59,370 nucleotides of DNA, from positions 1-59,370 of IMG/VR virus record IMGVR_UViG_3300045474_000007. One strand, written 5' to 3'. The notes under the pieces were generated by a model. It did no database searches. It worked only from the letters and a program-made list of their open reading frames with translations, and was not told the DNA's origin. Below are positions 1 through 59,370 of this stretch, in pieces (position 1 is the stretch's first letter; each line of letters begins with the position of its first letter). The stretch comes from a virus. Lineage: Duplodnaviria > Caudoviricetes. The position numbers and the translations under genes were made by a program.

Positions 1-56
1 ACGCCGAGCGTGTAGCGTTGCTTCTCGTTTTTCTCAAGAAAGGGTTTCTGCTTCAT
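1..56 (-). CDS. 5' fragment of probable XkdF-like prohead protease (runs off window)
   Basis: ATG at 56 reads MKQKPFLEKNEKQRYTLG, resembling XkdF-family N-termini; lies after portal and head-morphogenesis genes. Confidence 0.5.
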   Translation of the reverse strand, partial: MKQKPFLEKNEKQRYTLG

Positions 57-68
57 CTATTTTCGCTC

Positions 69-105
69 AAAAAAAAAGCTGGAGCGATCTTTTCGACCGT
101 CCAGC
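69..105 (-). terminator. Intrinsic terminator of late attenuator copy 1
   Basis: GCTGGA-CGGTC-GAAAA-GATCG-C-TCCAGC followed by T9. Confidence 0.8.
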
Positions 106-149
106 CCTTGTCTCAACCTGGGATGGCACCCCAGCTGCTAATGAATAAT

Positions 150-178
150 GCCTTACGCCCTAAGCCCTAAACTGTCAA
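150..178 (-). promoter_or_regulatory. Sigma70-like promoter, late attenuator copy 1
   Basis: TTGACA(178-173)-17 nt-TAAGGC(155-150); homologous layout at 45251-45279. Confidence 0.65.
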
Positions 179-375
179 CCCCTCTTGTTCAAGTCACGCC
201 GAACTTCCATCTGAAACACCGTGGAAATAGGGGAGCCGTTATCCCGGTGAAAGAATACCCGTAGACTGATCCAGTTCATGTTGTCCTCGCTGGCGTGCTC
301 TATCTCTAATTTCCTATGGGCCAATTCGTCGCAAAGCGCAAGACGGATGCGTTCTATGATGGTTAGTTCTGGCAT
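175..375 (-). CDS. Small hypothetical protein
   Basis: 66-aa ORF coupled (TAATG) to the upstream gene. Confidence 0.6.
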   Translation of the reverse strand: MPELTIIERIRLALCDELAHRKLEIEHASEDNMNWISLRVFFHRDNGSPISTVFQMEVRRDLNKRG

Positions 376-2027
376 TAGTTAGTCCCTTCCTTAATTCCCA
401 CGCTGCAACGACAGTTGCTTGCAACTATACCATTCGCGATATAAATTGACCCTAAAGCTTGGAGGTCGAAGATATGTCCCGAATACCAGATCCGTCGAAC
501 CTTACCGATCTGCTTAGGCGCTACATCGAAGGCGAAAGCGAGAAGAAACTGGCGCAAGAGTGTCACATAAGTAGACCTGCCTTTAGAAAACGGCTGCTTC
601 GTAACGGCATTCAACCACGCTCGCAATCTGAAGCCGAAACTATTCGATGGTCTCGGATGTCTAAGGAGCAACGAATCCAACAAGTAGCGCAAGCTCATAT
701 AGCAGCTCGCGGATCTAAGCGATCTATGCAGCAGAAGATCGCCCATGCCAAATCCATTGAAACGCATGCTCATCTCTCTAGCCACGAAAAGATTATGATT
801 AGCATGCTCTCCAACTCGATCACGCCACAAAAGGCTGTCGGCGCATACAACCTCGATATCGCTTTTGACTCCTACCCCGTCGCCGTGGAGATATTCGGAG
901 GAGGATGGCACGCTTACGGAACTCACAGGAAGCGACATTCTGAGCGATTGGAATATATTCTCAATGCAGGATGGAATGTCATTTTCGTTTGGGCCGACCG
1001 TGTCCACTATCCCATTACGGATGCCACCGCAAAGCACGTAATCTCCCTCGTTAAGGAACTGCGCAGGTATAAATCCCCGTTGTGTCAATATCGGATGATT
1101 AGGGCCGACGGTAAGCCGCTTCCCCCATGCATGAATTTCGATTAACTCGCCGCGATACTGCGCTTTAATACCGACTTCCCTAGTTACGCTTTCAACTACA
1201 ACATCAGGGACTAAACAATGGGGATGTAGCGTCGGTCCGCTAATCCTGCGGCCGTCTGGAGATGTAAATAGCCCACCGACCTTTACGTGCTGGTTCTCCG
1301 GCATAGTGGGCAACTCCTCGCACAGATCGCACAACCCCGCGATTCGGGATGGCAACCATACCTGCTCGACTTGAGGAGATAACTCGTTCATCGCTTGAGC
1401 CGTTTTCCATCCAGCCTGCACGCCTGCCGTCCCAGCGTTGATAGACTCTGTACGGCCTATCATCATCGCTCTATCTCTCAGCAGTTTTTCCCCGTAGCGA
1501 AGAACTTTGCCCTCGACATTGCTTGCCCCTTCGTCCAATAGCCGCAGCTCGTAGTTATTAAGAGCCGTCACACGCCGGGGATCCAATCCGATGATGCCTT
1601 TAATCTTGCGAGCCGTGTCCTGCACCGTTACCTGATCGTTCCATGACGCCTCCAGCATCGTTCTAATCCCCGCCTTAACGCTATTGTCGATGCCGACGAT
1701 TAGGTTAGCCGATTCATTTCTCATGTAGTCGATGGCAAACGGGTTATTCATTGTGAAGCTACCGCTTAACCCAAGCTGAACGATGGCAATATTGCCCCCG
1801 GCTTCCACTATCTGAGCCAACGTTTCCCGCATAGCCGAAAACTCCAACCCCGCAGAAGCGTTGCGCAACGCGGAGGCTGGGTCGTGAGCCGTCAATGCCG
1901 CCTCGATAACGTCTAACGTGACTTGGCTCTTGGCACTGCCGACCGCTGCCAGAAACGCGCTCCGCAGGGCTGGTTCGAACGCTCTAGCCGCCCGATCTAT
2001 TGCGGTTAGCGCCGTGGAAACCTCGAC
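375..2027 (-). CDS. Head morphogenesis protein (Mu gpF/SPP1 gp7-like) containing an intein; start uncertain
   Basis: RAMMIGRTE and HPH|CRC motifs; frame is open to 2027, beyond the TTG at 1895. Confidence 0.85.
   Translation of the reverse strand, partial: VEVSTALTAIDRAARAFEPALRSAFLAAVGSAKSQVTLDVIEAALTAHDPASALRNASAGLEFSAMRETLAQIVEAGGNIAIVQLGLSGSFTMNNPFAIDYMRNESANLIVGIDNSVKAGIRTMLEASWNDQVTVQDTARKIKGIIGLDPRRVTALNNYELRLLDEGASNVEGKVLRYGEKLLRDRAMMIGRTESINAGTAGVQAGWKTAQAMNELSPQVEQVWLPSRIAGLCDLCEELPTMPENQHVKVGGLFTSPDGRRISGPTLHPHCLVPDVVVESVTREVGIKAQYRGELIEIHAWGKRLTVGPNHPILTQRGFIPAQFLNEGDYVLCGGIRNGIVDTVGPNENDIPSCIENIFQSLRMSLPVSSVSVPSSSEYLHGDGVGVKSDIEVVCADSLLWRDRVGEHANHNLFVAREMSMRFNGFGMGDLLLHRSLRSASCYMSLRYLLDSLLLRHPRPSNSFGFRLRAWLNAVTKQPFSKGRSTYVTLLRQFLLAFAFDVAPKQIGKVRRIWYSGHIFDLQALGSIYIANGIVASNCRCSVGIKEGTN
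414..1217 (-). mobile_element. Intein (268 aa) in head morphogenesis protein
   Basis: N-terminal CLVPDVVV, block B LTVGPNHPILT, block F YSGHIFDLQ, C-terminal YIANGIVASN|C; splits the conserved HPHCRC motif. Confidence 0.9.
474..1145 (+). CDS. HTH + DUF559/Vsr-like PD-(D/E)XK endonuclease, antisense within the intein
   Basis: GGAGG at 461-465, 8 nt before ATG 474; HTH (GESEKKLAQECHISRPAFRKRL); YNLDIAF..VAVEIFGGGWH..GWNVIFVW nuclease motif. Confidence 0.85.
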   Translation: MSRIPDPSNLTDLLRRYIEGESEKKLAQECHISRPAFRKRLLRNGIQPRSQSEAETIRWSRMSKEQRIQQVAQAHIAARGSKRSMQQKIAHAKSIETHAHLSSHEKIMISMLSNSITPQKAVGAYNLDIAFDSYPVAVEIFGGGWHAYGTHRKRHSERLEYILNAGWNVIFVWADRVHYPITDATAKHVISLVKELRRYKSPLCQYRMIRADGKPLPPCMNFD

Positions 2028-3427
2028 TTATTGGCAGGCTTATTAGGGTTGACCTTTGGGGGGATGGCAGGATCGGGCGGCAAAGCTTCCGGACTCGGTT
2101 GCGGTAAATTGGCAATACGACGCAGTTGCAACTCCAACGCCTCATCCGGGAATAGAGAAGCCCCGGCCGCAGACAGCTTACTCAGGTAGTCTGCCATCTC
2201 GGTAATGTTCGGCGAGGTGATATCCCCATGAGCCATCTTAGGCGGACGGGTTACGTCCATCGCGTTTAGCTCAAGCAGCCGGGGTATCTCGTGGCGGTTA
2301 ATCGGCTCGGTGATCTTGGACAAGAATGAGCCTAAAGCCACAATGAACAACTGAGTTTTATCAGTGGACAACGCCCAACTGCCAGCCGCCCCTTGCCCCA
2401 AAAATATGAAGTCGGCCAATACCGTCATAGCCATGCGCGTTTCATAGCGCGTGATGGTAGCGTCTAGGTCGAATTGTCGGCGCGATCCGGAGGACAGTAA
2501 CGTTAAATTCCACTGGTTAAATTCGGTATTGGCTAGCGATGCGTCTGCCGCCCCCGGCAACAACACCCCTTCTTGCTGGCCCCGGCGGATTGACTTAACT
2601 AACGCTTCCGCTTTGTGGCGAAGCACCGTCATGTCGGGGTCCTTATCGTTGTATAGGTCCAGCCCCGCTGGCGCACGCAGGACGGGCAATCCAGCCAAGT
2701 CGCGCTCTATCCCGATAGCTTCTATCTCCTGGAATCGCTTGGTGTAGTACCACGGCCGGTAGGCGCGACGCAGCAGACTGGCCCCCTCTGGGTTATTCCG
2801 CTCGGTGCGGGTGCGAAATAAGATCGCCTTGTCTATCGGGATTAGAACCTCTTTGGAAATAGGAAAGTTGCTGGCTTGCCACATCCCCTGGATGCCGCCT
2901 GTATTATCAATCTCCCATCGGCGCAGGGTTTCTTGCCCTCGCAGCGCCCACTTGCGCCAACCGATCTTACGGTCATCGTATAGGCTTTTAGGCAGCGGCA
3001 TTCCTAGCTCATCCATTCCCGGGTCCATGCCATTACGCATCTTGTAACATATCTCTGAATACGCCCAACCGAAGGTAAACATGGTAACGATCTCTGACAG
3101 CGTATCGCTCCAACTGGAGGACATATCCTGCCAGCACTGCTCGATGAACTCCTTGGAAACCTCGTCCTCCGGTAATGAGTCCCCGGCTGAATCCTTGAAC
3201 GGCTCAATGCGCCACTCTACCTGCGTTATCATCTGCTCTATGACGAAAAGAATTGTGGCAATGATCGGATCGTTAGCGGCCATCTCCTTGTATTTTTGGA
3301 TGGCCTTGGTGCCCTGGAGATCAACAAGAAACTCCTCGGTTAGCAGTCCGGCGTATTGCTTTAAGCCGGAGGAGCCTATTTCTAGGAATATTTTCTTAGG
3401 GTCGGAAGTCGGAGTTGGTTCGGCCAT
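2006..3427 (-). CDS. Portal protein (DUF935/Mu gp29-like)
   Basis: 473 aa; NPEGASLLRRAYRPW and IGIERDLAGLP motifs; follows TerL. Confidence 0.9.
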   Translation of the reverse strand: MAEPTPTSDPKKIFLEIGSSGLKQYAGLLTEEFLVDLQGTKAIQKYKEMAANDPIIATILFVIEQMITQVEWRIEPFKDSAGDSLPEDEVSKEFIEQCWQDMSSSWSDTLSEIVTMFTFGWAYSEICYKMRNGMDPGMDELGMPLPKSLYDDRKIGWRKWALRGQETLRRWEIDNTGGIQGMWQASNFPISKEVLIPIDKAILFRTRTERNNPEGASLLRRAYRPWYYTKRFQEIEAIGIERDLAGLPVLRAPAGLDLYNDKDPDMTVLRHKAEALVKSIRRGQQEGVLLPGAADASLANTEFNQWNLTLLSSGSRRQFDLDATITRYETRMAMTVLADFIFLGQGAAGSWALSTDKTQLFIVALGSFLSKITEPINRHEIPRLLELNAMDVTRPPKMAHGDITSPNITEMADYLSKLSAAGASLFPDEALELQLRRIANLPQPSPEALPPDPAIPPKVNPNKPANKSRFPRR

Positions 3428-3917
3428 TTAGAGAGCCCCCCTCTGCCTCACTTCTACACGGGGTTAGCCGTTTGCGCAATTCTATTACTTTCCCGATATT
3501 CCAAATACATCCACTTGAACAATCCCAAGCACTGTACCATAGCAAGTCTGGTTCGTATCGAAGAGCTCGATAATATTCAGGCAACTCAATGCCATCATAG
3601 CCAATTTTTGAGAGTCGGGCCCAGTCTAACGACACAGTGAAATGACTACCCCTATCTTTGATACCGTACTCATTTGTAAACTCGATCAGACTACGACCAT
3701 CTTCTAAGATTAGAAGCTTGCACTGACTATCCAAAACCACTTCGTAGTTAAACTCGCCAATCCAATGCGGCACTTCACTTTTGCACCACTGTAACCACGC
3801 ATTGCCCAAGGCATACCATAATCCAGATGGCTTGGAACCGATCTTGAGGTTATAGACTTGCGCTCGATTAAGAGTAATCGCACTCTTGGAATTTATTGTT
3901 CTTGTTTTCAAATCCAT
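3396..3917 (-). CDS. Hypothetical protein inserted between terL and portal
   Basis: 173 aa with KPSGLWY, YDGIE and WDCSSGCIWN motifs; AT-richer than its neighbours. Confidence 0.7.
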   Translation of the reverse strand: MDLKTRTINSKSAITLNRAQVYNLKIGSKPSGLWYALGNAWLQWCKSEVPHWIGEFNYEVVLDSQCKLLILEDGRSLIEFTNEYGIKDRGSHFTVSLDWARLSKIGYDGIELPEYYRALRYEPDLLWYSAWDCSSGCIWNIGKVIELRKRLTPCRSEAEGGSLNGRTNSDFRP

Positions 3918-5386
3918 GCTGCTACCTGCCCGATTCCCATCGGTGCGCCCATCACCTTGGGCTCCGTCCTCTCGAACCGCTGCAAGGCCTGAACCATAGC
4001 GTCCACGTCATCATCGTAATCTCCTTCGGGAAACTCCACCATCAAATCCACTACCTCATTAACCCACGGAACCATAGCCGGGTTAGGCAGCCATAGATTG
4101 CCGGACTCGTGCTGCGGCTGTTGAGCTAGCGCCCTGCCTACCTTGCTGTCCATCTTCATGCCCGGCGGAGGCCAAGGGATAATCCCGGCAATGTGATCGC
4201 GCAATGAATTGATAATAGCTGGCCCGTTGGCCTTATCCTCTACGATCTTAGCCTTTGCCATTGGCCACGCTTGGCACATTAGAGCCAACGCCTTAACACT
4301 GGCGTTGAAGTCCAAGTGCTCGGTGCGCCGCTCTAGCAGATATTTGTTGGACCCCTTCTTTCCCCATACGTGCAGGGCCACCATAGAGCCAGTCTTGAAA
4401 TCCTTGAACGCTGCGTCCATCGAAATGATAACCGTGTCCATCATCGCTGCTGCTTGCTGAGGGGTTTCGGAGTAGTAGCGCCAAAATCCGCGCTTGAATA
4501 TCGCCCCTTCGTCATTGCTTGGGTTCTGCTGATGCTGGGCCTGAAAGATGCGCGGCTTAGTCTTTAGGGCATCGACCTCCACTTGATTGAAGCGTTGGGG
4601 GCATAACAACTCGCCGGGCTTCTTGCGTGGGTCTTTCCATCCGATAGAAGTCATCTTGGATCGGTTCGGCTCGTACTGAGTCGGCAGCATTAGGTATTCC
4701 CAGCCGCCCTCTTTTAGTATCTCCCCGGCAAGGTCCTGTGCGCTTATGCGCTGCATGATGATTAGCCGTCGAGCGTCATTTGGATCGTTGACACGGTTCC
4801 GAACGGCGGAGTTATAGGTGTTGATGGCTGTCTTTAGTTTGGCTTCGGATACCCAATCTTCGGTTGCGTTTGGATCGTCGCAAATAACTGCCTTAGCGCC
4901 CATTCCCGTAACACCGCCCATGCCAAACGCAGCGCGTGTCCCCATCTTATCGTTGGTGAACTTCATCTTCTCGTTCTGATCCGATGTTAGCCGGAACCTG
5001 TCGCTCCAGTTGCGCTGGTACCAATCGGACTCGATAACCCGGCGGCACTTAACCGAGTGATCGCTGGCTAGATGAGAAGCGAACGAAACAAACATGAACG
5101 TGAAGGACGGATCGTGAAGCCAAACCCAAGCAGGCCAGCAGATAGAGCTCACCACAGACTTGGTAGAACGAGGGGCAACGGTTATGAGCAGGTTCTTTAT
5201 CTGGCCGATAAAGAGCGCTTCTAGGTGTTCGCAGATGGCTTGAATATGAAACCCATCTACAAACTTCTCTGTCGGATGCAGGATGGGCCACGACACCCGG
5301 ACGAATTGGTGAAGGCTTTTCTCCGCCAGATACGCGTCGATCTCCTCCAGGGATGGCAACTTAGGCCGGGGTTCAGGCTTGCTCAC
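3908..5386 (-). CDS. terL: Terminase large subunit
   Basis: Walker A variant APRSTKS, Walker B VICDDP, IIMQR, nuclease motifs ISMDAA, VEDKANG and DDDVDA. Confidence 0.95.
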   Translation of the reverse strand: MSKPEPRPKLPSLEEIDAYLAEKSLHQFVRVSWPILHPTEKFVDGFHIQAICEHLEALFIGQIKNLLITVAPRSTKSVVSSICWPAWVWLHDPSFTFMFVSFASHLASDHSVKCRRVIESDWYQRNWSDRFRLTSDQNEKMKFTNDKMGTRAAFGMGGVTGMGAKAVICDDPNATEDWVSEAKLKTAINTYNSAVRNRVNDPNDARRLIIMQRISAQDLAGEILKEGGWEYLMLPTQYEPNRSKMTSIGWKDPRKKPGELLCPQRFNQVEVDALKTKPRIFQAQHQQNPSNDEGAIFKRGFWRYYSETPQQAAAMMDTVIISMDAAFKDFKTGSMVALHVWGKKGSNKYLLERRTEHLDFNASVKALALMCQAWPMAKAKIVEDKANGPAIINSLRDHIAGIIPWPPPGMKMDSKVGRALAQQPQHESGNLWLPNPAMVPWVNEVVDLMVEFPEGDYDDDVDAMVQALQRFERTEPKVMGAPMGIGQVAAWI

Positions 5387-5577
5387 GGTTTCTCTACCGA
5401 TGCACGCACAGCTAAGGCCTCATCTTTTCTCTTTGCCAAATAGGCATCAAGATCAATCTCGTCTAATGACTTAGGACGTGGGGGTAGCGCCGCGCATAGC
5501 GGACACGCCTTGACCCCGAAGTAGATCGTAGGATGTGGGACTGACTCGCCCTTGCATCGTTTCATCATGGCTAACAC
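5383..5577 (-). CDS. Small Zn-finger-like hypothetical protein
   Basis: CPLC motif; overlaps the terL start. Confidence 0.55.
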   Translation of the reverse strand: MLAMMKRCKGESVPHPTIYFGVKACPLCAALPPRPKSLDEIDLDAYLAKRKDEALAVRASVEKP

Positions 5578-5657
5578 CCCTTTGAAATAGCCCCTATTTG
5601 GGCCGTATTTGCGATTCTAGCTAGGGTTCTCCCAGAATAAGGGTAACCCTAGGGGGG
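5574..5657 (+). repeat. Dispersed ~80-bp repeat, copy A (divergent)
   Basis: ACACCCCTTTGAAATAGCCCCTATTTGGGCC...TAAGGGTAACCCTAGGGG. Confidence 0.6.
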
Positions 5658-5669
5658 ATGGCAATAACA

Positions 5670-5855
5670 CTATGCCGCTCTATTCTTCCGCCTGGACGCT
5701 CGTGCCATCTTGCGCCGCACCTTCGCGTGAGCCCTCGCCGCCGCGTGTTTGGTGTTGTAACCCCTCCGCTTGCCGCGCTTTTGCGTCGCGTCGAAATTCA
5801 TTAGGTTTAGAAAATTAAACCACATCCCTTTTGGATCTAGTATGTTTTGGTTCAT
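5670..5855 (-). CDS. Small basic hypothetical protein
   Basis: RBS GAGGGGAG; Arg/Lys-rich C-terminus RRKMARASRRKNR. Confidence 0.6.
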   Translation of the reverse strand: MNQNILDPKGMWFNFLNLMNFDATQKRGKRRGYNTKHAAARAHAKVRRKMARASRRKNRAA

Positions 5856-6018
5856 TGTCTCCCCTCACTGATCTTTGTTATGCGGGCATTCGTGCAGCTC
5901 GCAATGAATATGCCTAACCGTGCTGTCGGAGGTGGTTTCTATCAGGATTAAGTCCGCCGTGGCCTTGCAGCTCCCCTCCATCGCTGCAACCACCCACATA
6001 AACTCTCTGCCGCAGATA

Positions 6019-6420
6019 TCACAAGTAATCATATGGCTCGTCCTCAAGATCGAGCGTGCCATCTTCGCGGATGCCCATAATTCTCTTGCCGCCAGAACTG
6101 CCGTAGGTCGCTTGCCAAACTGGGGTATTCCGCCCCATTTGGTACTCACCGCCCTTGTACCCTGTAAACACTTCTCCCATTGCGCTCCGGCAGAGAATAA
6201 GAGCGTCCGTTGCCGTGATTTTCACGGTAGCGCACTCAAACGCCAGGTCCATGTAATAACCCCGGTAGCTGTGAGGATGGGTTAGATCGACCATCGTTTC
6301 GGGCGGTAGGCTTGCCAGTCGGTCGATAAGCTTCCCGAGCGTCATTTGCGTTTTGCCACGCTCGCATTGCCATTCCATGCCCATTCCATCCATCATTGCC
6401 TGCAATTTGTTTATCATCAT
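6019..6420 (-). CDS. Conserved phage hypothetical protein
   Basis: PHSYRGYY and FTGYKGGEY motifs, typical of a small phage family. Confidence 0.7.
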   Translation of the reverse strand: MMINKLQAMMDGMGMEWQCERGKTQMTLGKLIDRLASLPPETMVDLTHPHSYRGYYMDLAFECATVKITATDALILCRSAMGEVFTGYKGGEYQMGRNTPVWQATYGSSGGKRIMGIREDGTLDLEDEPYDYL

Positions 6421-6422
6421 TT

Positions 6423-6686
6423 TTAGACTCTGCCTTTCTTTTTTTGCCGATCTCGATAGGCTTTCTGTTTCCGCGCTGGTGTTTCGTATAACCGTCGCTC
6501 AGTACAAGTACAACTGGGACAATGCTTAGGAGTGATTCGCCCAATCTTCTTTGCTTGTTCCATTGCGAACTCATTAATATTAATCATTACTGGATGCTTC
6601 CTTGGGATTCTCCTCTCCTCAGGGAATACATGCGGATCTCTTAACGAATGGTTCGCACCACATAGCTTGCATTTTATATTATCCAT
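6423..6686 (-). CDS. Small putative DNA-binding protein, probably leaderless
   Basis: Cys motifs and C-terminal TPARKQKAYRDRQK; no RBS. Confidence 0.6.
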   Translation of the reverse strand: MDNIKCKLCGANHSLRDPHVFPEERRIPRKHPVMININEFAMEQAKKIGRITPKHCPSCTCTERRLYETPARKQKAYRDRQKKKGRV

Positions 6687-6722
6687 GCGTAACGCAGTAA
6701 CATTGCGTTACGCAGTAGTCAA
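6686..6722 (-). promoter_or_regulatory. Promoter overlapped by two palindromic operators
   Basis: TTGACT-17-TACTGC with ATG 7 nt downstream; TGCGTAACGCA (6686-6696) and TGCGTTACGCA (6704-6714). Confidence 0.6.
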
Positions 6723-7315
6723 TCCTCCTGCTCCTCGGTTATATCAATAGCCGTTTTCTCCACCAGCGCCCGCAGGGCTAGCGCTTCCTCTACCGTCAGC
6801 TTTTGCAGATCGAAGTTTCTAATTTGCACCGGCCCGCCCGTTGGCCCCGTCAGTCGTAACGGCTGGGGCACCTTGCCGTCTATCCTGTCGTACAGCTCCT
6901 TGAGTATCTGGGATCCGCGCACCTGGGCCGCATTGTGCCACGCCCGGGCTGCTGTGAACTGAGCCATTGTTATTTTGTCTTTATCCCAGCTTGTCGGGAA
7001 TACGACGCCCCGATCCAACAGGGCTTGCACCGCCGTCTTGGGAGCCGGAGCCGCGCCGTACTCCTTGGTTATGGTTGTCAGGCACAGCTCGGAAGGGGGC
7101 CTACCGTTCGGGTTAGGAGATGGCATCCCAGCCTTCCAGCGCCAAGGCGCAATCCTGTCTAGTCTCAGCTTTTTCTCATCGGCGCTTTTCGTGTCGTGTT
7201 TATCAGGGGCTAAGTCAGGCGGCTTGTTGCCGTTGCTTGTAGGGTCTACCGCGTGGCCGTTTAGCCTTACTTCGGGCTTCCTGGCTTTGCCGTTCGATTT
7301 GCCGTTTTTGCTCAT
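6719..7315 (-). CDS. Probable terminase small subunit (DUF5681-like)
   Basis: WKAGMPSPNPNGRP, DRIDGKVPQ and LTGPTGGPVQ motifs; upstream of terL. Confidence 0.7.
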   Translation of the reverse strand: MSKNGKSNGKARKPEVRLNGHAVDPTSNGNKPPDLAPDKHDTKSADEKKLRLDRIAPWRWKAGMPSPNPNGRPPSELCLTTITKEYGAAPAPKTAVQALLDRGVVFPTSWDKDKITMAQFTAARAWHNAAQVRGSQILKELYDRIDGKVPQPLRLTGPTGGPVQIRNFDLQKLTVEEALALRALVEKTAIDITEEQED

Positions 7316-7694
7316 CGCTTTGTGCCTCGACTTTTAATAATCCTCGACGCAGGTAAGTGGCCTCTATGCTCAGGGCCGCGCAGGTATTGTTGAAACTAAA
7401 TGTCCATTCATCGTCCTCGGCTTGAATCCAATGTAGGGCTTGGAGGTAGACCAATGCAAGCTTGAGGCGTTTAGATTTAGGGTGAGCAATGGTGTTTACG
7501 ACGTCGTGAAGGATGGCTAGATACAGCCGCAGCTCGGGCTCTACGGCAGAGCTTTGGTGAAGGGTGCTGGCAAATAGGTGGCCGCTGATAACATCGTTGA
7601 CCGTGACGGCTCTGGCTGTTGATAGAATATCCTCTGGCGAGGTGTAGTCTTTACTGGATCGGTAGGCTTCTGTCTGGAGTGGATTCATTCCCAT
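7215..7694 (-). CDS. Hypothetical protein, possible late transcription regulator
   Basis: PELRLYLAIL..WI..WTFSFNNTCAALSIEATYLRRGL; sits directly before the packaging genes. Confidence 0.6.
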   Translation of the reverse strand: MGMNPLQTEAYRSSKDYTSPEDILSTARAVTVNDVISGHLFASTLHQSSAVEPELRLYLAILHDVVNTIAHPKSKRLKLALVYLQALHWIQAEDDEWTFSFNNTCAALSIEATYLRRGLLKVEAQSDEQKRQIERQSQEARSKAKRPRGRPYKQRQQAA

Positions 7695-7719
7695 TTTTTC
7701 TCTCCCTCTCTCGGGTTTT

Positions 7720-8385
7720 TTAATCCGCTCTTAGGGCCGTGTTCTGCGGCGTCAGGAATGCCGGTTGGATCGTCATCGTTCCGTAGTCCGATTGGTTAGG
7801 CAGGTTGCCAACCATCAGCTCTGCTGTGGCTCCGATAATGCCGTTCGTGGTATCCAGAAGGGCGGCTCCGCAGTTGGTGAATTTAGTTGCCGGGATAGAG
7901 TCGTATTTCGGAGTGATGCACTTGGCGTATTTCCCCATAGCCGCCAGGATCGCTGAGCCGCCCCTACTGAAGGCATTATCCCTCGCCACCGGCGATATAA
8001 TTCCAATGACGTGGCCGAAAAATGCTGCTCCCGCAGCCAGCCCCGTAGCTACTCCATTACCGATAGGAGCCGCACTGGCAACCGTAGCCCCGCCGATTAG
8101 AGCCGCCAGGATAATAGGCCCAGCCGTAGCGAATACTTCGGAGTTGAGTGAGCGAACCCCGTACCTCTTAGCCGTTTCTGTCGCATATTTTACCGTGGCA
8201 AGATCCGATAACCGGTTGCGGGCATCTGGGTTATCCTGCTCCGCTTTTGTCTCCAGCATATCCGTTAGCATCGGCGGTTGCAGGGATGCACATCCCCCGA
8301 GCAGGGCCATGACTACAAACACGCCAGCCGCAACGACTAGCCACGAGGAGATAATCAAAACAATTCTGTTTTCTAAAAGCTTCAT
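7720..8385 (-). CDS. Putative lipoprotein/membrane protein
   Basis: Hydrophobic N-terminus with LLGGC lipobox; internal Gly/Ala-rich hydrophobic segment. Confidence 0.65.
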   Translation of the reverse strand: MKLLENRIVLIISSWLVVAAGVFVVMALLGGCASLQPPMLTDMLETKAEQDNPDARNRLSDLATVKYATETAKRYGVRSLNSEVFATAGPIILAALIGGATVASAAPIGNGVATGLAAGAAFFGHVIGIISPVARDNAFSRGGSAILAAMGKYAKCITPKYDSIPATKFTNCGAALLDTTNGIIGATAELMVGNLPNQSDYGTMTIQPAFLTPQNTALRAD

Positions 8386-8795
8386 TTCAAATCCTCCTTA
8401 GTGATTAAGACGCTATCACACACCCACTTCCCAAGTTTATTTTTCTTCCAGCCGTGAATCTGAATAGAATGGCCCCGGATGGACAACCACGCCCAAGCCG
8501 CCCGGACTCGCTTAGGGTCATCCTTTATTTTCTTGATACGTGCCGCCATGTTGGTTTTCGTTGTGGTTTGCACCAGGATAGCCTCAGGATCGACATGAAT
8601 GCTGTCGAGAGAATGAGACTCCATTATCGTGCGCATACCCGCGATAGCCAGCAAGTCACCGAAGCCGAATAAATCCTGACGAATCTTTGCCCACGGATTC
8701 CAGTGCTCAACGATTGCCACAATGAAGCCCTGTTTACGCAGCAGAGATAGGCTCCGCTGCGTGGGGGACGTGCTACTTTTTTTCTTTACGGGCAC
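8382..8795 (-). CDS. PD-(D/E)XK nuclease (resolvase/VRR-NUC-like)
   Basis: DLFGFGDLLAI..ILVQTTT motif. Confidence 0.7.
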   Translation of the reverse strand: MPVKKKSSTSPTQRSLSLLRKQGFIVAIVEHWNPWAKIRQDLFGFGDLLAIAGMRTIMESHSLDSIHVDPEAILVQTTTKTNMAARIKKIKDDPKRVRAAWAWLSIRGHSIQIHGWKKNKLGKWVCDSVLITKEDLK

Positions 8796-10209
8796 GTTTC
8801 ACCACCTTTGTTTTGTCCCTCTTGGCCGGTACTGTAATGCGGTTCCGGATCACCTCCAGATTAACCACTCCAGGGTAGAGCCGCTCGACTTCTGCCGCAG
8901 CCCCTTTAGCCGTTCGCGGCAAGAGTAGGCCGGATAGCGCAAACCCGAAGATCAACTTTTGCAAGACTTTGACATCGTTGATTCGATCTATGTCCTCGGC
9001 CATATCGAAATTAGCCTTCAAGCCATAGTAGTCCAGGTGAACTTTCTTAAGATCGTTCCACATCCCATCCCACATAAAATTGGCGATAATGCGGTGCTCT
9101 ATCACACCGTCATGGTGAGAAACTTGGGTTAAGATATCGTTGTAAACTTCTTTAGCCACTTGCTTAGCCATCCGATCTTCGGCCAACTCTTTCTTGTGCT
9201 GTGGCGTGGCCTGAGCTCGTGCCGAATGAATCTTACACTTGGGGTCCGTGCATACGAGCGACTTCTTGTAGCCGCCGTCGATAATCAGCGCATGCATGGT
9301 GCTAGGGCACGTCAAGTCGGCCACCGTTATCGGCTTATACTTATCTGGCGCAATCTCGTCCATCCCATACGGGCGGGTGCCAGCGCGAATCAGAACCAGA
9401 TCGGGATTGTCTTTCTTTTTGCCATCGACAAACTTAGCCAACTTTTTCTTGAAACAAACCGGGTCCAGGCAAAGATTCTTTTCCTCCTTGCTCTCAAATA
9501 GCGCCGGTTGATTGTTGGACTGCTTAGGACACTCTACGCATGAGCCAACCCCTTGAATAAGATTGGCGTCCTTTAAGTCCCACGGTGCCTCTTTCAGGTT
9601 AGTAAACCGGCTGCGGCAGAACCAGTCCACGAGCGTTGCCGTAATGCCGCTGCGATTCTTCGCCTCCGCCAAACAAGCTTTCTGCGTTTCCGGCGTAGTT
9701 CGCGCCAGAGCAAAAGCCGTATCCAACCCTATCTTGTTCGCCTTAAACGATTCAGCGGCCGGAGCGATAAGGGAAACTAGTACTGCTCGCCGTTTGACAT
9801 AATTAACTTTCTTTCCGATTGCTAAACCTACAGCCTCGAACTCCCCGTTATGCTTCTCTAGGAGATCATTAATCAATACGGCTTCATCGTAGGGGTGAAG
9901 TTCCTCCCGCTGTAGAGCCGTAACCAATTGGGTTTGCTTGGCGTCCTCGTCCGTCATCTCCCGAACGATGCAAGGTACCACTGGCAGTTTCAGCTCCTCC
10001 GCTGCCGCTAGTCGGCGATGGCCGTTGACCATCTCGAAGCTAAACTTACTCCCGGCTTCTTGATTTATTGGACGGACAATTAGCGGCTCTATGATTCCGC
10101 CATTGGAAATGCTGTAGACCAGTTGCTCCATATTGGGCAAGGCCCGCCGTGGGTTAAACGGACTTGGCTCGATCTTGCTCGGCTCTATGTTTTCAATTTT
10201 CTCTGCCAT
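8773..10209 (-). CDS. ParB/RepB/Spo0J family protein
   Basis: PSPFNPR, GIIEPLIVRP, NGHRRLAAA and QREELHPYDEA motifs, HTH, Cys-rich C-terminus. Confidence 0.9.
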   Translation of the reverse strand: MAEKIENIEPSKIEPSPFNPRRALPNMEQLVYSISNGGIIEPLIVRPINQEAGSKFSFEMVNGHRRLAAAEELKLPVVPCIVREMTDEDAKQTQLVTALQREELHPYDEAVLINDLLEKHNGEFEAVGLAIGKKVNYVKRRAVLVSLIAPAAESFKANKIGLDTAFALARTTPETQKACLAEAKNRSGITATLVDWFCRSRFTNLKEAPWDLKDANLIQGVGSCVECPKQSNNQPALFESKEEKNLCLDPVCFKKKLAKFVDGKKKDNPDLVLIRAGTRPYGMDEIAPDKYKPITVADLTCPSTMHALIIDGGYKKSLVCTDPKCKIHSARAQATPQHKKELAEDRMAKQVAKEVYNDILTQVSHHDGVIEHRIIANFMWDGMWNDLKKVHLDYYGLKANFDMAEDIDRINDVKVLQKLIFGFALSGLLLPRTAKGAAAEVERLYPGVVNLEVIRNRITVPAKRDKTKVVKRARKEKK

Positions 10210-10241
10210 TTGTATTTCTCCCTCTCAGTTAAAAGTTACTT

Positions 10242-10562
10242 CTATTTTTGCTTGCCGTGAACCACGAGCAGCCCGCTCCCCGCTGAGTTCAACAGCAGAA
10301 ACTCCGTGATAAGAAACGTCGCCTCCTTCCATAAGTTTAGTTTATACAACGATTCAAACCATTCATTCCCTATCTGGTGCCGTTGTGAATGGTGCGATCT
10401 GCAAAGAGGCAGAAGGGTGAAGTCGTTCCGTTTGGATTGGCGTTGACCCGTCGCAATCAAGTGATCGGGGTCTACCCCATCGCTATCGCACACGAGACAC
10501 CGCTGGCTTTTGATAAACGTCTTATAACTCTCGCACACGAGTTTAGTGTCCTTGCGCAGCAT
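10242..10562 (-). CDS. DUF968/HNH-like Zn-binding protein
   Basis: CLVC..DPDH..LPLCRSHH..H. Confidence 0.7.
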   Translation of the reverse strand: MLRKDTKLVCESYKTFIKSQRCLVCDSDGVDPDHLIATGQRQSKRNDFTLLPLCRSHHSQRHQIGNEWFESLYKLNLWKEATFLITEFLLLNSAGSGLLVVHGKQK

Positions 10563-10565
10563 AGA

Positions 10566-10763
10566 TCACTCCAACGCCTTCAAGGCTTCGTCTAGCTCCC
10601 GCTCAAGCCGAACGCTTAAGCGGAGATCGACTTGATTGCGCAGCTTGAAGTATTTGCGCTGCGCCTCACGCATCTCTTTGGCGATACTCGCTATGCGGGT
10701 TAGTTTTTCTTCGCGCTCTTTCAATTCGTTGTACTCTTCATAATCAACGGGTATTTTAGCCAT
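10566..10763 (-). CDS. Small coiled-coil hypothetical protein
   Basis: RBS before ATG 10763; EMREAQRKYF..LERELD. Confidence 0.65.
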   Translation of the reverse strand: MAKIPVDYEEYNELKEREEKLTRIASIAKEMREAQRKYFKLRNQVDLRLSVRLERELDEALKALE

Positions 10764-10818
10764 TTCTTTTCTCCCTCTCTCGGTTTCAAATCCGGCTGCG
10801 TTCCGGTTTAGGCCACTA

Positions 10819-10909
10819 CTCGGCTTCACTGCATGTCACTGCACAGCGGCGCACAGCTCGACTTCACTTCATCCAGGCCACGCCAATACACCACTCGACT
10901 TCATTTCAT
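10819..10909. repeat. Three 16-bp direct repeats with 21-22-bp unique spacers
   Basis: CTCGRCTTCAYTKCAT at 10819, 10857 and 10894. Confidence 0.7.
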
Positions 10910-11664
10910 GCGGCCTTTTTCTGCTTGGCCGCCAGCTTTTTCAGCGCCCGATAGTGGTTGCCCCAGTCTAGCTTTTCCTCGTCATCGGCAAACTCTGCCG
11001 GTTCAACCACAAACTGGAATGCCCACACGGCTAAGTCCGCTTGCGGCCCGGATAGAGCAGAGTCGGTATCGCTTGCCACCTTCAAACACTTGGAGCAGAT
11101 TTTTAGCTTGCCCTTTGCCGATTCACATATTGCGCACAGCCCCTCGTCAGCATTCTCGGGTTCTCCCCCCTTCGGCTCTTTGGCGTTCTTGTGGCCCTTT
11201 TTGCGCATGGCCTCTTTGAGCTCGCGAAGTGACCACTCGTTCTTAAGCGATCTCTCAAGCCAGTCTGTCTGCTCTTTGTCGGTGCACTTAGCTACCTCCC
11301 GGTGATGGCTCCAGCTTACGATGGGGTTGTTTATGCGGCGCACCGGAGCTACCCGCAGGGATACGTATAGCGCCGCTTTTATCTTGTCCGGTGAAAGGCA
11401 TGTATCGCTCGCTCCTTGGGCGTACTGCTCTCCGTATCGCGTTTCCCCGTACACTAGGGCGTCCCCAAGCCACCAGTTACTAGCCCCATTCACCTGAGCG
11501 ATCTTAAATACGGTTTCCTCCCACTCCTGGCGCTCCAACCCATCCGGCAATGCCAGTTCTGTTGGGCTTATTTTGGCTGGCATATTTACGTGCAAGCCGT
11601 CAAAGCCCCTTGTGGTTAAATCCGTCCCTAATTCCTCTTTGCGCACCACTTTTTTCTTTGCCAT
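10906..11664 (-). CDS. LmbU-like / DNA-binding domain protein
   Basis: WWLGDALVYGETRYGE and SWSHHREVA..WL..WSLREL motifs. Confidence 0.65.
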   Translation of the reverse strand: MAKKKVVRKEELGTDLTTRGFDGLHVNMPAKISPTELALPDGLERQEWEETVFKIAQVNGASNWWLGDALVYGETRYGEQYAQGASDTCLSPDKIKAALYVSLRVAPVRRINNPIVSWSHHREVAKCTDKEQTDWLERSLKNEWSLRELKEAMRKKGHKNAKEPKGGEPENADEGLCAICESAKGKLKICSKCLKVASDTDSALSGPQADLAVWAFQFVVEPAEFADDEEKLDWGNHYRALKKLAAKQKKAA

Positions 11665-11696
11665 CGTTCTGCCCTCATTCATCTCGACTATCCGGC

Positions 11697-11912
11697 TCAC
11701 CCCGGCTTGCCAACTAAATGACTATGAACCTCGCTTTTGCGCGGCCTCCTCCAGCGATTATTCCGCCACACGTACCAGCCGCCTTTACTCCTCTTCCACA
11801 GAGCACACCAGCAACAATGCGTCATGCCGGGGACGATTGTGGTATGAGCTGGCATGATTAAAACATTGCAAAAGCGGTGGCCCACAACCTGCCCTTTCTT
11901 CACTTTCTCCAT
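11697..11912 (-). CDS. Hypothetical protein
   Basis: Strong RBS GGGAGAAG before ATG 11912. Confidence 0.45.
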   Translation of the reverse strand: MEKVKKGQVVGHRFCNVLIMPAHTTIVPGMTHCCWCALWKRSKGGWYVWRNNRWRRPRKSEVHSHLVGKPG

Positions 11913-11946
11913 TTTTTCTTCTCCCTGGGTAAACAATACGGTTTCA

Positions 11947-12028
11947 ATACCCCTTCAAAACACCCTCTATTTCGCTCCAGGATCGTTTTTAAGCCACTTT
12001 CAGCCAAGGTTAAGGGGTTACTAGGGGT
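11947..12028 (+). repeat. Dispersed ~80-bp repeat, copy B
   Basis: TATTTCGCTCCAGGATCGTTTTTAA-N15-GGTTAAGGGGTTACTAGGGGT; the 25-bp block is identical to copy E. Confidence 0.85.
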
Positions 12029-12251
12029 CCGGGTTAAACATAGCAAACGGATCGGCCTCCGGTTCGTCACGTTTTAGCCATCCGATCATCGCTCGATAAA
12101 GCACCTCCATATTCCGCTCGCATAATCCGCACTGGTGCTGCTCCGCATGACTTCGCATTGCAACCAATGCGGCCAATACGGACTCTGCCGAAGCCGTTAA
12201 GTTAATCTCCTCCTGTAAAATCTCGTCCACCGAAGATAGGTCCGATGCCAT
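12021..12251 (-). CDS. Hypothetical protein
   Basis: 76-aa ORF overlapping the dnaB end. Confidence 0.5.
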   Translation of the reverse strand: MASDLSSVDEILQEEINLTASAESVLAALVAMRSHAEQHQCGLCERNMEVLYRAMIGWLKRDEPEADPFAMFNPDP

Positions 12252-13590
12252 CGCTGCTTTCCTCCTTCCAATCTTCGAACATTACCGAATCGCCTAGATA
12301 ACGCAGCGCCACGTTCCCATCCGGGCCGCCACGATTTTTCTTAATGAGCCAATCAACGCGCACACCGACCTCGCCTAATTGGCGTCCGGCTTGCATCTTA
12401 CCGGGATGGAGAAACGTCACGATGTCAGCGTCGGCTTCTAAATCTCCGCTCTCACGCAAGTCGGATAACTCCGGTGCTTTGTCGCCTTTATCCAACCCGC
12501 GATTAACTTGGGATAGAATCACCACTAGAACTTCTAGCCCACGTGCCATGTCTTTTGCCTCATTGGAAATTTTAGCCAAGTCCAGATAGCGCTTCTCTTG
12601 AGCTACATCGACTTTTATCCGCTGGGCGTAATCAATCATCACCACCTGCAACGTTTTATCCCTAAGCTTTGCCGCTCGTATCTGTGCCTTGATCCGCCCC
12701 CAGTGGTTATCGTCGTACAGCAGGATCGGCAGCGCACTCAGTCTCGTGGCTCCGGCTGTTACAATCGGAATGTCTCTCTCCTCCAATCTCCCTCGGCGTA
12801 AATCAAAATTGGCAATACCGCTTTCTCGCGCCAGCATCCGTACTGCCAACTGCCATACCGGCATTTCCGCATTAACCAACAACGATGAAATGTTTTGCCT
12901 TCCCCAATTTACTGCCAGCGTTAAGGCCATAGCCGTTTTTCCAATTCCTGGCCGAGCGGCAATAACCATCACCTCTCCCGGGAAGCCCCCGCCCGTAACG
13001 TTATCAAACCCCTCAATGCCAGTCCGTATTCCACCGATACCGCCGCCGGATGATGCTTGCTCGATCTTAGCTAATGCCTGAACTGTCGCTTTGCCTATCG
13101 TAACCGGCTCATTCGTTTTGTCCGTGGTTATGCCGATTAGTGCGGTTGTGAGCTCCCCGATGATGTCATCGACGTTTTCTACTCCAGTTAGTCGAGGCCG
13201 AACTTCCTCGATTAGCGAAATAACCTGCCTACGCTTAGAGAGTTGTTTAACAAGCAGAACATGGCGCTCGCTATTTCCCCGATACTCCTTGAGCAGCCCT
13301 GCCAGACTAAACCCCTTGGCAGCGTAGGATCGCGTTAGTCTGTCGCCAACCGAAACGACGTCTACGGGCTCCCGAATTTCTGTTAGTTCCGATATGGCCC
13401 GGAATACTTCTCGATGGGTAGTAATAAAAAAATCAGTCTCCGTCAAAACCGATAGCGCATAGTTGGTAACGATTGGATTTACAATCATTCCGCCCAGCAC
13501 CGACAACTCCGCTTCACTATCCGAAGGGTGAAAGTTTAGCGATGCTTCGGGCGGAAGTTTTTTAGCTGGCGGTTTTTTATTATCGGCCAC
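12202..13590 (-). CDS. dnaB: Replicative DNA helicase
   Basis: AARPGIGKT, MIDYAQ, LSQVNR, DLRESGDLEADAD and KNRGG motifs; GGAGG before GTG 13590. Confidence 0.95.
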   Translation of the reverse strand: MADNKKPPAKKLPPEASLNFHPSDSEAELSVLGGMIVNPIVTNYALSVLTETDFFITTHREVFRAISELTEIREPVDVVSVGDRLTRSYAAKGFSLAGLLKEYRGNSERHVLLVKQLSKRRQVISLIEEVRPRLTGVENVDDIIGELTTALIGITTDKTNEPVTIGKATVQALAKIEQASSGGGIGGIRTGIEGFDNVTGGGFPGEVMVIAARPGIGKTAMALTLAVNWGRQNISSLLVNAEMPVWQLAVRMLARESGIANFDLRRGRLEERDIPIVTAGATRLSALPILLYDDNHWGRIKAQIRAAKLRDKTLQVVMIDYAQRIKVDVAQEKRYLDLAKISNEAKDMARGLEVLVVILSQVNRGLDKGDKAPELSDLRESGDLEADADIVTFLHPGKMQAGRQLGEVGVRVDWLIKKNRGGPDGNVALRYLGDSVMFEDWKEESSDGIGPIFGGRDFTGGD

Positions 13591-14455
13591 GGTCGCGCCT
13601 CCTTGGCTGTTCCGTCCCGTCCCATATGCGCAGCCCGCTGAACGTATCATAACGAATACCGTTGACGATCTTCTCTCTCGGCTCCGGCGCGGTGCTTACC
13701 AGCTTATTCCACTGGTTCGACAATGTGCCGATGGTTAACCCAAGTTTTTTTAGATACGGATCTGTCGTGTCAAACAATATCTGAGCTATGCGCCTAAATT
13801 CTGCATCCCCGTATTGCTTAAATAACGTGGTAGCCAGCGCAATGTCTTTGCCCGTCCAGTGATATTTTATCCCTGTTCTCTCCAGATAAACTCCAGACCA
13901 CCAGGCTAGACATTCCTCTCGCCCTGGTATAGGGATACGCATCCCCTTATCCTTAGCCTTCCCCTTCCCCTTACTATTGGCATTACCTAGGCTATTGTCC
14001 TCTCTCTTACTATCAACTATCCCTATAAGATCATCTCTAGGTATAAGACTAGGGGATTGACTAAGAGGTATATCTGGTGAGCGTAGCGAACCAGAAAGAG
14101 TTTCTTTTGTATGTTCCCTCAGGATACAACCCGTTGTTCCCTCAGGATACAACTCAAGTTTCCCGTCAGGAGCAGCATTCACGTTAATTTGATAAACATT
14201 GCCTAATGGTGAATGTTCGCATTTTATCAAATCACCAAGGCTGCGAACCATTCCAGGAATCTTTGATTGCGTAACGCCAGTTTGTTCTGCTAACTGGCTA
14301 AGACTTATCCGATCTTGCTTCTTATTCCATCCATAGGTTTTTCTAGCTATAGCCATGACAATTTTGAATTGGGCGTGGCTTACGCTGCGCATGACTTCAT
14401 CTAGAAGAAAGTGTGGTATTAGAGTAAAGTTTGCTTCAAGCTCAAGAGGTTTCAT
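13580..14455 (-). CDS. Phage replication initiator (lambda O-like N-terminal domain)
   Basis: IARKTYGWNKKQDRISLSQL motif; adjacent to dnaB. Confidence 0.85.
   Translation of the reverse strand: MKPLELEANFTLIPHFLLDEVMRSVSHAQFKIVMAIARKTYGWNKKQDRISLSQLAEQTGVTQSKIPGMVRSLGDLIKCEHSPLGNVYQINVNAAPDGKLELYPEGTTGCILREHTKETLSGSLRSPDIPLSQSPSLIPRDDLIGIVDSKREDNSLGNANSKGKGKAKDKGMRIPIPGREECLAWWSGVYLERTGIKYHWTGKDIALATTLFKQYGDAEFRRIAQILFDTTDPYLKKLGLTIGTLSNQWNKLVSTAPEPREKIVNGIRYDTFSGLRIWDGTEQPRRRDRGR
14112..14171. repeat. Iteron-like direct repeats (putative ori within the initiator gene)
   Basis: TGTTCCCTCAGGATACAAC at 14112 and 14135, partial third copy at ~14160. Confidence 0.7.
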
Positions 14456-14817
14456 CGGTCTCTTTCCCCAATAAATCGGAATGCAGCAGCTTCCCTATTA
14501 AGCCGAGCAATTATTTTTAATATCTGGAATCTTTCAGATTGCCGTAGAGGATCGACTACACTGCCATCACTAACAGCAAGAGCTTTTCTGAGGAATGAGG
14601 CCTCCTCTGCCTCAAAAAGCTTTTCTCTAAGTTTTTCTATATCGTGGCCACTTCTTCTCTTGATGGCCCCGCAACGTAAACAGCATAGACGTAGATTGTT
14701 CTCAGTATCCGGCTGGTTTCTATCGACACGATCTACATACAATCTCTCTGTTGCATAGCAGTAGTAACAGTGTCCTTCTGCTTTATTAATTATGATATCT
14801 TTAAGTTTTTTCTTCAT
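14452..14817 (-). CDS. HNH-like endonuclease (degenerate active site)
   Basis: CYYC..VDRV..NNLRLCCLRC; RBS GAGGGAG. Confidence 0.7.
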   Translation of the reverse strand: MKKKLKDIIINKAEGHCYYCYATERLYVDRVDRNQPDTENNLRLCCLRCGAIKRRSGHDIEKLREKLFEAEEASFLRKALAVSDGSVVDPLRQSERFQILKIIARLNREAAAFRFIGERDR

Positions 14818-14832
14818 TTTCTCTCCCTCTTG

Positions 14833-14961
14833 AAATAAAAACCGGCCACACCGGGGGATCAACAGGCTGTAACCCTGTTAACCTTTCACGATAGGTATTG
14901 CGCCCCTCGTGCCGCTGTGGCCGGTAAACTGTCTATTTTGGATTTGGCAGTTACAGTGCCA
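14833..14961 (-). ncRNA. C4-like structured regulatory RNA/attenuator
   Basis: Hairpin loop CTGTAAC is complementary to loop GTTACAG of a multi-stem closed by 10-bp ACCGGCCACA/TGTGGCCGGT and followed by a T-run. Confidence 0.65.
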
Positions 14962-15135
14962 CTTACTACGATCAAGAAAGCCCTGGATAAGACTAGCTGG
15001 AACACTGCGACACGACTCACAGGCCTTTCGACGCCACGAAGCTTTGCGCTCGCGTGACCGTCCAGCTAATCTAATTCAGGGCTCTCTTGCCGTGTTAACC
15101 GTGAATCTAATTTACTTCTTTACGAAAGTAAACAG

Positions 15136-15333
15136 CTATTCGCGAAAGAACGTTATCAGGGCATTGCTGTGCAGCCCGTACCTTTCGATTACAGCGTAAA
15201 AACTCATATCGTTATAAGCCAAGGCGTGCCCTTGACGATTTAGTTCGCTGTTAATGGCAATCATACCAGCAACCTCGGCAAACGCCGCAACGCTTTGCGC
15301 TATCACATAAGCCGCTTTTTGTTCTGGGGTCAT
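15136..15333 (-). CDS. Hypothetical protein
   Basis: ORF with GGAG RBS, coupled to the upstream gene. Confidence 0.6.
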   Translation of the reverse strand: MTPEQKAAYVIAQSVAAFAEVAGMIAINSELNRQGHALAYNDMSFYAVIERYGLHSNALITFFRE

Positions 15334-15533
15334 AACTCCTCCGTTTTATCTGGTGTTACCGGCCACCTAGCGATAGCGTGACGGTAAACTCCGCACGCTA
15401 CATGTTGGCCATAGTGCCCGGTTATCCGAGTGCACCACAGCCGAGTCGGCTCAGGGCCTTGCTCTGCGCATCTCTCAGAACTCTCCTTGGTCTCCGAGCA
15501 GTGGGGGCAGTAGTAGTGATTGCATCCGCTCAT
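15330..15533 (-). CDS. Cys/His-rich hypothetical protein
   Basis: WCTRITGHYGQHVA motif; coupled overlaps. Confidence 0.6.
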   Translation of the reverse strand: MSGCNHYYCPHCSETKESSERCAEQGPEPTRLWCTRITGHYGQHVACGVYRHAIARWPVTPDKTEEL

Positions 15534-16225
15534 TTCGCTCCTGGCTTTCTGCGCAGGTTCATGCCGCGCTCGATAATCACTCCCGGGTATACGTATCGCT
15601 TGCCGTCTATCACCTCGGCGCTATTCCAAGCGATCTCATTAGCCTCTACGTCCAACGCATCCTGGTTAAACGTCAGGGTAGACGGAGGCGCTTTCTTGGC
15701 ATTAACCGCCTTTAGCAGAGCAGGGAAGTCCACGCATGTCACCTCGTAGCCCATGATCGGGGTAAACCCCGCCACAGTCGGCTTATCTACGAGGATAGTC
15801 GGAGCTGAGAAAGATGATCCAAGGGATGAAAACTCCTCTTGGGCCCTTTGGTTTATCTTCTCCTGCTTGACTTCCGCCTTGGCCGTTTCGCGTAAAAGCC
15901 ATAACTTGATTCCCCCGCGTAGCATTTGGGCTTTGCTGGTAGACGGCGAGGCGTATTTAGATATTTTACCGGTTAGGGATTTATGAAGCAGGTTAGCCAT
16001 CTTGGCTTCCTCTCGCCACAACCCGTCGATAAACGCGGCGGCGGCTTCGTAGTCGGTAGCGAGTTCCCCGGCCGTGTCCGCCGCCTCCTTGGACTTGATC
16101 TCCACCATGCCGTTTCTATTTACTAGCTGGGCGTATCGCTCATTTAATCCGCTCAACTTTTGCAATGCCTGAACCTCTTTGGCATCTGCTTGAGGTTGAA
16201 CTGCGATCTCTTTTTTAGCAGCCAT
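15530..16225 (-). CDS. Coiled-coil phage protein (recombination-module associated)
   Basis: RBS before ATG 16225; C-terminal YPGVII. Confidence 0.65.
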   Translation of the reverse strand: MAAKKEIAVQPQADAKEVQALQKLSGLNERYAQLVNRNGMVEIKSKEAADTAGELATDYEAAAAFIDGLWREEAKMANLLHKSLTGKISKYASPSTSKAQMLRGGIKLWLLRETAKAEVKQEKINQRAQEEFSSLGSSFSAPTILVDKPTVAGFTPIMGYEVTCVDFPALLKAVNAKKAPPSTLTFNQDALDVEANEIAWNSAEVIDGKRYVYPGVIIERGMNLRRKPGAK

Positions 16226-16257
16226 TTTCTCTCCCTTTCTCTCTCTGTTGCGCACGC

Positions 16258-16467
16258 CTATAGATCGAATATGCCACTTTTCATTCTTTCAACATTCTCT
16301 GTGGCGCAAGCCTGACAGAAATTTCCAATTCCAACGTTCATACCAATGGAGCGTAGATCAACCATTACTACGTGAGTAGCTATGTTGTCCCCGCAGTCCT
16401 CGCACACTCTTGGTTCAAGTTCGACTATTGTTATGTCATCTGGTTCTATCGGATATCTTCCAGCCAT
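16258..16467 (-). CDS. Small Zn-finger protein
   Basis: CEDC..CQAC. Confidence 0.55.
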   Translation of the reverse strand: MAGRYPIEPDDITIVELEPRVCEDCGDNIATHVVMVDLRSIGMNVGIGNFCQACATENVERMKSGIFDL

Positions 16468-16487
16468 CCTATAATTCTCCTCCTCGG

Positions 16488-16679
16488 TTACGCACGCCGC
16501 TGTTCTTCGCAGTACGCTCGCACTTGACTGACAAACCTTTCAAACGCCTCAGTTACTTCGGGTTCAAAGTGGACTGTATTAGTTCGACTTATGCCATCGC
16601 TGGTATAAATCGTGATGTTGTAGCCATTAAACTCTGCGTAGGCTCCGTCTCCGAGGTATGTTTCAATTAGCGCGGACAT
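16488..16679 (-). CDS. Conserved small phage protein
   Basis: YLGDGAYAEFNGY motif. Confidence 0.65.
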   Translation of the reverse strand: MSALIETYLGDGAYAEFNGYNITIYTSDGISRTNTVHFEPEVTEAFERFVSQVRAYCEEQRRA

Positions 16680-16959
16680 TATTCACCCCCTTGCGTTTCA
16701 AAGCGCAGTCTTGCCTTTCTGTCTTGTCTTTAATCTTCGAAGCTTCTAACTCCTGCCATTGCATGTTGGCCGGACTATCCTCTCCGCCAAGGCACAATGG
16801 CACTCGGTGATCGACTACATAGCCGTGGCAGGGGCCTTTAGTTTGGCCTGTAGCCGGACAAGGATTGCGGGAGCGAAAGAGAGTTACCTGCTTTCTGTCC
16901 CGCGCCTCTACACTGCCGGATAACAGCACCACTGCTGCGATGATAATTAGTTTTCTCAT
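16663..16959 (-). CDS. HNH-domain protein with signal peptide
   Basis: CPATG..YVVDHRVPLCLGGEDSPANMQWQ; hydrophobic N-terminus. Confidence 0.8.
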   Translation of the reverse strand: MRKLIIIAAVVLLSGSVEARDRKQVTLFRSRNPCPATGQTKGPCHGYVVDHRVPLCLGGEDSPANMQWQELEASKIKDKTERQDCALKRKGVNNVRAN

Positions 16960-16989
16960 ATTTCATTCTCCCTCTGTGTTGAGCCTGAT

Positions 16990-17202
16990 TTAGATATCGT
17001 GATGGATTAGTTTTGGCTGGTCCTTCTCCTCAGTGCAGGCCCATATAAGAGCGGCCAGCCACCCTGCAATAGTCCAGCCGAGCAGCAAGTTTATTGTCAG
17101 GATCGCGCCCTGGTGTTCTACATCTCTCGTGTTGGCGATGATGTAGGGGATGAAGTAAAACAGAAAAAACAAAATTGCCAGTATGATCGTTAGGACTTCC
17201 AT
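16990..17202 (-). CDS. Superinfection immunity protein (T4 Imm-like)
   Basis: YFIPYIIA..INLLLGWTIAGWLAALIWA. Confidence 0.9.
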   Translation of the reverse strand: MEVLTIILAILFFLFYFIPYIIANTRDVEHQGAILTINLLLGWTIAGWLAALIWACTEEKDQPKLIHHDI

Positions 17203-17303
17203 GTTCGTTCTCCCTCTCTGTTGCGCACGCCGTTATTAGAACCGCTTGCTTGCGAAGATGATAAGAATCACTCCTGCTACAATCACCCAAACAGCCGCGT
17301 CAT

Positions 17304-17843
17304 TCATCCCTCTCCCTTCAGTTTCCATCCCTTACGTCGGGTTTGTGCAGCGCAGGGGCGACAATACGATGCGACTGTTGGGCGACCCCTATTCGTAGTG
17401 GGCGAAAAGTCGGAGCGCAATTTGACTAGGCTGCACATCGGACATTTTTTAAAACGGTTTGGGTCGTCTACACCTCTTTCCTTTGCCCTCTCTACCGCAT
17501 GCATACGAGCATGTTCTGCTCGTGTCATTATCTCCAAGTTATCGGGCTTATTATTTTTAGGGTCTCCGTCAATATGATGAACGATTTCTTCCTTGCGCAA
17601 TCGCCTCCTTAGCTTCTTCTCGGCTACTATGTGGTGTTGATAGACGAAACCAAAGAAATTCGCTCGATGATGGTTTGGCTTTTTTAATAAAATATACCCA
17701 CAATCATGGACTGTCTCAGACTTGCGAGATGCTTCGTTTTTGCAAGGTATAGAACAAAAGCTTCCGCCTCCTTTGTTATAAATAATTTGCGATGGGAAAC
17801 AAAGAAATGATTTTCCGCAGTTAAGGCAGCTTCTTGTAACCAT
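17304..17843 (-). CDS. HNH homing endonuclease
   Basis: VYQHHIVAE..EIVHHIDGDPKNNKPDNL with flanking Zn ribbons. Confidence 0.9.
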   Translation of the reverse strand: MVTRSCLNCGKSFLCFPSQIIYNKGGGSFCSIPCKNEASRKSETVHDCGYILLKKPNHHRANFFGFVYQHHIVAEKKLRRRLRKEEIVHHIDGDPKNNKPDNLEIMTRAEHARMHAVERAKERGVDDPNRFKKCPMCSLVKLRSDFSPTTNRGRPTVASYCRPCAAQTRRKGWKLKGEG

Positions 17844-18444
17844 GATTTACCTTCCACTTCTCGCACGTTAACGCAGCAAAAAATACTCTGATATCGTTTG
17901 CTTCTACGAACTGGCGCTCCTTGAATTTACCGTCTGGCTTTATCTCAACCGCAAACCTATTCCTTGTTGATTCAAATAGGTTTCGGTCGCGTCCGAGATG
18001 CTTTCTAATCATGTACTCCTCGCTGGCTACCTGTAAGCCTACCCAATCTTTTACCGGGCAAGTTTTGATTTGCACAACGATGTTAGCATCCATCAATTTC
18101 GAGTAGCCGTACCGATCCGGTGTTGTGGCGTACATCAAGCTAGAGCAGTACAGCGGTTTCTCTATCAGCTTAGGCTTGAACCCCCATGCCTTTTTGAACG
18201 CGATCCACGCCCGCACGTAGCCGGACAGAGCTGCATACTTAGTCCAGCTCTTGCCCTTGTCTAGCAGCGCCGTGGCTTCTGACACCCCGGTGCCGATAGC
18301 CGCCGCCTCCTCTAGGACATGAGGATTAACCCCGCTGAAGTCCACGAACCCCATGCGGCCAAGCACGTCCGTGGTAGAGATAACCCGGCAACCGTCTACC
18401 GTGTACTCGTGCTTGGCCGAGTTGAACTTGAATTTCTCCTTCAC
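17821..18444 (-). CDS. PD-(D/E)XK exonuclease-like protein
   Basis: HEYTVDG..STTDVL, YATTPDR..VQIKT, LQVASE; next to an annealing-protein gene. Confidence 0.75.
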   Translation of the reverse strand: MKEKFKFNSAKHEYTVDGCRVISTTDVLGRMGFVDFSGVNPHVLEEAAAIGTGVSEATALLDKGKSWTKYAALSGYVRAWIAFKKAWGFKPKLIEKPLYCSSLMYATTPDRYGYSKLMDANIVVQIKTCPVKDWVGLQVASEEYMIRKHLGRDRNLFESTRNRFAVEIKPDGKFKERQFVEANDIRVFFAALTCEKWKVNHGYKKLP

Positions 18445-18659
18445 TTCGCAGCTCCTTTCTCCTGAATATTCGCAGATTTTAGAACCATGGACAGTATAGC
18501 AAACATAGGTGACATTTTAGGCCTAGAACATAGACCCCATTCCTGAGCGCATTTAGCGATATCCTCAAAAGTAAGACCTCCGCCATCATCACTAGACTCC
18601 CATAGTGTTTTGAACTCGGATTTTGTCATAAAATTATACCCGCCCCTTCTTTTTGGCAT
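18441..18659 (-). CDS. Hypothetical protein
   Basis: FEDIAKCAQEWGLCSRP; probable start at the second Met. Confidence 0.55.
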   Translation of the reverse strand: MPKRRGGYNFMTKSEFKTLWESSDDGGGLTFEDIAKCAQEWGLCSRPKMSPMFAILSMVLKSANIQEKGAAK

Positions 18660-19815
18660 TCTCTGCCTCGCGTTTTTTGAAGTCGCCTATGGCATTCTCT
18701 GCCATCTTGGCGCTGAACCTATCTAGGGAGCGAACCCCGGGATGCCCCGGCCATGTGGATAACCGGCTCAGTATCTCAGCAAACGCATCCTCGTAAGTTA
18801 CCTTAGTTGGATCGCAGTGGGCCTCCACGTAGTCATGGACAAGCTTCTTTAACTCCTTGTGCTTGTCCGTCAGCTCGTACAGCTTAGGACTGCCATCTTT
18901 GAACTGTCCTTTGGGTTCTGTCTTGGGTTCGCTCTTGGCCGCATCCGGTTTCTTTGTCTCTTTTTTCTCCTCCTGCTCATCCTGTGGCCTCTGATCGAAT
19001 TGCGACGGCCTCCCTGACGCCTTTTCGTTAGCTGCCATTTCCTCGACGTCTTGTGTAAATAACTCGCTGCACGCCGTTGCAGTGATACAGCCGTCAACAT
19101 GGGCTCGCTTCTTAGAAATCTTAAGGCAGGTATTAAAATAGTCCGCAGGGTTGTCATGCTCTATCCGGCGGAAGATAATCCACTCCCCGTCTATCTTGCG
19201 CGGTGCGAATGACGATCCGCCTAGCAGCTCTGAGTCTCTATGAGTCCAGTACTCTCTCGGCACTGGGTTGCGCGTATTATCCCAGCGGTAGCGATACCGT
19301 CCTTCCATCGTCGTGCAAGCCCCTACTCCAGTTGCTACCTCTTGTCCGTTATGATCCATGATGTGAGCCAGCACGCGATACTCCCGGTGGCCTCCTTCAT
19401 AGTCGGTAATGGTAATATCTCCCTCGTTGATGATAACCCGCAACCGAAACATGAGGCAGACTTTTTCAGCCCCAGGCTTAAGCAGCGTCGGCTTGTGGGT
19501 TCCCGGGATAACTCCATAGTGGACGCCGCCGGGGTTCTCCGCCGATGGGCCAACCATCACATCGGCCATGAGCTGTTTGATCTTCGCTACTTGGTGCTTG
19601 ATTGACTCCACCGATAGTTCCCCCGGCTGAGTATCGACTACCACCAGCTCGGTCTCTTGATGGACTACGGGATTCTTGTCCGCCTTTACCACGATTGTCT
19701 TTTTCGCCATTGCTTTGTTCTCCCTCTCTTGTTTTCGATCTCGCCAATATTCCGCCATGAACGCATCTACTTCTCTGTCCTCCGCTTTCATAGAGTCGTC
19801 AGCCATGTCTCCCAT
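18634..19815 (-). CDS. Putative single-strand annealing/recombination protein
   Basis: HYGVIPGTHKPTLLKPGAEK, NTCLKISKKRAHVD and FTQDVEE motifs. Confidence 0.7.
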   Translation of the reverse strand: MGDMADDSMKAEDREVDAFMAEYWRDRKQERENKAMAKKTIVVKADKNPVVHQETELVVVDTQPGELSVESIKHQVAKIKQLMADVMVGPSAENPGGVHYGVIPGTHKPTLLKPGAEKVCLMFRLRVIINEGDITITDYEGGHREYRVLAHIMDHNGQEVATGVGACTTMEGRYRYRWDNTRNPVPREYWTHRDSELLGGSSFAPRKIDGEWIIFRRIEHDNPADYFNTCLKISKKRAHVDGCITATACSELFTQDVEEMAANEKASGRPSQFDQRPQDEQEEKKETKKPDAAKSEPKTEPKGQFKDGSPKLYELTDKHKELKKLVHDYVEAHCDPTKVTYEDAFAEILSRLSTWPGHPGVRSLDRFSAKMAENAIGDFKKREAENAKKKGRV

Positions 19816-19839
19816 TTTCTACGCCTCCCGTAACGCTTT

Positions 19840-20151
19840 TTAGACCCTATCTTTCTGGCCAATTATCGGTAATGGCCTTGACCTAGCTCTGATCCACTCC
19901 CAATAGTTGTCATACGGAATATTAATCCGTAGAGGTTCCCCTGTTGCCAAGATCCAACCGTTTTGTACGGCGATCTTGGTTTTGCTGTCTGGGATAAGGG
20001 CCAATTGGCCCCATAATCCGGCCGCAGAAGCAGGCTTATAGTGCAAAAACATTTGCTCTGACGTGCCTTCGCAAACTTTTCTACGCATCTCATTTTTAGC
20101 CCTATCAGCAGTTTCTGTTACCATCTCAAAATATTGCTCTTCCCATTTCAT
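19840..20151 (-). CDS. Hypothetical protein
   Basis: 103-aa ORF with GGGAGG RBS. Confidence 0.6.
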   Translation of the reverse strand: MKWEEQYFEMVTETADRAKNEMRRKVCEGTSEQMFLHYKPASAAGLWGQLALIPDSKTKIAVQNGWILATGEPLRINIPYDNYWEWIRARSRPLPIIGQKDRV

Positions 20152-20152
20152 T

Positions 20153-20353
20153 TTATGCCTCCCGTAACGCCTTCTCTACTACCGTCTTTACTTGTTCCAG
20201 CGTCTTGTCTTGCACCGTAATGCACGCCGTTTCCGTCTTGCGCTTGTCGTCCTGCCGCTTGGACTGGCGCATCTGGATATACACCGACTTACTTGGCTTG
20301 GGTTTCTTTCTGCCGATTATCATAGCTTCCCTCCTTTCTTGGGCCACTCCCAT
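20153..20353 (-). CDS. Hypothetical protein
   Basis: ORF with internal RBS AGGAGG before MIIGRKK. Confidence 0.55.
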   Translation of the reverse strand: MGVAQERREAMIIGRKKPKPSKSVYIQMRQSKRQDDKRKTETACITVQDKTLEQVKTVVEKALREA

Positions 20354-20477
20354 TTGTACTCGGGCATGTCATCGAAGTTGGTTCGCGCTCCATTGGCCGG
20401 AGAGTTCTCAAAGATTCGCACCCAGGTAGAGTCCTGCTTACGGCCAAACAATTTACGACGTAGCCACCGGATGATAC

Positions 20478-21476
20478 TCATCTTGCCCCCTTTGTTTTAA
20501 CTTCTATTACCGGACCAAAACTAAGTTCATTTTCCTCGTGACTTCGTTGTCCCTTTAGTGCTGATTCAACATTTTTTACGGCTTGGCGGTAGTAGCTTTC
20601 TTTCAGCTCTATCCCGACTCCGCGCCGTCCGGCCAGTACAGCACCGTATACTTCTGACCCTACACCCATATAGGGAGTTAACACCGTCTCTCCTGGGTTG
20701 CTCCACATTACGACGGCGCGATCAATAACGTCTAATTGAAGCGGGTGAACGTGCCTCTCGTCATCCGCATCTCTTGCTGGTTTATGCGGCAGTACGCGGT
20801 CGAGCCGTACATCATCCCAGAACGCAGATGCGTATCGCTGCCATATCCAATGAGAGTAACGATTCTCTAGCTGGCTCCCTTTCCAGTTTCGATACGGAAG
20901 TAACTCGTTCGGTATCTTCCTTTCGCCAGCATACTCGGAAAGCCCAGTGGGATGAGCAACCGGAATTGAGTTCTGTCCAGACCTTCGAAAGATAAGCAGG
21001 TAATCCGCATTCGCGATACTACACCGCGTTGAATCTATCGTGAGCCCCTTGTGAGACAACGATTTAGTCATTGTTCTGTTGCGCACTGTTAGAGGCTCTT
21101 TCCAAACATGATAACGCGCCACGTACTGGAACCCGCACTTCTGGTGCAATCTAATCACGTCGCCAGGAAAGTCCCTGAGGTGATCTAGCCCGGTGTTGCC
21201 GGTGGGGATATCCATGCAGTGAACTGCGGACATTCTCCCAGGCATAGTAATGCGATGAATCTCATTTACGCAAAACTCGTAGTGAGTAAAAAACTCGGGA
21301 TAATCGATGCAATTCGACAAGTCGCGTTCGTCTGAACTGTAAACGTACAGCCCTCCAAACGGAGGTGAGTACATAGAGAGATGAACCGACTCATCAGGAA
21401 TATTTTTCATGACCTCCATGCAATCTGCTTTGTAAAGAGCACAGCGATCAGTTACGAATTGAGTCTTTGAAGCCAC
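20478..21476 (-). CDS. DNA methyltransferase (N4-C/N6-A, beta class)
   Basis: Catalytic YSPPF; SAM-binding VLTPYMGVGSE; GVGIELKESYY. Confidence 0.92.
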   Translation of the reverse strand: MASKTQFVTDRCALYKADCMEVMKNIPDESVHLSMYSPPFGGLYVYSSDERDLSNCIDYPEFFTHYEFCVNEIHRITMPGRMSAVHCMDIPTGNTGLDHLRDFPGDVIRLHQKCGFQYVARYHVWKEPLTVRNRTMTKSLSHKGLTIDSTRCSIANADYLLIFRRSGQNSIPVAHPTGLSEYAGERKIPNELLPYRNWKGSQLENRYSHWIWQRYASAFWDDVRLDRVLPHKPARDADDERHVHPLQLDVIDRAVVMWSNPGETVLTPYMGVGSEVYGAVLAGRRGVGIELKESYYRQAVKNVESALKGQRSHEENELSFGPVIEVKTKGAR

Positions 21477-22900
21477 GGTGGAACCTCCATATTTTCGTTC
21501 GGGTCGGTTTGTATTCTCGCGATTGATTGAGCATCGTGCATGTGCCGTACTAGCTCGGTGAACATCCTATCAGCCGCATCAGCTTTCCGTTTCATGTTTT
21601 CGCGCACGTATCGCTCACCCGTCGTAGCAACGATATCAACGACGACTTCTCGCTTTTGGCCGAATCGCCAGAACCGTCTTACTGATTGGTAAAACTGTTC
21701 GTAGGAATGAGTTGCGAACGTAACGGTGTGAGCACAGTGCTGCCAGTTCATTCCCCAGGCTCCGATCTTTGGTTTCGTCACTATGACTCGGAGCTTTCCG
21801 GATGCAAAATCTTTGTATATCTCCTCTCTTTCTTCCTCCTCTGTAGATCCCTTGACCTGCCTACTGCCTTTGACTATCTTTTCGATCAGATCCGCTTCGT
21901 CGTTTAGATGACACCAGACGACTGCGGGGTTTTTATGATTGATCAGATTAGCAACGTACTCACATCGTTCCTGCAATGTGCGCCGCCGCTCGTCGCGCTC
22001 CTGACGTAAACCAAATGCCGGCAAGGTAAACAGCATTCCGTCGGCCGGGCGTGTAGGCTCAATAATATGCTCGCGCTCCGTCAATGGCGGCAAGATAAAA
22101 TCGCCGTCATTAAACCCTAGGTCACTAGGCTTGCGACACGCTCTTGCCCATGAGCATACCCACTTCCAGAACGGCACTTCTGCGTGACCCTTCAATCTCC
22201 ATTGCTCAATTTGCTGAGCCACGCGAAACGATAGTTTACCAAAGTGGTTAGCCTGATCTTTTTGATTCTTTTGCCATTGCTTTATATCTTCGCGTCGATG
22301 CGGCTTATTATCGCTCTGTTTGAAAAAACGCGAGAGCATATCGGAGTATCCGAGTTCAGCCAATGCCTCACTACTCGTTCCCAATTCGATGTAGTCATTA
22401 GGCGCAGCCGTTGCCGTACAGAGTAGCCGATAAGGGATCTTAAGCATGAATCGAGTAACTGCTTTTTGAGTTGCACCGGAAAAGTGTTTGAGTATAGACG
22501 ATTCATCGCACACCACGCCGCCAAAATCTTTTGATTCGAACAAGTGAAGCTTCTCATAATTTGTAATGACAATAGACTTTTTGGACATTCTGCCATCCCG
22601 CGAACGGATGCTTTCAATCCCAAATTTCTCAGACTCGATTAAAGTCTGCCCCCCCACGGCGAGAGGAGTTAAAATCAATACGGGCTTATTGGTGTGCCTC
22701 AATACATTCTCCGCCCACACAAGTTGCATTGGAGTTTTCCCCAGTCCGCAGTCGGCGAATATTGCACAACGCCCCCTATTGATAGCCCAATCAACTAGAC
22801 TGGATTGGAAGTCGAATAGAAAACTCGGCATCCATATCGGCGAGAATCCGTGATTCTCTCCCATCTGAGTTTTTTTGTTTAGAAACTCCTGATAGTTCAT
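21452..22900 (-). CDS. SNF2-like/SF2 helicase
   Basis: ADCGLGKT, DESS, TATAAPND and QSVRRFWRFGQ motifs. Confidence 0.92.
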   Translation of the reverse strand: MNYQEFLNKKTQMGENHGFSPIWMPSFLFDFQSSLVDWAINRGRCAIFADCGLGKTPMQLVWAENVLRHTNKPVLILTPLAVGGQTLIESEKFGIESIRSRDGRMSKKSIVITNYEKLHLFESKDFGGVVCDESSILKHFSGATQKAVTRFMLKIPYRLLCTATAAPNDYIELGTSSEALAELGYSDMLSRFFKQSDNKPHRREDIKQWQKNQKDQANHFGKLSFRVAQQIEQWRLKGHAEVPFWKWVCSWARACRKPSDLGFNDGDFILPPLTEREHIIEPTRPADGMLFTLPAFGLRQERDERRRTLQERCEYVANLINHKNPAVVWCHLNDEADLIEKIVKGSRQVKGSTEEEEREEIYKDFASGKLRVIVTKPKIGAWGMNWQHCAHTVTFATHSYEQFYQSVRRFWRFGQKREVVVDIVATTGERYVRENMKRKADAADRMFTELVRHMHDAQSIARIQTDPNENMEVPPWLQRLNS

Positions 22901-23070
22901 ACGTTCTCCAGTTGCGCTAGCGTAGCGACGATCTTAGCCGCATCCTCTTGGAGTCTCAGCCCGAGCAGCCATAGCGCGTCATTTTTACCATTGGCTTCTT
23001 GCATTAAATCCTTCAGTCCTGACATCAACGTCTCGGCGCATTGCATCGCCTTAGTGACTTTCTCATTCAT
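22897..23070 (-). CDS. Small hypothetical protein (57 aa)
   Basis: MNEKVTKAMQ..; ATGA overlaps at both ends. Confidence 0.5.
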   Translation of the reverse strand: MNEKVTKAMQCAETLMSGLKDLMQEANGKNDALWLLGLRLQEDAAKIVATLAQLENV

Positions 23071-23237
23071 TTTTCACACTCGTACTCCCTTTCTATTTTG
23101 CGTTGTTCTCTCATCCACATCCGTTTGTAATACCTCAGACAATCGCGGCAGTGGTTCTGATTTTTATAGTCATGCGGTAACAATACTCTCGCCACCACTC
23201 TCGCATATCGCCTCTGTGAATCCTCCGTGCGGTTCAT
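23067..23237 (-). CDS. Small hypothetical protein (56 aa)
   Basis: MNRTEDSQ..CRDC; ATGA overlaps at both ends. Confidence 0.45.
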   Translation of the reverse strand: MNRTEDSQRRYARVVARVLLPHDYKNQNHCRDCLRYYKRMWMREQRKIEREYECEK

Positions 23238-23488
23238 TTCTGGCTACGCTCCTGTAGCGCCTTGGACGTCCAGCATTGTAGAGCCAGTCGCACCATAACC
23301 GCAGCCACGTCGATTGCCTCCTCAGCTACAGCCTTTAGATCGTTCGCGTGGACAGCGGACTGGAGTTCGTTGAACTCCTCCAGTGCCACGCCTAACGCCT
23401 CATGCGAACTCGCAAAGTCGCCGTATCGTTCCTGAGCTCGTTCGCAGTGCCCCTTAATCATGTCTATGATTAGATCGTTTGTAATCAT
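23234..23488 (-). CDS. MazG-like NTP pyrophosphatase
   Basis: SSHEALGVALEEFNEL..EEAIDVAAV. Confidence 0.7.
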   Translation of the reverse strand: MITNDLIIDMIKGHCERAQERYGDFASSHEALGVALEEFNELQSAVHANDLKAVAEEAIDVAAVMVRLALQCWTSKALQERSQK

Positions 23489-25038
23489 GCAGCCTCCATA
23501 TCTGCTGGTTTCTCCAACTCATTATTGTCTTTCCATCCCTCACTCTTGAAATAGTACAGCTCTGACTTGGCTCGTGTGATAGCCACGTATTGGATGTTCT
23601 TCTCTTGCTCTTGCTGCCATCCTTGGCGAGCCCACTTACAGGGCATCAGTTGCGGGTCAAGGATAAATACCCGCTCCCACTCTAAGCCCTTGCTCTTGTG
23701 TACCGAGCACAGCGTGAGCCGCCCCGTGGGGTCATCGCTGAATAGGGCATTGATGCTATCCACTAGAGCCGTCACTGTGCGGTTATCCTCCTTGAGCTGT
23801 CCGATAAATATCTTGATCGTAATCACGCGATCTTCTACAGCCGCCGCACTTTGCTCCCGCCCTTTAGCCAGTAGTTTGGACACCTCGCGTGACTGGTATG
23901 CGTCTAACCTATCTCCTAGTTCTGCTATGCTGCCAGCATTCATTTTCTTAATTACCGTGATAAGCCCCTGCCCGATCTCCCTTCCGAGCACCTTGCACGC
24001 TTTGCCGTTGCGAATAAGCTTATAGGCCAGCTCAATCAACGGAGCATTTAGTCTGCATAGAATCGCGTCAGTCGATAGAAACGTTTCTGCCTTCACCGTC
24101 GCTAGCATTTCCACCTTGCCATCCGGCGCGGTATCGCAGTGCTCGATAATAGGAACAAGCTTCTTGGCCTCGGCCACGACAGCTCTAGAGCAACGGTAAG
24201 AAACAGAAAGCGGGAGTTGAGCAGCATTGAACTCTTCTGTTATCCGGTTGATAGATTCTGTGTCTGCTCCTCTGAAAGAATAGATTGACTGGGCTTTGTC
24301 TCCCACGGCAATCAATCTGCCGCCCGGCACGAGAGAAATCTTCAGCATTGCCCTCTGTATGGCACTGATATCCTGGCATTCATCCGCAAAGATGACATCG
24401 TACTGATTGAATTTAGCTTGCCAGATAACCGGCAGGTAGAGTTGATCGTCAAAGTCGATTACTTGCTTGCCTAACTTAATGCCCTCAGCCAGCACCAGCC
24501 GCGCAAGCTCCATACCTCGAGCAGGGTCGGCATCTTTACCGTCAAAGTCCACCCCAAATTTCTCTATCAGGTCCGCCCAGTTCTGCTCTGTATCCTGCAT
24601 CAGTGCACAGCCCACCCCTTCGCTCCCGCTTGGCACCAGTCCGTGGGCCTTGGCGAGCCCCACTAGCTTGGCAACTCCTTGGCCGTAGTCCTTGCTGTCC
24701 TTGGGATTCAAATTATCGTCGATGATCCAGCGTGTTTTCTTGGACTCCAGCTTTGGCTTTTTCTTGCCGATGCAGCTATTCAGATAGGCCCGGTAGCCCA
24801 TGCCGTTTAGAGTCATAGCCGCGACGTGAGGCGGCACCCGGGCTTGCAACTCCTGAGCGATGTTTCGGTTAAACGCCACAAAGGCCACCCGCTTGTCGGT
24901 TGGCACACGTCGTGCGGCTTCCACGATCACCGTGGTTTTGCTCCCGCCAGCTACGGCTAAGATCACCGCAGAGCCGGATTGATTCTCAACAAAATTGAAA
25001 ACGTCCAGTTGGTACTGGCTCCATATTCTGTCCATCAC
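23485..25038 (-). CDS. UvrD/Rep-like SF1 helicase
   Basis: AVAGGSKTT, DECQD, VGDKAQSIYSFRGA, HKSKGLEW and YVAITRAK motifs. Confidence 0.93.
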   Translation of the reverse strand: MMDRIWSQYQLDVFNFVENQSGSAVILAVAGGSKTTVIVEAARRVPTDKRVAFVAFNRNIAQELQARVPPHVAAMTLNGMGYRAYLNSCIGKKKPKLESKKTRWIIDDNLNPKDSKDYGQGVAKLVGLAKAHGLVPSGSEGVGCALMQDTEQNWADLIEKFGVDFDGKDADPARGMELARLVLAEGIKLGKQVIDFDDQLYLPVIWQAKFNQYDVIFADECQDISAIQRAMLKISLVPGGRLIAVGDKAQSIYSFRGADTESINRITEEFNAAQLPLSVSYRCSRAVVAEAKKLVPIIEHCDTAPDGKVEMLATVKAETFLSTDAILCRLNAPLIELAYKLIRNGKACKVLGREIGQGLITVIKKMNAGSIAELGDRLDAYQSREVSKLLAKGREQSAAAVEDRVITIKIFIGQLKEDNRTVTALVDSINALFSDDPTGRLTLCSVHKSKGLEWERVFILDPQLMPCKWARQGWQQEQEKNIQYVAITRAKSELYYFKSEGWKDNNELEKPADMEAA

Positions 25039-25067
25039 ACTTTTCTCCGTTCAGTTTTATAGGTTAG

Positions 25068-25149
25068 AACCCCTCTCAAACACCCCGTATTTGGCTCCAG
25101 GATTCGATTTGAGAGGGGGTTAGGGGTTGGTTAAGGGGTAGATAGGGGT
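25068..25149 (+). repeat. Dispersed ~80-bp repeat, copy C
   Basis: AAACACCCCGTATTTGGCTCCAGGAT...GGTTAAGGGGTAGATAGGGGT. Confidence 0.8.
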
Positions 25150-25361
25150 GCGCGGGTATCGCTCAGCAGCCAGACGTCCGTGATGTAGTCCGAGCTGCCG
25201 TCCTCCCACTCCACGTAGGCCACCAGGGTTTTGCCGGTGCAGACGATCAGGACGGGCTGTCCGGTGGCCGACATGCGCCATAGGACGTGGCGAAAAAACT
25301 TCTTGGCTAACGCTTCAAGTCGCATTTGCATTTCCCCTCTCGTTTGGTTAGGCCTCCTCAA
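25131..25361 (-). CDS. Hypothetical protein
   Basis: RBS GAGGGG before MQMRLE. Confidence 0.5.
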   Translation of the reverse strand: MRRPNQTRGEMQMRLEALAKKFFRHVLWRMSATGQPVLIVCTGKTLVAYVEWEDGSSDYITDVWLLSDTRAPLSTP

Positions 25362-25535
25362 TTTCGAACCCTGCCGCTATCATTTCGTCGGGGTCTAATT
25401 TCATGTTATTGACTCCTATGGGTTGGTTAGGTTAAGTTGCCTATGCGGTTTCTCTCGGGCCGCATTTCTCTCTCTCTTGGCCCCAGGAGTTTTCCATTCT
25501 CCTGGGGCCTCTTTCTCCCCTTCTCCCCTTCTCCC

Positions 25536-26285
25536 CTACTTAAAGTCGATATACCGTCGCGCTTTATCCCAGCGGATATCCGCTACGGTCACCCCACGAT
25601 ACAATTGTTCCGCGATAGACTTTCCACTCACATAGAGCCCGAACCGTCGAGCCGATGACGTCCCCTCTTTCTTTGGGTTCTTATCGACTAGCAGAACAAC
25701 TTTCGTCTTTTTGTCCTGTGCCTCGCCTATCACGACTGTCTCCTTCACTCGTTTAGCTTTTACAGGCTCGGCTTCGGCTTTTGCGGCGGCTTTTTTTACT
25801 GTGGGTTTCTTCGCAGCGACGGGTTTCTTCGCGGCAGCGAGCGTCTTGGTCAAATCCGCTTCTAACTCCTTGGTTGTCTTGCGCTGCTTGACTACCTTGC
25901 CCCCAGCGCCGACGACGATTGCCTTTGCCTCACGAGTCGCCTTAAGCGACTCCAGTGTCCCTTTACTCACGTTCTTGCTTCCTTTCGCGCCTTTGCCCTC
26001 GGCTTTGGGTGCATCGCTAGACGCAGTTGGTGTTGATTGCAGTTGCATACAGTAGGCTATGTCGCTCGGGTGCCACTTGGTAGCCCTTCTGGCATGATCC
26101 GAATCCCTCGCCGTTACGTGGGCATACTCCCGGGTGCTCTTGTTTTTGACGCCGAATAGAAGTCCTTTAGCATCGGCGATGATCTCACGCGGTGGCGTCG
26201 TTTTGGTTTGGAATGAGTCCTCTACGATATGATCTAGAGGCACTACGTCCAGCGGTTGTGCTGGCTTGATTCTCTTGCGTTTCAT
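25536..26285 (-). CDS. Lys/Ala-rich early protein, possibly DNA-binding
   Basis: Start coupled at ATGA 26285; histone-like AAKKP tract; C-terminal NPKKEGTSSARRF..DIRWD domain. Confidence 0.7.
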   Translation of the reverse strand: MKRKRIKPAQPLDVVPLDHIVEDSFQTKTTPPREIIADAKGLLFGVKNKSTREYAHVTARDSDHARRATKWHPSDIAYCMQLQSTPTASSDAPKAEGKGAKGSKNVSKGTLESLKATREAKAIVVGAGGKVVKQRKTTKELEADLTKTLAAAKKPVAAKKPTVKKAAAKAEAEPVKAKRVKETVVIGEAQDKKTKVVLLVDKNPKKEGTSSARRFGLYVSGKSIAEQLYRGVTVADIRWDKARRYIDFK

Positions 26286-26497
26286 TTCTTTGCCAGCTCC
26301 TTTCGGAGCAGTGCGTTCTGCTCCTCGTAGAGTGCAATCAACTTTAGAGTTGTCAGGCTGGGCTTCTTGATGCGCTTGCGCTCTGGCATGTCTACCAGTT
26401 CGATGGGCACTCGCTCTCCCATATCTACATCGAATGCCGTTTTTGATTTGCGACTTCGGACTATCGCCGCGTTGCCATATATAGTCGTGGTTTTCAT
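26282..26497 (-). CDS. First gene of the early operon, hypothetical (71 aa)
   Basis: AAAGGA RBS before ATG 26497. Confidence 0.65.
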   Translation of the reverse strand: MKTTTIYGNAAIVRSRKSKTAFDVDMGERVPIELVDMPERKRIKKPSLTTLKLIALYEEQNALLRKELAKK

Positions 26498-26520
26498 TGT
26501 CGTGTTCCTTTCTGTTGCGC

Positions 26521-26600
26521 ACGTTGTGGTAGCTGCCATCATCAGTGCTCAGGAACAACCCCGAGCAGACGAGCCGGATCGCTCCGGCCCGTTTCGGCTT
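26521..26600 (-). ncRNA. Type II hammerhead ribozyme
   Basis: GCC-GAAA-C GGGCCGGA/TCCGGCTC-GTC^-TGCTCGGG/CCTGAGCA-CTGATGA-T-GGC; loop I GTTGT pairs with downstream ACAAC. Confidence 0.9.
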
Positions 26601-27012
26601 TTATTATTGCCATCCCCCAACGCTCTCGCCTTGCTCAATCAAGGATTCGTCTCCGTGTGCCTACACCGCCATTGATTTGCGCGTGGATCGGATTGTGGTT
26701 GCGTCTCACGACGGAGTGCAATGCGACGTGCGCCCGCTTTAGGTTGCTCAAGTTCATGCTTGGAAATGCGGCAGCATCGTTGGTACGAAGCCATACGTGC
26801 AGCCGGGGATCGCAATTAACGGGACAATGGTTTTCGGCGGATAGAATTTCTTGGCTTTGGGGTCGTCCGATAATCAACCGACCGTTAGATCGGGACCGTT
26901 ACCGGATTTGGTTACCACTCGGATGTCGTTTCACGGTGGTGGACTGTTTGTCGGGGGTCTACAGGGCGTCGTGTTTCCCTGGCGGCATTCGATCTTCTAC
27001 TCGGTGGCCGCG

Positions 27013-27102
27013 TATTCAGTTTTCAAAGATCAAATTGATGAAATCAGATTATAAAAAAACATGATAAAATACAAGTCGCCTCCCATCATTTTTGATGAAA
27101 TC
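27013..27102 (-). promoter_or_regulatory. Early promoter with rrn-like boxA and flanking 11-bp direct repeats
   Basis: TATAAT at 27053-27048 in an AT-rich tract; GATCTTTGAAAACTGAATA at 27031-27013; TTGATGAAATC at 27035 and 27092. Confidence 0.65.
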
Positions 27103-27140
27103 GGAAAACTCCTTGCAAATCAATATGTTAAAATGCTTTT

Positions 27141-27857
27141 TTAGAAATCTAATGAGATGGAAAAATCGGAGCCGCCTCGAACGACGCGGTGAATCATTCC
27201 AGGGTATTTTGCGATTAAACGCGAGGTGCAATCGCGCTCTACGTCCTGCGTCCTATACGTTTTGCACCCTGCCGGGGTCGTCCAATGTTCATTTTCCCAA
27301 AACAGATATCGGCAACCCAATACGCCGCCGTTTTTTTTGATTGAGCGGAGGCACAATTCGTAATCCTCTTTTACCGTAAAAGACTCATCGAACCGTAAAG
27401 CTGGATCATTAAAGATGCCCATACACGAGCCTGTCACATAAGTGTAAAATAAAAAGGGGTGGCTAGGATACCATGTCCTAGACGCGGATATGTTCGCCAT
27501 CCCCCAAATATCAAAGTGCAACTCCTCCGCAACGTCAAACAGCACCGAAAACTCGCGAAGCCATTCCGGTTCCGTTAGCGTCCGTCTATTCATGTTAGTT
27601 TCTGCTATCTCAAGCCATCCGCAATTCTTGACATCATCATCAACGAATACAACGCGACGATCCTTGACGTGATTCAATATCCAATTCCGCGTCGCTGTGA
27701 TCCCCTTCACTTGGATCGGCACACCGACCACATTCTTGCACCCATGGGTTTTGTAGTCCGCCACTTCTACGAGGGGAACGAATACCGTCGCGCTAGGTAG
27801 TATCTTAAGCGTTCTGACTCTGTTCGCACGCCCCATGCTCGGCACTGCGATTATCAC
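27141..27857 (-). CDS. GREB1-like/TET-associated (TAGT) GT-A glycosyltransferase
   Basis: IAVPSMGRA, GITATRNWIL, VFVDDD, KEDYELCLR and AGC motifs. Confidence 0.8.
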   Translation of the reverse strand: MIIAVPSMGRANRVRTLKILPSATVFVPLVEVADYKTHGCKNVVGVPIQVKGITATRNWILNHVKDRRVVFVDDDVKNCGWLEIAETNMNRRTLTEPEWLREFSVLFDVAEELHFDIWGMANISASRTWYPSHPFLFYTYVTGSCMGIFNDPALRFDESFTVKEDYELCLRSIKKNGGVLGCRYLFWENEHWTTPAGCKTYRTQDVERDCTSRLIAKYPGMIHRVVRGGSDFSISLDF

Positions 27858-28492
27858 TTTAGCCTCTGAATGAGATCGCTCGCCAACACCACCCTTTGGC
27901 GACGTGTTATATCGAAAGGCGAACCATGCTTGTAGCCGCCACGGCGAACCATCTTAAGATTCAACTTGTCCACTAAGGCATCGTACTGGTCTGGACTCTC
28001 CGGGTCGCACATCACTATGATATATTCTCGCTGCGGCTTCAGTTGCACCGCTTGTTCCAGTACCACGCTGTTCTCGTTGTCATCATTATCAAACTTCCCC
28101 TTTTCCGTGTCTGAGAACATTCCATCTAGCAGAGATTCGGCATCCAACTCCGCCATCATCTCTTTGTCCCACGTTGACAGCTCACTGCCTCTGTTGTCAT
28201 ACAAGGCGAGGCGTTTTTTTTGCTTCCCGCTAAGCCCAGTTCTTCGCACCACTACCCACTCTGACCCTGAAGCATTAACTACCTTAACGCGCCGGATGCC
28301 CGCCTTCCCTAGCGCCGCCATTGTCGCGTTGCCTGCCAATACGTTGTTGTTCTCGTCGATAACTCCCGATCTGCCTGTGCCAACTTCGTGTAACGCATCG
28401 ACAATCATGCCGACGTTTCGCGCATTGTGCTTGCGGGCGTTTTTGGTATCAGGATTGAGCGCGGAAAGTTCTACGATCTCGACATCGTTCAC
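27854..28492 (-). CDS. ParB-like N-terminal domain protein (DNA-modification associated)
   Basis: NPDTKNARKH, VLAGNAT and LALYDNR..WD motifs; GTGA-coupled start at 28492. Confidence 0.8.
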   Translation of the reverse strand: MNDVEIVELSALNPDTKNARKHNARNVGMIVDALHEVGTGRSGVIDENNNVLAGNATMAALGKAGIRRVKVVNASGSEWVVVRRTGLSGKQKKRLALYDNRGSELSTWDKEMMAELDAESLLDGMFSDTEKGKFDNDDNENSVVLEQAVQLKPQREYIIVMCDPESPDQYDALVDKLNLKMVRRGGYKHGSPFDITRRQRVVLASDLIQRLK

Positions 28493-28995
28493 ACCATTAC
28501 TGTTGCCGCTTGCTCCGTTGTTGGCATGTACAGGTTCCAGTTTTCCATGAACTGATCTCGCCTTGCCGCTCCGATCTCTGAGTTCCAGTTTCTTTTGTAA
28601 TACTGCCACATTCCCTCCTTATCATCCCAAGCAGGTAGAGCGCCAGGCCTTACCCAATAAGCTAGCCGAGCGTAAGCCGTGGCTAGATAAGCATTGCCGT
28701 GAAGCTGGAGTATCCCGTTAGGGCCGTTTATCATTCGCAAATCGCGCACCTGCATTTCGAATTTCAAATTGTCATGGCCCGTTAGCCAGTTATCCACCTC
28801 GTCATAGCGCATCTGCTCAAACTGGAAAATGGAGACAGCAGGCCCGCCTTGCTGGTGAACCATGCGGCCGCCGAAGGACTCCTGAGCCACCGTGGCCGCT
28901 AGCAGGATAACGGCGCTCGGGGTGTAGATATTAGGCTCTACGGTAGCCAGCTTGCGGCAGACAGGGATGAAAACATAGCGAATGTAATCTAACAT
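28489..28995 (-). CDS. Putative endolysin (lysozyme-like fold)
   Basis: LLAATVAQES..GGPAVSIFQFE..ARLAYW..YYKRNWNS; next to a small membrane protein. Confidence 0.7.
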   Translation of the reverse strand: MLDYIRYVFIPVCRKLATVEPNIYTPSAVILLAATVAQESFGGRMVHQQGGPAVSIFQFEQMRYDEVDNWLTGHDNLKFEMQVRDLRMINGPNGILQLHGNAYLATAYARLAYWVRPGALPAWDDKEGMWQYYKRNWNSEIGAARRDQFMENWNLYMPTTEQAATVMV

Positions 28996-29001
28996 TTTAG
29001 G

Positions 29002-29190
29002 TCACCTGAACGTAATGCCGCCCATGTTGCCGCCCATCAAAATATTAACCAGCCACAGCACGCACAGAACCACGATAACGACGCGAGCAACCTTGAGAAT
29101 CATCGCGTCCACGGTTAACTGCCCAATGACCCACCAGAGCAGAGCCACCAAAATTAGAACCACCATAATAGAGATGATCGGAATATTCAT
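29002..29190 (-). CDS. Two-TM membrane protein (holin candidate)
   Basis: Two hydrophobic helices; adjacent to the lysin. Confidence 0.7.
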   Translation of the reverse strand: MNIPIISIMVVLILVALLWWVIGQLTVDAMILKVARVVIVVLCVLWLVNILMGGNMGGITFR

Positions 29191-29208
29191 AACTAAGACT
29201 CATTCTTG

Positions 29209-32200
29209 TTATTGGTAGCGGTAGATGAAAAAGTCCGTGAGACTCGGGTCATGGTTTCCTGCTCCAGCGCACTCCGAAGTAGTATCTGCCCGACAAAGCC
29301 CCCCAAACGTCATAAGAACATTATTGATTGAATCGAACTTAAAATGGTTGCCGCGAACCGTCTTTCCTTCCGGCTGAAACATGGGGTCAATAGCCCATGT
29401 GTTTACGAGCGGATTGTAAATAAATAAAGTTGGACGAGAGTGGCCCAATGAGCAGATCCAGGGATAGAATAAAATCCTGTTAACTGAATCGAATGCAAGT
29501 TGAGTAAAGTCTTGGAGCCCGCCTCCTTGCCAAGCTGACGCATCTGCCGGTAAATCTGGAGCGCAACTAGACCCCGCTTTATTAGTCATTGCTGGATAAA
29601 GAAAATATGACCCGCCAGTCAAATTGGGTAGGGCCGCGCCGCTAAATGTGACCGTAGTATTGCCTCCGCTGAAAACAGCAGATGTAGGCACATTGGTTTG
29701 AATGTAATTCCCAGAAGTATCTCGAATAGAAACGTCCCTTGCAAAAATCGGCTTGCCAGTAATTGCTACAGATGTTTGATCCCCGGAAAGTGTAACCGTA
29801 TTTGCAGTTGATGAAACCACATCAACATACTGACTAAACGGGCCGTTAGGTGGCTTAGGAGGCTTTGCTTTCTTGGTTAACACCGTGGGGCAATTTGGAC
29901 CATGAGCACAAGACTGCGCAGCAGTAATGTCTAGCTCGTAAAGATCGTAGTTGAGCGGGTCCATCCCGTATATCTTGCGCCCCTCTATATCAATCGTTAT
30001 CCACTCAAATTGCATATCTCCGCTGTTAGGCACGAAGGTGCCAAACGAGTAACTTGTAATCGTTGGCCATGCGGAAAGATCATAAACGTACCAGGCAACG
30101 CCACGGCCATCAGTACCGACGCGAAAAATCTTTTTGGTTACTGGATCGTAAACGGCATTCTTTGGAGCTTGAGAATGATCGCCGCCTGTACCCGCGCATG
30201 TCCCGTTAAAAAGAGTTCGGCATGGCCACGATGGCGAAGCACTCCACTTGTTCGTTGTTTCAGAGTCAAATACCAGATCCTGAATCACTTGATATGCACC
30301 ACCTGGGGGTTGATACCAGACTGTAAGAGGCGCTCCCGTTGATGCAACAGACACCCCCTCGCTATTAACACCGGAAGCCGTAAGCGTTTGTTGCCCCGTA
30401 GATGGAGTATCCCGTTGAATCGTTATGCCAAGGGATTCGTAAAATCTATTAGCATTGCCACCCGTAACGTTAAACGCTTGGTATAGTTGTCCGGTGATAA
30501 CCATAGGTACAGCTGTGCTTGGCCACGTAACCGCCCCACCGCATTGATTCGAAGGCCCGCTCTGCGTTAAGAACCAGAACCCCGGTTGCAGGACAAACTT
30601 CTTTTGCTCTGGCACATAGACCCAGCCTGATTCATTCGCGCCGCCGGGCATAATATCCCCATCTATGCCGCAGTGCGGATAATCATTACGCCAGGAGTTC
30701 GTTGGAATGTGATAGGACCAGACGCCTTGATTGTCACCGTAAGAGACAAGCTCTGAATCTCCACCCGTAATATACATGCGCCCGTTATCAGTGTTTATCT
30801 GTAGATTCATGTGCTTGCCGCCGTAGGCACCGCCAACTCCACCATTTCCCGGTGCTCCAGCTGGCACTGTTGAGTAGGGCACTGCCACCCAAGTCTGAGG
30901 CGGAGGACTGAACATCCGTATAGCTCTATGATTGTCGCTAGCTCCTGGATCGCCAGCCTGAGAGCAATCGTTTCCACCCATATACAGGTGCAACTTGACG
31001 TTTGGCGCGTAGACCGCAGTCGCATTAAATACGCACGCGAGCCCAGGCGGAGTGATGTCCCGCCAAGTGTTTGCCGCAATCGAATAATATTGCAGCTTGT
31101 TATAAGTCCAGACAACCAGCGCGTTTTGCACGATATCGTAGGTCATCGCTACTTGCAGATTCGGCGCACCAAACGGATTAAGCGGATGAACGACGCGAGG
31201 GGGATTAGCGAGTTGATGCCATGCGCGGTCGCTAACGGTCCACTTCCAAAGGTCTCCGGTCGTATCCTCGATCAAGGGAGAACCGGATTGCACACGGCCG
31301 GAGTACAGGTAAAAATCTGGGCCAACGGCTACCAGCGCGTTCATCATCTGGTCCCGCGCTGGCGGATTACCGCTGAGCGTTGTCACCTTGTATCGCTTAG
31401 CCCCGCCAATATCACGTTCGATAAGAAACGTAGCGTTGGTCGGATTGCCGCCGCCCGAGCCGCAGCAAATCATGCCCATGTCCCCAACTTCACTCCAAGC
31501 CGTACCTGGATCAGTGCCGGTGTACGGCATTCCGCCTGTTAGAACTCCGGTGAATCCCTCAACGTATCCCGTCCCTCCGCGCTTGGTCCCGCCGGTTTCC
31601 ACCCAGGTGTTTGTCGTAAAGCTGAATCGCCCACCAGATTTTACCCCCACAAGATTAACATCGCTCAAGTCGGAGACCGCTGGGACCGCATCATAGACAA
31701 ACGTGCTGAGCCCGGTCTGCACTGTCGCCACGCTCCCTACAACCACTACAGATGTTGCGCCGCCTTCATTCGTCGTCGGAATCCAGCCCGATGGCCCAGT
31801 AGGAAACGTCACGTTGTACCATGTCTTAGATACCGATGAGGTTGGCCCAGCTATCACGGTGCCGACCGCGCCAGCGAACTGCACAGCTAGCGCGTCGAGA
31901 TGACTGCCAGCCCAAATCCAATACTCATTCAAGGCTGGAACATAAAAGGATCCGTGATTGTCGCGCTTCTGCGGTGCATTGACGGCATCAGCAGTAAAGA
32001 GCGTTGTCCATGCCTTAGTCACCGGGTCATAGCCGTACAGCGAGTTGTTACCCGACGAAGGGCCGGAGCCAAACGGATGAAGCATTTTATTTATGCTTGA
32101 AATCCAGTGATCGCGAGCAAAGCCACTATTTCCTAAACCGGCAGGATCAACGGGAATAGATGAAACGCTTTCATGCACGCCATCGTCCCCTATTCCCGCG

Positions 32201-33642
32201 CCATTACCATTGTCGATAATCGTAACAGTTGCAGATGACGGGAAGCCGACAGAGTATCCGGTCCCGGCAGTAATCGTCATTACTGCGGTTTCGCTCCCTT
32301 CAGCCAAGCTATCATTGACTGGCGAGAGCGTAACTGTCGTTGTAGTAGAGCCCCCGGCTATCGTGGCCGTGCCTGGGAGCGTAACGTAATCGGTCCCATT
32401 CGTGGCCGTACCGCCCATCGTATAGTTAACCGTCAATGACGATGCAGTTGATCCTGTGCGAGTCAGCGTAAAAATTCCAGGGTCGCCCAGCTCATCAGCG
32501 CTGGCGTCCGTAGCTACAACGCTAACGGTAGGCCCGGATGAACCCATGATAAACTGGTTGCTGGTGGCGATCTTATTGTACGAGCCAGAAGTAAAGAGCC
32601 TTAGGTTAAACGTATTAGTTGGACGCGGCGAGATTGGCATCGCAATCGTGCATGTGTTTGAAGCTACGGCGCCGCTCCCCGCAGTTTGAGTGCAGCTGTT
32701 GGCATAAACCCAATTCACATAGAAAGATGTGTCAACAACCTGACTTGCCTCATACAGTCCTATCCAGTCAGTAATCGTAGGGGAAGGAACACCGGCGAAT
32801 GTAGCTGTTTCAGTGCCGCCAATAGCTACCGGATCGGGAGTTGCCGCAATGGCTGGGCCTCCTGCCGCATCGTTATCTATCAGTGTAATCGTAGCCGAAG
32901 CGGGACTTCCGACGCTGTAAGCCGCATCCGCGCTAAGAGTCAGGACTACAGTTTCAGTTCCCTCGACTAAAATATCGTCTATCGGTATAACCGTCAGAGT
33001 AGCAGATGTCTGGCCCCCTCCGATTGTTATCGTGCCGTTTAGGGTTTGGTAATCCACTCCGTTGGTAGCGGTGCCGCTCATCGCGTAATGAACCGTCAAC
33101 GATGATGTTGTGGCCCCGGTGCGGCTTATCAGATAAGTCCCGGTATCCGAATTAGTGGGACTCTCTGTAGCCACGGAGTCGGTAGCCACCACGTTAACCA
33201 CCGGGAGCGTTACGCCTCCCATCGTAAACTGGTTGCTAGTGGCTAGTCGCGTGTAGGAGCCTTGAGCGAATAGGCGCAGCTCGAACACCGGGCTCGATAA
33301 TTGGGACTGCGGCATGTTGATAGAGCAAACCCCTGAGGCAACGGCGCTACTAGGAATAGACTGAGTGCAATTACCAGCGTAAACCCAATTTGCGTAGCCG
33401 TTGACGTCCGGTGAGTTGTAAACGTACAGCCCAATCCAATCGGTTGTTGTCGGGATTTGTATCCCTGAAAACGTCCCGGTAGTGATGCCTCCGAGAATAA
33501 CTGGATCGGGTGATGCCGCAATCGTAACTCCCGGGCTAACCACGAGCGTTCCCGCGCCGCCCGGCCCCGGTATCCGAACCTGAGCCAGAGCCGCTGCCGC
33601 CAGACAAGCCCAAGCAACCACAGTAAACAGCAAATGTTTCAA
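29209..33642 (-). CDS. Large secreted adhesin-like protein (Ig-like x2, Calx-beta x2, Kelch/beta-propeller)
   Basis: Signal peptide; duplicated DWIGLY modules; Calx-beta GTATNGVDY..VEGTETVVLTL; Kelch-like repeats. Confidence 0.85.
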   Translation of the reverse strand: MKHLLFTVVAWACLAAAALAQVRIPGPGGAGTLVVSPGVTIAASPDPVILGGITTGTFSGIQIPTTTDWIGLYVYNSPDVNGYANWVYAGNCTQSIPSSAVASGVCSINMPQSQLSSPVFELRLFAQGSYTRLATSNQFTMGGVTLPVVNVVATDSVATESPTNSDTGTYLISRTGATTSSLTVHYAMSGTATNGVDYQTLNGTITIGGGQTSATLTVIPIDDILVEGTETVVLTLSADAAYSVGSPASATITLIDNDAAGGPAIAATPDPVAIGGTETATFAGVPSPTITDWIGLYEASQVVDTSFYVNWVYANSCTQTAGSGAVASNTCTIAMPISPRPTNTFNLRLFTSGSYNKIATSNQFIMGSSGPTVSVVATDASADELGDPGIFTLTRTGSTASSLTVNYTMGGTATNGTDYVTLPGTATIAGGSTTTTVTLSPVNDSLAEGSETAVMTITAGTGYSVGFPSSATVTIIDNGNGAGIGDDGVHESVSSIPVDPAGLGNSGFARDHWISSINKMLHPFGSGPSSGNNSLYGYDPVTKAWTTLFTADAVNAPQKRDNHGSFYVPALNEYWIWAGSHLDALAVQFAGAVGTVIAGPTSSVSKTWYNVTFPTGPSGWIPTTNEGGATSVVVVGSVATVQTGLSTFVYDAVPAVSDLSDVNLVGVKSGGRFSFTTNTWVETGGTKRGGTGYVEGFTGVLTGGMPYTGTDPGTAWSEVGDMGMICCGSGGGNPTNATFLIERDIGGAKRYKVTTLSGNPPARDQMMNALVAVGPDFYLYSGRVQSGSPLIEDTTGDLWKWTVSDRAWHQLANPPRVVHPLNPFGAPNLQVAMTYDIVQNALVVWTYNKLQYYSIAANTWRDITPPGLACVFNATAVYAPNVKLHLYMGGNDCSQAGDPGASDNHRAIRMFSPPPQTWVAVPYSTVPAGAPGNGGVGGAYGGKHMNLQINTDNGRMYITGGDSELVSYGDNQGVWSYHIPTNSWRNDYPHCGIDGDIMPGGANESGWVYVPEQKKFVLQPGFWFLTQSGPSNQCGGAVTWPSTAVPMVITGQLYQAFNVTGGNANRFYESLGITIQRDTPSTGQQTLTASGVNSEGVSVASTGAPLTVWYQPPGGAYQVIQDLVFDSETTNKWSASPSWPCRTLFNGTCAGTGGDHSQAPKNAVYDPVTKKIFRVGTDGRGVAWYVYDLSAWPTITSYSFGTFVPNSGDMQFEWITIDIEGRKIYGMDPLNYDLYELDITAAQSCAHGPNCPTVLTKKAKPPKPPNGPFSQYVDVVSSTANTVTLSGDQTSVAITGKPIFARDVSIRDTSGNYIQTNVPTSAVFSGGNTTVTFSGAALPNLTGGSYFLYPAMTNKAGSSCAPDLPADASAWQGGGLQDFTQLAFDSVNRILFYPWICSLGHSRPTLFIYNPLVNTWAIDPMFQPEGKTVRGNHFKFDSINNVLMTFGGLCRADTTSECAGAGNHDPSLTDFFIYRYQ

Positions 33643-33644
33643 CG

Positions 33645-33728
33645 ATGCCCCTTCAGAATAGCCTTTATTTGGACCGTAAAGGCCCCTAGAACGAACGCAA
33701 AGCCTAAACTAAGGGGTAACCTACCCCT
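33645..33728 (+). repeat. Dispersed ~80-bp repeat, copy D (divergent)
   Basis: CCCCTTCAGAATAGCCTTTATTTGGACC...TAAGGGGTAACCTA. Confidence 0.55.
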
Positions 33729-34059
33729 CCAGCCTAATGGAGTCGATATTTTTAGCCGCATCGAATAATCCCCAAGCCGAGCGCGTTTTGAAATAGCCGG
33801 GCTTTTCCACGTAGGCTTGAACCTGCCACGTCCCGTAGGGAGTTAGGAAAGTCGCGTCAAGCGTGGTGTAGCTCAGCAGTCCGTCGCTGCCGTCCGTTTC
33901 GAAGATCGCATCAACAGTTTGAAAACTCCCATTCGGCTTTTTAAAGATGAGCCGCTTTACGGTAGCCGAAGCGATATTGACGGCATTCACAGGAGCCGCC
34001 CCATCAGTGCAGCGGAAAACAATCTTGACGCCGATAGCGCCCTCTTGCGGTGTTGGCAT
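33721..34059 (-). CDS. BppU-N-like virion adaptor protein
   Basis: FKKPNG..DGSDGLLSYTT..GTWQVQAYV. Confidence 0.65.
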   Translation of the reverse strand: MPTPQEGAIGVKIVFRCTDGAAPVNAVNIASATVKRLIFKKPNGSFQTVDAIFETDGSDGLLSYTTLDATFLTPYGTWQVQAYVEKPGYFKTRSAWGLFDAAKNIDSIRLEG

Positions 34060-34063
34060 ATTT

Positions 34064-35392
34064 TTATACCGGGAATGTTAAGTCCACGGCCTCTACGTTA
34101 ACTGACAAAGTTGTCGCTCCACTTATCTCCAGACTATCCACCAGGACCCCCGTCACGTTGACAACAATCTTCGCTAGCCGCCCCTTTGGTAAATCTACAG
34201 CAAGATCGGACTCCAACGCAATTCCGACAGCCCGGCGCTTTTTTCTAGCCAGAGATAGTGCGGCGTCTCTCTCTAGCGAGAAAACATTAAGCCTTCTCCT
34301 GGCTCCGCGCACAATCTGCGCCAGTTCGGTTTCCAGCGCCTGATTGAGAGCCAAGTGAATGGCCTCTCCAGGGGCTTGCACCAGTATGGCGTCATCGGAC
34401 TCTGCGGCTACCCCGATGGCTTTATGTTTGGCCTTGCCGACGCCGAGAGCGGTTTGCGTTTCCGCCGCCAGAGTAATGACATGCCCGACCCGCACCACGA
34501 TAGTCTGAGACGTTTCAGTTTCCGTCACTACTGCGACAGTGCGCCGCTTCTGAGCCCTGATAACTTGCGCGGTGCTGGCTTCTGTAGCTACATGGACAAC
34601 TCCAGGCTCCACATCCGTCAGGGATGCAAAATATAAAGTCCCGTCATCGAGCAAGCCGGGAGTGGACGCCGTTGCTGACCGGATAACTACCCGTCCCCGA
34701 TCATCAACCTTGTTGGCTAGTACGAGCGCACCGTCTACAGCAAACCCGATAGAGCCGATGCTTAAGGTAACGAATACCGCAACGTCCTGGGCTATATTGG
34801 TTTCAGCCGTTACACCGATGGTTATTTGCTTGCGCTTGGCAAAAGCCTGAGCTGTTTCTGTTTGAGTGGTAAGGGTAACTGCTTTCTGTTTGCGCCGGGT
34901 AATAGTTTGGGCCTCGTCGGCTTGGCTAGCTATCCCCATGACGCCGTGGACGCCGAGGCCAATAGAAATAGACGAGTCTGATTCGCTGGCGAGCGTTACG
35001 GCTTTCTGCTTACGGGCGGCAAGAGACTGTGCTGCGTTAGTTTCAGTATTTAAGGCAAGTGACTTTTGCTTGTGGGAGGTAACCGACTGTGACGTGCTAC
35101 TCTCGGATGCTAACCCAAGTGACTTTTGTTTGCGTGCCGCGAGTGGTTGAGCGGCGTCAGCTTCAGTGTCGAGAACGACTGACTTCTGCTTGCTTCGCGT
35201 GACAGTCTGAGATGCGTCAGTCTCGGTATTAAGTGCGAGTGCGCGGAGCTTCTGCTTACTAAGGGCCTGAGCGACGTCTGTTTCTGTGGGTAGTCCTACG
35301 CTAGCTGATAATTGAGCACGAGTAATCGAGCGAGCATTCGTTACAAGCTGCCCCGAAATACCCCATGCACTGCGCTGCCAAAAAATCTTCAT
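34064..35392 (-). CDS. Virion protein with 20-aa tandem repeats
   Basis: Recurring KQKxxxLxxExxxxQ units. Confidence 0.75.
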   Translation of the reverse strand: MKIFWQRSAWGISGQLVTNARSITRAQLSASVGLPTETDVAQALSKQKLRALALNTETDASQTVTRSKQKSVVLDTEADAAQPLAARKQKSLGLASESSTSQSVTSHKQKSLALNTETNAAQSLAARKQKAVTLASESDSSISIGLGVHGVMGIASQADEAQTITRRKQKAVTLTTQTETAQAFAKRKQITIGVTAETNIAQDVAVFVTLSIGSIGFAVDGALVLANKVDDRGRVVIRSATASTPGLLDDGTLYFASLTDVEPGVVHVATEASTAQVIRAQKRRTVAVVTETETSQTIVVRVGHVITLAAETQTALGVGKAKHKAIGVAAESDDAILVQAPGEAIHLALNQALETELAQIVRGARRRLNVFSLERDAALSLARKKRRAVGIALESDLAVDLPKGRLAKIVVNVTGVLVDSLEISGATTLSVNVEAVDLTFPV

Positions 35393-35395
35393 AGA

Positions 35396-36034
35396 TCATA
35401 CGGTGCTAAAAGTGAAATAAACCGGGTCAGCGCCTGTTGCCGTGAACTTCCAAGTAATCAAATCTCCATTGGTATCTGCTGCCAATGCGTCAAACTGGTA
35501 GATTCCACTAGCCACCTCGGCAATAGTTCCGCCGACACTAGCGAATGCCGCGCCGTCTATACTGCGTTGGCCCGCAACAGTAAGGCCCGTCTTTGGAGTG
35601 ACGTGATCGGCGGAGTCCACCATCAAAAATTCGAAGTTGCTAAATACTGCATTCTTATTGATGCCATCGGAAGGAAACTCCTCGTTGAGATCGTAGATAA
35701 TATCTGGCGTAGTGGTGTCTCCCGCCAGTCCGATCACATAGACTTTCATTACGTCGGTAGAATTAAGAGTGACAGGTATTGAGTTGAAAGTAATTGCAGT
35801 CACCCCGCTCGCTGCGTCTTTGATGGCTCTAATCGTCTCGTAGGCGCTTCCGCTCCCTGCTCGCTGAATTGTAACATAGCAAACATAGGCACCGTTCCCT
35901 GCAATCTGATCCAGGAACACGTTGATAAACAGCTTTCTAATCCGCGTCGTGTTCGTGAACGTGCCTACAAGCAGAGCCGCTGAAATGTTTTGGTTGCTCA
36001 GCGTTTCCGTGTCAACCTGGGTGATAAAACTCAT
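35396..36034 (-). CDS. Putative virion structural protein
   Basis: FLMVDSADHVTPKTGLT..AEVASGIY motif typical of minor tail proteins. Confidence 0.7.
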   Translation of the reverse strand: MSFITQVDTETLSNQNISAALLVGTFTNTTRIRKLFINVFLDQIAGNGAYVCYVTIQRAGSGSAYETIRAIKDAASGVTAITFNSIPVTLNSTDVMKVYVIGLAGDTTTPDIIYDLNEEFPSDGINKNAVFSNFEFLMVDSADHVTPKTGLTVAGQRSIDGAAFASVGGTIAEVASGIYQFDALAADTNGDLITWKFTATGADPVYFTFSTV

Positions 36035-38295
36035 CCGAAAACTCCTCTCATAGGCGAAGGAAAAGGCTCCTTAATCAAACTGCCTCTAGCGGGTAATTCG
36101 TAAGATCCGATGTCTGGTGTGCCTTCCTGTGGAACCGAATGACCTTGGTAGTCCGCTGTGAGTGCAACTGACACTCCCTTGTTGATGCAAGGCGATCCTA
36201 TTTGCAAGTGAAAATCGGAAACGGAGCGAACTAGCGGATTCTGCCAAAGACCATGAGCATCCCATCCAGTTGCCGACTTATAAGCCGCGAACCCGCTAGA
36301 TGTATAATCTGTCGCATTGACATTCGCGTAATTAGTCGCCGTTGTGTACCACAAATTATAATCCGCTGCGGCGACTGTAGTTTTATCCACAACCTTCAAA
36401 GCTGCAATCGCTGCGTTTACTACGAGATTGTTTTTGATGACAATGCCCGACACCCCTGTCACCCCGGAAATGGATATCCCTATACCTTCAGCGCTGAGAA
36501 TCGAGTTGTTATAAATAAGAGCATCCGCCGTGTATTGACTGATGGTAATGCCTGCTTTTTTAACATTGATCAGGTTGTTATGTATAAGAGGGCTAGTGAT
36601 TGAAGCCGAAGAATAACCATCCAGGTAGATTCCAGCCATAGCTGAACCGGTCGGCTCAAACGAAATCGTATGGTAGAGATTATTGTATCTAATGATCGCG
36701 GCATCAACAGCCCCGGTTGACGGGGTGTTTGTTCGCAGTTCGATAAGAATATTAAAGCAATCATAGACTTCATTATGTTCGACAATAGCATTTTGAACGA
36801 GATAGGGAGTGTAAGTCCCCGAAACGGCGAGAATCCCATTGTTGTAAATGTCATGAATGAGGTTACCAGAGATGATTCCGTTTGATCCTCCGTTAAGCTC
36901 GGCTCCAACAGAATTATTGCTGTCGTTTACTCCCACATGATGAATGTAGTTATTTTTTATTTGAGAATCGGCGTTTAGCGTAACGGAGGTTCCAGAATTA
37001 AATGCCGTCTCGAAGCCATCTATTACAATATATGATTGAGAAGAACTTCGATTCCAAGTTAGCGCATGCGCTCTGGTTGCAACTTCCACCGAGGCATAAC
37101 GAGTCGATGGGTCCGTCGCTGCGAAAACATAAAGCCTGGAGTTCCCGGCATCCCACCAAAAGTTATACTCTGCCGTCAAGTCGTCCTTTGATGAGTTTTT
37201 GACCCCCCACGTTATAGCCCCTGTTGAATTAGCAACAAACCAAACGTTGTTTATCCCCGCCGAACCGCTCGGCGCCGATAGGCCCGTTGCATAGTAAAGA
37301 GACCTAGCCGCTGGCGGAATTCCTTTGAAAGTTGCCACAATGCCGCCAGCAACTCGCGAGGTAGTCCACGATTCAGTCGTTTCTACTGCCCCTGTAGAAG
37401 TAACTACTTTAGTTGCACCAAATAAAAAGCTTGCTTGATTAAAATCTTCGGTAAAAGAATTGCTATAGCTTTCCGCTGATACCGTGTTCCCCATGCCAAA
37501 GGCCGCATACGCTAGTTCTGTAGCGACCGTGGTGGTTGCGGTAGTGCCAGACGACCGCGATGTCACGCCGGCCCCCGTGGTTGCAGTACCTGCGGTTTTA
37601 TCTAACGGCGCAGGATCAATGTTATTCCATTCCGATATAGCTATATGGGTCGATGTAGAAGATGTCCAAGTTAGCGTGATCGTAGTTGGCTCGCCCGCCC
37701 CTGCGATTTTATACCACATGGCAAGAGTTGATGTTGTCCCTTGCAAAACAGAGTTTGCAAGCGACCAACCGGAGCCGGACAGAGAAGCATTCCCTATGGC
37801 ATTAGTCCCTTGGCCCACAACGATTAAAAGATTGCCTTGAGTTGGAGTAGCCCCAAAAGTTCTATCTACTGCCGGTCCCGACGCATTGCCCGTATGATAT
37901 GTGCCCTGCACTTTAGTTGGCGTAGGAGTTGATGGAGTGTAACTTTCAGATGTCCAGCTTGAAGGATCTGTTGATCCAAATACCTGCGGCTTGGCTCCGC
38001 TACCATACGAGCTGATAGTGATGGGGTTCCCCGCTGATCCAGAAGATGCAAAATCAAGTTCCTCGCGCCACGTCTCGCCCTTCTTAAATAGAATCGAATC
38101 TCCGGGAGAGAAACTTGCAGCATTGACCTTGGCAATAGTTTTCCACGGACCTCCAGCGCCGGGAGTTGAACTCAGCCCGGTGTTGGTGTCGCTGCCATCG
38201 GCCACGGAAACATAGTAAGTTCGCGGCTGGAATAGGCCAGAGGCTAGCTTAGAGCCGCTTCGAACTGATGGATACGATCTGCCACGACGCGCCAT
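36031..38295 (-). CDS. Right-handed beta-helix (pectate-lyase-like) tail protein
   Basis: YYVSVADGSDTNTG..PWKTI, PGDSILFKKGETWRE, parallel beta-helix repeats, PDIGSYE. Confidence 0.85.
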   Translation of the reverse strand: MARRGRSYPSVRSGSKLASGLFQPRTYYVSVADGSDTNTGLSSTPGAGGPWKTIAKVNAASFSPGDSILFKKGETWREELDFASSGSAGNPITISSYGSGAKPQVFGSTDPSSWTSESYTPSTPTPTKVQGTYHTGNASGPAVDRTFGATPTQGNLLIVVGQGTNAIGNASLSGSGWSLANSVLQGTTSTLAMWYKIAGAGEPTTITLTWTSSTSTHIAISEWNNIDPAPLDKTAGTATTGAGVTSRSSGTTATTTVATELAYAAFGMGNTVSAESYSNSFTEDFNQASFLFGATKVVTSTGAVETTESWTTSRVAGGIVATFKGIPPAARSLYYATGLSAPSGSAGINNVWFVANSTGAITWGVKNSSKDDLTAEYNFWWDAGNSRLYVFAATDPSTRYASVEVATRAHALTWNRSSSQSYIVIDGFETAFNSGTSVTLNADSQIKNNYIHHVGVNDSNNSVGAELNGGSNGIISGNLIHDIYNNGILAVSGTYTPYLVQNAIVEHNEVYDCFNILIELRTNTPSTGAVDAAIIRYNNLYHTISFEPTGSAMAGIYLDGYSSASITSPLIHNNLINVKKAGITISQYTADALIYNNSILSAEGIGISISGVTGVSGIVIKNNLVVNAAIAALKVVDKTTVAAADYNLWYTTATNYANVNATDYTSSGFAAYKSATGWDAHGLWQNPLVRSVSDFHLQIGSPCINKGVSVALTADYQGHSVPQEGTPDIGSYELPARGSLIKEPFPSPMRGVFG

Positions 38296-38304
38296 TTAGA
38301 AACC

Positions 38305-38817
38305 TTAAATCTTAAGCACCACTCCGCAAAGGCAGTTAACCGCCGCTGGGGCCGTAACTCTAACCCGTAAAAACTTGCTAACTTGAATAATCGGCTCGTC
38401 CCCTAGCGCCCATTCGTACATATACGGGCTCAGCGCCGGGTCTATCTGCTGAACGTCCAGCACACGCGAAGCTCCTATGCTTCCTTCCGCAGTTGCCGTG
38501 TACCCGGTATTGGCAGTGCCTACCTGGATCAAGTTCGTCACGGGATCTCCGCCCGCAAGCGCGTCGCCGTCTAATTTTACAATGCCCGCCGTGACGTGAG
38601 CCGTAACCGTTGCCGCCACATCCGTCTCTATCAGCTCGCAAAGTATCGGCGCTGCTGCGGCAAACCCTGAAAAGTTGATCCACCAGCGTTTTACCTTGGC
38701 TACGATAGTCGCGCTGGGTTGTACTTGGAGCATTGTTTTTATTGCTGTACCAGTGGTGACCACTGCCGCTCCTGCTGTAGTTGGCGCAGGGAAGTTGCCG
38801 ATTGAGTAGAGTCCCAT
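38305..38817 (-). CDS. Putative virion structural protein
   Basis: 170 aa, beta-rich; TGTAIKTMLQV motif. Confidence 0.65.
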   Translation of the reverse strand: MGLYSIGNFPAPTTAGAAVVTTGTAIKTMLQVQPSATIVAKVKRWWINFSGFAAAAPILCELIETDVAATVTAHVTAGIVKLDGDALAGGDPVTNLIQVGTANTGYTATAEGSIGASRVLDVQQIDPALSPYMYEWALGDEPIIQVSKFLRVRVTAPAAVNCLCGVVLKI

Positions 38818-38826
38818 TTTATCTCC

Positions 38827-39582
38827 TTACCAGTTTGCCGCCCGTCTTAGTGATTGCCTTTTTGGGAATTGGTAAATATTGGGACTCAAGAGTCCCGCCG
38901 CCGGCTGCATCGCCGCATAGGAAAGGCCGTTGCCGGAGTTGTAAAGCTGGGAAACCTCGCCACTGCTTAAAGCTCTTTTCCACAGCCCTACTTGGTCCAT
39001 ACGACCGTCGAAATTAGAAGTCCCGTTGCTCCACGCCCGAGTCCCAATGGCAAACGTACCGCTCCCAGCCAACGGAGTGATACTTGCACTCGTAGATGTC
39101 GTTGGCGTACCATTATCAATATATAACGAGTTGGTGTTTGAAGATGCAACATAAGTTCCAACGATATGATGCCAAGTAGTTGCGGAAGGTTCGCTTGCCG
39201 TCGTTTCGTTGAAACCTGTCGTCGTGCCATCGAAAACTGCAAAAAAAAGATTGCCGCCATTTATCCCAATCTGATATTCTCTGCCGGGATTGCTACTCGT
39301 GCGTTTGTTGATCATCCAATACTGATTCCCTGTTGCTGGGGAATAGTACCAAAACGATATACTGAAATCTCCGCCACAAAGTTCTAGTGCGGAACTATCA
39401 GCGTGTGTGAAATAGCCCGTACCGCCGCTAAAGCTCGCATAGTTGCCAACTTTGGTAGGCCCTGTACCGGATGAAGTTAGCGAATTTACATTCGTCAAGG
39501 TTTGAGCATTGGCCGTCGCATCCGTGGTCAATGCGCCGGACTCCATTTCCCAGAAAGCCGAGATTTGATCTAATAATGCCAC
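38827..39582 (-). CDS. LamG/concanavalin A-like tail protein
   Basis: FSISFW, TWHHIVGTY, LYIDNG and FDGRMDQVGLWKRALS motifs; GGAG before GTG 39582. Confidence 0.9.
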   Translation of the reverse strand: MALLDQISAFWEMESGALTTDATANAQTLTNVNSLTSSGTGPTKVGNYASFSGGTGYFTHADSSALELCGGDFSISFWYYSPATGNQYWMINKRTSSNPGREYQIGINGGNLFFAVFDGTTTGFNETTASEPSATTWHHIVGTYVASSNTNSLYIDNGTPTTSTSASITPLAGSGTFAIGTRAWSNGTSNFDGRMDQVGLWKRALSSGEVSQLYNSGNGLSYAAMQPAAGLLSPNIYQFPKRQSLRRAANW

Positions 39583-39600
39583 TATGCTAAGCACTCCATC

Positions 39601-39882
39601 ATGAGCTTAAAAGACAATCTCGGGAGCATGTTCGAAATGGAAAACAATGAAACAGTCTGGTCCCTCTGGGACGGCAAAGAATTAACGGTCTCCGCCATTG
39701 AACCCGCCGGCATAGAACGCTTTAAATACCTCATGATCTGGAACCGGCGACTTACGGACGAAGAGGTCAAAACTCTGTTCGATAGTCGGCCTTGGACATA
39801 CAGCAGAGTATTGACGCCCGAAGAAATCGCCGCCTTATATAACGATGGTAAGGGTCTCAATTATCCGATCCTTCCTATCTGA
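39601..39882 (+). CDS. Internally deleted LamG-like mini-protein on the opposite strand
   Basis: N-terminus LKDNLGSMFEMEN and C-terminus RVLTPEEIAALYNDGKGLNY match the ends of the adjacent LamG gene. Confidence 0.6.
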   Translation: MSLKDNLGSMFEMENNETVWSLWDGKELTVSAIEPAGIERFKYLMIWNRRLTDEEVKTLFDSRPWTYSRVLTPEEIAALYNDGKGLNYPILPI

Positions 39883-40189
39883 ACTTGTTGATCGCCTGAG
39901 CGATAGCCGCATTGACGAACGTAACGCTCGCATCGCTGTTAAGCTTTCCCTTGACCGCCTGTATCTCATCGAACGCTGCCCGCGCCGTGGCATCGTCAGG
40001 GAAACCAAACTCAGTTTTGATGACACTGTAATCGGTGTCGTGGGTCCCGTCGGGAATAACCATTGCCTGTATGGTTCCGACTATACCGACATTTCCGACT
40101 AAGCTGTTAAACGATGCCTCCAGATTCCCGAACATGTTCCGAAGTGCGATTGCCTTCGGTAACGACTGACTGAAAGTAAAAGTTGGCAT
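39875..40189 (-). CDS. Hypothetical protein
   Basis: GGAGG RBS; 104 aa. Confidence 0.65.
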   Translation of the reverse strand: MPTFTFSQSLPKAIALRNMFGNLEASFNSLVGNVGIVGTIQAMVIPDGTHDTDYSVIKTEFGFPDDATARAAFDEIQAVKGKLNSDASVTFVNAAIAQAINKFR

Positions 40190-40207
40190 AAATCCTCCTA
40201 GTGATAT

Positions 40208-43200
40208 TTACTGGACTGTAATCGCACCGCCGCTTTGTAACCGTCTTTGTATCCCAGAGCCGAGAAGCACACTCGGCGCTCGCACCTCGACAGGCAAAAC
40301 CGCATTGTAATTGGCGCTTACCGTTCGTCCGGATGAAACCGTCACGGTGCATACCGTCGCCTTAACGCTATCGCACCCGTTCCACGCCAGTAGGTCCCCG
40401 TTTTGAGTCGCAGGAGCCGTAAGCGTTACCGGGACTGTAGTCCCGTATAGGCGAGAGAAATTAACCAACCCGCTACTGGCTCCGTTATTATCCGGCGGGC
40501 TTACGGTTATAGAAACCCCGACTCGGTTGGACTGAACGAGTAAGGTTGCCGTCGGTGGCGGAGGTTGGCCGCTGCTCAACATGATATTTATGTCGGTTAG
40601 CCAGCCGTCCGGAGCCGTGGCGAAGTCCACATAGTACCAGTCGGCATTGTTATTGTCGGCGCTAGCCGGTCCCTGCAAGATAGTTCCAACATCGCCACCA
40701 ACATGGCTGCCGAGTTTAACTCCAGAACTGTTCTGGTTGTCCCATATAAAGATGCTCTGGTTCGGGCATATCTCCACCACTTGCTGCACCGTGAAGGACT
40801 TGGCTACTCCGCATCCGTTGCCGCTGTAGTCGGCTGAGATTGTTCTATCGGTTGCCATCGCAACGTGGCACGCAGTATTAAGTGCTCCATCCGTAGAGTC
40901 ACAACCCGTCCAAGCACTAAAGAATCTCCCGCCGGATGATGGCGGAGCAGTAATCGTCGCCAGGGTGCTGCCTTGGTAGGCCAGAGTGAATCCGGTTGAG
41001 CCGCTCGAACGGTTAGCTGCATCGGCTGGGCTTGCTGTCATAGGCACTGATGACGCTACGGTTGAGTTAATCGTAAGTGTTTGAGTAGCTCCGTAAGCGG
41101 CAGTGATAACCCTACCGAACGATAGTCCCGTAATGGTGCAGGTAAATCCGGTCGTGCTATCGCACCCGCTCCAGGTTGTGAAGTTTAGGGAGCTCGCTGT
41201 GCTAGGCGCGGTGAAGGTCAGCGTCGATGCTAGGTTACAAGATAGAACGGCCAGTGTCACATGGCCGCTAGCGTCCCCGGTGCATGTGCCGCCCCCCCAT
41301 GTGATAGGCACTGATGTTGCGCCGCCACTGTAAACTGAAATGGACGCTGTAGTAGGAGCAGTCGAGCAGCTCCCTTTGTTTGTGTCGCAATACTCAATCG
41401 CTCCGATATCCGGTAGTAGCCCGGTGCTTCCGTTAACTCCATTGGCTCTGGTATTGCCCAAGAAATCCGTGGTGATGCCATTAGGAATTGCTCCCTCTAC
41501 GGCAGGGCTGTTAGAAGCAAGCGTGTAGTTGGGAGGCGTAAGGCTCGCGAGGCGCACTCCACCAGTAGGGCTAAGAATATTGCAGCTTGCCATATTCCCA
41601 ACGCCGCCGCCCTTCGTGCATGTCGGTAGGACTACCGGGTTAATGGCTGGATGGGCTGGATCGGAGTCCGTGCCCGCAATGGAAATCTCGGAGCCTGGGG
41701 AAACGGTTTCGATCAGGTTGTTTCGAATGATCACTCTATCGGTGTAAATGCACCACGGAAGTCCGATAGGGTTGCCGCCAGCATCCTTAGGCTGGTAAAT
41801 GCCGCAAGGGGTTCCCTCTATCCCTCGCGGGTATCCGTATATCAGATTGTTTTCGATCAGCATTCCATGCTGCCCGTTGCCAAGCTGGATAGCCGTTCCG
41901 TAAACGCCACGCGGCCCCCAAACAAAAGTATTATTGCGAACGTAATCCCTGGTCGCGTCGGTAAGAATGCCATCGCCAACGCCGCCAGCTTTAAGATCCG
42001 CATTGCCGTTGTTGTGGAATACGTTGTTCTCGGCCATCTGGTGGAACCCGCCGAAGTCCATGCCCCCGTTATTGTCGTGGATGTAGCTATTGGTCATTAT
42101 ATTGTCGGCAGCATCGGCGGTAAAGGCGAACCCTGCATTATCAGAAATTTCAGAGTTGTTAAGCCTGTTGCGGCCAGCATGGAGATAGAAAGCGTGCAGA
42201 AATTTTGCATACTCTGTGTCCCTTAGCTTTGGCAGCGGTCCGGTATAAGAAACGCCGTCCACTCTCAACAGATCGAAAGGCACTCCACAGTGCGATATTT
42301 TAAAGTTCTCAAGCAGGAAGTCATTTCCAATAGTGCCGCCGCTTCTCCATGTGCCGTCTGGATTCTGGATAGCGTCGTACTCAAAACTAAGCCCCTTCAT
42401 GCGAGGGTCTAGCCGCCCATCATTGACTCCGCTAGCTACGCTCGGTTGAGACATGCAACTGCCGAGAGCGTTTTTCCATTCACCGTTTTTCCAGGTGTGG
42501 TGAGTGGCGCTTAGCTTGTGATCGTAATACTGCTCACTGCGAAAAGCCGAGCCGTTAATGCCTCTCGCGTCAATGGAAATGCCATCCCAGACAACGTACT
42601 TCGTTTCGTTATTTGGATTAGAGTCCTGCATTCCTACGAGATCCACTATGCCCATGAGGTTAACAGAGCTGCCTCTATCGCCCATAGCGCTTCTATCCTG
42701 AAAGAACCAAAGCCCCTCCGGGCCGCCGTCTGCCAATGAAACGTGAGGCGGTGATCCCTGAACGCAGGAGCCGGGATAATTAGCCATTAGGTTATAAGTG
42801 CCAACGTTGTAGTAGGTGCAATCTAAGACGTCAGGCGCTCCCACACACGACCGACCTGAGCAACCCGGGCCATTAACGCTTTGCATCTCATCTAACGTTC
42901 TTGGGCCAATAAGGGCTTGAATTAAGATAACCTGCTCGCAGACGCTTTGCCCTGGAGCTGGCGGGCTGGTGGTGCAAGGTGCTCCTGGAGTAGTCGGATT
43001 ATAAGCCCTAATCGTGAACGGGTGAGCATCGCTACTGCCGGACAGGATCATGGTAAAACGGCTATCCCCGACAACCTTTAAGCCGTTTTCAGTATCGTAG
43101 GTGCCCCCACGTACCGTAAGGAAATGATCCGCGCCGTTGTGATCAAATGCAGCGTTCATCTTTGCCAGTCCGCCAGACATGGTTAAGCAAGCGGTTTCTT

Positions 43201-43333
43201 TGGTTGTGCAATTATTGGAATTGTTACCAGGGGTTCCCGAGATTGCGCCGCCGTCTACGAAATACTCCGATGCCATCGCGCTGGAGCACACCAGAAGAAC
43301 TGCAATGACAATGGTGAGGGTTATTCGTTTCAT
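40208..43333 (-). CDS. Secreted beta-helix protein with InlB-B-like repeats
   Basis: Signal peptide; beta-helix ending PDIGAIE; three F..W.GC..C...V.A.Y repeats. Confidence 0.85.
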   Translation of the reverse strand: MKRITLTIVIAVLLVCSSAMASEYFVDGGAISGTPGNNSNNCTTKETACLTMSGGLAKMNAAFDHNGADHFLTVRGGTYDTENGLKVVGDSRFTMILSGSSDAHPFTIRAYNPTTPGAPCTTSPPAPGQSVCEQVILIQALIGPRTLDEMQSVNGPGCSGRSCVGAPDVLDCTYYNVGTYNLMANYPGSCVQGSPPHVSLADGGPEGLWFFQDRSAMGDRGSSVNLMGIVDLVGMQDSNPNNETKYVVWDGISIDARGINGSAFRSEQYYDHKLSATHHTWKNGEWKNALGSCMSQPSVASGVNDGRLDPRMKGLSFEYDAIQNPDGTWRSGGTIGNDFLLENFKISHCGVPFDLLRVDGVSYTGPLPKLRDTEYAKFLHAFYLHAGRNRLNNSEISDNAGFAFTADAADNIMTNSYIHDNNGGMDFGGFHQMAENNVFHNNGNADLKAGGVGDGILTDATRDYVRNNTFVWGPRGVYGTAIQLGNGQHGMLIENNLIYGYPRGIEGTPCGIYQPKDAGGNPIGLPWCIYTDRVIIRNNLIETVSPGSEISIAGTDSDPAHPAINPVVLPTCTKGGGVGNMASCNILSPTGGVRLASLTPPNYTLASNSPAVEGAIPNGITTDFLGNTRANGVNGSTGLLPDIGAIEYCDTNKGSCSTAPTTASISVYSGGATSVPITWGGGTCTGDASGHVTLAVLSCNLASTLTFTAPSTASSLNFTTWSGCDSTTGFTCTITGLSFGRVITAAYGATQTLTINSTVASSVPMTASPADAANRSSGSTGFTLAYQGSTLATITAPPSSGGRFFSAWTGCDSTDGALNTACHVAMATDRTISADYSGNGCGVAKSFTVQQVVEICPNQSIFIWDNQNSSGVKLGSHVGGDVGTILQGPASADNNNADWYYVDFATAPDGWLTDINIMLSSGQPPPPTATLLVQSNRVGVSITVSPPDNNGASSGLVNFSRLYGTTVPVTLTAPATQNGDLLAWNGCDSVKATVCTVTVSSGRTVSANYNAVLPVEVRAPSVLLGSGIQRRLQSGGAITVQ

Positions 43334-44400
43334 CAGTTCAAAACGTACAATACATGCACTGTGTAGAGCTTCGTTCCGCCCACTGCCGTTCCGCTTACGA
43401 GCCCAATAGTATCACCGGCGGCAAGAGCCGTATTCTGCACCGTATTGGTGCAGGTGGTTACTCCGTCTAGCCCCACGGCAGTCGTTGTCTTTGAGCAGTA
43501 ACGCGCACCGGCCGCAGCCGTTGCTAATGCCCCATTGAGCAAGTTGATAAACGCGCCTGCGCCCGCCGTCATCCTGCCGACGATAACGCTTGACGTTCCC
43601 GTGTCGCCCTCAACGATAATCTCTACAACGGTGGCAGGGCCTTCTATGTAGCAGAGATTGGCCTGTGGCCCGAGTTGCCCGCTAACGATAGCCGATGCGT
43701 TCTTGTCACCTATGACGATATTGCAAATCTTACGGGCGTGAACCGCCGTCATCTTGGAGCTGTCCACTGAAAGGGCTGGAATATCTCCGGCGGCTAATGC
43801 CCGTTGAGCAATGACGCCATCCGTTCCAACCCCGCTTACGAATTGGTTGGCAGTCGGAGCCTTAGGAACCACCGTGATACTGTCGGCGTCAGGGATGGAC
43901 ACTTGGCGAGAGTCAGTGAACGTCCCGCTGAGAACTGCTTGGGCAATGGCTAATGCACCACCGCTACTAACTTGAAGCGTCCCAACGAACCGGCAAAGCC
44001 TGGCGGCGCATAACCCCGTAAGGGCGTTGGCGTTAACCCATACTCCGTTCTGGCGAACGATCTCCGTTGATCCTACGCCAGTGCCGCGAGATACAGAGCT
44101 AGCCCAAGCCGGGCCGCGTTGCATTAAAACTTGAGTGCCTACCCGGTAAAAGAAAATGTCATAACGAGTCGATGCTATCACTGTCGGGGTTACGGTTATT
44201 GCCGCAGATCGGAAACCTTGCCACTCGTTGCTGATGCCGCTGTAAAGCTCAATCGCATCGCATCCGGCGTCCGGCGTCCAAACAACCGAAGTGGTAACGA
44301 TTGAAAGAGCCCCGCAGCTGATCTTCGGCCCTTCCGCTGCGTAGAGCGGAGAGGCGAGAATCACCAACAGGGCGAGAATCCTACTTAGTTTGAATCCCAT
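43333..44400 (-). CDS. Signal-peptide-bearing tail/fibre protein
   Basis: Hydrophobic N-terminus ending in an AxA-like site; GVGSTEIVRQNGVWVN fibre motif. Confidence 0.7.
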   Translation of the reverse strand: MGFKLSRILALLVILASPLYAAEGPKISCGALSIVTTSVVWTPDAGCDAIELYSGISNEWQGFRSAAITVTPTVIASTRYDIFFYRVGTQVLMQRGPAWASSVSRGTGVGSTEIVRQNGVWVNANALTGLCAARLCRFVGTLQVSSGGALAIAQAVLSGTFTDSRQVSIPDADSITVVPKAPTANQFVSGVGTDGVIAQRALAAGDIPALSVDSSKMTAVHARKICNIVIGDKNASAIVSGQLGPQANLCYIEGPATVVEIIVEGDTGTSSVIVGRMTAGAGAFINLLNGALATAAAGARYCSKTTTAVGLDGVTTCTNTVQNTALAAGDTIGLVSGTAVGGTKLYTVHVLYVLN

Positions 44401-44668
44401 CGTAGCCTATTCGCTTTGCAGATCCGGCGTTTAGATTTTTCACCCGAGGACGATTGGAGTTGGTGGCGTGAATAGAAACCGGCTCCCGGCCGGAGCCGAG
44501 AAATCGCTGCGTGATGATATCGTTGGTCCCGTTGTACCAGCTCAGCTCGATATCATCCTCGTGGTGAATATTAGTTATTATCCACTCAACCCCAGAGCTC
44601 GGCTGAATGTCCAGATAGGACTCCGCAGCCACGCTGGAGTTGGAAGCAACCGCATCCCCGACGCTCAT
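44381..44668 (-). CDS. Small structural protein
   Basis: AGGAGG RBS; beta-rich, 95 aa. Confidence 0.65.
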   Translation of the reverse strand: MSVGDAVASNSSVAAESYLDIQPSSGVEWIITNIHHEDDIELSWYNGTNDIITQRFLGSGREPVSIHATNSNRPRVKNLNAGSAKRIGYDGIQTK

Positions 44669-44676
44669 AGCGCCTC

Positions 44677-45144
44677 CTAACTGGCTCGGTAGAAGTTGGC
44701 CACGAGCGCGACGATATCCGACCCGTCCGGCGTCATGACGAAGTCATGGGCCGTAAGCGGAATGATGTTGGCGTCGGTCCCAGCCGTGGTATCGTTGTCG
44801 TAGCAAACTATCAGCTTGCTCCACCCGTCACCGGCGGCCACGGCGGACCAGGTTTGATCGCCGAAGTCTAAGTCTGTTCTATCGTTGCCGGTGTCCGTCG
44901 CAAACGCGACAAGATCGGCATCCGTTAAGACCTTGCGAGCATAACCGCTGTTGGTAACCTCGTTGGTCGCTCCCGATACAACGTCCGCCAATGTGGCCTT
45001 GTCTTTAAGCGTGGCATCGGACTCTAAGCCAGACGTAGCCAGTGCCACAACAACCAGCGCCGAATTGGCCGGATCGTTTGACTTGACCCGATTATACAAC
45101 TCAGCCACCCTGCCGAGCGCGATGTTGAATACAAAATTTGCCAT
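44677..45144 (-). CDS. Minor tail/structural protein
   Basis: MANFVFNIALG..GYARKVL..FVMTPDGSDI; strong RBS. Confidence 0.75.
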   Translation of the reverse strand: MANFVFNIALGRVAELYNRVKSNDPANSALVVVALATSGLESDATLKDKATLADVVSGATNEVTNSGYARKVLTDADLVAFATDTGNDRTDLDFGDQTWSAVAAGDGWSKLIVCYDNDTTAGTDANIIPLTAHDFVMTPDGSDIVALVANFYRAS

Positions 45145-45173
45145 GAAAGAATCCTCCCTCTAAGATTTAGAAC

Positions 45174-45206
45174 AAAAAAAAGCGATGCTGAAAAATTCAA
45201 CACCGC
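45174..45206 (-). terminator. Intrinsic terminator of late attenuator copy 2
   Basis: GCGGTGTTGAA-TTT-TTCAGCATCGC followed by T8. Confidence 0.8.
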
Positions 45207-45250
45207 CCTTGTCTCAACTTGAGTTGGCCCCTCAACTGCCGTTGTATGAA

Positions 45251-45279
45251 CCCTTACACCCTTACGCCCCGACTGGCAA
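45251..45279 (-). promoter_or_regulatory. Sigma70-like promoter, late attenuator copy 2
   Basis: TTGCCA-17-TAAGGG; same spacing to the conserved hairpin as copy 1. Confidence 0.65.
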
Positions 45280-45283
45280 ACTT

Positions 45284-45898
45284 TTACGGACTGGCTCTTA
45301 TTGCAAAAGCCGCGCTCGTGGCTCCGCTCGTCGCTTTTACGACCTCGAATATTGTCTCTCGCGCTATGGTGATCTCCTCAGAATTGCCATCAGATCGCAC
45401 CACCGTCACTTTATCAAAGATCGTTCCCGGTTCTCGGTCTACGCTCACCGTCGTTCCGTCTAACGCGGGAAGCGTGAGAACAAACGGCCCAATGGTAAAA
45501 GCGTTTGAAAATAGCTGCTGATCTTTTACCGCCAGCCCGTCCACCCATCTGTAGAGCCGCACCTGATAGCTCCCCGCTCTTAAGCCGGGAAACGTAACAC
45601 TACCCTGAACTACTCCAGCCGCAGGACGAACCTTCCATGAATCGTTTAAGTATCGCCAATCAAGCCGTACCGTCCCCGCAGCGTTCCAAAGTCCCATATA
45701 GTCTCGCGGTCCTGCGTTGGGGTTGGTAAATGAAAACGTTTCACTGGCGGAAATATCCGTTACGGCATAGCGCAAGAATTGCGACGTCTTAACCGGTTGC
45801 AAGGTGGCCGTCTGCGGCACCGGCTCGGCCCCATAAGCCGAACCGGCCAGCAGCACGAGGATAAGAACCGGGAATTGCAACCATCGCTTAGCCTTCAT
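45284..45898 (-). CDS. Secreted Ig-like protein
   Basis: Signal peptide ending AYG-A; DYMGLW..DWRYL..GSYQVRLY module. Confidence 0.7.
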   Translation of the reverse strand: MKAKRWLQFPVLILVLLAGSAYGAEPVPQTATLQPVKTSQFLRYAVTDISASETFSFTNPNAGPRDYMGLWNAAGTVRLDWRYLNDSWKVRPAAGVVQGSVTFPGLRAGSYQVRLYRWVDGLAVKDQQLFSNAFTIGPFVLTLPALDGTTVSVDREPGTIFDKVTVVRSDGNSEEITIARETIFEVVKATSGATSAAFAIRASP

Positions 45899-45903
45899 AT
45901 TTT

Positions 45904-46233
45904 TTACGGGTTGTTACTACCAGTGGATGCTACCGCTGCATCTATCCCTTCTGCCGTAGCCTGGATGGCCAGCGCGTTATCGCGAAGCTCCTGCAATTTC
46001 TCCGGGGTGATGGCATCGGCCCCTGCTGCGATCAGTGCGTCTATTTTTGCCACGAGCCCTGCCTGATCCGTCGCAATGTTTGCAAGGGCCACCTTGGTTG
46101 CTTCCTGAGCTGCCTTGATATCGTCGAATTCTGACATGATCGTACCCTCCCATTCTTCCAACTGGTTTATTTTTGACTCTAACTTAGAAAGCGATGCTTG
46201 AATACTCACCGCCTCAAAATAGGACATTGCCAT
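45904..46233 (-). CDS. Coiled-coil hypothetical protein
   Basis: Amphipathic helical ORF in the membrane-gene cluster. Confidence 0.6.
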   Translation of the reverse strand: MAMSYFEAVSIQASLSKLESKINQLEEWEGTIMSEFDDIKAAQEATKVALANIATDQAGLVAKIDALIAAGADAITPEKLQELRDNALAIQATAEGIDAAVASTGSNNP

Positions 46234-46238
46234 AGCGT

Positions 46239-46424
46239 TTACGCTTTAGGGGCGTTACTGACAACTGCCGTCCCGAACCCGGCAAGCAGCATCCCGATAG
46301 CCGTCCGGATCTCCATCGGCACCGTTACCTTGCCGAACGTTTCGATCAGCCAGACAACCAGCACCGTGATAGGCACCGAAGCAGTTGCGGTGTAAGCTTT
46401 GGCATGGGTTAGAAAGTGATCCAT
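46239..46424 (-). CDS. Holin-like two-TM protein
   Basis: AGGAGG RBS; two TM segments. Confidence 0.65.
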   Translation of the reverse strand: MDHFLTHAKAYTATASVPITVLVVWLIETFGKVTVPMEIRTAIGMLLAGFGTAVVSNAPKA

Positions 46425-46440
46425 GAATCCTCCTGTTTCT

Positions 46441-46644
46441 TCATCTGGGGCTTATAGCGCATGGGCAGACGGTAGTAGTCGGCGCGCAACCAGCGCCGCA
46501 CTTGGGGCATATCCAGCCCCTCGGGCCGACGTAAAAACTCTTACAAGGTCCAATATGGAACTCTCCGCAAGTTGGGCATAGGACGCCTGTTACAGTTTGT
46601 GTTTCGAAAAGTTCCATTAGCTGATCCCTCCTACCGAAACACAA
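46441..46644 (-). CDS. Small Zn-ribbon protein
   Basis: CPTC and GWICPKCG..CPC. Confidence 0.6.
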   Translation of the reverse strand: MCFGRRDQLMELFETQTVTGVLCPTCGEFHIGPCKSFYVGPRGWICPKCGAGCAPTTTVCPCAISPR

Positions 46645-46862
46645 TGAGGCACCAAAACGCTACGGTAAAAACACCGATCAGAAAAAAGAGCCAAACCGCG
46701 CCGCGAATAGCTATCTCAAAAGCCCGTTTCATTTTTTAACCACCCCAAACACAATTGCCGCCACTGCCACTGTTATTATCACAGGAGTAACCAGGCTGTC
46801 CCGCAGTATTTGCAAGGCGGCAAACGTGGCCATAGCTACGGTGGTTATCCCAAGGATGTTAT

Positions 46863-47201
46863 TCACGGCTTCCCTTTGTAGTAGTGCATCACCAGCAAAC
46901 AGCCTATTAGCGATAGAGCAATAGGCGGCTTGACTAGAAACTGCCTGGCCTGAGCACTGAACATCGGCCATTCGTCTCCCGTAACCGTAAGAGTCCGGTT
47001 GACGTCAGCCGCAATTAAATAGCAGTAGTCGATCATTAGGCCAATGACTAACGTCTGCGCTACGATTGTTCCTACACTCCCAGTGCTTTTATCGAAATGA
47101 TTAACCCTAATTTCCCGCAGCACCTCACAGGCCAAAACGGCGATTAGGATATCCCATAACGCCACGATCAGCTCCGATGGCAGGATGGTATTGGGTAGCA
47201 T
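46863..47201 (-). CDS. Three-TM membrane protein
   Basis: Hydrophobic segments; TAATG-coupled start. Confidence 0.6.
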   Translation of the reverse strand: MLPNTILPSELIVALWDILIAVLACEVLREIRVNHFDKSTGSVGTIVAQTLVIGLMIDYCYLIAADVNRTLTVTGDEWPMFSAQARQFLVKPPIALSLIGCLLVMHYYKGKP

Positions 47202-47410
47202 TAACGTTTCCAACACATCTCCAGTAGTTTTAAGATCAGTTCCTGATTTTTAAGAATCGCCGTCTGATTAGCAGCCCCGCCAGAAAAAAAAGTATGGATC
47301 TCATAAAACAACGCGCCACATAGAACCCCCGGGATACCGATACGTCCAACGGCATCCATAAGGGTTATCACTTTGCTGATTTTTTCTTCCACCGCCGATT
47401 CTTCCGCCAT
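47201..47410 (-). CDS. Single-TM protein (holin-like)
   Basis: RIGIPGVLCGALF. Confidence 0.55.
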   Translation of the reverse strand: MAEESAVEEKISKVITLMDAVGRIGIPGVLCGALFYEIHTFFSGGAANQTAILKNQELILKLLEMCWKR

Positions 47411-47436
47411 TGGCCTGCATCCCTCTTTGCCTCGCT

Positions 47437-47517
47437 ACCCCTAGTCACCCCTTAACCATCCCGTAGGGTGCGTTAAAAACGATCCTGGAGCGAAATACGG
47501 GGTGTTTCACAGGGCTT
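47437..47517 (-). repeat. Dispersed ~80-bp repeat, copy E (inverted)
   Basis: Reverse complement AAACACCCCGTATTTCGCTCCAGGATCGTTTTTAA-N15-GGTTAAGGGGTGACTAGGGGT. Confidence 0.85.
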
Positions 47518-48127
47518 CTATGGCCTCCAAAGTCAGCCCGTAGAGCCGGGTAGTGGCTACGCTCCAGTCCATGATGTTATCCTTGAGCCGAAATACCCCT
47601 TTAGTCGCTGATAGTGTTAACGCCGCATTGTCCGAGGGGCTCTCGCGCAATCGTGGCCAGATGTCGAAAGCTATCTCTCCGCTGCTGTTGGAGCTGCCGT
47701 TAGTCAGAACCTTGTAAAGCCGCTGGGTAGTCCCGCTGCCGATTTGGATCCAATCCCCCGCCAGCAGCACACCGCTCGTGCTTACCGGCCACCCGTCCGT
47801 CACTAAGGTTTGCCCCGTCTGGCTTGCCCCTTTGACTAACGGAGTGCCGCCAGCCGAGCCCATCGGAGCCTTTAGGATAGAGTCCCCAAAAAGAAAGGTG
47901 CCCTGCATCCCGTTAAGACTCAGGAGCGCCGCAATCCACTGCTGGGCCTTTAGGTTCTCCATCGGCGGCAATTCGAACTTGACCGCCCAGGATTGCCCTT
48001 GTAGTGCCTGGACCTGCGAAGCAAACGTGAACGGGGAGCGCACCGAGGCCACTGCGGATACCGGCATCCACTCGGTATTGCGAGGGCCGGGCGATGAAGG
48101 GAGCGTGATCGGATAGCTTATAGCCAT
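47507..48127 (-). CDS. Distal tail (Dit-like) protein
   Basis: MAISYPITLP, SPFTF..Q, LPPM, GTFLFGD and DIWPRLR motifs. Confidence 0.8.
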   Translation of the reverse strand: MAISYPITLPSSPGPRNTEWMPVSAVASVRSPFTFASQVQALQGQSWAVKFELPPMENLKAQQWIAALLSLNGMQGTFLFGDSILKAPMGSAGGTPLVKGASQTGQTLVTDGWPVSTSGVLLAGDWIQIGSGTTQRLYKVLTNGSSNSSGEIAFDIWPRLRESPSDNAALTLSATKGVFRLKDNIMDWSVATTRLYGLTLEAIEAL

Positions 48128-48132
48128 AAGTT

Positions 48133-48531
48133 TTACAGCTGCGCCGTTAGAAAGAAGCTGATCGCCGAGCGTCCCATAATAACATGCTCCATGCCATTAG
48201 GGATAAGCAGGCTCTTTCCTGCCGCTACATCTATATCGCTTACGGGGTTAAACACGACAACGGAGCCGTGAAAAACAAAGATCAACTGATCGTTCTCGTG
48301 CGCGTGCATGGCTCCGAACTTCTCACTGCTTTTCAGAGTAACGTACTCTACCGATAACGGATGCTGGCGGGCCGCGCTTATCTCTCCGCCTTTGTAGACA
48401 AGCCGACCGGCCCCTATTTCTATTCGCGAGAGATCCTGATCTCCCACTTCCACGTTATCGTGGGTCCTCGTGTCGTATTCCTGCCCTACATCTACAATCC
48501 TGCCGGTATTTTTTTCAACGTTTATAATCAC
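48133..48531 (-). CDS. Cupin-domain protein
   Basis: HAHENDQLIFVFHG..LIPNGMEH. Confidence 0.7.
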   Translation of the reverse strand: MIINVEKNTGRIVDVGQEYDTRTHDNVEVGDQDLSRIEIGAGRLVYKGGEISAARQHPLSVEYVTLKSSEKFGAMHAHENDQLIFVFHGSVVVFNPVSDIDVAAGKSLLIPNGMEHVIMGRSAISFFLTAQL

Positions 48532-49478
48532 GAGTATTTCACAATCCTTTGGGATGATACAGTAACGGAGTCAGACCCGTCCGCAAGCTCAATAGTGAAC
48601 GTAAAATCTTTGGCGCTGGTAGCATCCTTGGACGCCGACCCCGTTGCCATTCCGGGAGCTCCAACCGATGCGCTGTACGATCCGACCTTAAATTGGATAG
48701 TCGGATACACCACGATAAACCCTGTCTGAGCCCCCGCCGAGCCTTCGGACCGCAATCTGATCCAAATCTCCGCCAACCCTGTGCCACTGGAGCAAGCATT
48801 TGCTGGTAAAATAGCTATCTGAGCGAAGGTTACCCCGTCGTACTTGGCTCGCAGCGTGGCGCTCTTACCTATCCCTAAGCTTATGGCGGATAGACTAATA
48901 AAAAAGTCCATCCAGTTCTCAGTCCCCAGCATCCCCCCGGGAATTGTTTTCGTAGCCGCTGTAACAGTGGTTTCACTAGCGGTGCCGGTAACAGTCTGAT
49001 CTGTGGACAATTTAAGCTTTACGGCCACTCCAGAACTAGCGCCGCCTACGCGCTCATCGGTTATCATGGCGTTGGTAATGGCCGCACTGGACGTCTGTAA
49101 CAGGACTTGGCAAACCGGCGCCTTGTCATCGGTAATAGCCGGAGCGGCTGGGGTGGTAGCTTGAGTGCCGGTAATGATACTGGCAACCCCGGTTAGTTTA
49201 TCGATCACAATGCGATCAATGCGCGGGTGAGTGCTCGGAGCCGTAAACGGGCCAACCATCTGCTGGGCTATCTCCGTCAAGGTAATATCATTTAGAACGT
49301 TTCCAGCATCTAATAGAACATTCATGTCCGGCGTGGCCTTGGCGTGAGGCCCAAAACAGTCAGCGATCCGCTTGCCGACATGAATAGAATTGTCCAGAGC
49401 CGTCTTGTAAGAACTCCCATCCGCTGCCGTCTCAAAATCAGGATCAATCCAAGTTCCAACAGGTGTTACGCCAGCCAT
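48528..49478 (-). CDS. Tail fibre/anchor protein
   Basis: TPDMNVLLDAG..APSTHPRIDRIVID..ITDER motif of siphovirus minor tail proteins. Confidence 0.75.
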   Translation of the reverse strand: MAGVTPVGTWIDPDFETAADGSSYKTALDNSIHVGKRIADCFGPHAKATPDMNVLLDAGNVLNDITLTEIAQQMVGPFTAPSTHPRIDRIVIDKLTGVASIITGTQATTPAAPAITDDKAPVCQVLLQTSSAAITNAMITDERVGGASSGVAVKLKLSTDQTVTGTASETTVTAATKTIPGGMLGTENWMDFFISLSAISLGIGKSATLRAKYDGVTFAQIAILPANACSSGTGLAEIWIRLRSEGSAGAQTGFIVVYPTIQFKVGSYSASVGAPGMATGSASKDATSAKDFTFTIELADGSDSVTVSSQRIVKYS

Positions 49479-49706
49479 TTATTTTTTCTCCGGTTTCTTT
49501 TGATCCTCAATCTTCTTTTGCAACTGATCGCGCTGGGCTTTCATATCCCGCTCGATGTAGAACGACAGTTGCCGTTCCAGCTCAACCACGCGCAGCATAA
49601 GATCCAGCTTGTCGCGTTGCAGTTCCTCTATGCTCTGAGTCGCCTGTTGACCATACGCCGACGAGGCGAAAACAAATAGCGCGAGGATTACAACCCATGC
49701 TCTCAA
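49479..49706 (-). CDS. Small exported coiled-coil protein
   Basis: TTGA-coupled start; signal peptide ending AYG-Q. Confidence 0.6.
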   Translation of the reverse strand: MRAWVVILALFVFASSAYGQQATQSIEELQRDKLDLMLRVVELERQLSFYIERDMKAQRDQLQKKIEDQKKPEKK

Positions 49707-51424
49707 TTTGCCTTCCCCCACCGAATAGCCCCTTGGCCCATTCGCGCCCCTTGAGTGCCCATGCGCACTATGGTTTGAGCGGCGGGAGCCCCCGGCCCTA
49801 TAAGCTGGAATGCCAAGTCTCGCGCCGTTTGCGGTATCCAAGAGATTCCGCCGTTAGTCGTATAATAAGTGTTGCCGTTAGAGTAGGAGTTGGCCCCATC
49901 GCTATAAACCCAGCCGTAGCAACTGTTGGCCGTCATGTTGGCCACCGGCTTCATAACGTAGCCGTAAATTTTTCCGGGCGATAATGGGATATTTGGCAGG
50001 TCGATATGCCCGAAAGCATAGCCAATCGTTGAACGTGGTATATCTACTTGTGAGACCGTGTTGCCTGGAGCACCGCCATTGTCCTCTGCAACGATAATCC
50101 TTAAGTCCTGATTCGGTATGGGGCATGTCAGAGCTCCATCTGTCAGGCAAGGGGTTCCGTCCGCCGGCCCCTTACTGGTGATTATCCGTAGCGTGTGAAG
50201 GCCCATCTGTGCCGTGGTAAAAGTCTGATATTCCCAGTTGCCGCCGTTAACGTCGCAATATCCACCGAACTTGTCGTTAAGAGTAGACGCCATAAGATTG
50301 GCTGGGGTCGTAACCGTGGGGTCCGGTAATAGATCTAGCGTGTAGGTATCGTCGCAATTAAACGGCTGCGGGGTATCGCCGCTGAACGTTAGGGGAATCT
50401 CAAAGAAGTTAGCCCGCCCTTGGGTTGCCCAGCCGAACACCCCCGGGCTTACAGGGGGAACCAGACTCATATCTTGCCCACGCCAGCGATCAGACCAGTA
50501 CAGATAAACGTCACTGCCATTCACGTTTAGCCGAGCCACTCCGCGAACCTGCCCGCCGCAGGAGTTGCTATTAAGCGTAGCCCCTTGAGTCCAGGTGCCG
50601 AGCGGATTGGAAACGTCCACCGACATCAGCGTAGAGTCCGACCCTTGGCAGAATCCGCAGATACGTCCATACAGCATGTGAAGCTTAGAGCCTTTCTCAA
50701 ACAGGGAAGGCGACTCGTAGACGGTCGTTGAGGTTGGAAAGTCTCCGGTGCCGTCCTTTATCATATGAGCACTGCCGGTGACATTCTGATAATCGGAGGT
50801 AAGCTTCTGGATGTAGATATCCCAATGGCCAGAGCAACTGGTATAGGCGATATACGCATCCCCGTTACTGAGCCGAATTAAATTAAAGTCGCAATCGGCT
50901 TCGCTGCCTACCGAGGCAGCTGTCTGAACAACGAAACCCCGGTCTGGATAATCTGACGTAAATACTTGGAAGTGAGGGATCGAGTTAGAGAGAATCCATA
51001 GTACATATTTTTTGCTAGCTGCATTGTAGAGCACGTTCGGCTCATAACATCCAGCTCCGTAAGCCCCAATGCAGATGCTTTGCCACGTATTTTTAGAAGC
51101 GTCCACTCCAGCAGGGTCAAACAGTAATCCGTTGGGATACCACTTCTGGAAGTCTTTAGTTTTCCAACTCTTAAAACCGCAAAACGGAGTATCGTTGTGG
51201 CCCCACATACGCCCGCAGTTCTGGCTCGTTCCGTAGCGGTAGAACCACTGCGGATCGTTGGGGTCCTGAAACACCATGCCATCGTGGGCGTCCAAGGCAT
51301 CTCCGTAGATATCGAACCTGATAACGTGATTGCCCGCCGCATTAGGCCAGTTATTGCGGATGGTAACCGTTGCCTCTGCCGTAGATGCCAATAAAAATAG
51401 AGCAATTATAAGTTGCACAATCAT
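49703..51424 (-). CDS. Secreted GH43-like five-bladed beta-propeller glycoside hydrolase
   Basis: LDAHDG, FYRYGT, YEPNVLYNAASKKYVLW, DFNL, YESPSLF and YWSDRW motifs. Confidence 0.8.
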   Translation of the reverse strand: MIVQLIIALFLLASTAEATVTIRNNWPNAAGNHVIRFDIYGDALDAHDGMVFQDPNDPQWFYRYGTSQNCGRMWGHNDTPFCGFKSWKTKDFQKWYPNGLLFDPAGVDASKNTWQSICIGAYGAGCYEPNVLYNAASKKYVLWILSNSIPHFQVFTSDYPDRGFVVQTAASVGSEADCDFNLIRLSNGDAYIAYTSCSGHWDIYIQKLTSDYQNVTGSAHMIKDGTGDFPTSTTVYESPSLFEKGSKLHMLYGRICGFCQGSDSTLMSVDVSNPLGTWTQGATLNSNSCGGQVRGVARLNVNGSDVYLYWSDRWRGQDMSLVPPVSPGVFGWATQGRANFFEIPLTFSGDTPQPFNCDDTYTLDLLPDPTVTTPANLMASTLNDKFGGYCDVNGGNWEYQTFTTAQMGLHTLRIITSKGPADGTPCLTDGALTCPIPNQDLRIIVAEDNGGAPGNTVSQVDIPRSTIGYAFGHIDLPNIPLSPGKIYGYVMKPVANMTANSCYGWVYSDGANSYSNGNTYYTTNGGISWIPQTARDLAFQLIGPGAPAAQTIVRMGTQGARMGQGAIRWGKAN

Positions 51425-52563
51425 GGCGTTCCTCCGGTAACCGTATAAAACGCGCCTGGGTTCTTCTGGTTGTTGTACTCAGCTAATATCCAATCTGCGC
51501 TACGGGCTGAGTTGGAGATTTGCAGCTCGTCGAATTCCGCAGCCCACCATCCACTACCAGCGCAGTTAGTAGCGTCGCAGTGGGCCACATAGAGCCCATT
51601 GCCGAGAGTGTTGGAGTTAGTATTAGTCGAGGTTTGCACCTGAGTGCCGTTAAGGAATATTTTATGCTCTCCATTTGCATTGTTGTAGGTTAAGACGACA
51701 TAGGTCCACGCGCTCTCGTAGCTGGTATAATTCGTAGAAACCCGCCCGCCGTTACCGCTCCAACCGAAATCCCAGTACAGGACATGATCGATGTAAGGGG
51801 CATGAGTTAAAACCCGGTTTGGCGTATCAGCGCGATCTCCGACAATAAGGCTATAAACCCCCTTATCGCTCTGAGCTGGCGCGTTCTGCCACCACGCTAA
51901 AGTGATGCTCGTTGGTGGCGGAAAGGAAGTATTCTTGATGAATTTATTGGAGGCATTGAATGAGGCGGCGCCGCCTATCTGTCCGGTGGAAGCCGTTGTG
52001 TTGGAGTTGGTGAACGTGTACCCGCCCGCCGTAGAGTCTGCCAGGGACAACGACGCTCCGTTACCGAAGTGATAAACGGCAAGATAGTTGCTGTCCCAGA
52101 CAGCGGACTTATTTTCCTGGCTCGTGGTAATGATCGACTTGCCGTAGCACAGATAAAAAGTGGTGTCGGCCGTATGGGAAATGGTAGCTACTCGCGCCCA
52201 AAAATTAACTGCTCCGGTTGTGGCTGAATAAGAATCAATCTCGTGGTCTAGCTTTGTACCGGTACAGTCCGGATTGGGATAGAAAACTATGTCATAGCCG
52301 TTGGCGTTCGTAACATCCCCGCCGTTGCCAGTCGTTTTCAAATACGCATAGGTGCCGGAAAACAAGAAAGGGAAATTAGTAAGATCGGAGCTGCCGACTT
52401 GATTATGATCTATCGTGATAGTCTTAACCGCCGTAAACCCGTTATTGCCGCCACCGCTGCCGCCAGTTCCCGCATGGCCACCCATAATGCCGGGAAAGGC
52501 ATGGACGGAAGTAGCCCACAGGAGAATAACGAGAAGGAAAACTTTTCTTATAGAATTTGCCAT
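51421..52563 (-). CDS. Secreted DUF2341 + LamG protein
   Basis: ITIDH..LTNFP, NGYDIVF..LDHEID and RSADWILAEYNNQ motifs. Confidence 0.85.
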   Translation of the reverse strand: MANSIRKVFLLVILLWATSVHAFPGIMGGHAGTGGSGGGNNGFTAVKTITIDHNQVGSSDLTNFPFLFSGTYAYLKTTGNGGDVTNANGYDIVFYPNPDCTGTKLDHEIDSYSATTGAVNFWARVATISHTADTTFYLCYGKSIITTSQENKSAVWDSNYLAVYHFGNGASLSLADSTAGGYTFTNSNTTASTGQIGGAASFNASNKFIKNTSFPPPTSITLAWWQNAPAQSDKGVYSLIVGDRADTPNRVLTHAPYIDHVLYWDFGWSGNGGRVSTNYTSYESAWTYVVLTYNNANGEHKIFLNGTQVQTSTNTNSNTLGNGLYVAHCDATNCAGSGWWAAEFDELQISNSARSADWILAEYNNQKNPGAFYTVTGGTP

Positions 52564-53915
52564 GCTGAACCATCGTAGACTAAAGTTTTGATAACGCCGG
52601 TGGTGGCCGTGGTTACGGTACTCCCGCCCGAAGCTTTGATCGTTATCGTATTGGCTCCGCCGATGTGCTTAATCAAGAAAGCCTGTCCTAGAACTCCGCT
52701 TGGCAGTGTAACGTCCCGATCCGATCCGTTGGGATCAAAGAACTGATAACTGTTAGAGGACGTCGTTAATGTGGCGTTACTGGACATAGTTGTCTTGCTG
52801 GTAGGCACCGTTAATAGTCCGGTAAAAGCTGGCGTAGCAATAGTCTTGTTGCTTAACGTGTCCGAGGTGTCGCGCAAGACGGGAACCCCGCTAGCGTTCT
52901 GCCAAGTGATCATCTTAACTCCCGTAACGGATGACGTGTTGTGCTCCAGGTAATCAGTAGAACAGTCCCCATAGCAAAAAGTACCATCATCGCTCACGCT
53001 TAATTTATTCACCCACCCCGCGCCCGCCAAGTTTTGCTGGAGAAGGAATTGGGACGCTCCGGCGTTGGAAGTTACGTCAACGAATTGCCTCCACCATACA
53101 GTGCGCTCAGTTCCATTATTGGCCTTGCCTTCCCACAACACGGCATGCGAATCGCGGAACCCCGACGATCCTATGTTTGCCATGCCTAGAAAAACTTGAT
53201 TTGTCGGGCTTGTCGCGGAGGCTCCGAATACGTTGACGCCCTCAAAGATTGCATCGGTAGCCTGAAAATTACCACTGGAAAAAGTCGTCTTAGTGCCGTT
53301 AGTCGTGCATCCAGTAATACCGGCAAAGACACCAGCGTTGTTGTACTGGCACTGCGTCGTGCTGCCGCCGGGAATCCCAGGTGCGCCACTGCTGCCGCCG
53401 CTCGGGATAAACCCGTTATACGTGGTCCCGTTATAATCCAAATACGCAACGCTGATCGCGTTAGCGGCAAGATCCACTTGATTAGACCCGCCCGCCATGA
53501 ACTTAACCTCGCTTGGAAGGGTCACCGTGGCTTTGCCCGATCCGCTCTGGGTAAAAATGAGATGGTAGCGCATGCCGACTACGGGGTTGGCAAACGTAAA
53601 TGTCGTGCTCCCCGTAAGCGTCATCGTTTGAGTGATGCCGTTATTCCAATCCAGCGCCTTAGTGCCGTTAACGTTCCCCACGTCGTAGGTTAGATTGGAA
53701 AAAACGTGGCACTCATTCCAGTTGCTGGGATTGATAAGCGTAGGATCGGAGGAGTCAGAGCGCGAACTGGTAAAGGCGTGTTTTATACAAGGAGCCGTTG
53801 TCGCCCCGTAACCGTCCACAGATAACAGAATAGCTAGTACCCCACCAACCAGCCAGGAAAGTGCGTTAAAAGCCATTCTTGGCCCAAATACGGGGCATCT
53901 TGAAGGGTGTTTCAT
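52548..53915 (-). CDS. Tail fibre-like protein with hydrophobic N-terminus
   Basis: IKHAF..PSNWNECH, LDWNNG..TFTFANP and QYNNAGVFAG fibre motifs. Confidence 0.75.
   Translation of the reverse strand: MKHPSRCPVFGPRMAFNALSWLVGGVLAILLSVDGYGATTAPCIKHAFTSSRSDSSDPTLINPSNWNECHVFSNLTYDVGNVNGTKALDWNNGITQTMTLTGSTTFTFANPVVGMRYHLIFTQSGSGKATVTLPSEVKFMAGGSNQVDLAANAISVAYLDYNGTTYNGFIPSGGSSGAPGIPGGSTTQCQYNNAGVFAGITGCTTNGTKTTFSSGNFQATDAIFEGVNVFGASATSPTNQVFLGMANIGSSGFRDSHAVLWEGKANNGTERTVWWRQFVDVTSNAGASQFLLQQNLAGAGWVNKLSVSDDGTFCYGDCSTDYLEHNTSSVTGVKMITWQNASGVPVLRDTSDTLSNKTIATPAFTGLLTVPTSKTTMSSNATLTTSSNSYQFFDPNGSDRDVTLPSGVLGQAFLIKHIGGANTITIKASGGSTVTTATTGVIKTLVYDGSAWQIL
53833..53910 (-). repeat. Dispersed ~80-bp repeat, copy F (inverted, inside a CDS 5' end)
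   Basis: Reverse complement ACACCCTTCAAGATGCCCCGTATTTGGGCC..TTTTAACGCACTTTC..GGTTGGTGGGGTACTAG. Confidence 0.65.
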
Positions 53916-53923
53916 GCTTGCTC

Positions 53924-56782
53924 CTATACGCCTACTGCCTGCCAGTCGAATATTCCATCGACCGTATCGGCATTTCGATCAAACGCAATCCACGTAAACT
54001 GAGTCGTGCGCACCTCGCTAAACGAAACCGTCTTAACTCCTCCTCCTCGATATCCCCAACTCATAGACGGCGATAGATGATACCGCTGATCAAACACCAC
54101 ATCCTGGCCGCCTGCCGGAAGCACAACAGCCGTTCCTTTCTGTTCTACCCGTTTTTTGTCGATAACAACATCGAAGCTCTTTAGGGTGCCGCAGGAAGTC
54201 GGTGTGAAAGTGAACTGAATGCGGTGTTTAAAGAACCGCCCCTCAGCTGATACATCGCGCACTATTTTTTTCCATCCGGTGTACTCTTCCGCCGTGTTGA
54301 ACCGCGCTGTAGAAAACGCCCCGGGATAGAATGCGCCAGGATCGAACCCGCCAGAGAACCCGCCAGCATTAAGCCCGGTGCGAAAGTCGTATAGCTTAAT
54401 GACTCCAACCGCATTTATGATTCCCGGGCCTACGGAAAAGCTGGTTAGGATATACGTGCGCACGAGGTCTACAAAGTCTATATCTACTTCGTTGCTCTCA
54501 AAGTAAGCGTCCGGCACCGGGTCTACTACGAACGTGTTGAACAAATCGAAATTGTTTTCGTTAGCTGGCGTCCTGTCCTGCGGGTTCATGTGGCCCGTCC
54601 ATGGGTTAAAGACTAATCCATGAGCCGTCCCCTTGCTCCAATCCCACTCTCCCTTTATTTCGGATATCGCCTCGTATCCGATCCGGTCAACTAGGTCGCT
54701 TACTACTGCTGAAACGAACGGGTTGAAAAGGTGTGTATCCGGCGAGGGATCCATCGGCACTTCGTCAGTTGCCGGGTTAAAGTCATAGATGGCCGCATTC
54801 GTTTCCCGCAGGTCCATAGCGATGCCAAGCCCAGGAGTATCCCCTTGTCCCACCTGGGTAAACTGCCAACTAATAACCTCAAACGCTTTATCTATCCACC
54901 CTAGCCCATCATCGTTTAGATAAACCACATCCCCTGCCCTTACCCGTAGGCCCGCTAGAGTAACCACAATGGAGCACGATACCTGCTCCCGATTGCGTAG
55001 CAGATGCATAAACGCGGTGCGCTGAGCCATGCTGGAGGAAGTTGTAAACGGTAGTTCTATATCCTGCCAAATCTTATCGCCTCCGTCCTCGCTAACGAAC
55101 GTGGCATTAGTAATCGGCGGGAAGTCTGCCGACTGCCAAAGATTCTTAGGAGAGATGAATGTGCCGCGAACCGAGTTAAATAAATCCCGGCGGCTTCGCC
55201 TCGCTTGAACTTTTAAACTATCAACGTAGTCATTAGGGCCGAACGATACCGTTGGGGTTTCGTAGCCAGCCGCACGAATTAACCACTTACCGCCCGAATA
55301 GGCGCAGGTGCCGACAAGCGAAGTAAGCAAATCCTCAAATACTTCTCGCGGCGGTTGATCGCTAAAGATTAAACCGTTGGCCTCGTATTTCTTTTCGCTG
55401 CCGAGAACCGAATCATCGTCTACCCATACAGCTCCTGTAATAGTGCCGTCGTGAATCTGAACGGAGTCCTCCGCTCGTAGCCCCACTTTTTCGTCAAGCT
55501 TCCAATATCCTTCTAGGTTGTCCTCCCGGCCGACTAAACTCTTATAAGCGTAAGCTGAAATGCTAACCGCTGCTCGCGGCTCCGACCATAAGCGAACATC
55601 CTGAATGCGCCCTTCGAACGCTCTGCCGATCTTAAGGTTAGCTGCCGAGCTCGCCAGGGTTCCCGTAACCCCGCTAGCCGTGTTGGATAGAACTCCGTCA
55701 ACGTAAATCTTTTTAGTGCCAGCTACTGAGTCCCACACCGCCGCGATATGAGTCCATGTGTCAACTGCTAACTCGCTACCTGTATCCAACGTGACGTTAG
55801 ATAGCCCGCGAGTAATAAACCGCACCTTATCCTGCTCTACCTGGAGTGCCCACCCAGCCGCGCCCGTATCTTTCTCCAAAACTCCCATACCGGCTACGGT
55901 AACAACCCCAGGGCTAACCCTGGCTTCAATCGTTACGTCGCCAACAAGATCCAGCACCGTCCCCATGTCGATTACGTTGGAAACCCCGTCAAACTCCAGC
56001 GTCTGACCGGCCATGATAGCCACATCCTCATCGCAAGCGTTAGCCGCGTCAATCAGCAAGTCTGTGTCGATCTCTGTTGTGTAAGGGGCGTCCAGCCCGT
56101 AAATGGGATGGTTTAGCCAATGAGCCACGGCTAGAGCCGCATTGGGGCTATACTCTGTAGAGCTGTCGCGAGGATCGAAAAGCTTTGCCCCTCGAATAAC
56201 AAACGTAGGAGAAGGAATCTTGTCAAACACATCCCCATTGAAAAAAAACTTAAACACCACGTGAGCGATCCCCTGCAATCTATCGCTCGCCATATATCCG
56301 GGAAAGTTGCCTATTAACAGGGACGATGCTGTTTGATCCTCTGTTCCTAGATGTTTCTCGAATTCCACCCAACCTTTGAACTTAGGTTGGACAACCCCGA
56401 ACTGGTCAATCATCAACTCGTCATAGTTGTAAATTTCATCTATCGCTTCCACCTCGTGACCCGCTACGATAACTCCCATCATAAGTTCCATGTCGCTGTT
56501 AACGCTATCGTAGAAATGAAGCACCCCACCGCGCTTAACTCGGCCAAATATCATATCGCGGGGGTGGGCGGGTTCTTTAACTGTAGATTGTAAATCTTGT
56601 CGCCTGTTACTAATAGCTCTCTTATCCGGCTTGGACTTCAGTAGGGCGCTTACTCCCATGGAAATAGCCATTGAGAGAACCATCGCAATGACATTGGCAA
56701 TTATCGTTGCTACGGTTTCTGCAACTCCTGCGGCAACCAGAGCGGCTGTTATGGCCGGAATAATCGCAGGCATATCACCCAA
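53924..56782 (-). CDS. Tail tip hub/host-specificity protein (lambda J-like) with inserted LamG domain
   Basis: IFGRVKRGG, GAKLFDPR, NAALA, AANACDE and FNSVRGTF motifs; internal WTHIAAVWD LamG. Confidence 0.88.
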   Translation of the reverse strand: MGDMPAIIPAITAALVAAGVAETVATIIANVIAMVLSMAISMGVSALLKSKPDKRAISNRRQDLQSTVKEPAHPRDMIFGRVKRGGVLHFYDSVNSDMELMMGVIVAGHEVEAIDEIYNYDELMIDQFGVVQPKFKGWVEFEKHLGTEDQTASSLLIGNFPGYMASDRLQGIAHVVFKFFFNGDVFDKIPSPTFVIRGAKLFDPRDSSTEYSPNAALAVAHWLNHPIYGLDAPYTTEIDTDLLIDAANACDEDVAIMAGQTLEFDGVSNVIDMGTVLDLVGDVTIEARVSPGVVTVAGMGVLEKDTGAAGWALQVEQDKVRFITRGLSNVTLDTGSELAVDTWTHIAAVWDSVAGTKKIYVDGVLSNTASGVTGTLASSAANLKIGRAFEGRIQDVRLWSEPRAAVSISAYAYKSLVGREDNLEGYWKLDEKVGLRAEDSVQIHDGTITGAVWVDDDSVLGSEKKYEANGLIFSDQPPREVFEDLLTSLVGTCAYSGGKWLIRAAGYETPTVSFGPNDYVDSLKVQARRSRRDLFNSVRGTFISPKNLWQSADFPPITNATFVSEDGGDKIWQDIELPFTTSSSMAQRTAFMHLLRNREQVSCSIVVTLAGLRVRAGDVVYLNDDGLGWIDKAFEVISWQFTQVGQGDTPGLGIAMDLRETNAAIYDFNPATDEVPMDPSPDTHLFNPFVSAVVSDLVDRIGYEAISEIKGEWDWSKGTAHGLVFNPWTGHMNPQDRTPANENNFDLFNTFVVDPVPDAYFESNEVDIDFVDLVRTYILTSFSVGPGIINAVGVIKLYDFRTGLNAGGFSGGFDPGAFYPGAFSTARFNTAEEYTGWKKIVRDVSAEGRFFKHRIQFTFTPTSCGTLKSFDVVIDKKRVEQKGTAVVLPAGGQDVVFDQRYHLSPSMSWGYRGGGVKTVSFSEVRTTQFTWIAFDRNADTVDGIFDWQAVGV

Positions 56783-57197
56783 TGCTCCAGCATCGAGCCA
56801 TCATTGAGTTAGGCACATAGACCAGCCCTTGCTCTGTTAGGAAGGTGAAGTTGCGACCGATATTGATGCCAAGAGTCGGCCCCTCAACGGGATCAAGGTA
56901 TAATCCCAAATCCCCGCGGTGAATGAACGCGGACTCTACTTCCGGATAGGAAAACTTCAGCGCCATCGCCTCTGCCAGTTCTGGGATGGCTCCGCCGCAA
57001 TACTCTTTGACGAGTCGCGCACCTTCTAACGGCGTCTTATACGCAGAGCGAAACGGTAGTCCGGGGTCCACTCCCGTTACGGCAAGAATAGCGTCGCAAA
57101 CAAACAGACAGCAATCATTAACACCCCATTCAAACGCGCCGCGCTGCTTCTGCTTTATCACCTCGGCTAGACGGCTCTGCCAATTATAAAGCCTCAA
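56775..57197 (-). CDS. NlpC/P60-like tail assembly protein
   Basis: FEWGVNDCCLF..TGVDP..RGDLG; TTGA-coupled start with GGGAGG. Confidence 0.8.
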   Translation of the reverse strand: MRLYNWQSRLAEVIKQKQRGAFEWGVNDCCLFVCDAILAVTGVDPGLPFRSAYKTPLEGARLVKEYCGGAIPELAEAMALKFSYPEVESAFIHRGDLGLYLDPVEGPTLGINIGRNFTFLTEQGLVYVPNSMMARCWSIG

Positions 57198-57610
57198 GCC
57201 GCCTCCCAATCCAGAAAAATAGACTCCTGCGGCGGCCACTGGTGCCAGTATTGCAAGCTGACAATCACAGCTCCGTTTATCCCAACCACGCCGCCGTGAG
57301 GAACGTTGCGCGGGACGTAGAGTGGGAGTTTGGCCCGGTTCGATTCCTCATTCTTGAAAACGTGACAGCCTACGGAGAACACTCCGCTGCCGCTTATACC
57401 AAAGTCCAGTACGCTAACGTTAGGGTGACGATGGCGTGGCAGTCTCATGTTAGGCGGGAAGATAATCTGCTCAATCAAAAAATGCTCCGCTTCGTTGCGT
57501 ACTAATGTTGCCGTCTGGCATCCGCGATACTGGTGAGTTGATGCGACCGGCCAGTTCAAGAAAAAAACCACCCCGGAACGTTCTTTGAAGTATTTTAGGA
57601 TAGGTTCCAT
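57194..57610 (-). CDS. Cupin-domain protein
   Basis: PRHRHPNV..YVPRNVPHGG. Confidence 0.7.
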   Translation of the reverse strand: MEPILKYFKERSGVVFFLNWPVASTHQYRGCQTATLVRNEAEHFLIEQIIFPPNMRLPRHRHPNVSVLDFGISGSGVFSVGCHVFKNEESNRAKLPLYVPRNVPHGGVVGINGAVIVSLQYWHQWPPQESIFLDWEAA

Positions 57611-57612
57611 TT

Positions 57613-58194
57613 TTAATCCGTTGGCAGTTTGCCGCTGACCCATCTGACAGTTTTCTCTTGTAGCCCCGCGATAAATCGAAGTCCTGTATCCCCTGGGTGT
57701 AGCTGCTGTTGATCCTCCGCCGTGTAGCGCCGCACTCGTGGCCGTTCTAAATCGATCAACCGCGACTCCACATAAACTGTTATGCTGGCAGTCTCCCCGC
57801 CTTTCTCAATAATCGGGTAGTCCATGCGCCCCTTGAATATCTGGACTGCATCCGGGATGATAACCCAATCGCTATTAAAGAACGCAAGCCAGACTGTTGC
57901 AGGTCTGCCCTGAAAGTGCTCCGTTAAGCAAAGAGCAATCGTTGGGACATCTATTCCGGAAAGAGTAAATGCCACTCCGTTGGCTCTAACGTCTCCCACA
58001 GTTTCTTCCACTGCGCTAATTTTACCCAAGTGCCCCGCGCCAGTAAAAACATGGCTATTGAGCGTGAAGTTGCCGTAACCCGTCCACAATCGCACTGTAC
58101 CGCCGTCAAATATCATCTCAACAAACAAGGCAAACTGAATGTTCCCCTTAGCAACCTCCGCTCTGATCGCTGTTGTTAGACTCCGCTCTCCCAT
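57613..58194 (-). CDS. Minor tail protein (lambda L-like position)
   Basis: VRLWTGYG, FKGRMD and ESRLIDLERPRVRRYTAEDQQ..PGDTG motifs. Confidence 0.85.
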   Translation of the reverse strand: MGERSLTTAIRAEVAKGNIQFALFVEMIFDGGTVRLWTGYGNFTLNSHVFTGAGHLGKISAVEETVGDVRANGVAFTLSGIDVPTIALCLTEHFQGRPATVWLAFFNSDWVIIPDAVQIFKGRMDYPIIEKGGETASITVYVESRLIDLERPRVRRYTAEDQQQLHPGDTGLRFIAGLQEKTVRWVSGKLPTD

Positions 58195-59369
58195 TATCGA
58201 CCTCCAAATACATGGGCAAAGTTATTAGAACGTTGGCGTCTCTCGGATACAGCCCCTACGCTGCGCGTTACAGCTCGGTTCTCAGACTTGTTTATGGCCT
58301 GCTGGATCTCCTGGCTAACCCCGCGCTGGGCTCCCCTGGCGTCAATGTTGTAGGTGACGTTCCCGCCCTTGCCGCCCCCTACTGGAATAACTTCCTCGCC
58401 GCCGTGAACTACAGCCATCTGCGGTGAGCCGACAGGTCCGCCAACAATTCCGCCCTCGGCAAAGCCAAACATGCCGCTTCCAGTGCCAGCGCCGATACTC
58501 CACGCACTACCACCCCAAGAAGTCCCGCCCGCCGCTAACGCTGATCCTCCTGCCGCCGTTCCGGTACTACCTAGCGCACTCGCGCCCATGCCGAATAAAC
58601 TGCCGAGCATTCCCCAGATGCCACCACCGCCCCCACCGCTAGCATTGGCATTGATCGAGTCCTTTATGCTCTTTATCAGCGGGTCCAGAATAAGCAGCTT
58701 AAAGATAACATCGTTGATTGCGTTGACGGCATTCAAAGCCATGTTTTTGAAACCCTGGCTCACTGTCTGAGTGCCCTGAGCAATGCCCCTGATCGTATCC
58801 GTAATGCCAGTGCCAGCCCCACGGATAAGCCCCTCTATGGTAGTGCCAAGTTTAGCCGCTTCTTCCATGTCTTTAAGCTGGGCAATGCGAGCGGCCATAA
58901 TAGGGTCTAGCGTATTAAGGTCTATTCCTAAGCTCGTAACCATCCCTCGAAATGCCTGTAGCCGAGCTCCGGCCGCATCGAATGAATCCCCGAAGATACC
59001 TGCCTGAATGTCGATTACTCTTAGCTCATCGTCCAGTTTCTTAAGAGCTACGCCTTGCAATGTTCCAGCCGAATCCTCTAATGATCGGAACTGATTGCTA
59101 CGCCACGTATCCGCTGCCGCCTTATCTCCAGGACTAGCGACACCACCGCTTACCTTCTCCATTGCCAATATCATTGCTTTATATTGGTCGTTGATAGCCA
59201 TGAGCTTCTTTTCGTATTCGCTCATGCTGCCCTCTTTTAACGTTCTCATCGCATCGCCGTAATTTTTTAGCGCGGTATCTGTCTCGCTCTGAGTCTTGGC
59301 TAGGCTTTCGTTTACCTGCTTGGTGCCTTCCACGCTTAGGTTGTAATTGTCCAGAGCCTCTTTCGCGGC
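58194..59369 (-). CDS. Tape measure protein, C-terminal part (5' truncated)
   Basis: Ala/Gly-rich helical sequence; FAEGGIV..VHGGEEVIP; NIDARGA; frame open to the window edge. Confidence 0.9.
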   Translation of the reverse strand, partial: AAKEALDNYNLSVEGTKQVNESLAKTQSETDTALKNYGDAMRTLKEGSMSEYEKKLMAINDQYKAMILAMEKVSGGVASPGDKAAADTWRSNQFRSLEDSAGTLQGVALKKLDDELRVIDIQAGIFGDSFDAAGARLQAFRGMVTSLGIDLNTLDPIMAARIAQLKDMEEAAKLGTTIEGLIRGAGTGITDTIRGIAQGTQTVSQGFKNMALNAVNAINDVIFKLLILDPLIKSIKDSINANASGGGGGGIWGMLGSLFGMGASALGSTGTAAGGSALAAGGTSWGGSAWSIGAGTGSGMFGFAEGGIVGGPVGSPQMAVVHGGEEVIPVGGGKGGNVTYNIDARGAQRGVSQEIQQAINKSENRAVTRSVGAVSERRQRSNNFAHVFGGR

Positions 59370-59370
59370 A

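Follow-up and report, generated by a model that had tools for sequence, protein, structure and literature searches.

A probable type II hammerhead ribozyme in the 5' untranslated region of a replication-type gene module of a metagenomic tailed phage

The window, that is the whole stretch of 59,370 bases analysed here, is an IMG/VR virus record that is classed as linear, with a CheckV completeness of 57%. Its minus strand carries essentially all of the long open reading frames. Matches to PHROGs and Pfam identify structural genes (large terminase, portal, head-morphogenesis proteins and a J-like tail fibre), replication-type genes (DnaB-like, UvrD-like and SNF2-like helicases and an N6/N4 methylase) and, in addition, HNH endonucleases, two proteins with a ParB-N domain and a TET-associated glycosyltransferase (TAGT); given this gene set, the source is a tailed phage. 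Along the direction of transcription, the ribozyme that is the subject of this study comes after the tail, ParB and TAGT genes and before the replication-type genes, and it is followed on its 3' side by two genes of no known family, then by helicases, the methylase and DnaB. Its immediate surroundings are as follows:

27857-27141, minus strand: upstream gene, a TAGT homologue (Pfam PF20691 at E 1.3e-10 and 42 bits, the cut-off being 27.5; phrog_842)
27140-26600, minus strand: non-coding stretch upstream of the ribozyme, with no coding signal
26511-26505, minus strand: AAAGGAA, resembling a Shine-Dalgarno sequence, 7-9 nt upstream of the ATG at 26497
26497-26282, minus strand: first downstream gene, 71 aa, gene-like with a codon-usage score of 0.124
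26285-25536, minus strand: second downstream gene, 249 aa with a Lys/Ala-rich middle, gene-like with a codon-usage score of 0.166

On the scale of this score, real genes (training) range from 0.09 to 0.23 and off-frames from -0.19 to -0.37. Neither the 71-aa nor the 249-aa protein matches a Pfam or PHROG family; the 71-aa open reading frame has a letter-for-letter identical entry in the Atlas, and beyond that entry the comparison of the downstream proteins with the Atlas yielded nothing usable. Upstream, the TAGT gene adjoins a gene for a ParB-N-like protein (27854-28609); elsewhere in the window there are genes for another ParB_N protein and for an N6/N4 DNA methylase (8773-10209 and 20478-21476). 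The combination of TAGT, ParB_N proteins and methylase suggests DNA hypermodification; no member of the TET/JBP family was found among the 40 window proteins scanned with Pfam, in a record that is only 57% complete. The tail module is closed by a protein of 1477 aa (29209-33642, minus strand) with Calx-beta (E 1.9e-20) and Kelch/beta-propeller matches and no PHROG match.

The TAGT gene and the 71-aa gene are separated by a gap of 643 nt (27140-26498), exceeded in length by only one other among the 21 intergenic gaps of at least 60 nt, and it is this gap that the ribozyme closes. The longest gap of the window (13651-14451; 801 nt, 44% GC) lies directly upstream of the DnaB-like helicase gene and has no Rfam match. 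Read from the minus strand, the end of the 643-nt gap contains the following elements:

26599-26527, minus strand: type II hammerhead ribozyme, given as the extent of the RF02276 match
26598-26596, minus strand: 5'-side strand of stem II, GCC, read from the sequence; C26596 is C11.1 and the strand pairs with GGC at 26537-26535
26595-26592, minus strand: core GAAA (G12, A13, A14, A15.1), read from the sequence
26592-26569, minus strand: stem III hairpin, A26592-U26569 through G26584-C26577, from sequence and minimum free energy (MFE) fold
26570-26568, minus strand: GUC triplet, with the predicted cut between C26568 and U26567, from its place relative to the Rfam consensus
26567-26546, minus strand: stem I hairpin of 8 bp, U26567-A26546 through G26560-C26553, read from the sequence
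26559-26554, minus strand: loop I, GUUGUU, read from the sequence
26545-26539, minus strand: core CUGAUGA, read from the sequence
26538, minus strand: extra U between A9 and G10.1, read from the sequence
26537-26535, minus strand: 3'-side strand of stem II, GGC, read from the sequence; G26537 is G10.1
26527-26523, minus strand: ACAAC, doubtful partner of the loop I bases GUUGU (26559-26555), 7 nt after stem II
26518-26514, minus strand: GCAAC, second, near-equal partner of the same loop bases with one G-U pair, duplex energy -5.4 kcal/mol

The original prediction had named a type II hammerhead at this position and proposed Infernal with the Rfam model as a check, and this check supports it: RF02276 (Hammerhead_II) aligns to the minus strand at 26599-26527 over its full length (model positions 1-66 of 66), at 52.5 bits against a gathering threshold of 37 (E 5.6e-8), and the match was recovered in a repeat genome search. 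No other of the 4227 Rfam families matched anywhere in the 59,370-base window, even at E<=5. In a control scan of 20 loci of the same class, 21 RF02276 matches were obtained in 14 loci, with scores from 38.3 to 66.9 bits, which places the window copy in the middle of the range. The core and stem elements that had been predicted are each found at the positions listed above, in the order GCC-GAAA-hairpin-GUC-hairpin-CUGAUGA-U-GGC, and this order is reproduced by the MFE fold of 26599-26520. Stem III consists of 9 pairs, one of them G-U, or of 10 if A26583-U26578 closes the GCGA tetraloop, and the stem I hairpin is the would-be 5' end of the 3' cleavage product. From the first base of that product to the ATG at 26497 there are 70 nt, the same distance as originally given for the predicted cut.

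The core definition of Perreault et al. (2011, PMC3088659, as worded in its Methods) comprises C3 U4 G5 A6 N7 G8 A9, G12 A13 A14, the pair A15.1-U16.1 and H17, and the window copy has each of these in CUGAUGA (26545-26539), GAAA (26595-26592), A26592-U26569 and C26568. The Watson-Crick pairs adjacent to the core are all present as well (U26567-A26546, G26537-C26596 when U26538 is counted as bulged, and A26592-U26569), and the permutation is that of type II, with stems I and III closed by loops and stem II open. By its sequence, then, the hammerhead motif is real and far beyond chance. That it is a chance resemblance and not a ribozyme has a negligible probability; this reading can point to the fact that the present copy is known from its own sequence alone, but it has to accommodate an E-value of 5.6e-8 for the whole window against all 4227 Rfam families, the correct orientation, and a placement close to a ribosome-binding site that is typical of the class.

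The element is also an ordinary one, because very many phages carry it. The pattern CCGAAAC..GTC..CUGAUGAUGG occurs at more than 121 viral contig loci, and the class sequences listed share the start AGCC-GAAAC, two hairpins, CUGAUGA-U-GGC and a tail complementary to loop I, which among the matches listed is usually followed by a ribosome-binding site of the AGAAAGG type and an ATG. A class alignment of 109 rows was built from the matches listed, consisting of the window copy and 108 class sequences; about 12 pattern matches had been dropped beforehand for the failure of their two hairpins to close over four pairs, a filter that favours stems I and III and not the pseudoknot. In this alignment 89.2% of the cells are paired, against 68.6% after shuffling (none of 500 shuffles reaching the observed value) and 29-46% with the partners slid. 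The covariation score is 0.510; the shuffles score 0.156, and versions with slid partners score 0.125 at most. The stem II helix is paired in 99.1% of its cells, and all six pairs of the pseudoknot show changes on both sides, one of them being C-G in 44 rows and U-A in 44. Strong covariation is thus seen across the class, both in the stems and in the pseudoknot that loop I forms with the tail. This agrees with the type II consensus and pseudoknot as presented in the text of Perreault et al. (2011, PMC3088659).

A second viral sample, in which the sequence after CUGAUGA was left unconstrained, gave 124 unique matches, and both hairpins close in 89 of them (all with GCC-GAAAC). Of these 89, 56 continue with UGG and 28 with GGC. 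The extra U of the window copy is therefore the majority state in the sampled class and not an oddity. A primary paper on an extra residue at this place, in the CChMVd (+) hammerhead, is reportedly that of De la Pena and Flores from 2001. In the account given in the review PMC3705267, the viroid hammerhead shares with the window copy the one additional nucleotide between A9 and G10.1, which is tolerated there and for which U gives a 3-4-fold faster trans-cleavage than A; that hammerhead differs in being of type III, in making loop-loop contacts and in that its additional residue is naturally A, whereas the window has a phage type II hammerhead with U.

Some members of the class occur in company. 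In one viral contig of 191 kb (L131), type II hammerheads at 1499-1572 and 1803-1877 are followed about 1 kb further on by a pistol ribozyme (RF02679, 40.4 bits; 2865-2924, plus strand), and co-occurrence of ribozyme classes is known. Several viral contigs (L136, with four RF02276 matches in 3 kb, L135, L175-L177 and L202-L204) have type II hammerheads in dense arrays, at intervals of a few hundred bases. The window, unlike these, has a single hammerhead.

The tertiary contact of the window copy is less certain than its core. A pseudoknot GUUGU/ACAAC had been predicted, and the 5-bp complementarity does exist; it lies, however, within what shuffled sequence produces and outside the register of the class. 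When the 6-nt loop alone is considered, 5 bp turn up in 443 of 5000 runs if the first 14 tail bases are shuffled and in 330 of 5000 if 20 are, and with the whole stem I hairpin in 1807 of 5000 tail shuffles. Judged by duplex energy, 28.6% of 2000 shuffles equal the real tail, for which the site chosen by the program is GCAAC at 26518-26514. The class register was taken from 111 unique class sequences listed, as a Watson-Crick match between loop I and the tail of at least 4 bp within 14 tail nucleotides: 104 of the 111 have such a pseudoknot, and in 96 of the 104 it starts 0-3 nt after CUGAUGAUGG. In the window copy the best match, GUUGU/ACAAC with 5 bp, starts at offset 8 after CUGAUGAUGG, the candidate partner being about 6-7 nt further 3' than the class position, and in the class pseudoknot columns the copy pairs at 3 of 6, non-contiguously. 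Six other pattern matches listed have a partner at an offset of at least 6, each of only 4 bp; five of these (L054, L071, L084, L086 and L105) have no Rfam match at gathering, and the sixth (L046) passes Rfam, its pseudoknot being a wobble one that keeps the normal register.

These observations bear on a reading in which the hammerhead is decaying or very slow. Here an insertion of about 6 nt in the tail (UACCAC) would have moved the pseudoknot partner off stem II in the descendant of an active phage hammerhead, leaving little cleavage at cellular Mg2+ and no present role. The pseudoknot being out of class register agrees with this, as does L218, an independent viral hammerhead (56.1 bits) in which the loop GUUGU is paired with GCAAC one nucleotide after stem II and whose tail resembles that of the window minus six bases. 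A loop I pseudoknot with the sequence 3' of stem II is stated by Perreault et al. (2011, PMC3088659) for 'a majority' of type II hammerheads and not as obligatory, and the same paper reports that kobs drops by orders of magnitude when there are insertions around the pseudoknot. With the pseudoknot shifted, the window copy may by the same effect be slow. Yet a relic should collect changes in its core, and here the core, the three stems and the pairs adjacent to the core are intact and the Rfam score is mid-range. The loop still has a 5-bp Watson-Crick partner, and one other lineage (L132/L133, 46.3 bits) also seemingly has its partner 4-5 nt after stem II; together with L218 it keeps the GUUGU/ACAAC pairing alive. 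A decaying hammerhead is unlikely; a genuine type II hammerhead remains the preferred reading, with a catalytic core that is intact, a tertiary stabiliser that is uncertain and cleavage that may be slow.

The crystal structure solved for a hammerhead with a pseudoknot (PMC11300833) offers a comparison for this contact. It shares with the window a pseudoknot helix of loop and tail beside a very short stem II, which in the window is a candidate. In that RNA, as far as the source describes it, the pseudoknot helix continues straight from the pair G10.1-C11.1, whereas in the window 7 unpaired nucleotides would separate the 3-bp stem II from the candidate helix.

Another feature of the tail concerns translation. 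The segment UGUUCCU (26557-26551), in the 3' half of loop I and the stem I strand, is a perfect 7-bp Watson-Crick complement of AGGAACA (26509-26503) in the region of the ribosome-binding site. This could be part of a translational switch, in which the ribozyme fold and a fold that masks the ribosome-binding site would exclude each other and so tie expression of the first gene to folding of the ribozyme. When the downstream 45 nt are included, stem I is indeed replaced in the MFE fold by pairing with the ribosome-binding region, in the 126-nt region as well as in the 3' product, and the two folds are near-isoenergetic, the hammerhead-constrained fold being predicted to be nearly as stable as the MFE fold (-38.7 versus -39.2 kcal/mol). 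For the hammerhead itself, the competing fold is a point against, and this near-equal stability a point in favour. However, shuffling the tail gives a match of 7 bp in 588 of 5000 cases, and such matches are not enriched in the class, with 3.3% at 7 bp or more against 1.3% of shuffles and means of 4.11 against 3.95. For the 3' product, folding yields a z-score of -0.79. Moreover, both strands of stem I are on the 3' product, and cleavage would therefore leave the competition unchanged. The complementarity is probably due to chance, and a switch of this kind is very improbable. Within the same region, the AUG in the core CUGAUGA (26542) is in frame with the 71-aa gene and would give an open reading frame of 86 aa (26542-26282, minus strand); as there is no ribosome-binding site in front of it, this in-core AUG is probably a coincidence.

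With respect to its surroundings, the window copy differs from the class. Among the matches listed, the median distance from the stop codon of the upstream same-strand open reading frame is 1 nt (99 loci), and that to the first start that opens an open reading frame of at least 40 aa is 23 nt (109 loci). For the window copy, the upstream non-coding DNA amounts to 540 nt, and the distance from the GG to the ATG is 38 nt. Against the class median of 1 nt, its context is atypical: it lies on the gene strand and close to a ribosome-binding site, as other phage hammerheads do, and lacks their packing between stop codon and ribosome-binding site. A crude measure of strand bias over the class loci gave no signal (55 versus 54). 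The long upstream non-coding stretch fits a promoter-proximal leader or a module boundary.

The gap was also considered as a gene and rejected, since all of its open reading frames and sliding windows are rated non-coding by codon usage (scores of -0.18 to -0.03 on the minus strand, and -0.10 for a plus-strand open reading frame of 135 aa). No other intergenic DNA of the window is as AT-rich as the first 120 nt of this gap, with a minimum GC of 0.20 per 60 nt compared with at least 0.32 in the other gaps, and this AT-rich part contains the following:

27140-27020, minus strand: AT-rich promoter-like region with 28-34% GC, from composition and motifs
27074-27048, minus strand: TTGTAT and TATAAT at a spacing of 15 nt, with a perfect TATAAT at 27053-27048
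27105-27092 and 27048-27035, minus strand: 14-nt direct repeat TCYGATTTCATCAA, with 13 of 14 bases identical and the copies 57 nt apart

The second copy of TCYGATTTCATCAA (27048-27035) abuts the -10 box. Elsewhere in the window the repeat has no exact copy, and 4 matches at up to 2 mismatches compare with 0.72 expected. An AT-rich stretch with TATAAT and repeats resembles, weakly, a regulated promoter with operators, and is here taken as putative. A standard promoter scan found none on the minus strand within the gap. A relaxed sigma-70-like scan gave 32 matches on the gene strand and 34 on the other; as such matches are just as frequent on the non-coding strand, the TTGTAT-15-TATAAT match has no discriminating power.

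The ribozyme had originally been placed at the head of the early operon. It does close a long gap with an AT-rich beginning, ahead of a block of genes; the promoter, on the other hand, is a candidate, and 'early' was assumed. Like that placement, the proposed release of the upstream leader as a discrete RNA is putative and draws on the AT-rich promoter-like stretch. The 478-nt candidate leader shows no structure signal (fold z-score -0.66), and no match for the DNA of the gap was found in the phage collection. Read-through from the upstream genes of the same strand is equally possible. There is a more elaborate combination of these elements, in which the ribozyme would be the 3' processing site of a functional leader of about 470 nt made from a regulated promoter (TATAAT and the two 14-nt repeats), pairing of stem I with the ribosome-binding site would set translation, and the displaced pseudoknot would be tuned and slower. 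If true, the cut would free a long RNA with a cyclic-phosphate end and a function of its own, and the displaced pseudoknot would not be damage. Taken as a whole, this combination is a long shot.

Relatives of the locus were sought in several ways. Neither megablast with 20000-33000 nor blastn with 26480-27160 found a match among 50,697 phage records, and the 249-aa protein has no relative among the viral contigs. Of the sequencing runs listed for the locus, none is an RNA run; the single DNA run may come from the source sample. The helicase (23485-25038) has relatives at 8 viral loci (34-44% identity) and at 7 metagenome loci (28-45% identity over long matches, with two short fragments at 58-61%), and in these relatives the gene order upstream of the helicase differs from that of the window. 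Rfam found nothing at gathering in the 8 viral helicase loci and nothing at E<=1 in the 7 metagenome loci. Five whole records of helicase relatives contained no RF02276 match (0 of 5); the built-in control of this search was also without a match, and the model does recover the window copy by the same genome search. As none of the relatives is sufficiently close, there is no covariation for the window copy itself. The helicase relatives being without an Rfam match, the hammerhead appears sporadic in this lineage, and sporadic occurrence is usual for phage hammerheads. That the phage's relatives have no hammerhead in the loci and records scanned is also in line with the unlikely reading of a slow, decaying element. 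An 18-nt stretch of the ribozyme tail was encountered at 49 loci in bacterial genome contigs. These were rejected as hammerheads, as their flanks have no hammerhead core and five pattern flags proved spurious; the near-identical flanks of several groups of these loci, across unrelated taxa, point to coding sequence.

Taken together, I consider it probable that this is a genuine type II hammerhead in the 5' UTR of the first (71-aa) gene of a module for replication and nucleic-acid metabolism. In their accessible description, the type II hammerheads of bacteria and phages (RF02276; Perreault et al. 2011, PMC3088659) share with it the core, a short open stem II, capped stems I and III, and a place in phage DNA that is on the strand of the genes and shortly ahead of a ribosome-binding site. 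The window copy differs from these in that the pseudoknot partner does not follow immediately after stem II, and in that it is single and lies behind 540 non-coding nucleotides, neither wedged between genes nor arrayed.

A close precedent for an early mRNA that begins at a ribozyme is found in the haloviruses HF1/HF2. There, the hammerhead lies 13 nt before the first open reading frame, a helicase gene, of an early polycistronic transcript whose mapped 5' end is the cleavage site (PMC3088659). As in the HF1/HF2 HHphage of that account, the hammerhead of the window precedes the first open reading frame of a replication-type block by a few tens of nucleotides. HF1/HF2 has an atypical insertion in the core, an archaeal halophile as host, the helicase gene 13 nt on and a mapped transcript (PMC3088659), whereas the window has a consensus core, a 71-aa open reading frame as first gene and 70 nt from cut to ATG. 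Hammerheads flank genes in prophages too, for example clustered at the ardA locus of Agrobacterium (Perreault et al. 2011, PMC3088659), and type II hammerheads near phage-like genes of Desulfovibrio vulgaris cleave in vivo (PMC8782182). As presented in these sources, both share with the window the type, the vicinity of phage genes and a proposed processing of polycistronic RNA. They differ in being multi-copy or chromosomal prophage loci with cleavage data; the window contributes one metagenomic copy and, relative to HF1/HF2 as well as to these loci, its sequence only.

How such an element could act follows from the chemistry of its class. Hammerheads cleave 3' of C17 by an internal transesterification that yields a 2',3'-cyclic phosphate and a 5'-OH. 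The transcribed RNA would accordingly be expected to cut itself 3' of C26568, and the upstream RNA would keep the 2',3'-cyclic phosphate end. The downstream mRNA would begin with a 5'-OH directly at the 8-bp stem I hairpin, followed by a leader of 70 nt and the ribosome-binding site. The structured 5'-OH end that had been proposed for the message, and the cyclic-phosphate end of the RNA before it, would thus both follow if the ribozyme cleaves. Judging from context and from what the literature proposes, the cut might uncouple the message of the replication module from the RNA upstream. The detached RNA could be a leader of about 470 nt that starts at a promoter within the AT-rich stretch, close to 27050, or it could be read-through that originates in the glycosyltransferase, ParB and tail genes, and the separated parts could then differ in stability and translation. 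For phage hammerheads such a role in uncoupling is described as proposed and unproven in the relevant parts of PMC3088659 and of a review (PMC6765202).

Type II hammerheads adjoining phage genes have been catalogued since 2011, and the window copy is one more example that introduces no new principle; the purpose of those beside phage genes is called still undefined in the 2019 review (PMC6765202, in the portion drawn upon). The window copy departs from its class only in its pseudoknot, which is displaced and unsupported, and in being placed behind a long non-coding stretch. Its value is modest and twofold. As a clean example with one copy, at the boundary of a module and preceded by a long stretch that is not translated, it would allow the effect of cleavage on the stability and translation of the message to be measured without interference from neighbouring ribozymes. 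It is also a natural variant in which the partner of loop I would lie about 6-7 nt further from stem II than in the sampled class, and could thereby indicate how much linker the tertiary contact of these phage hammerheads tolerates.
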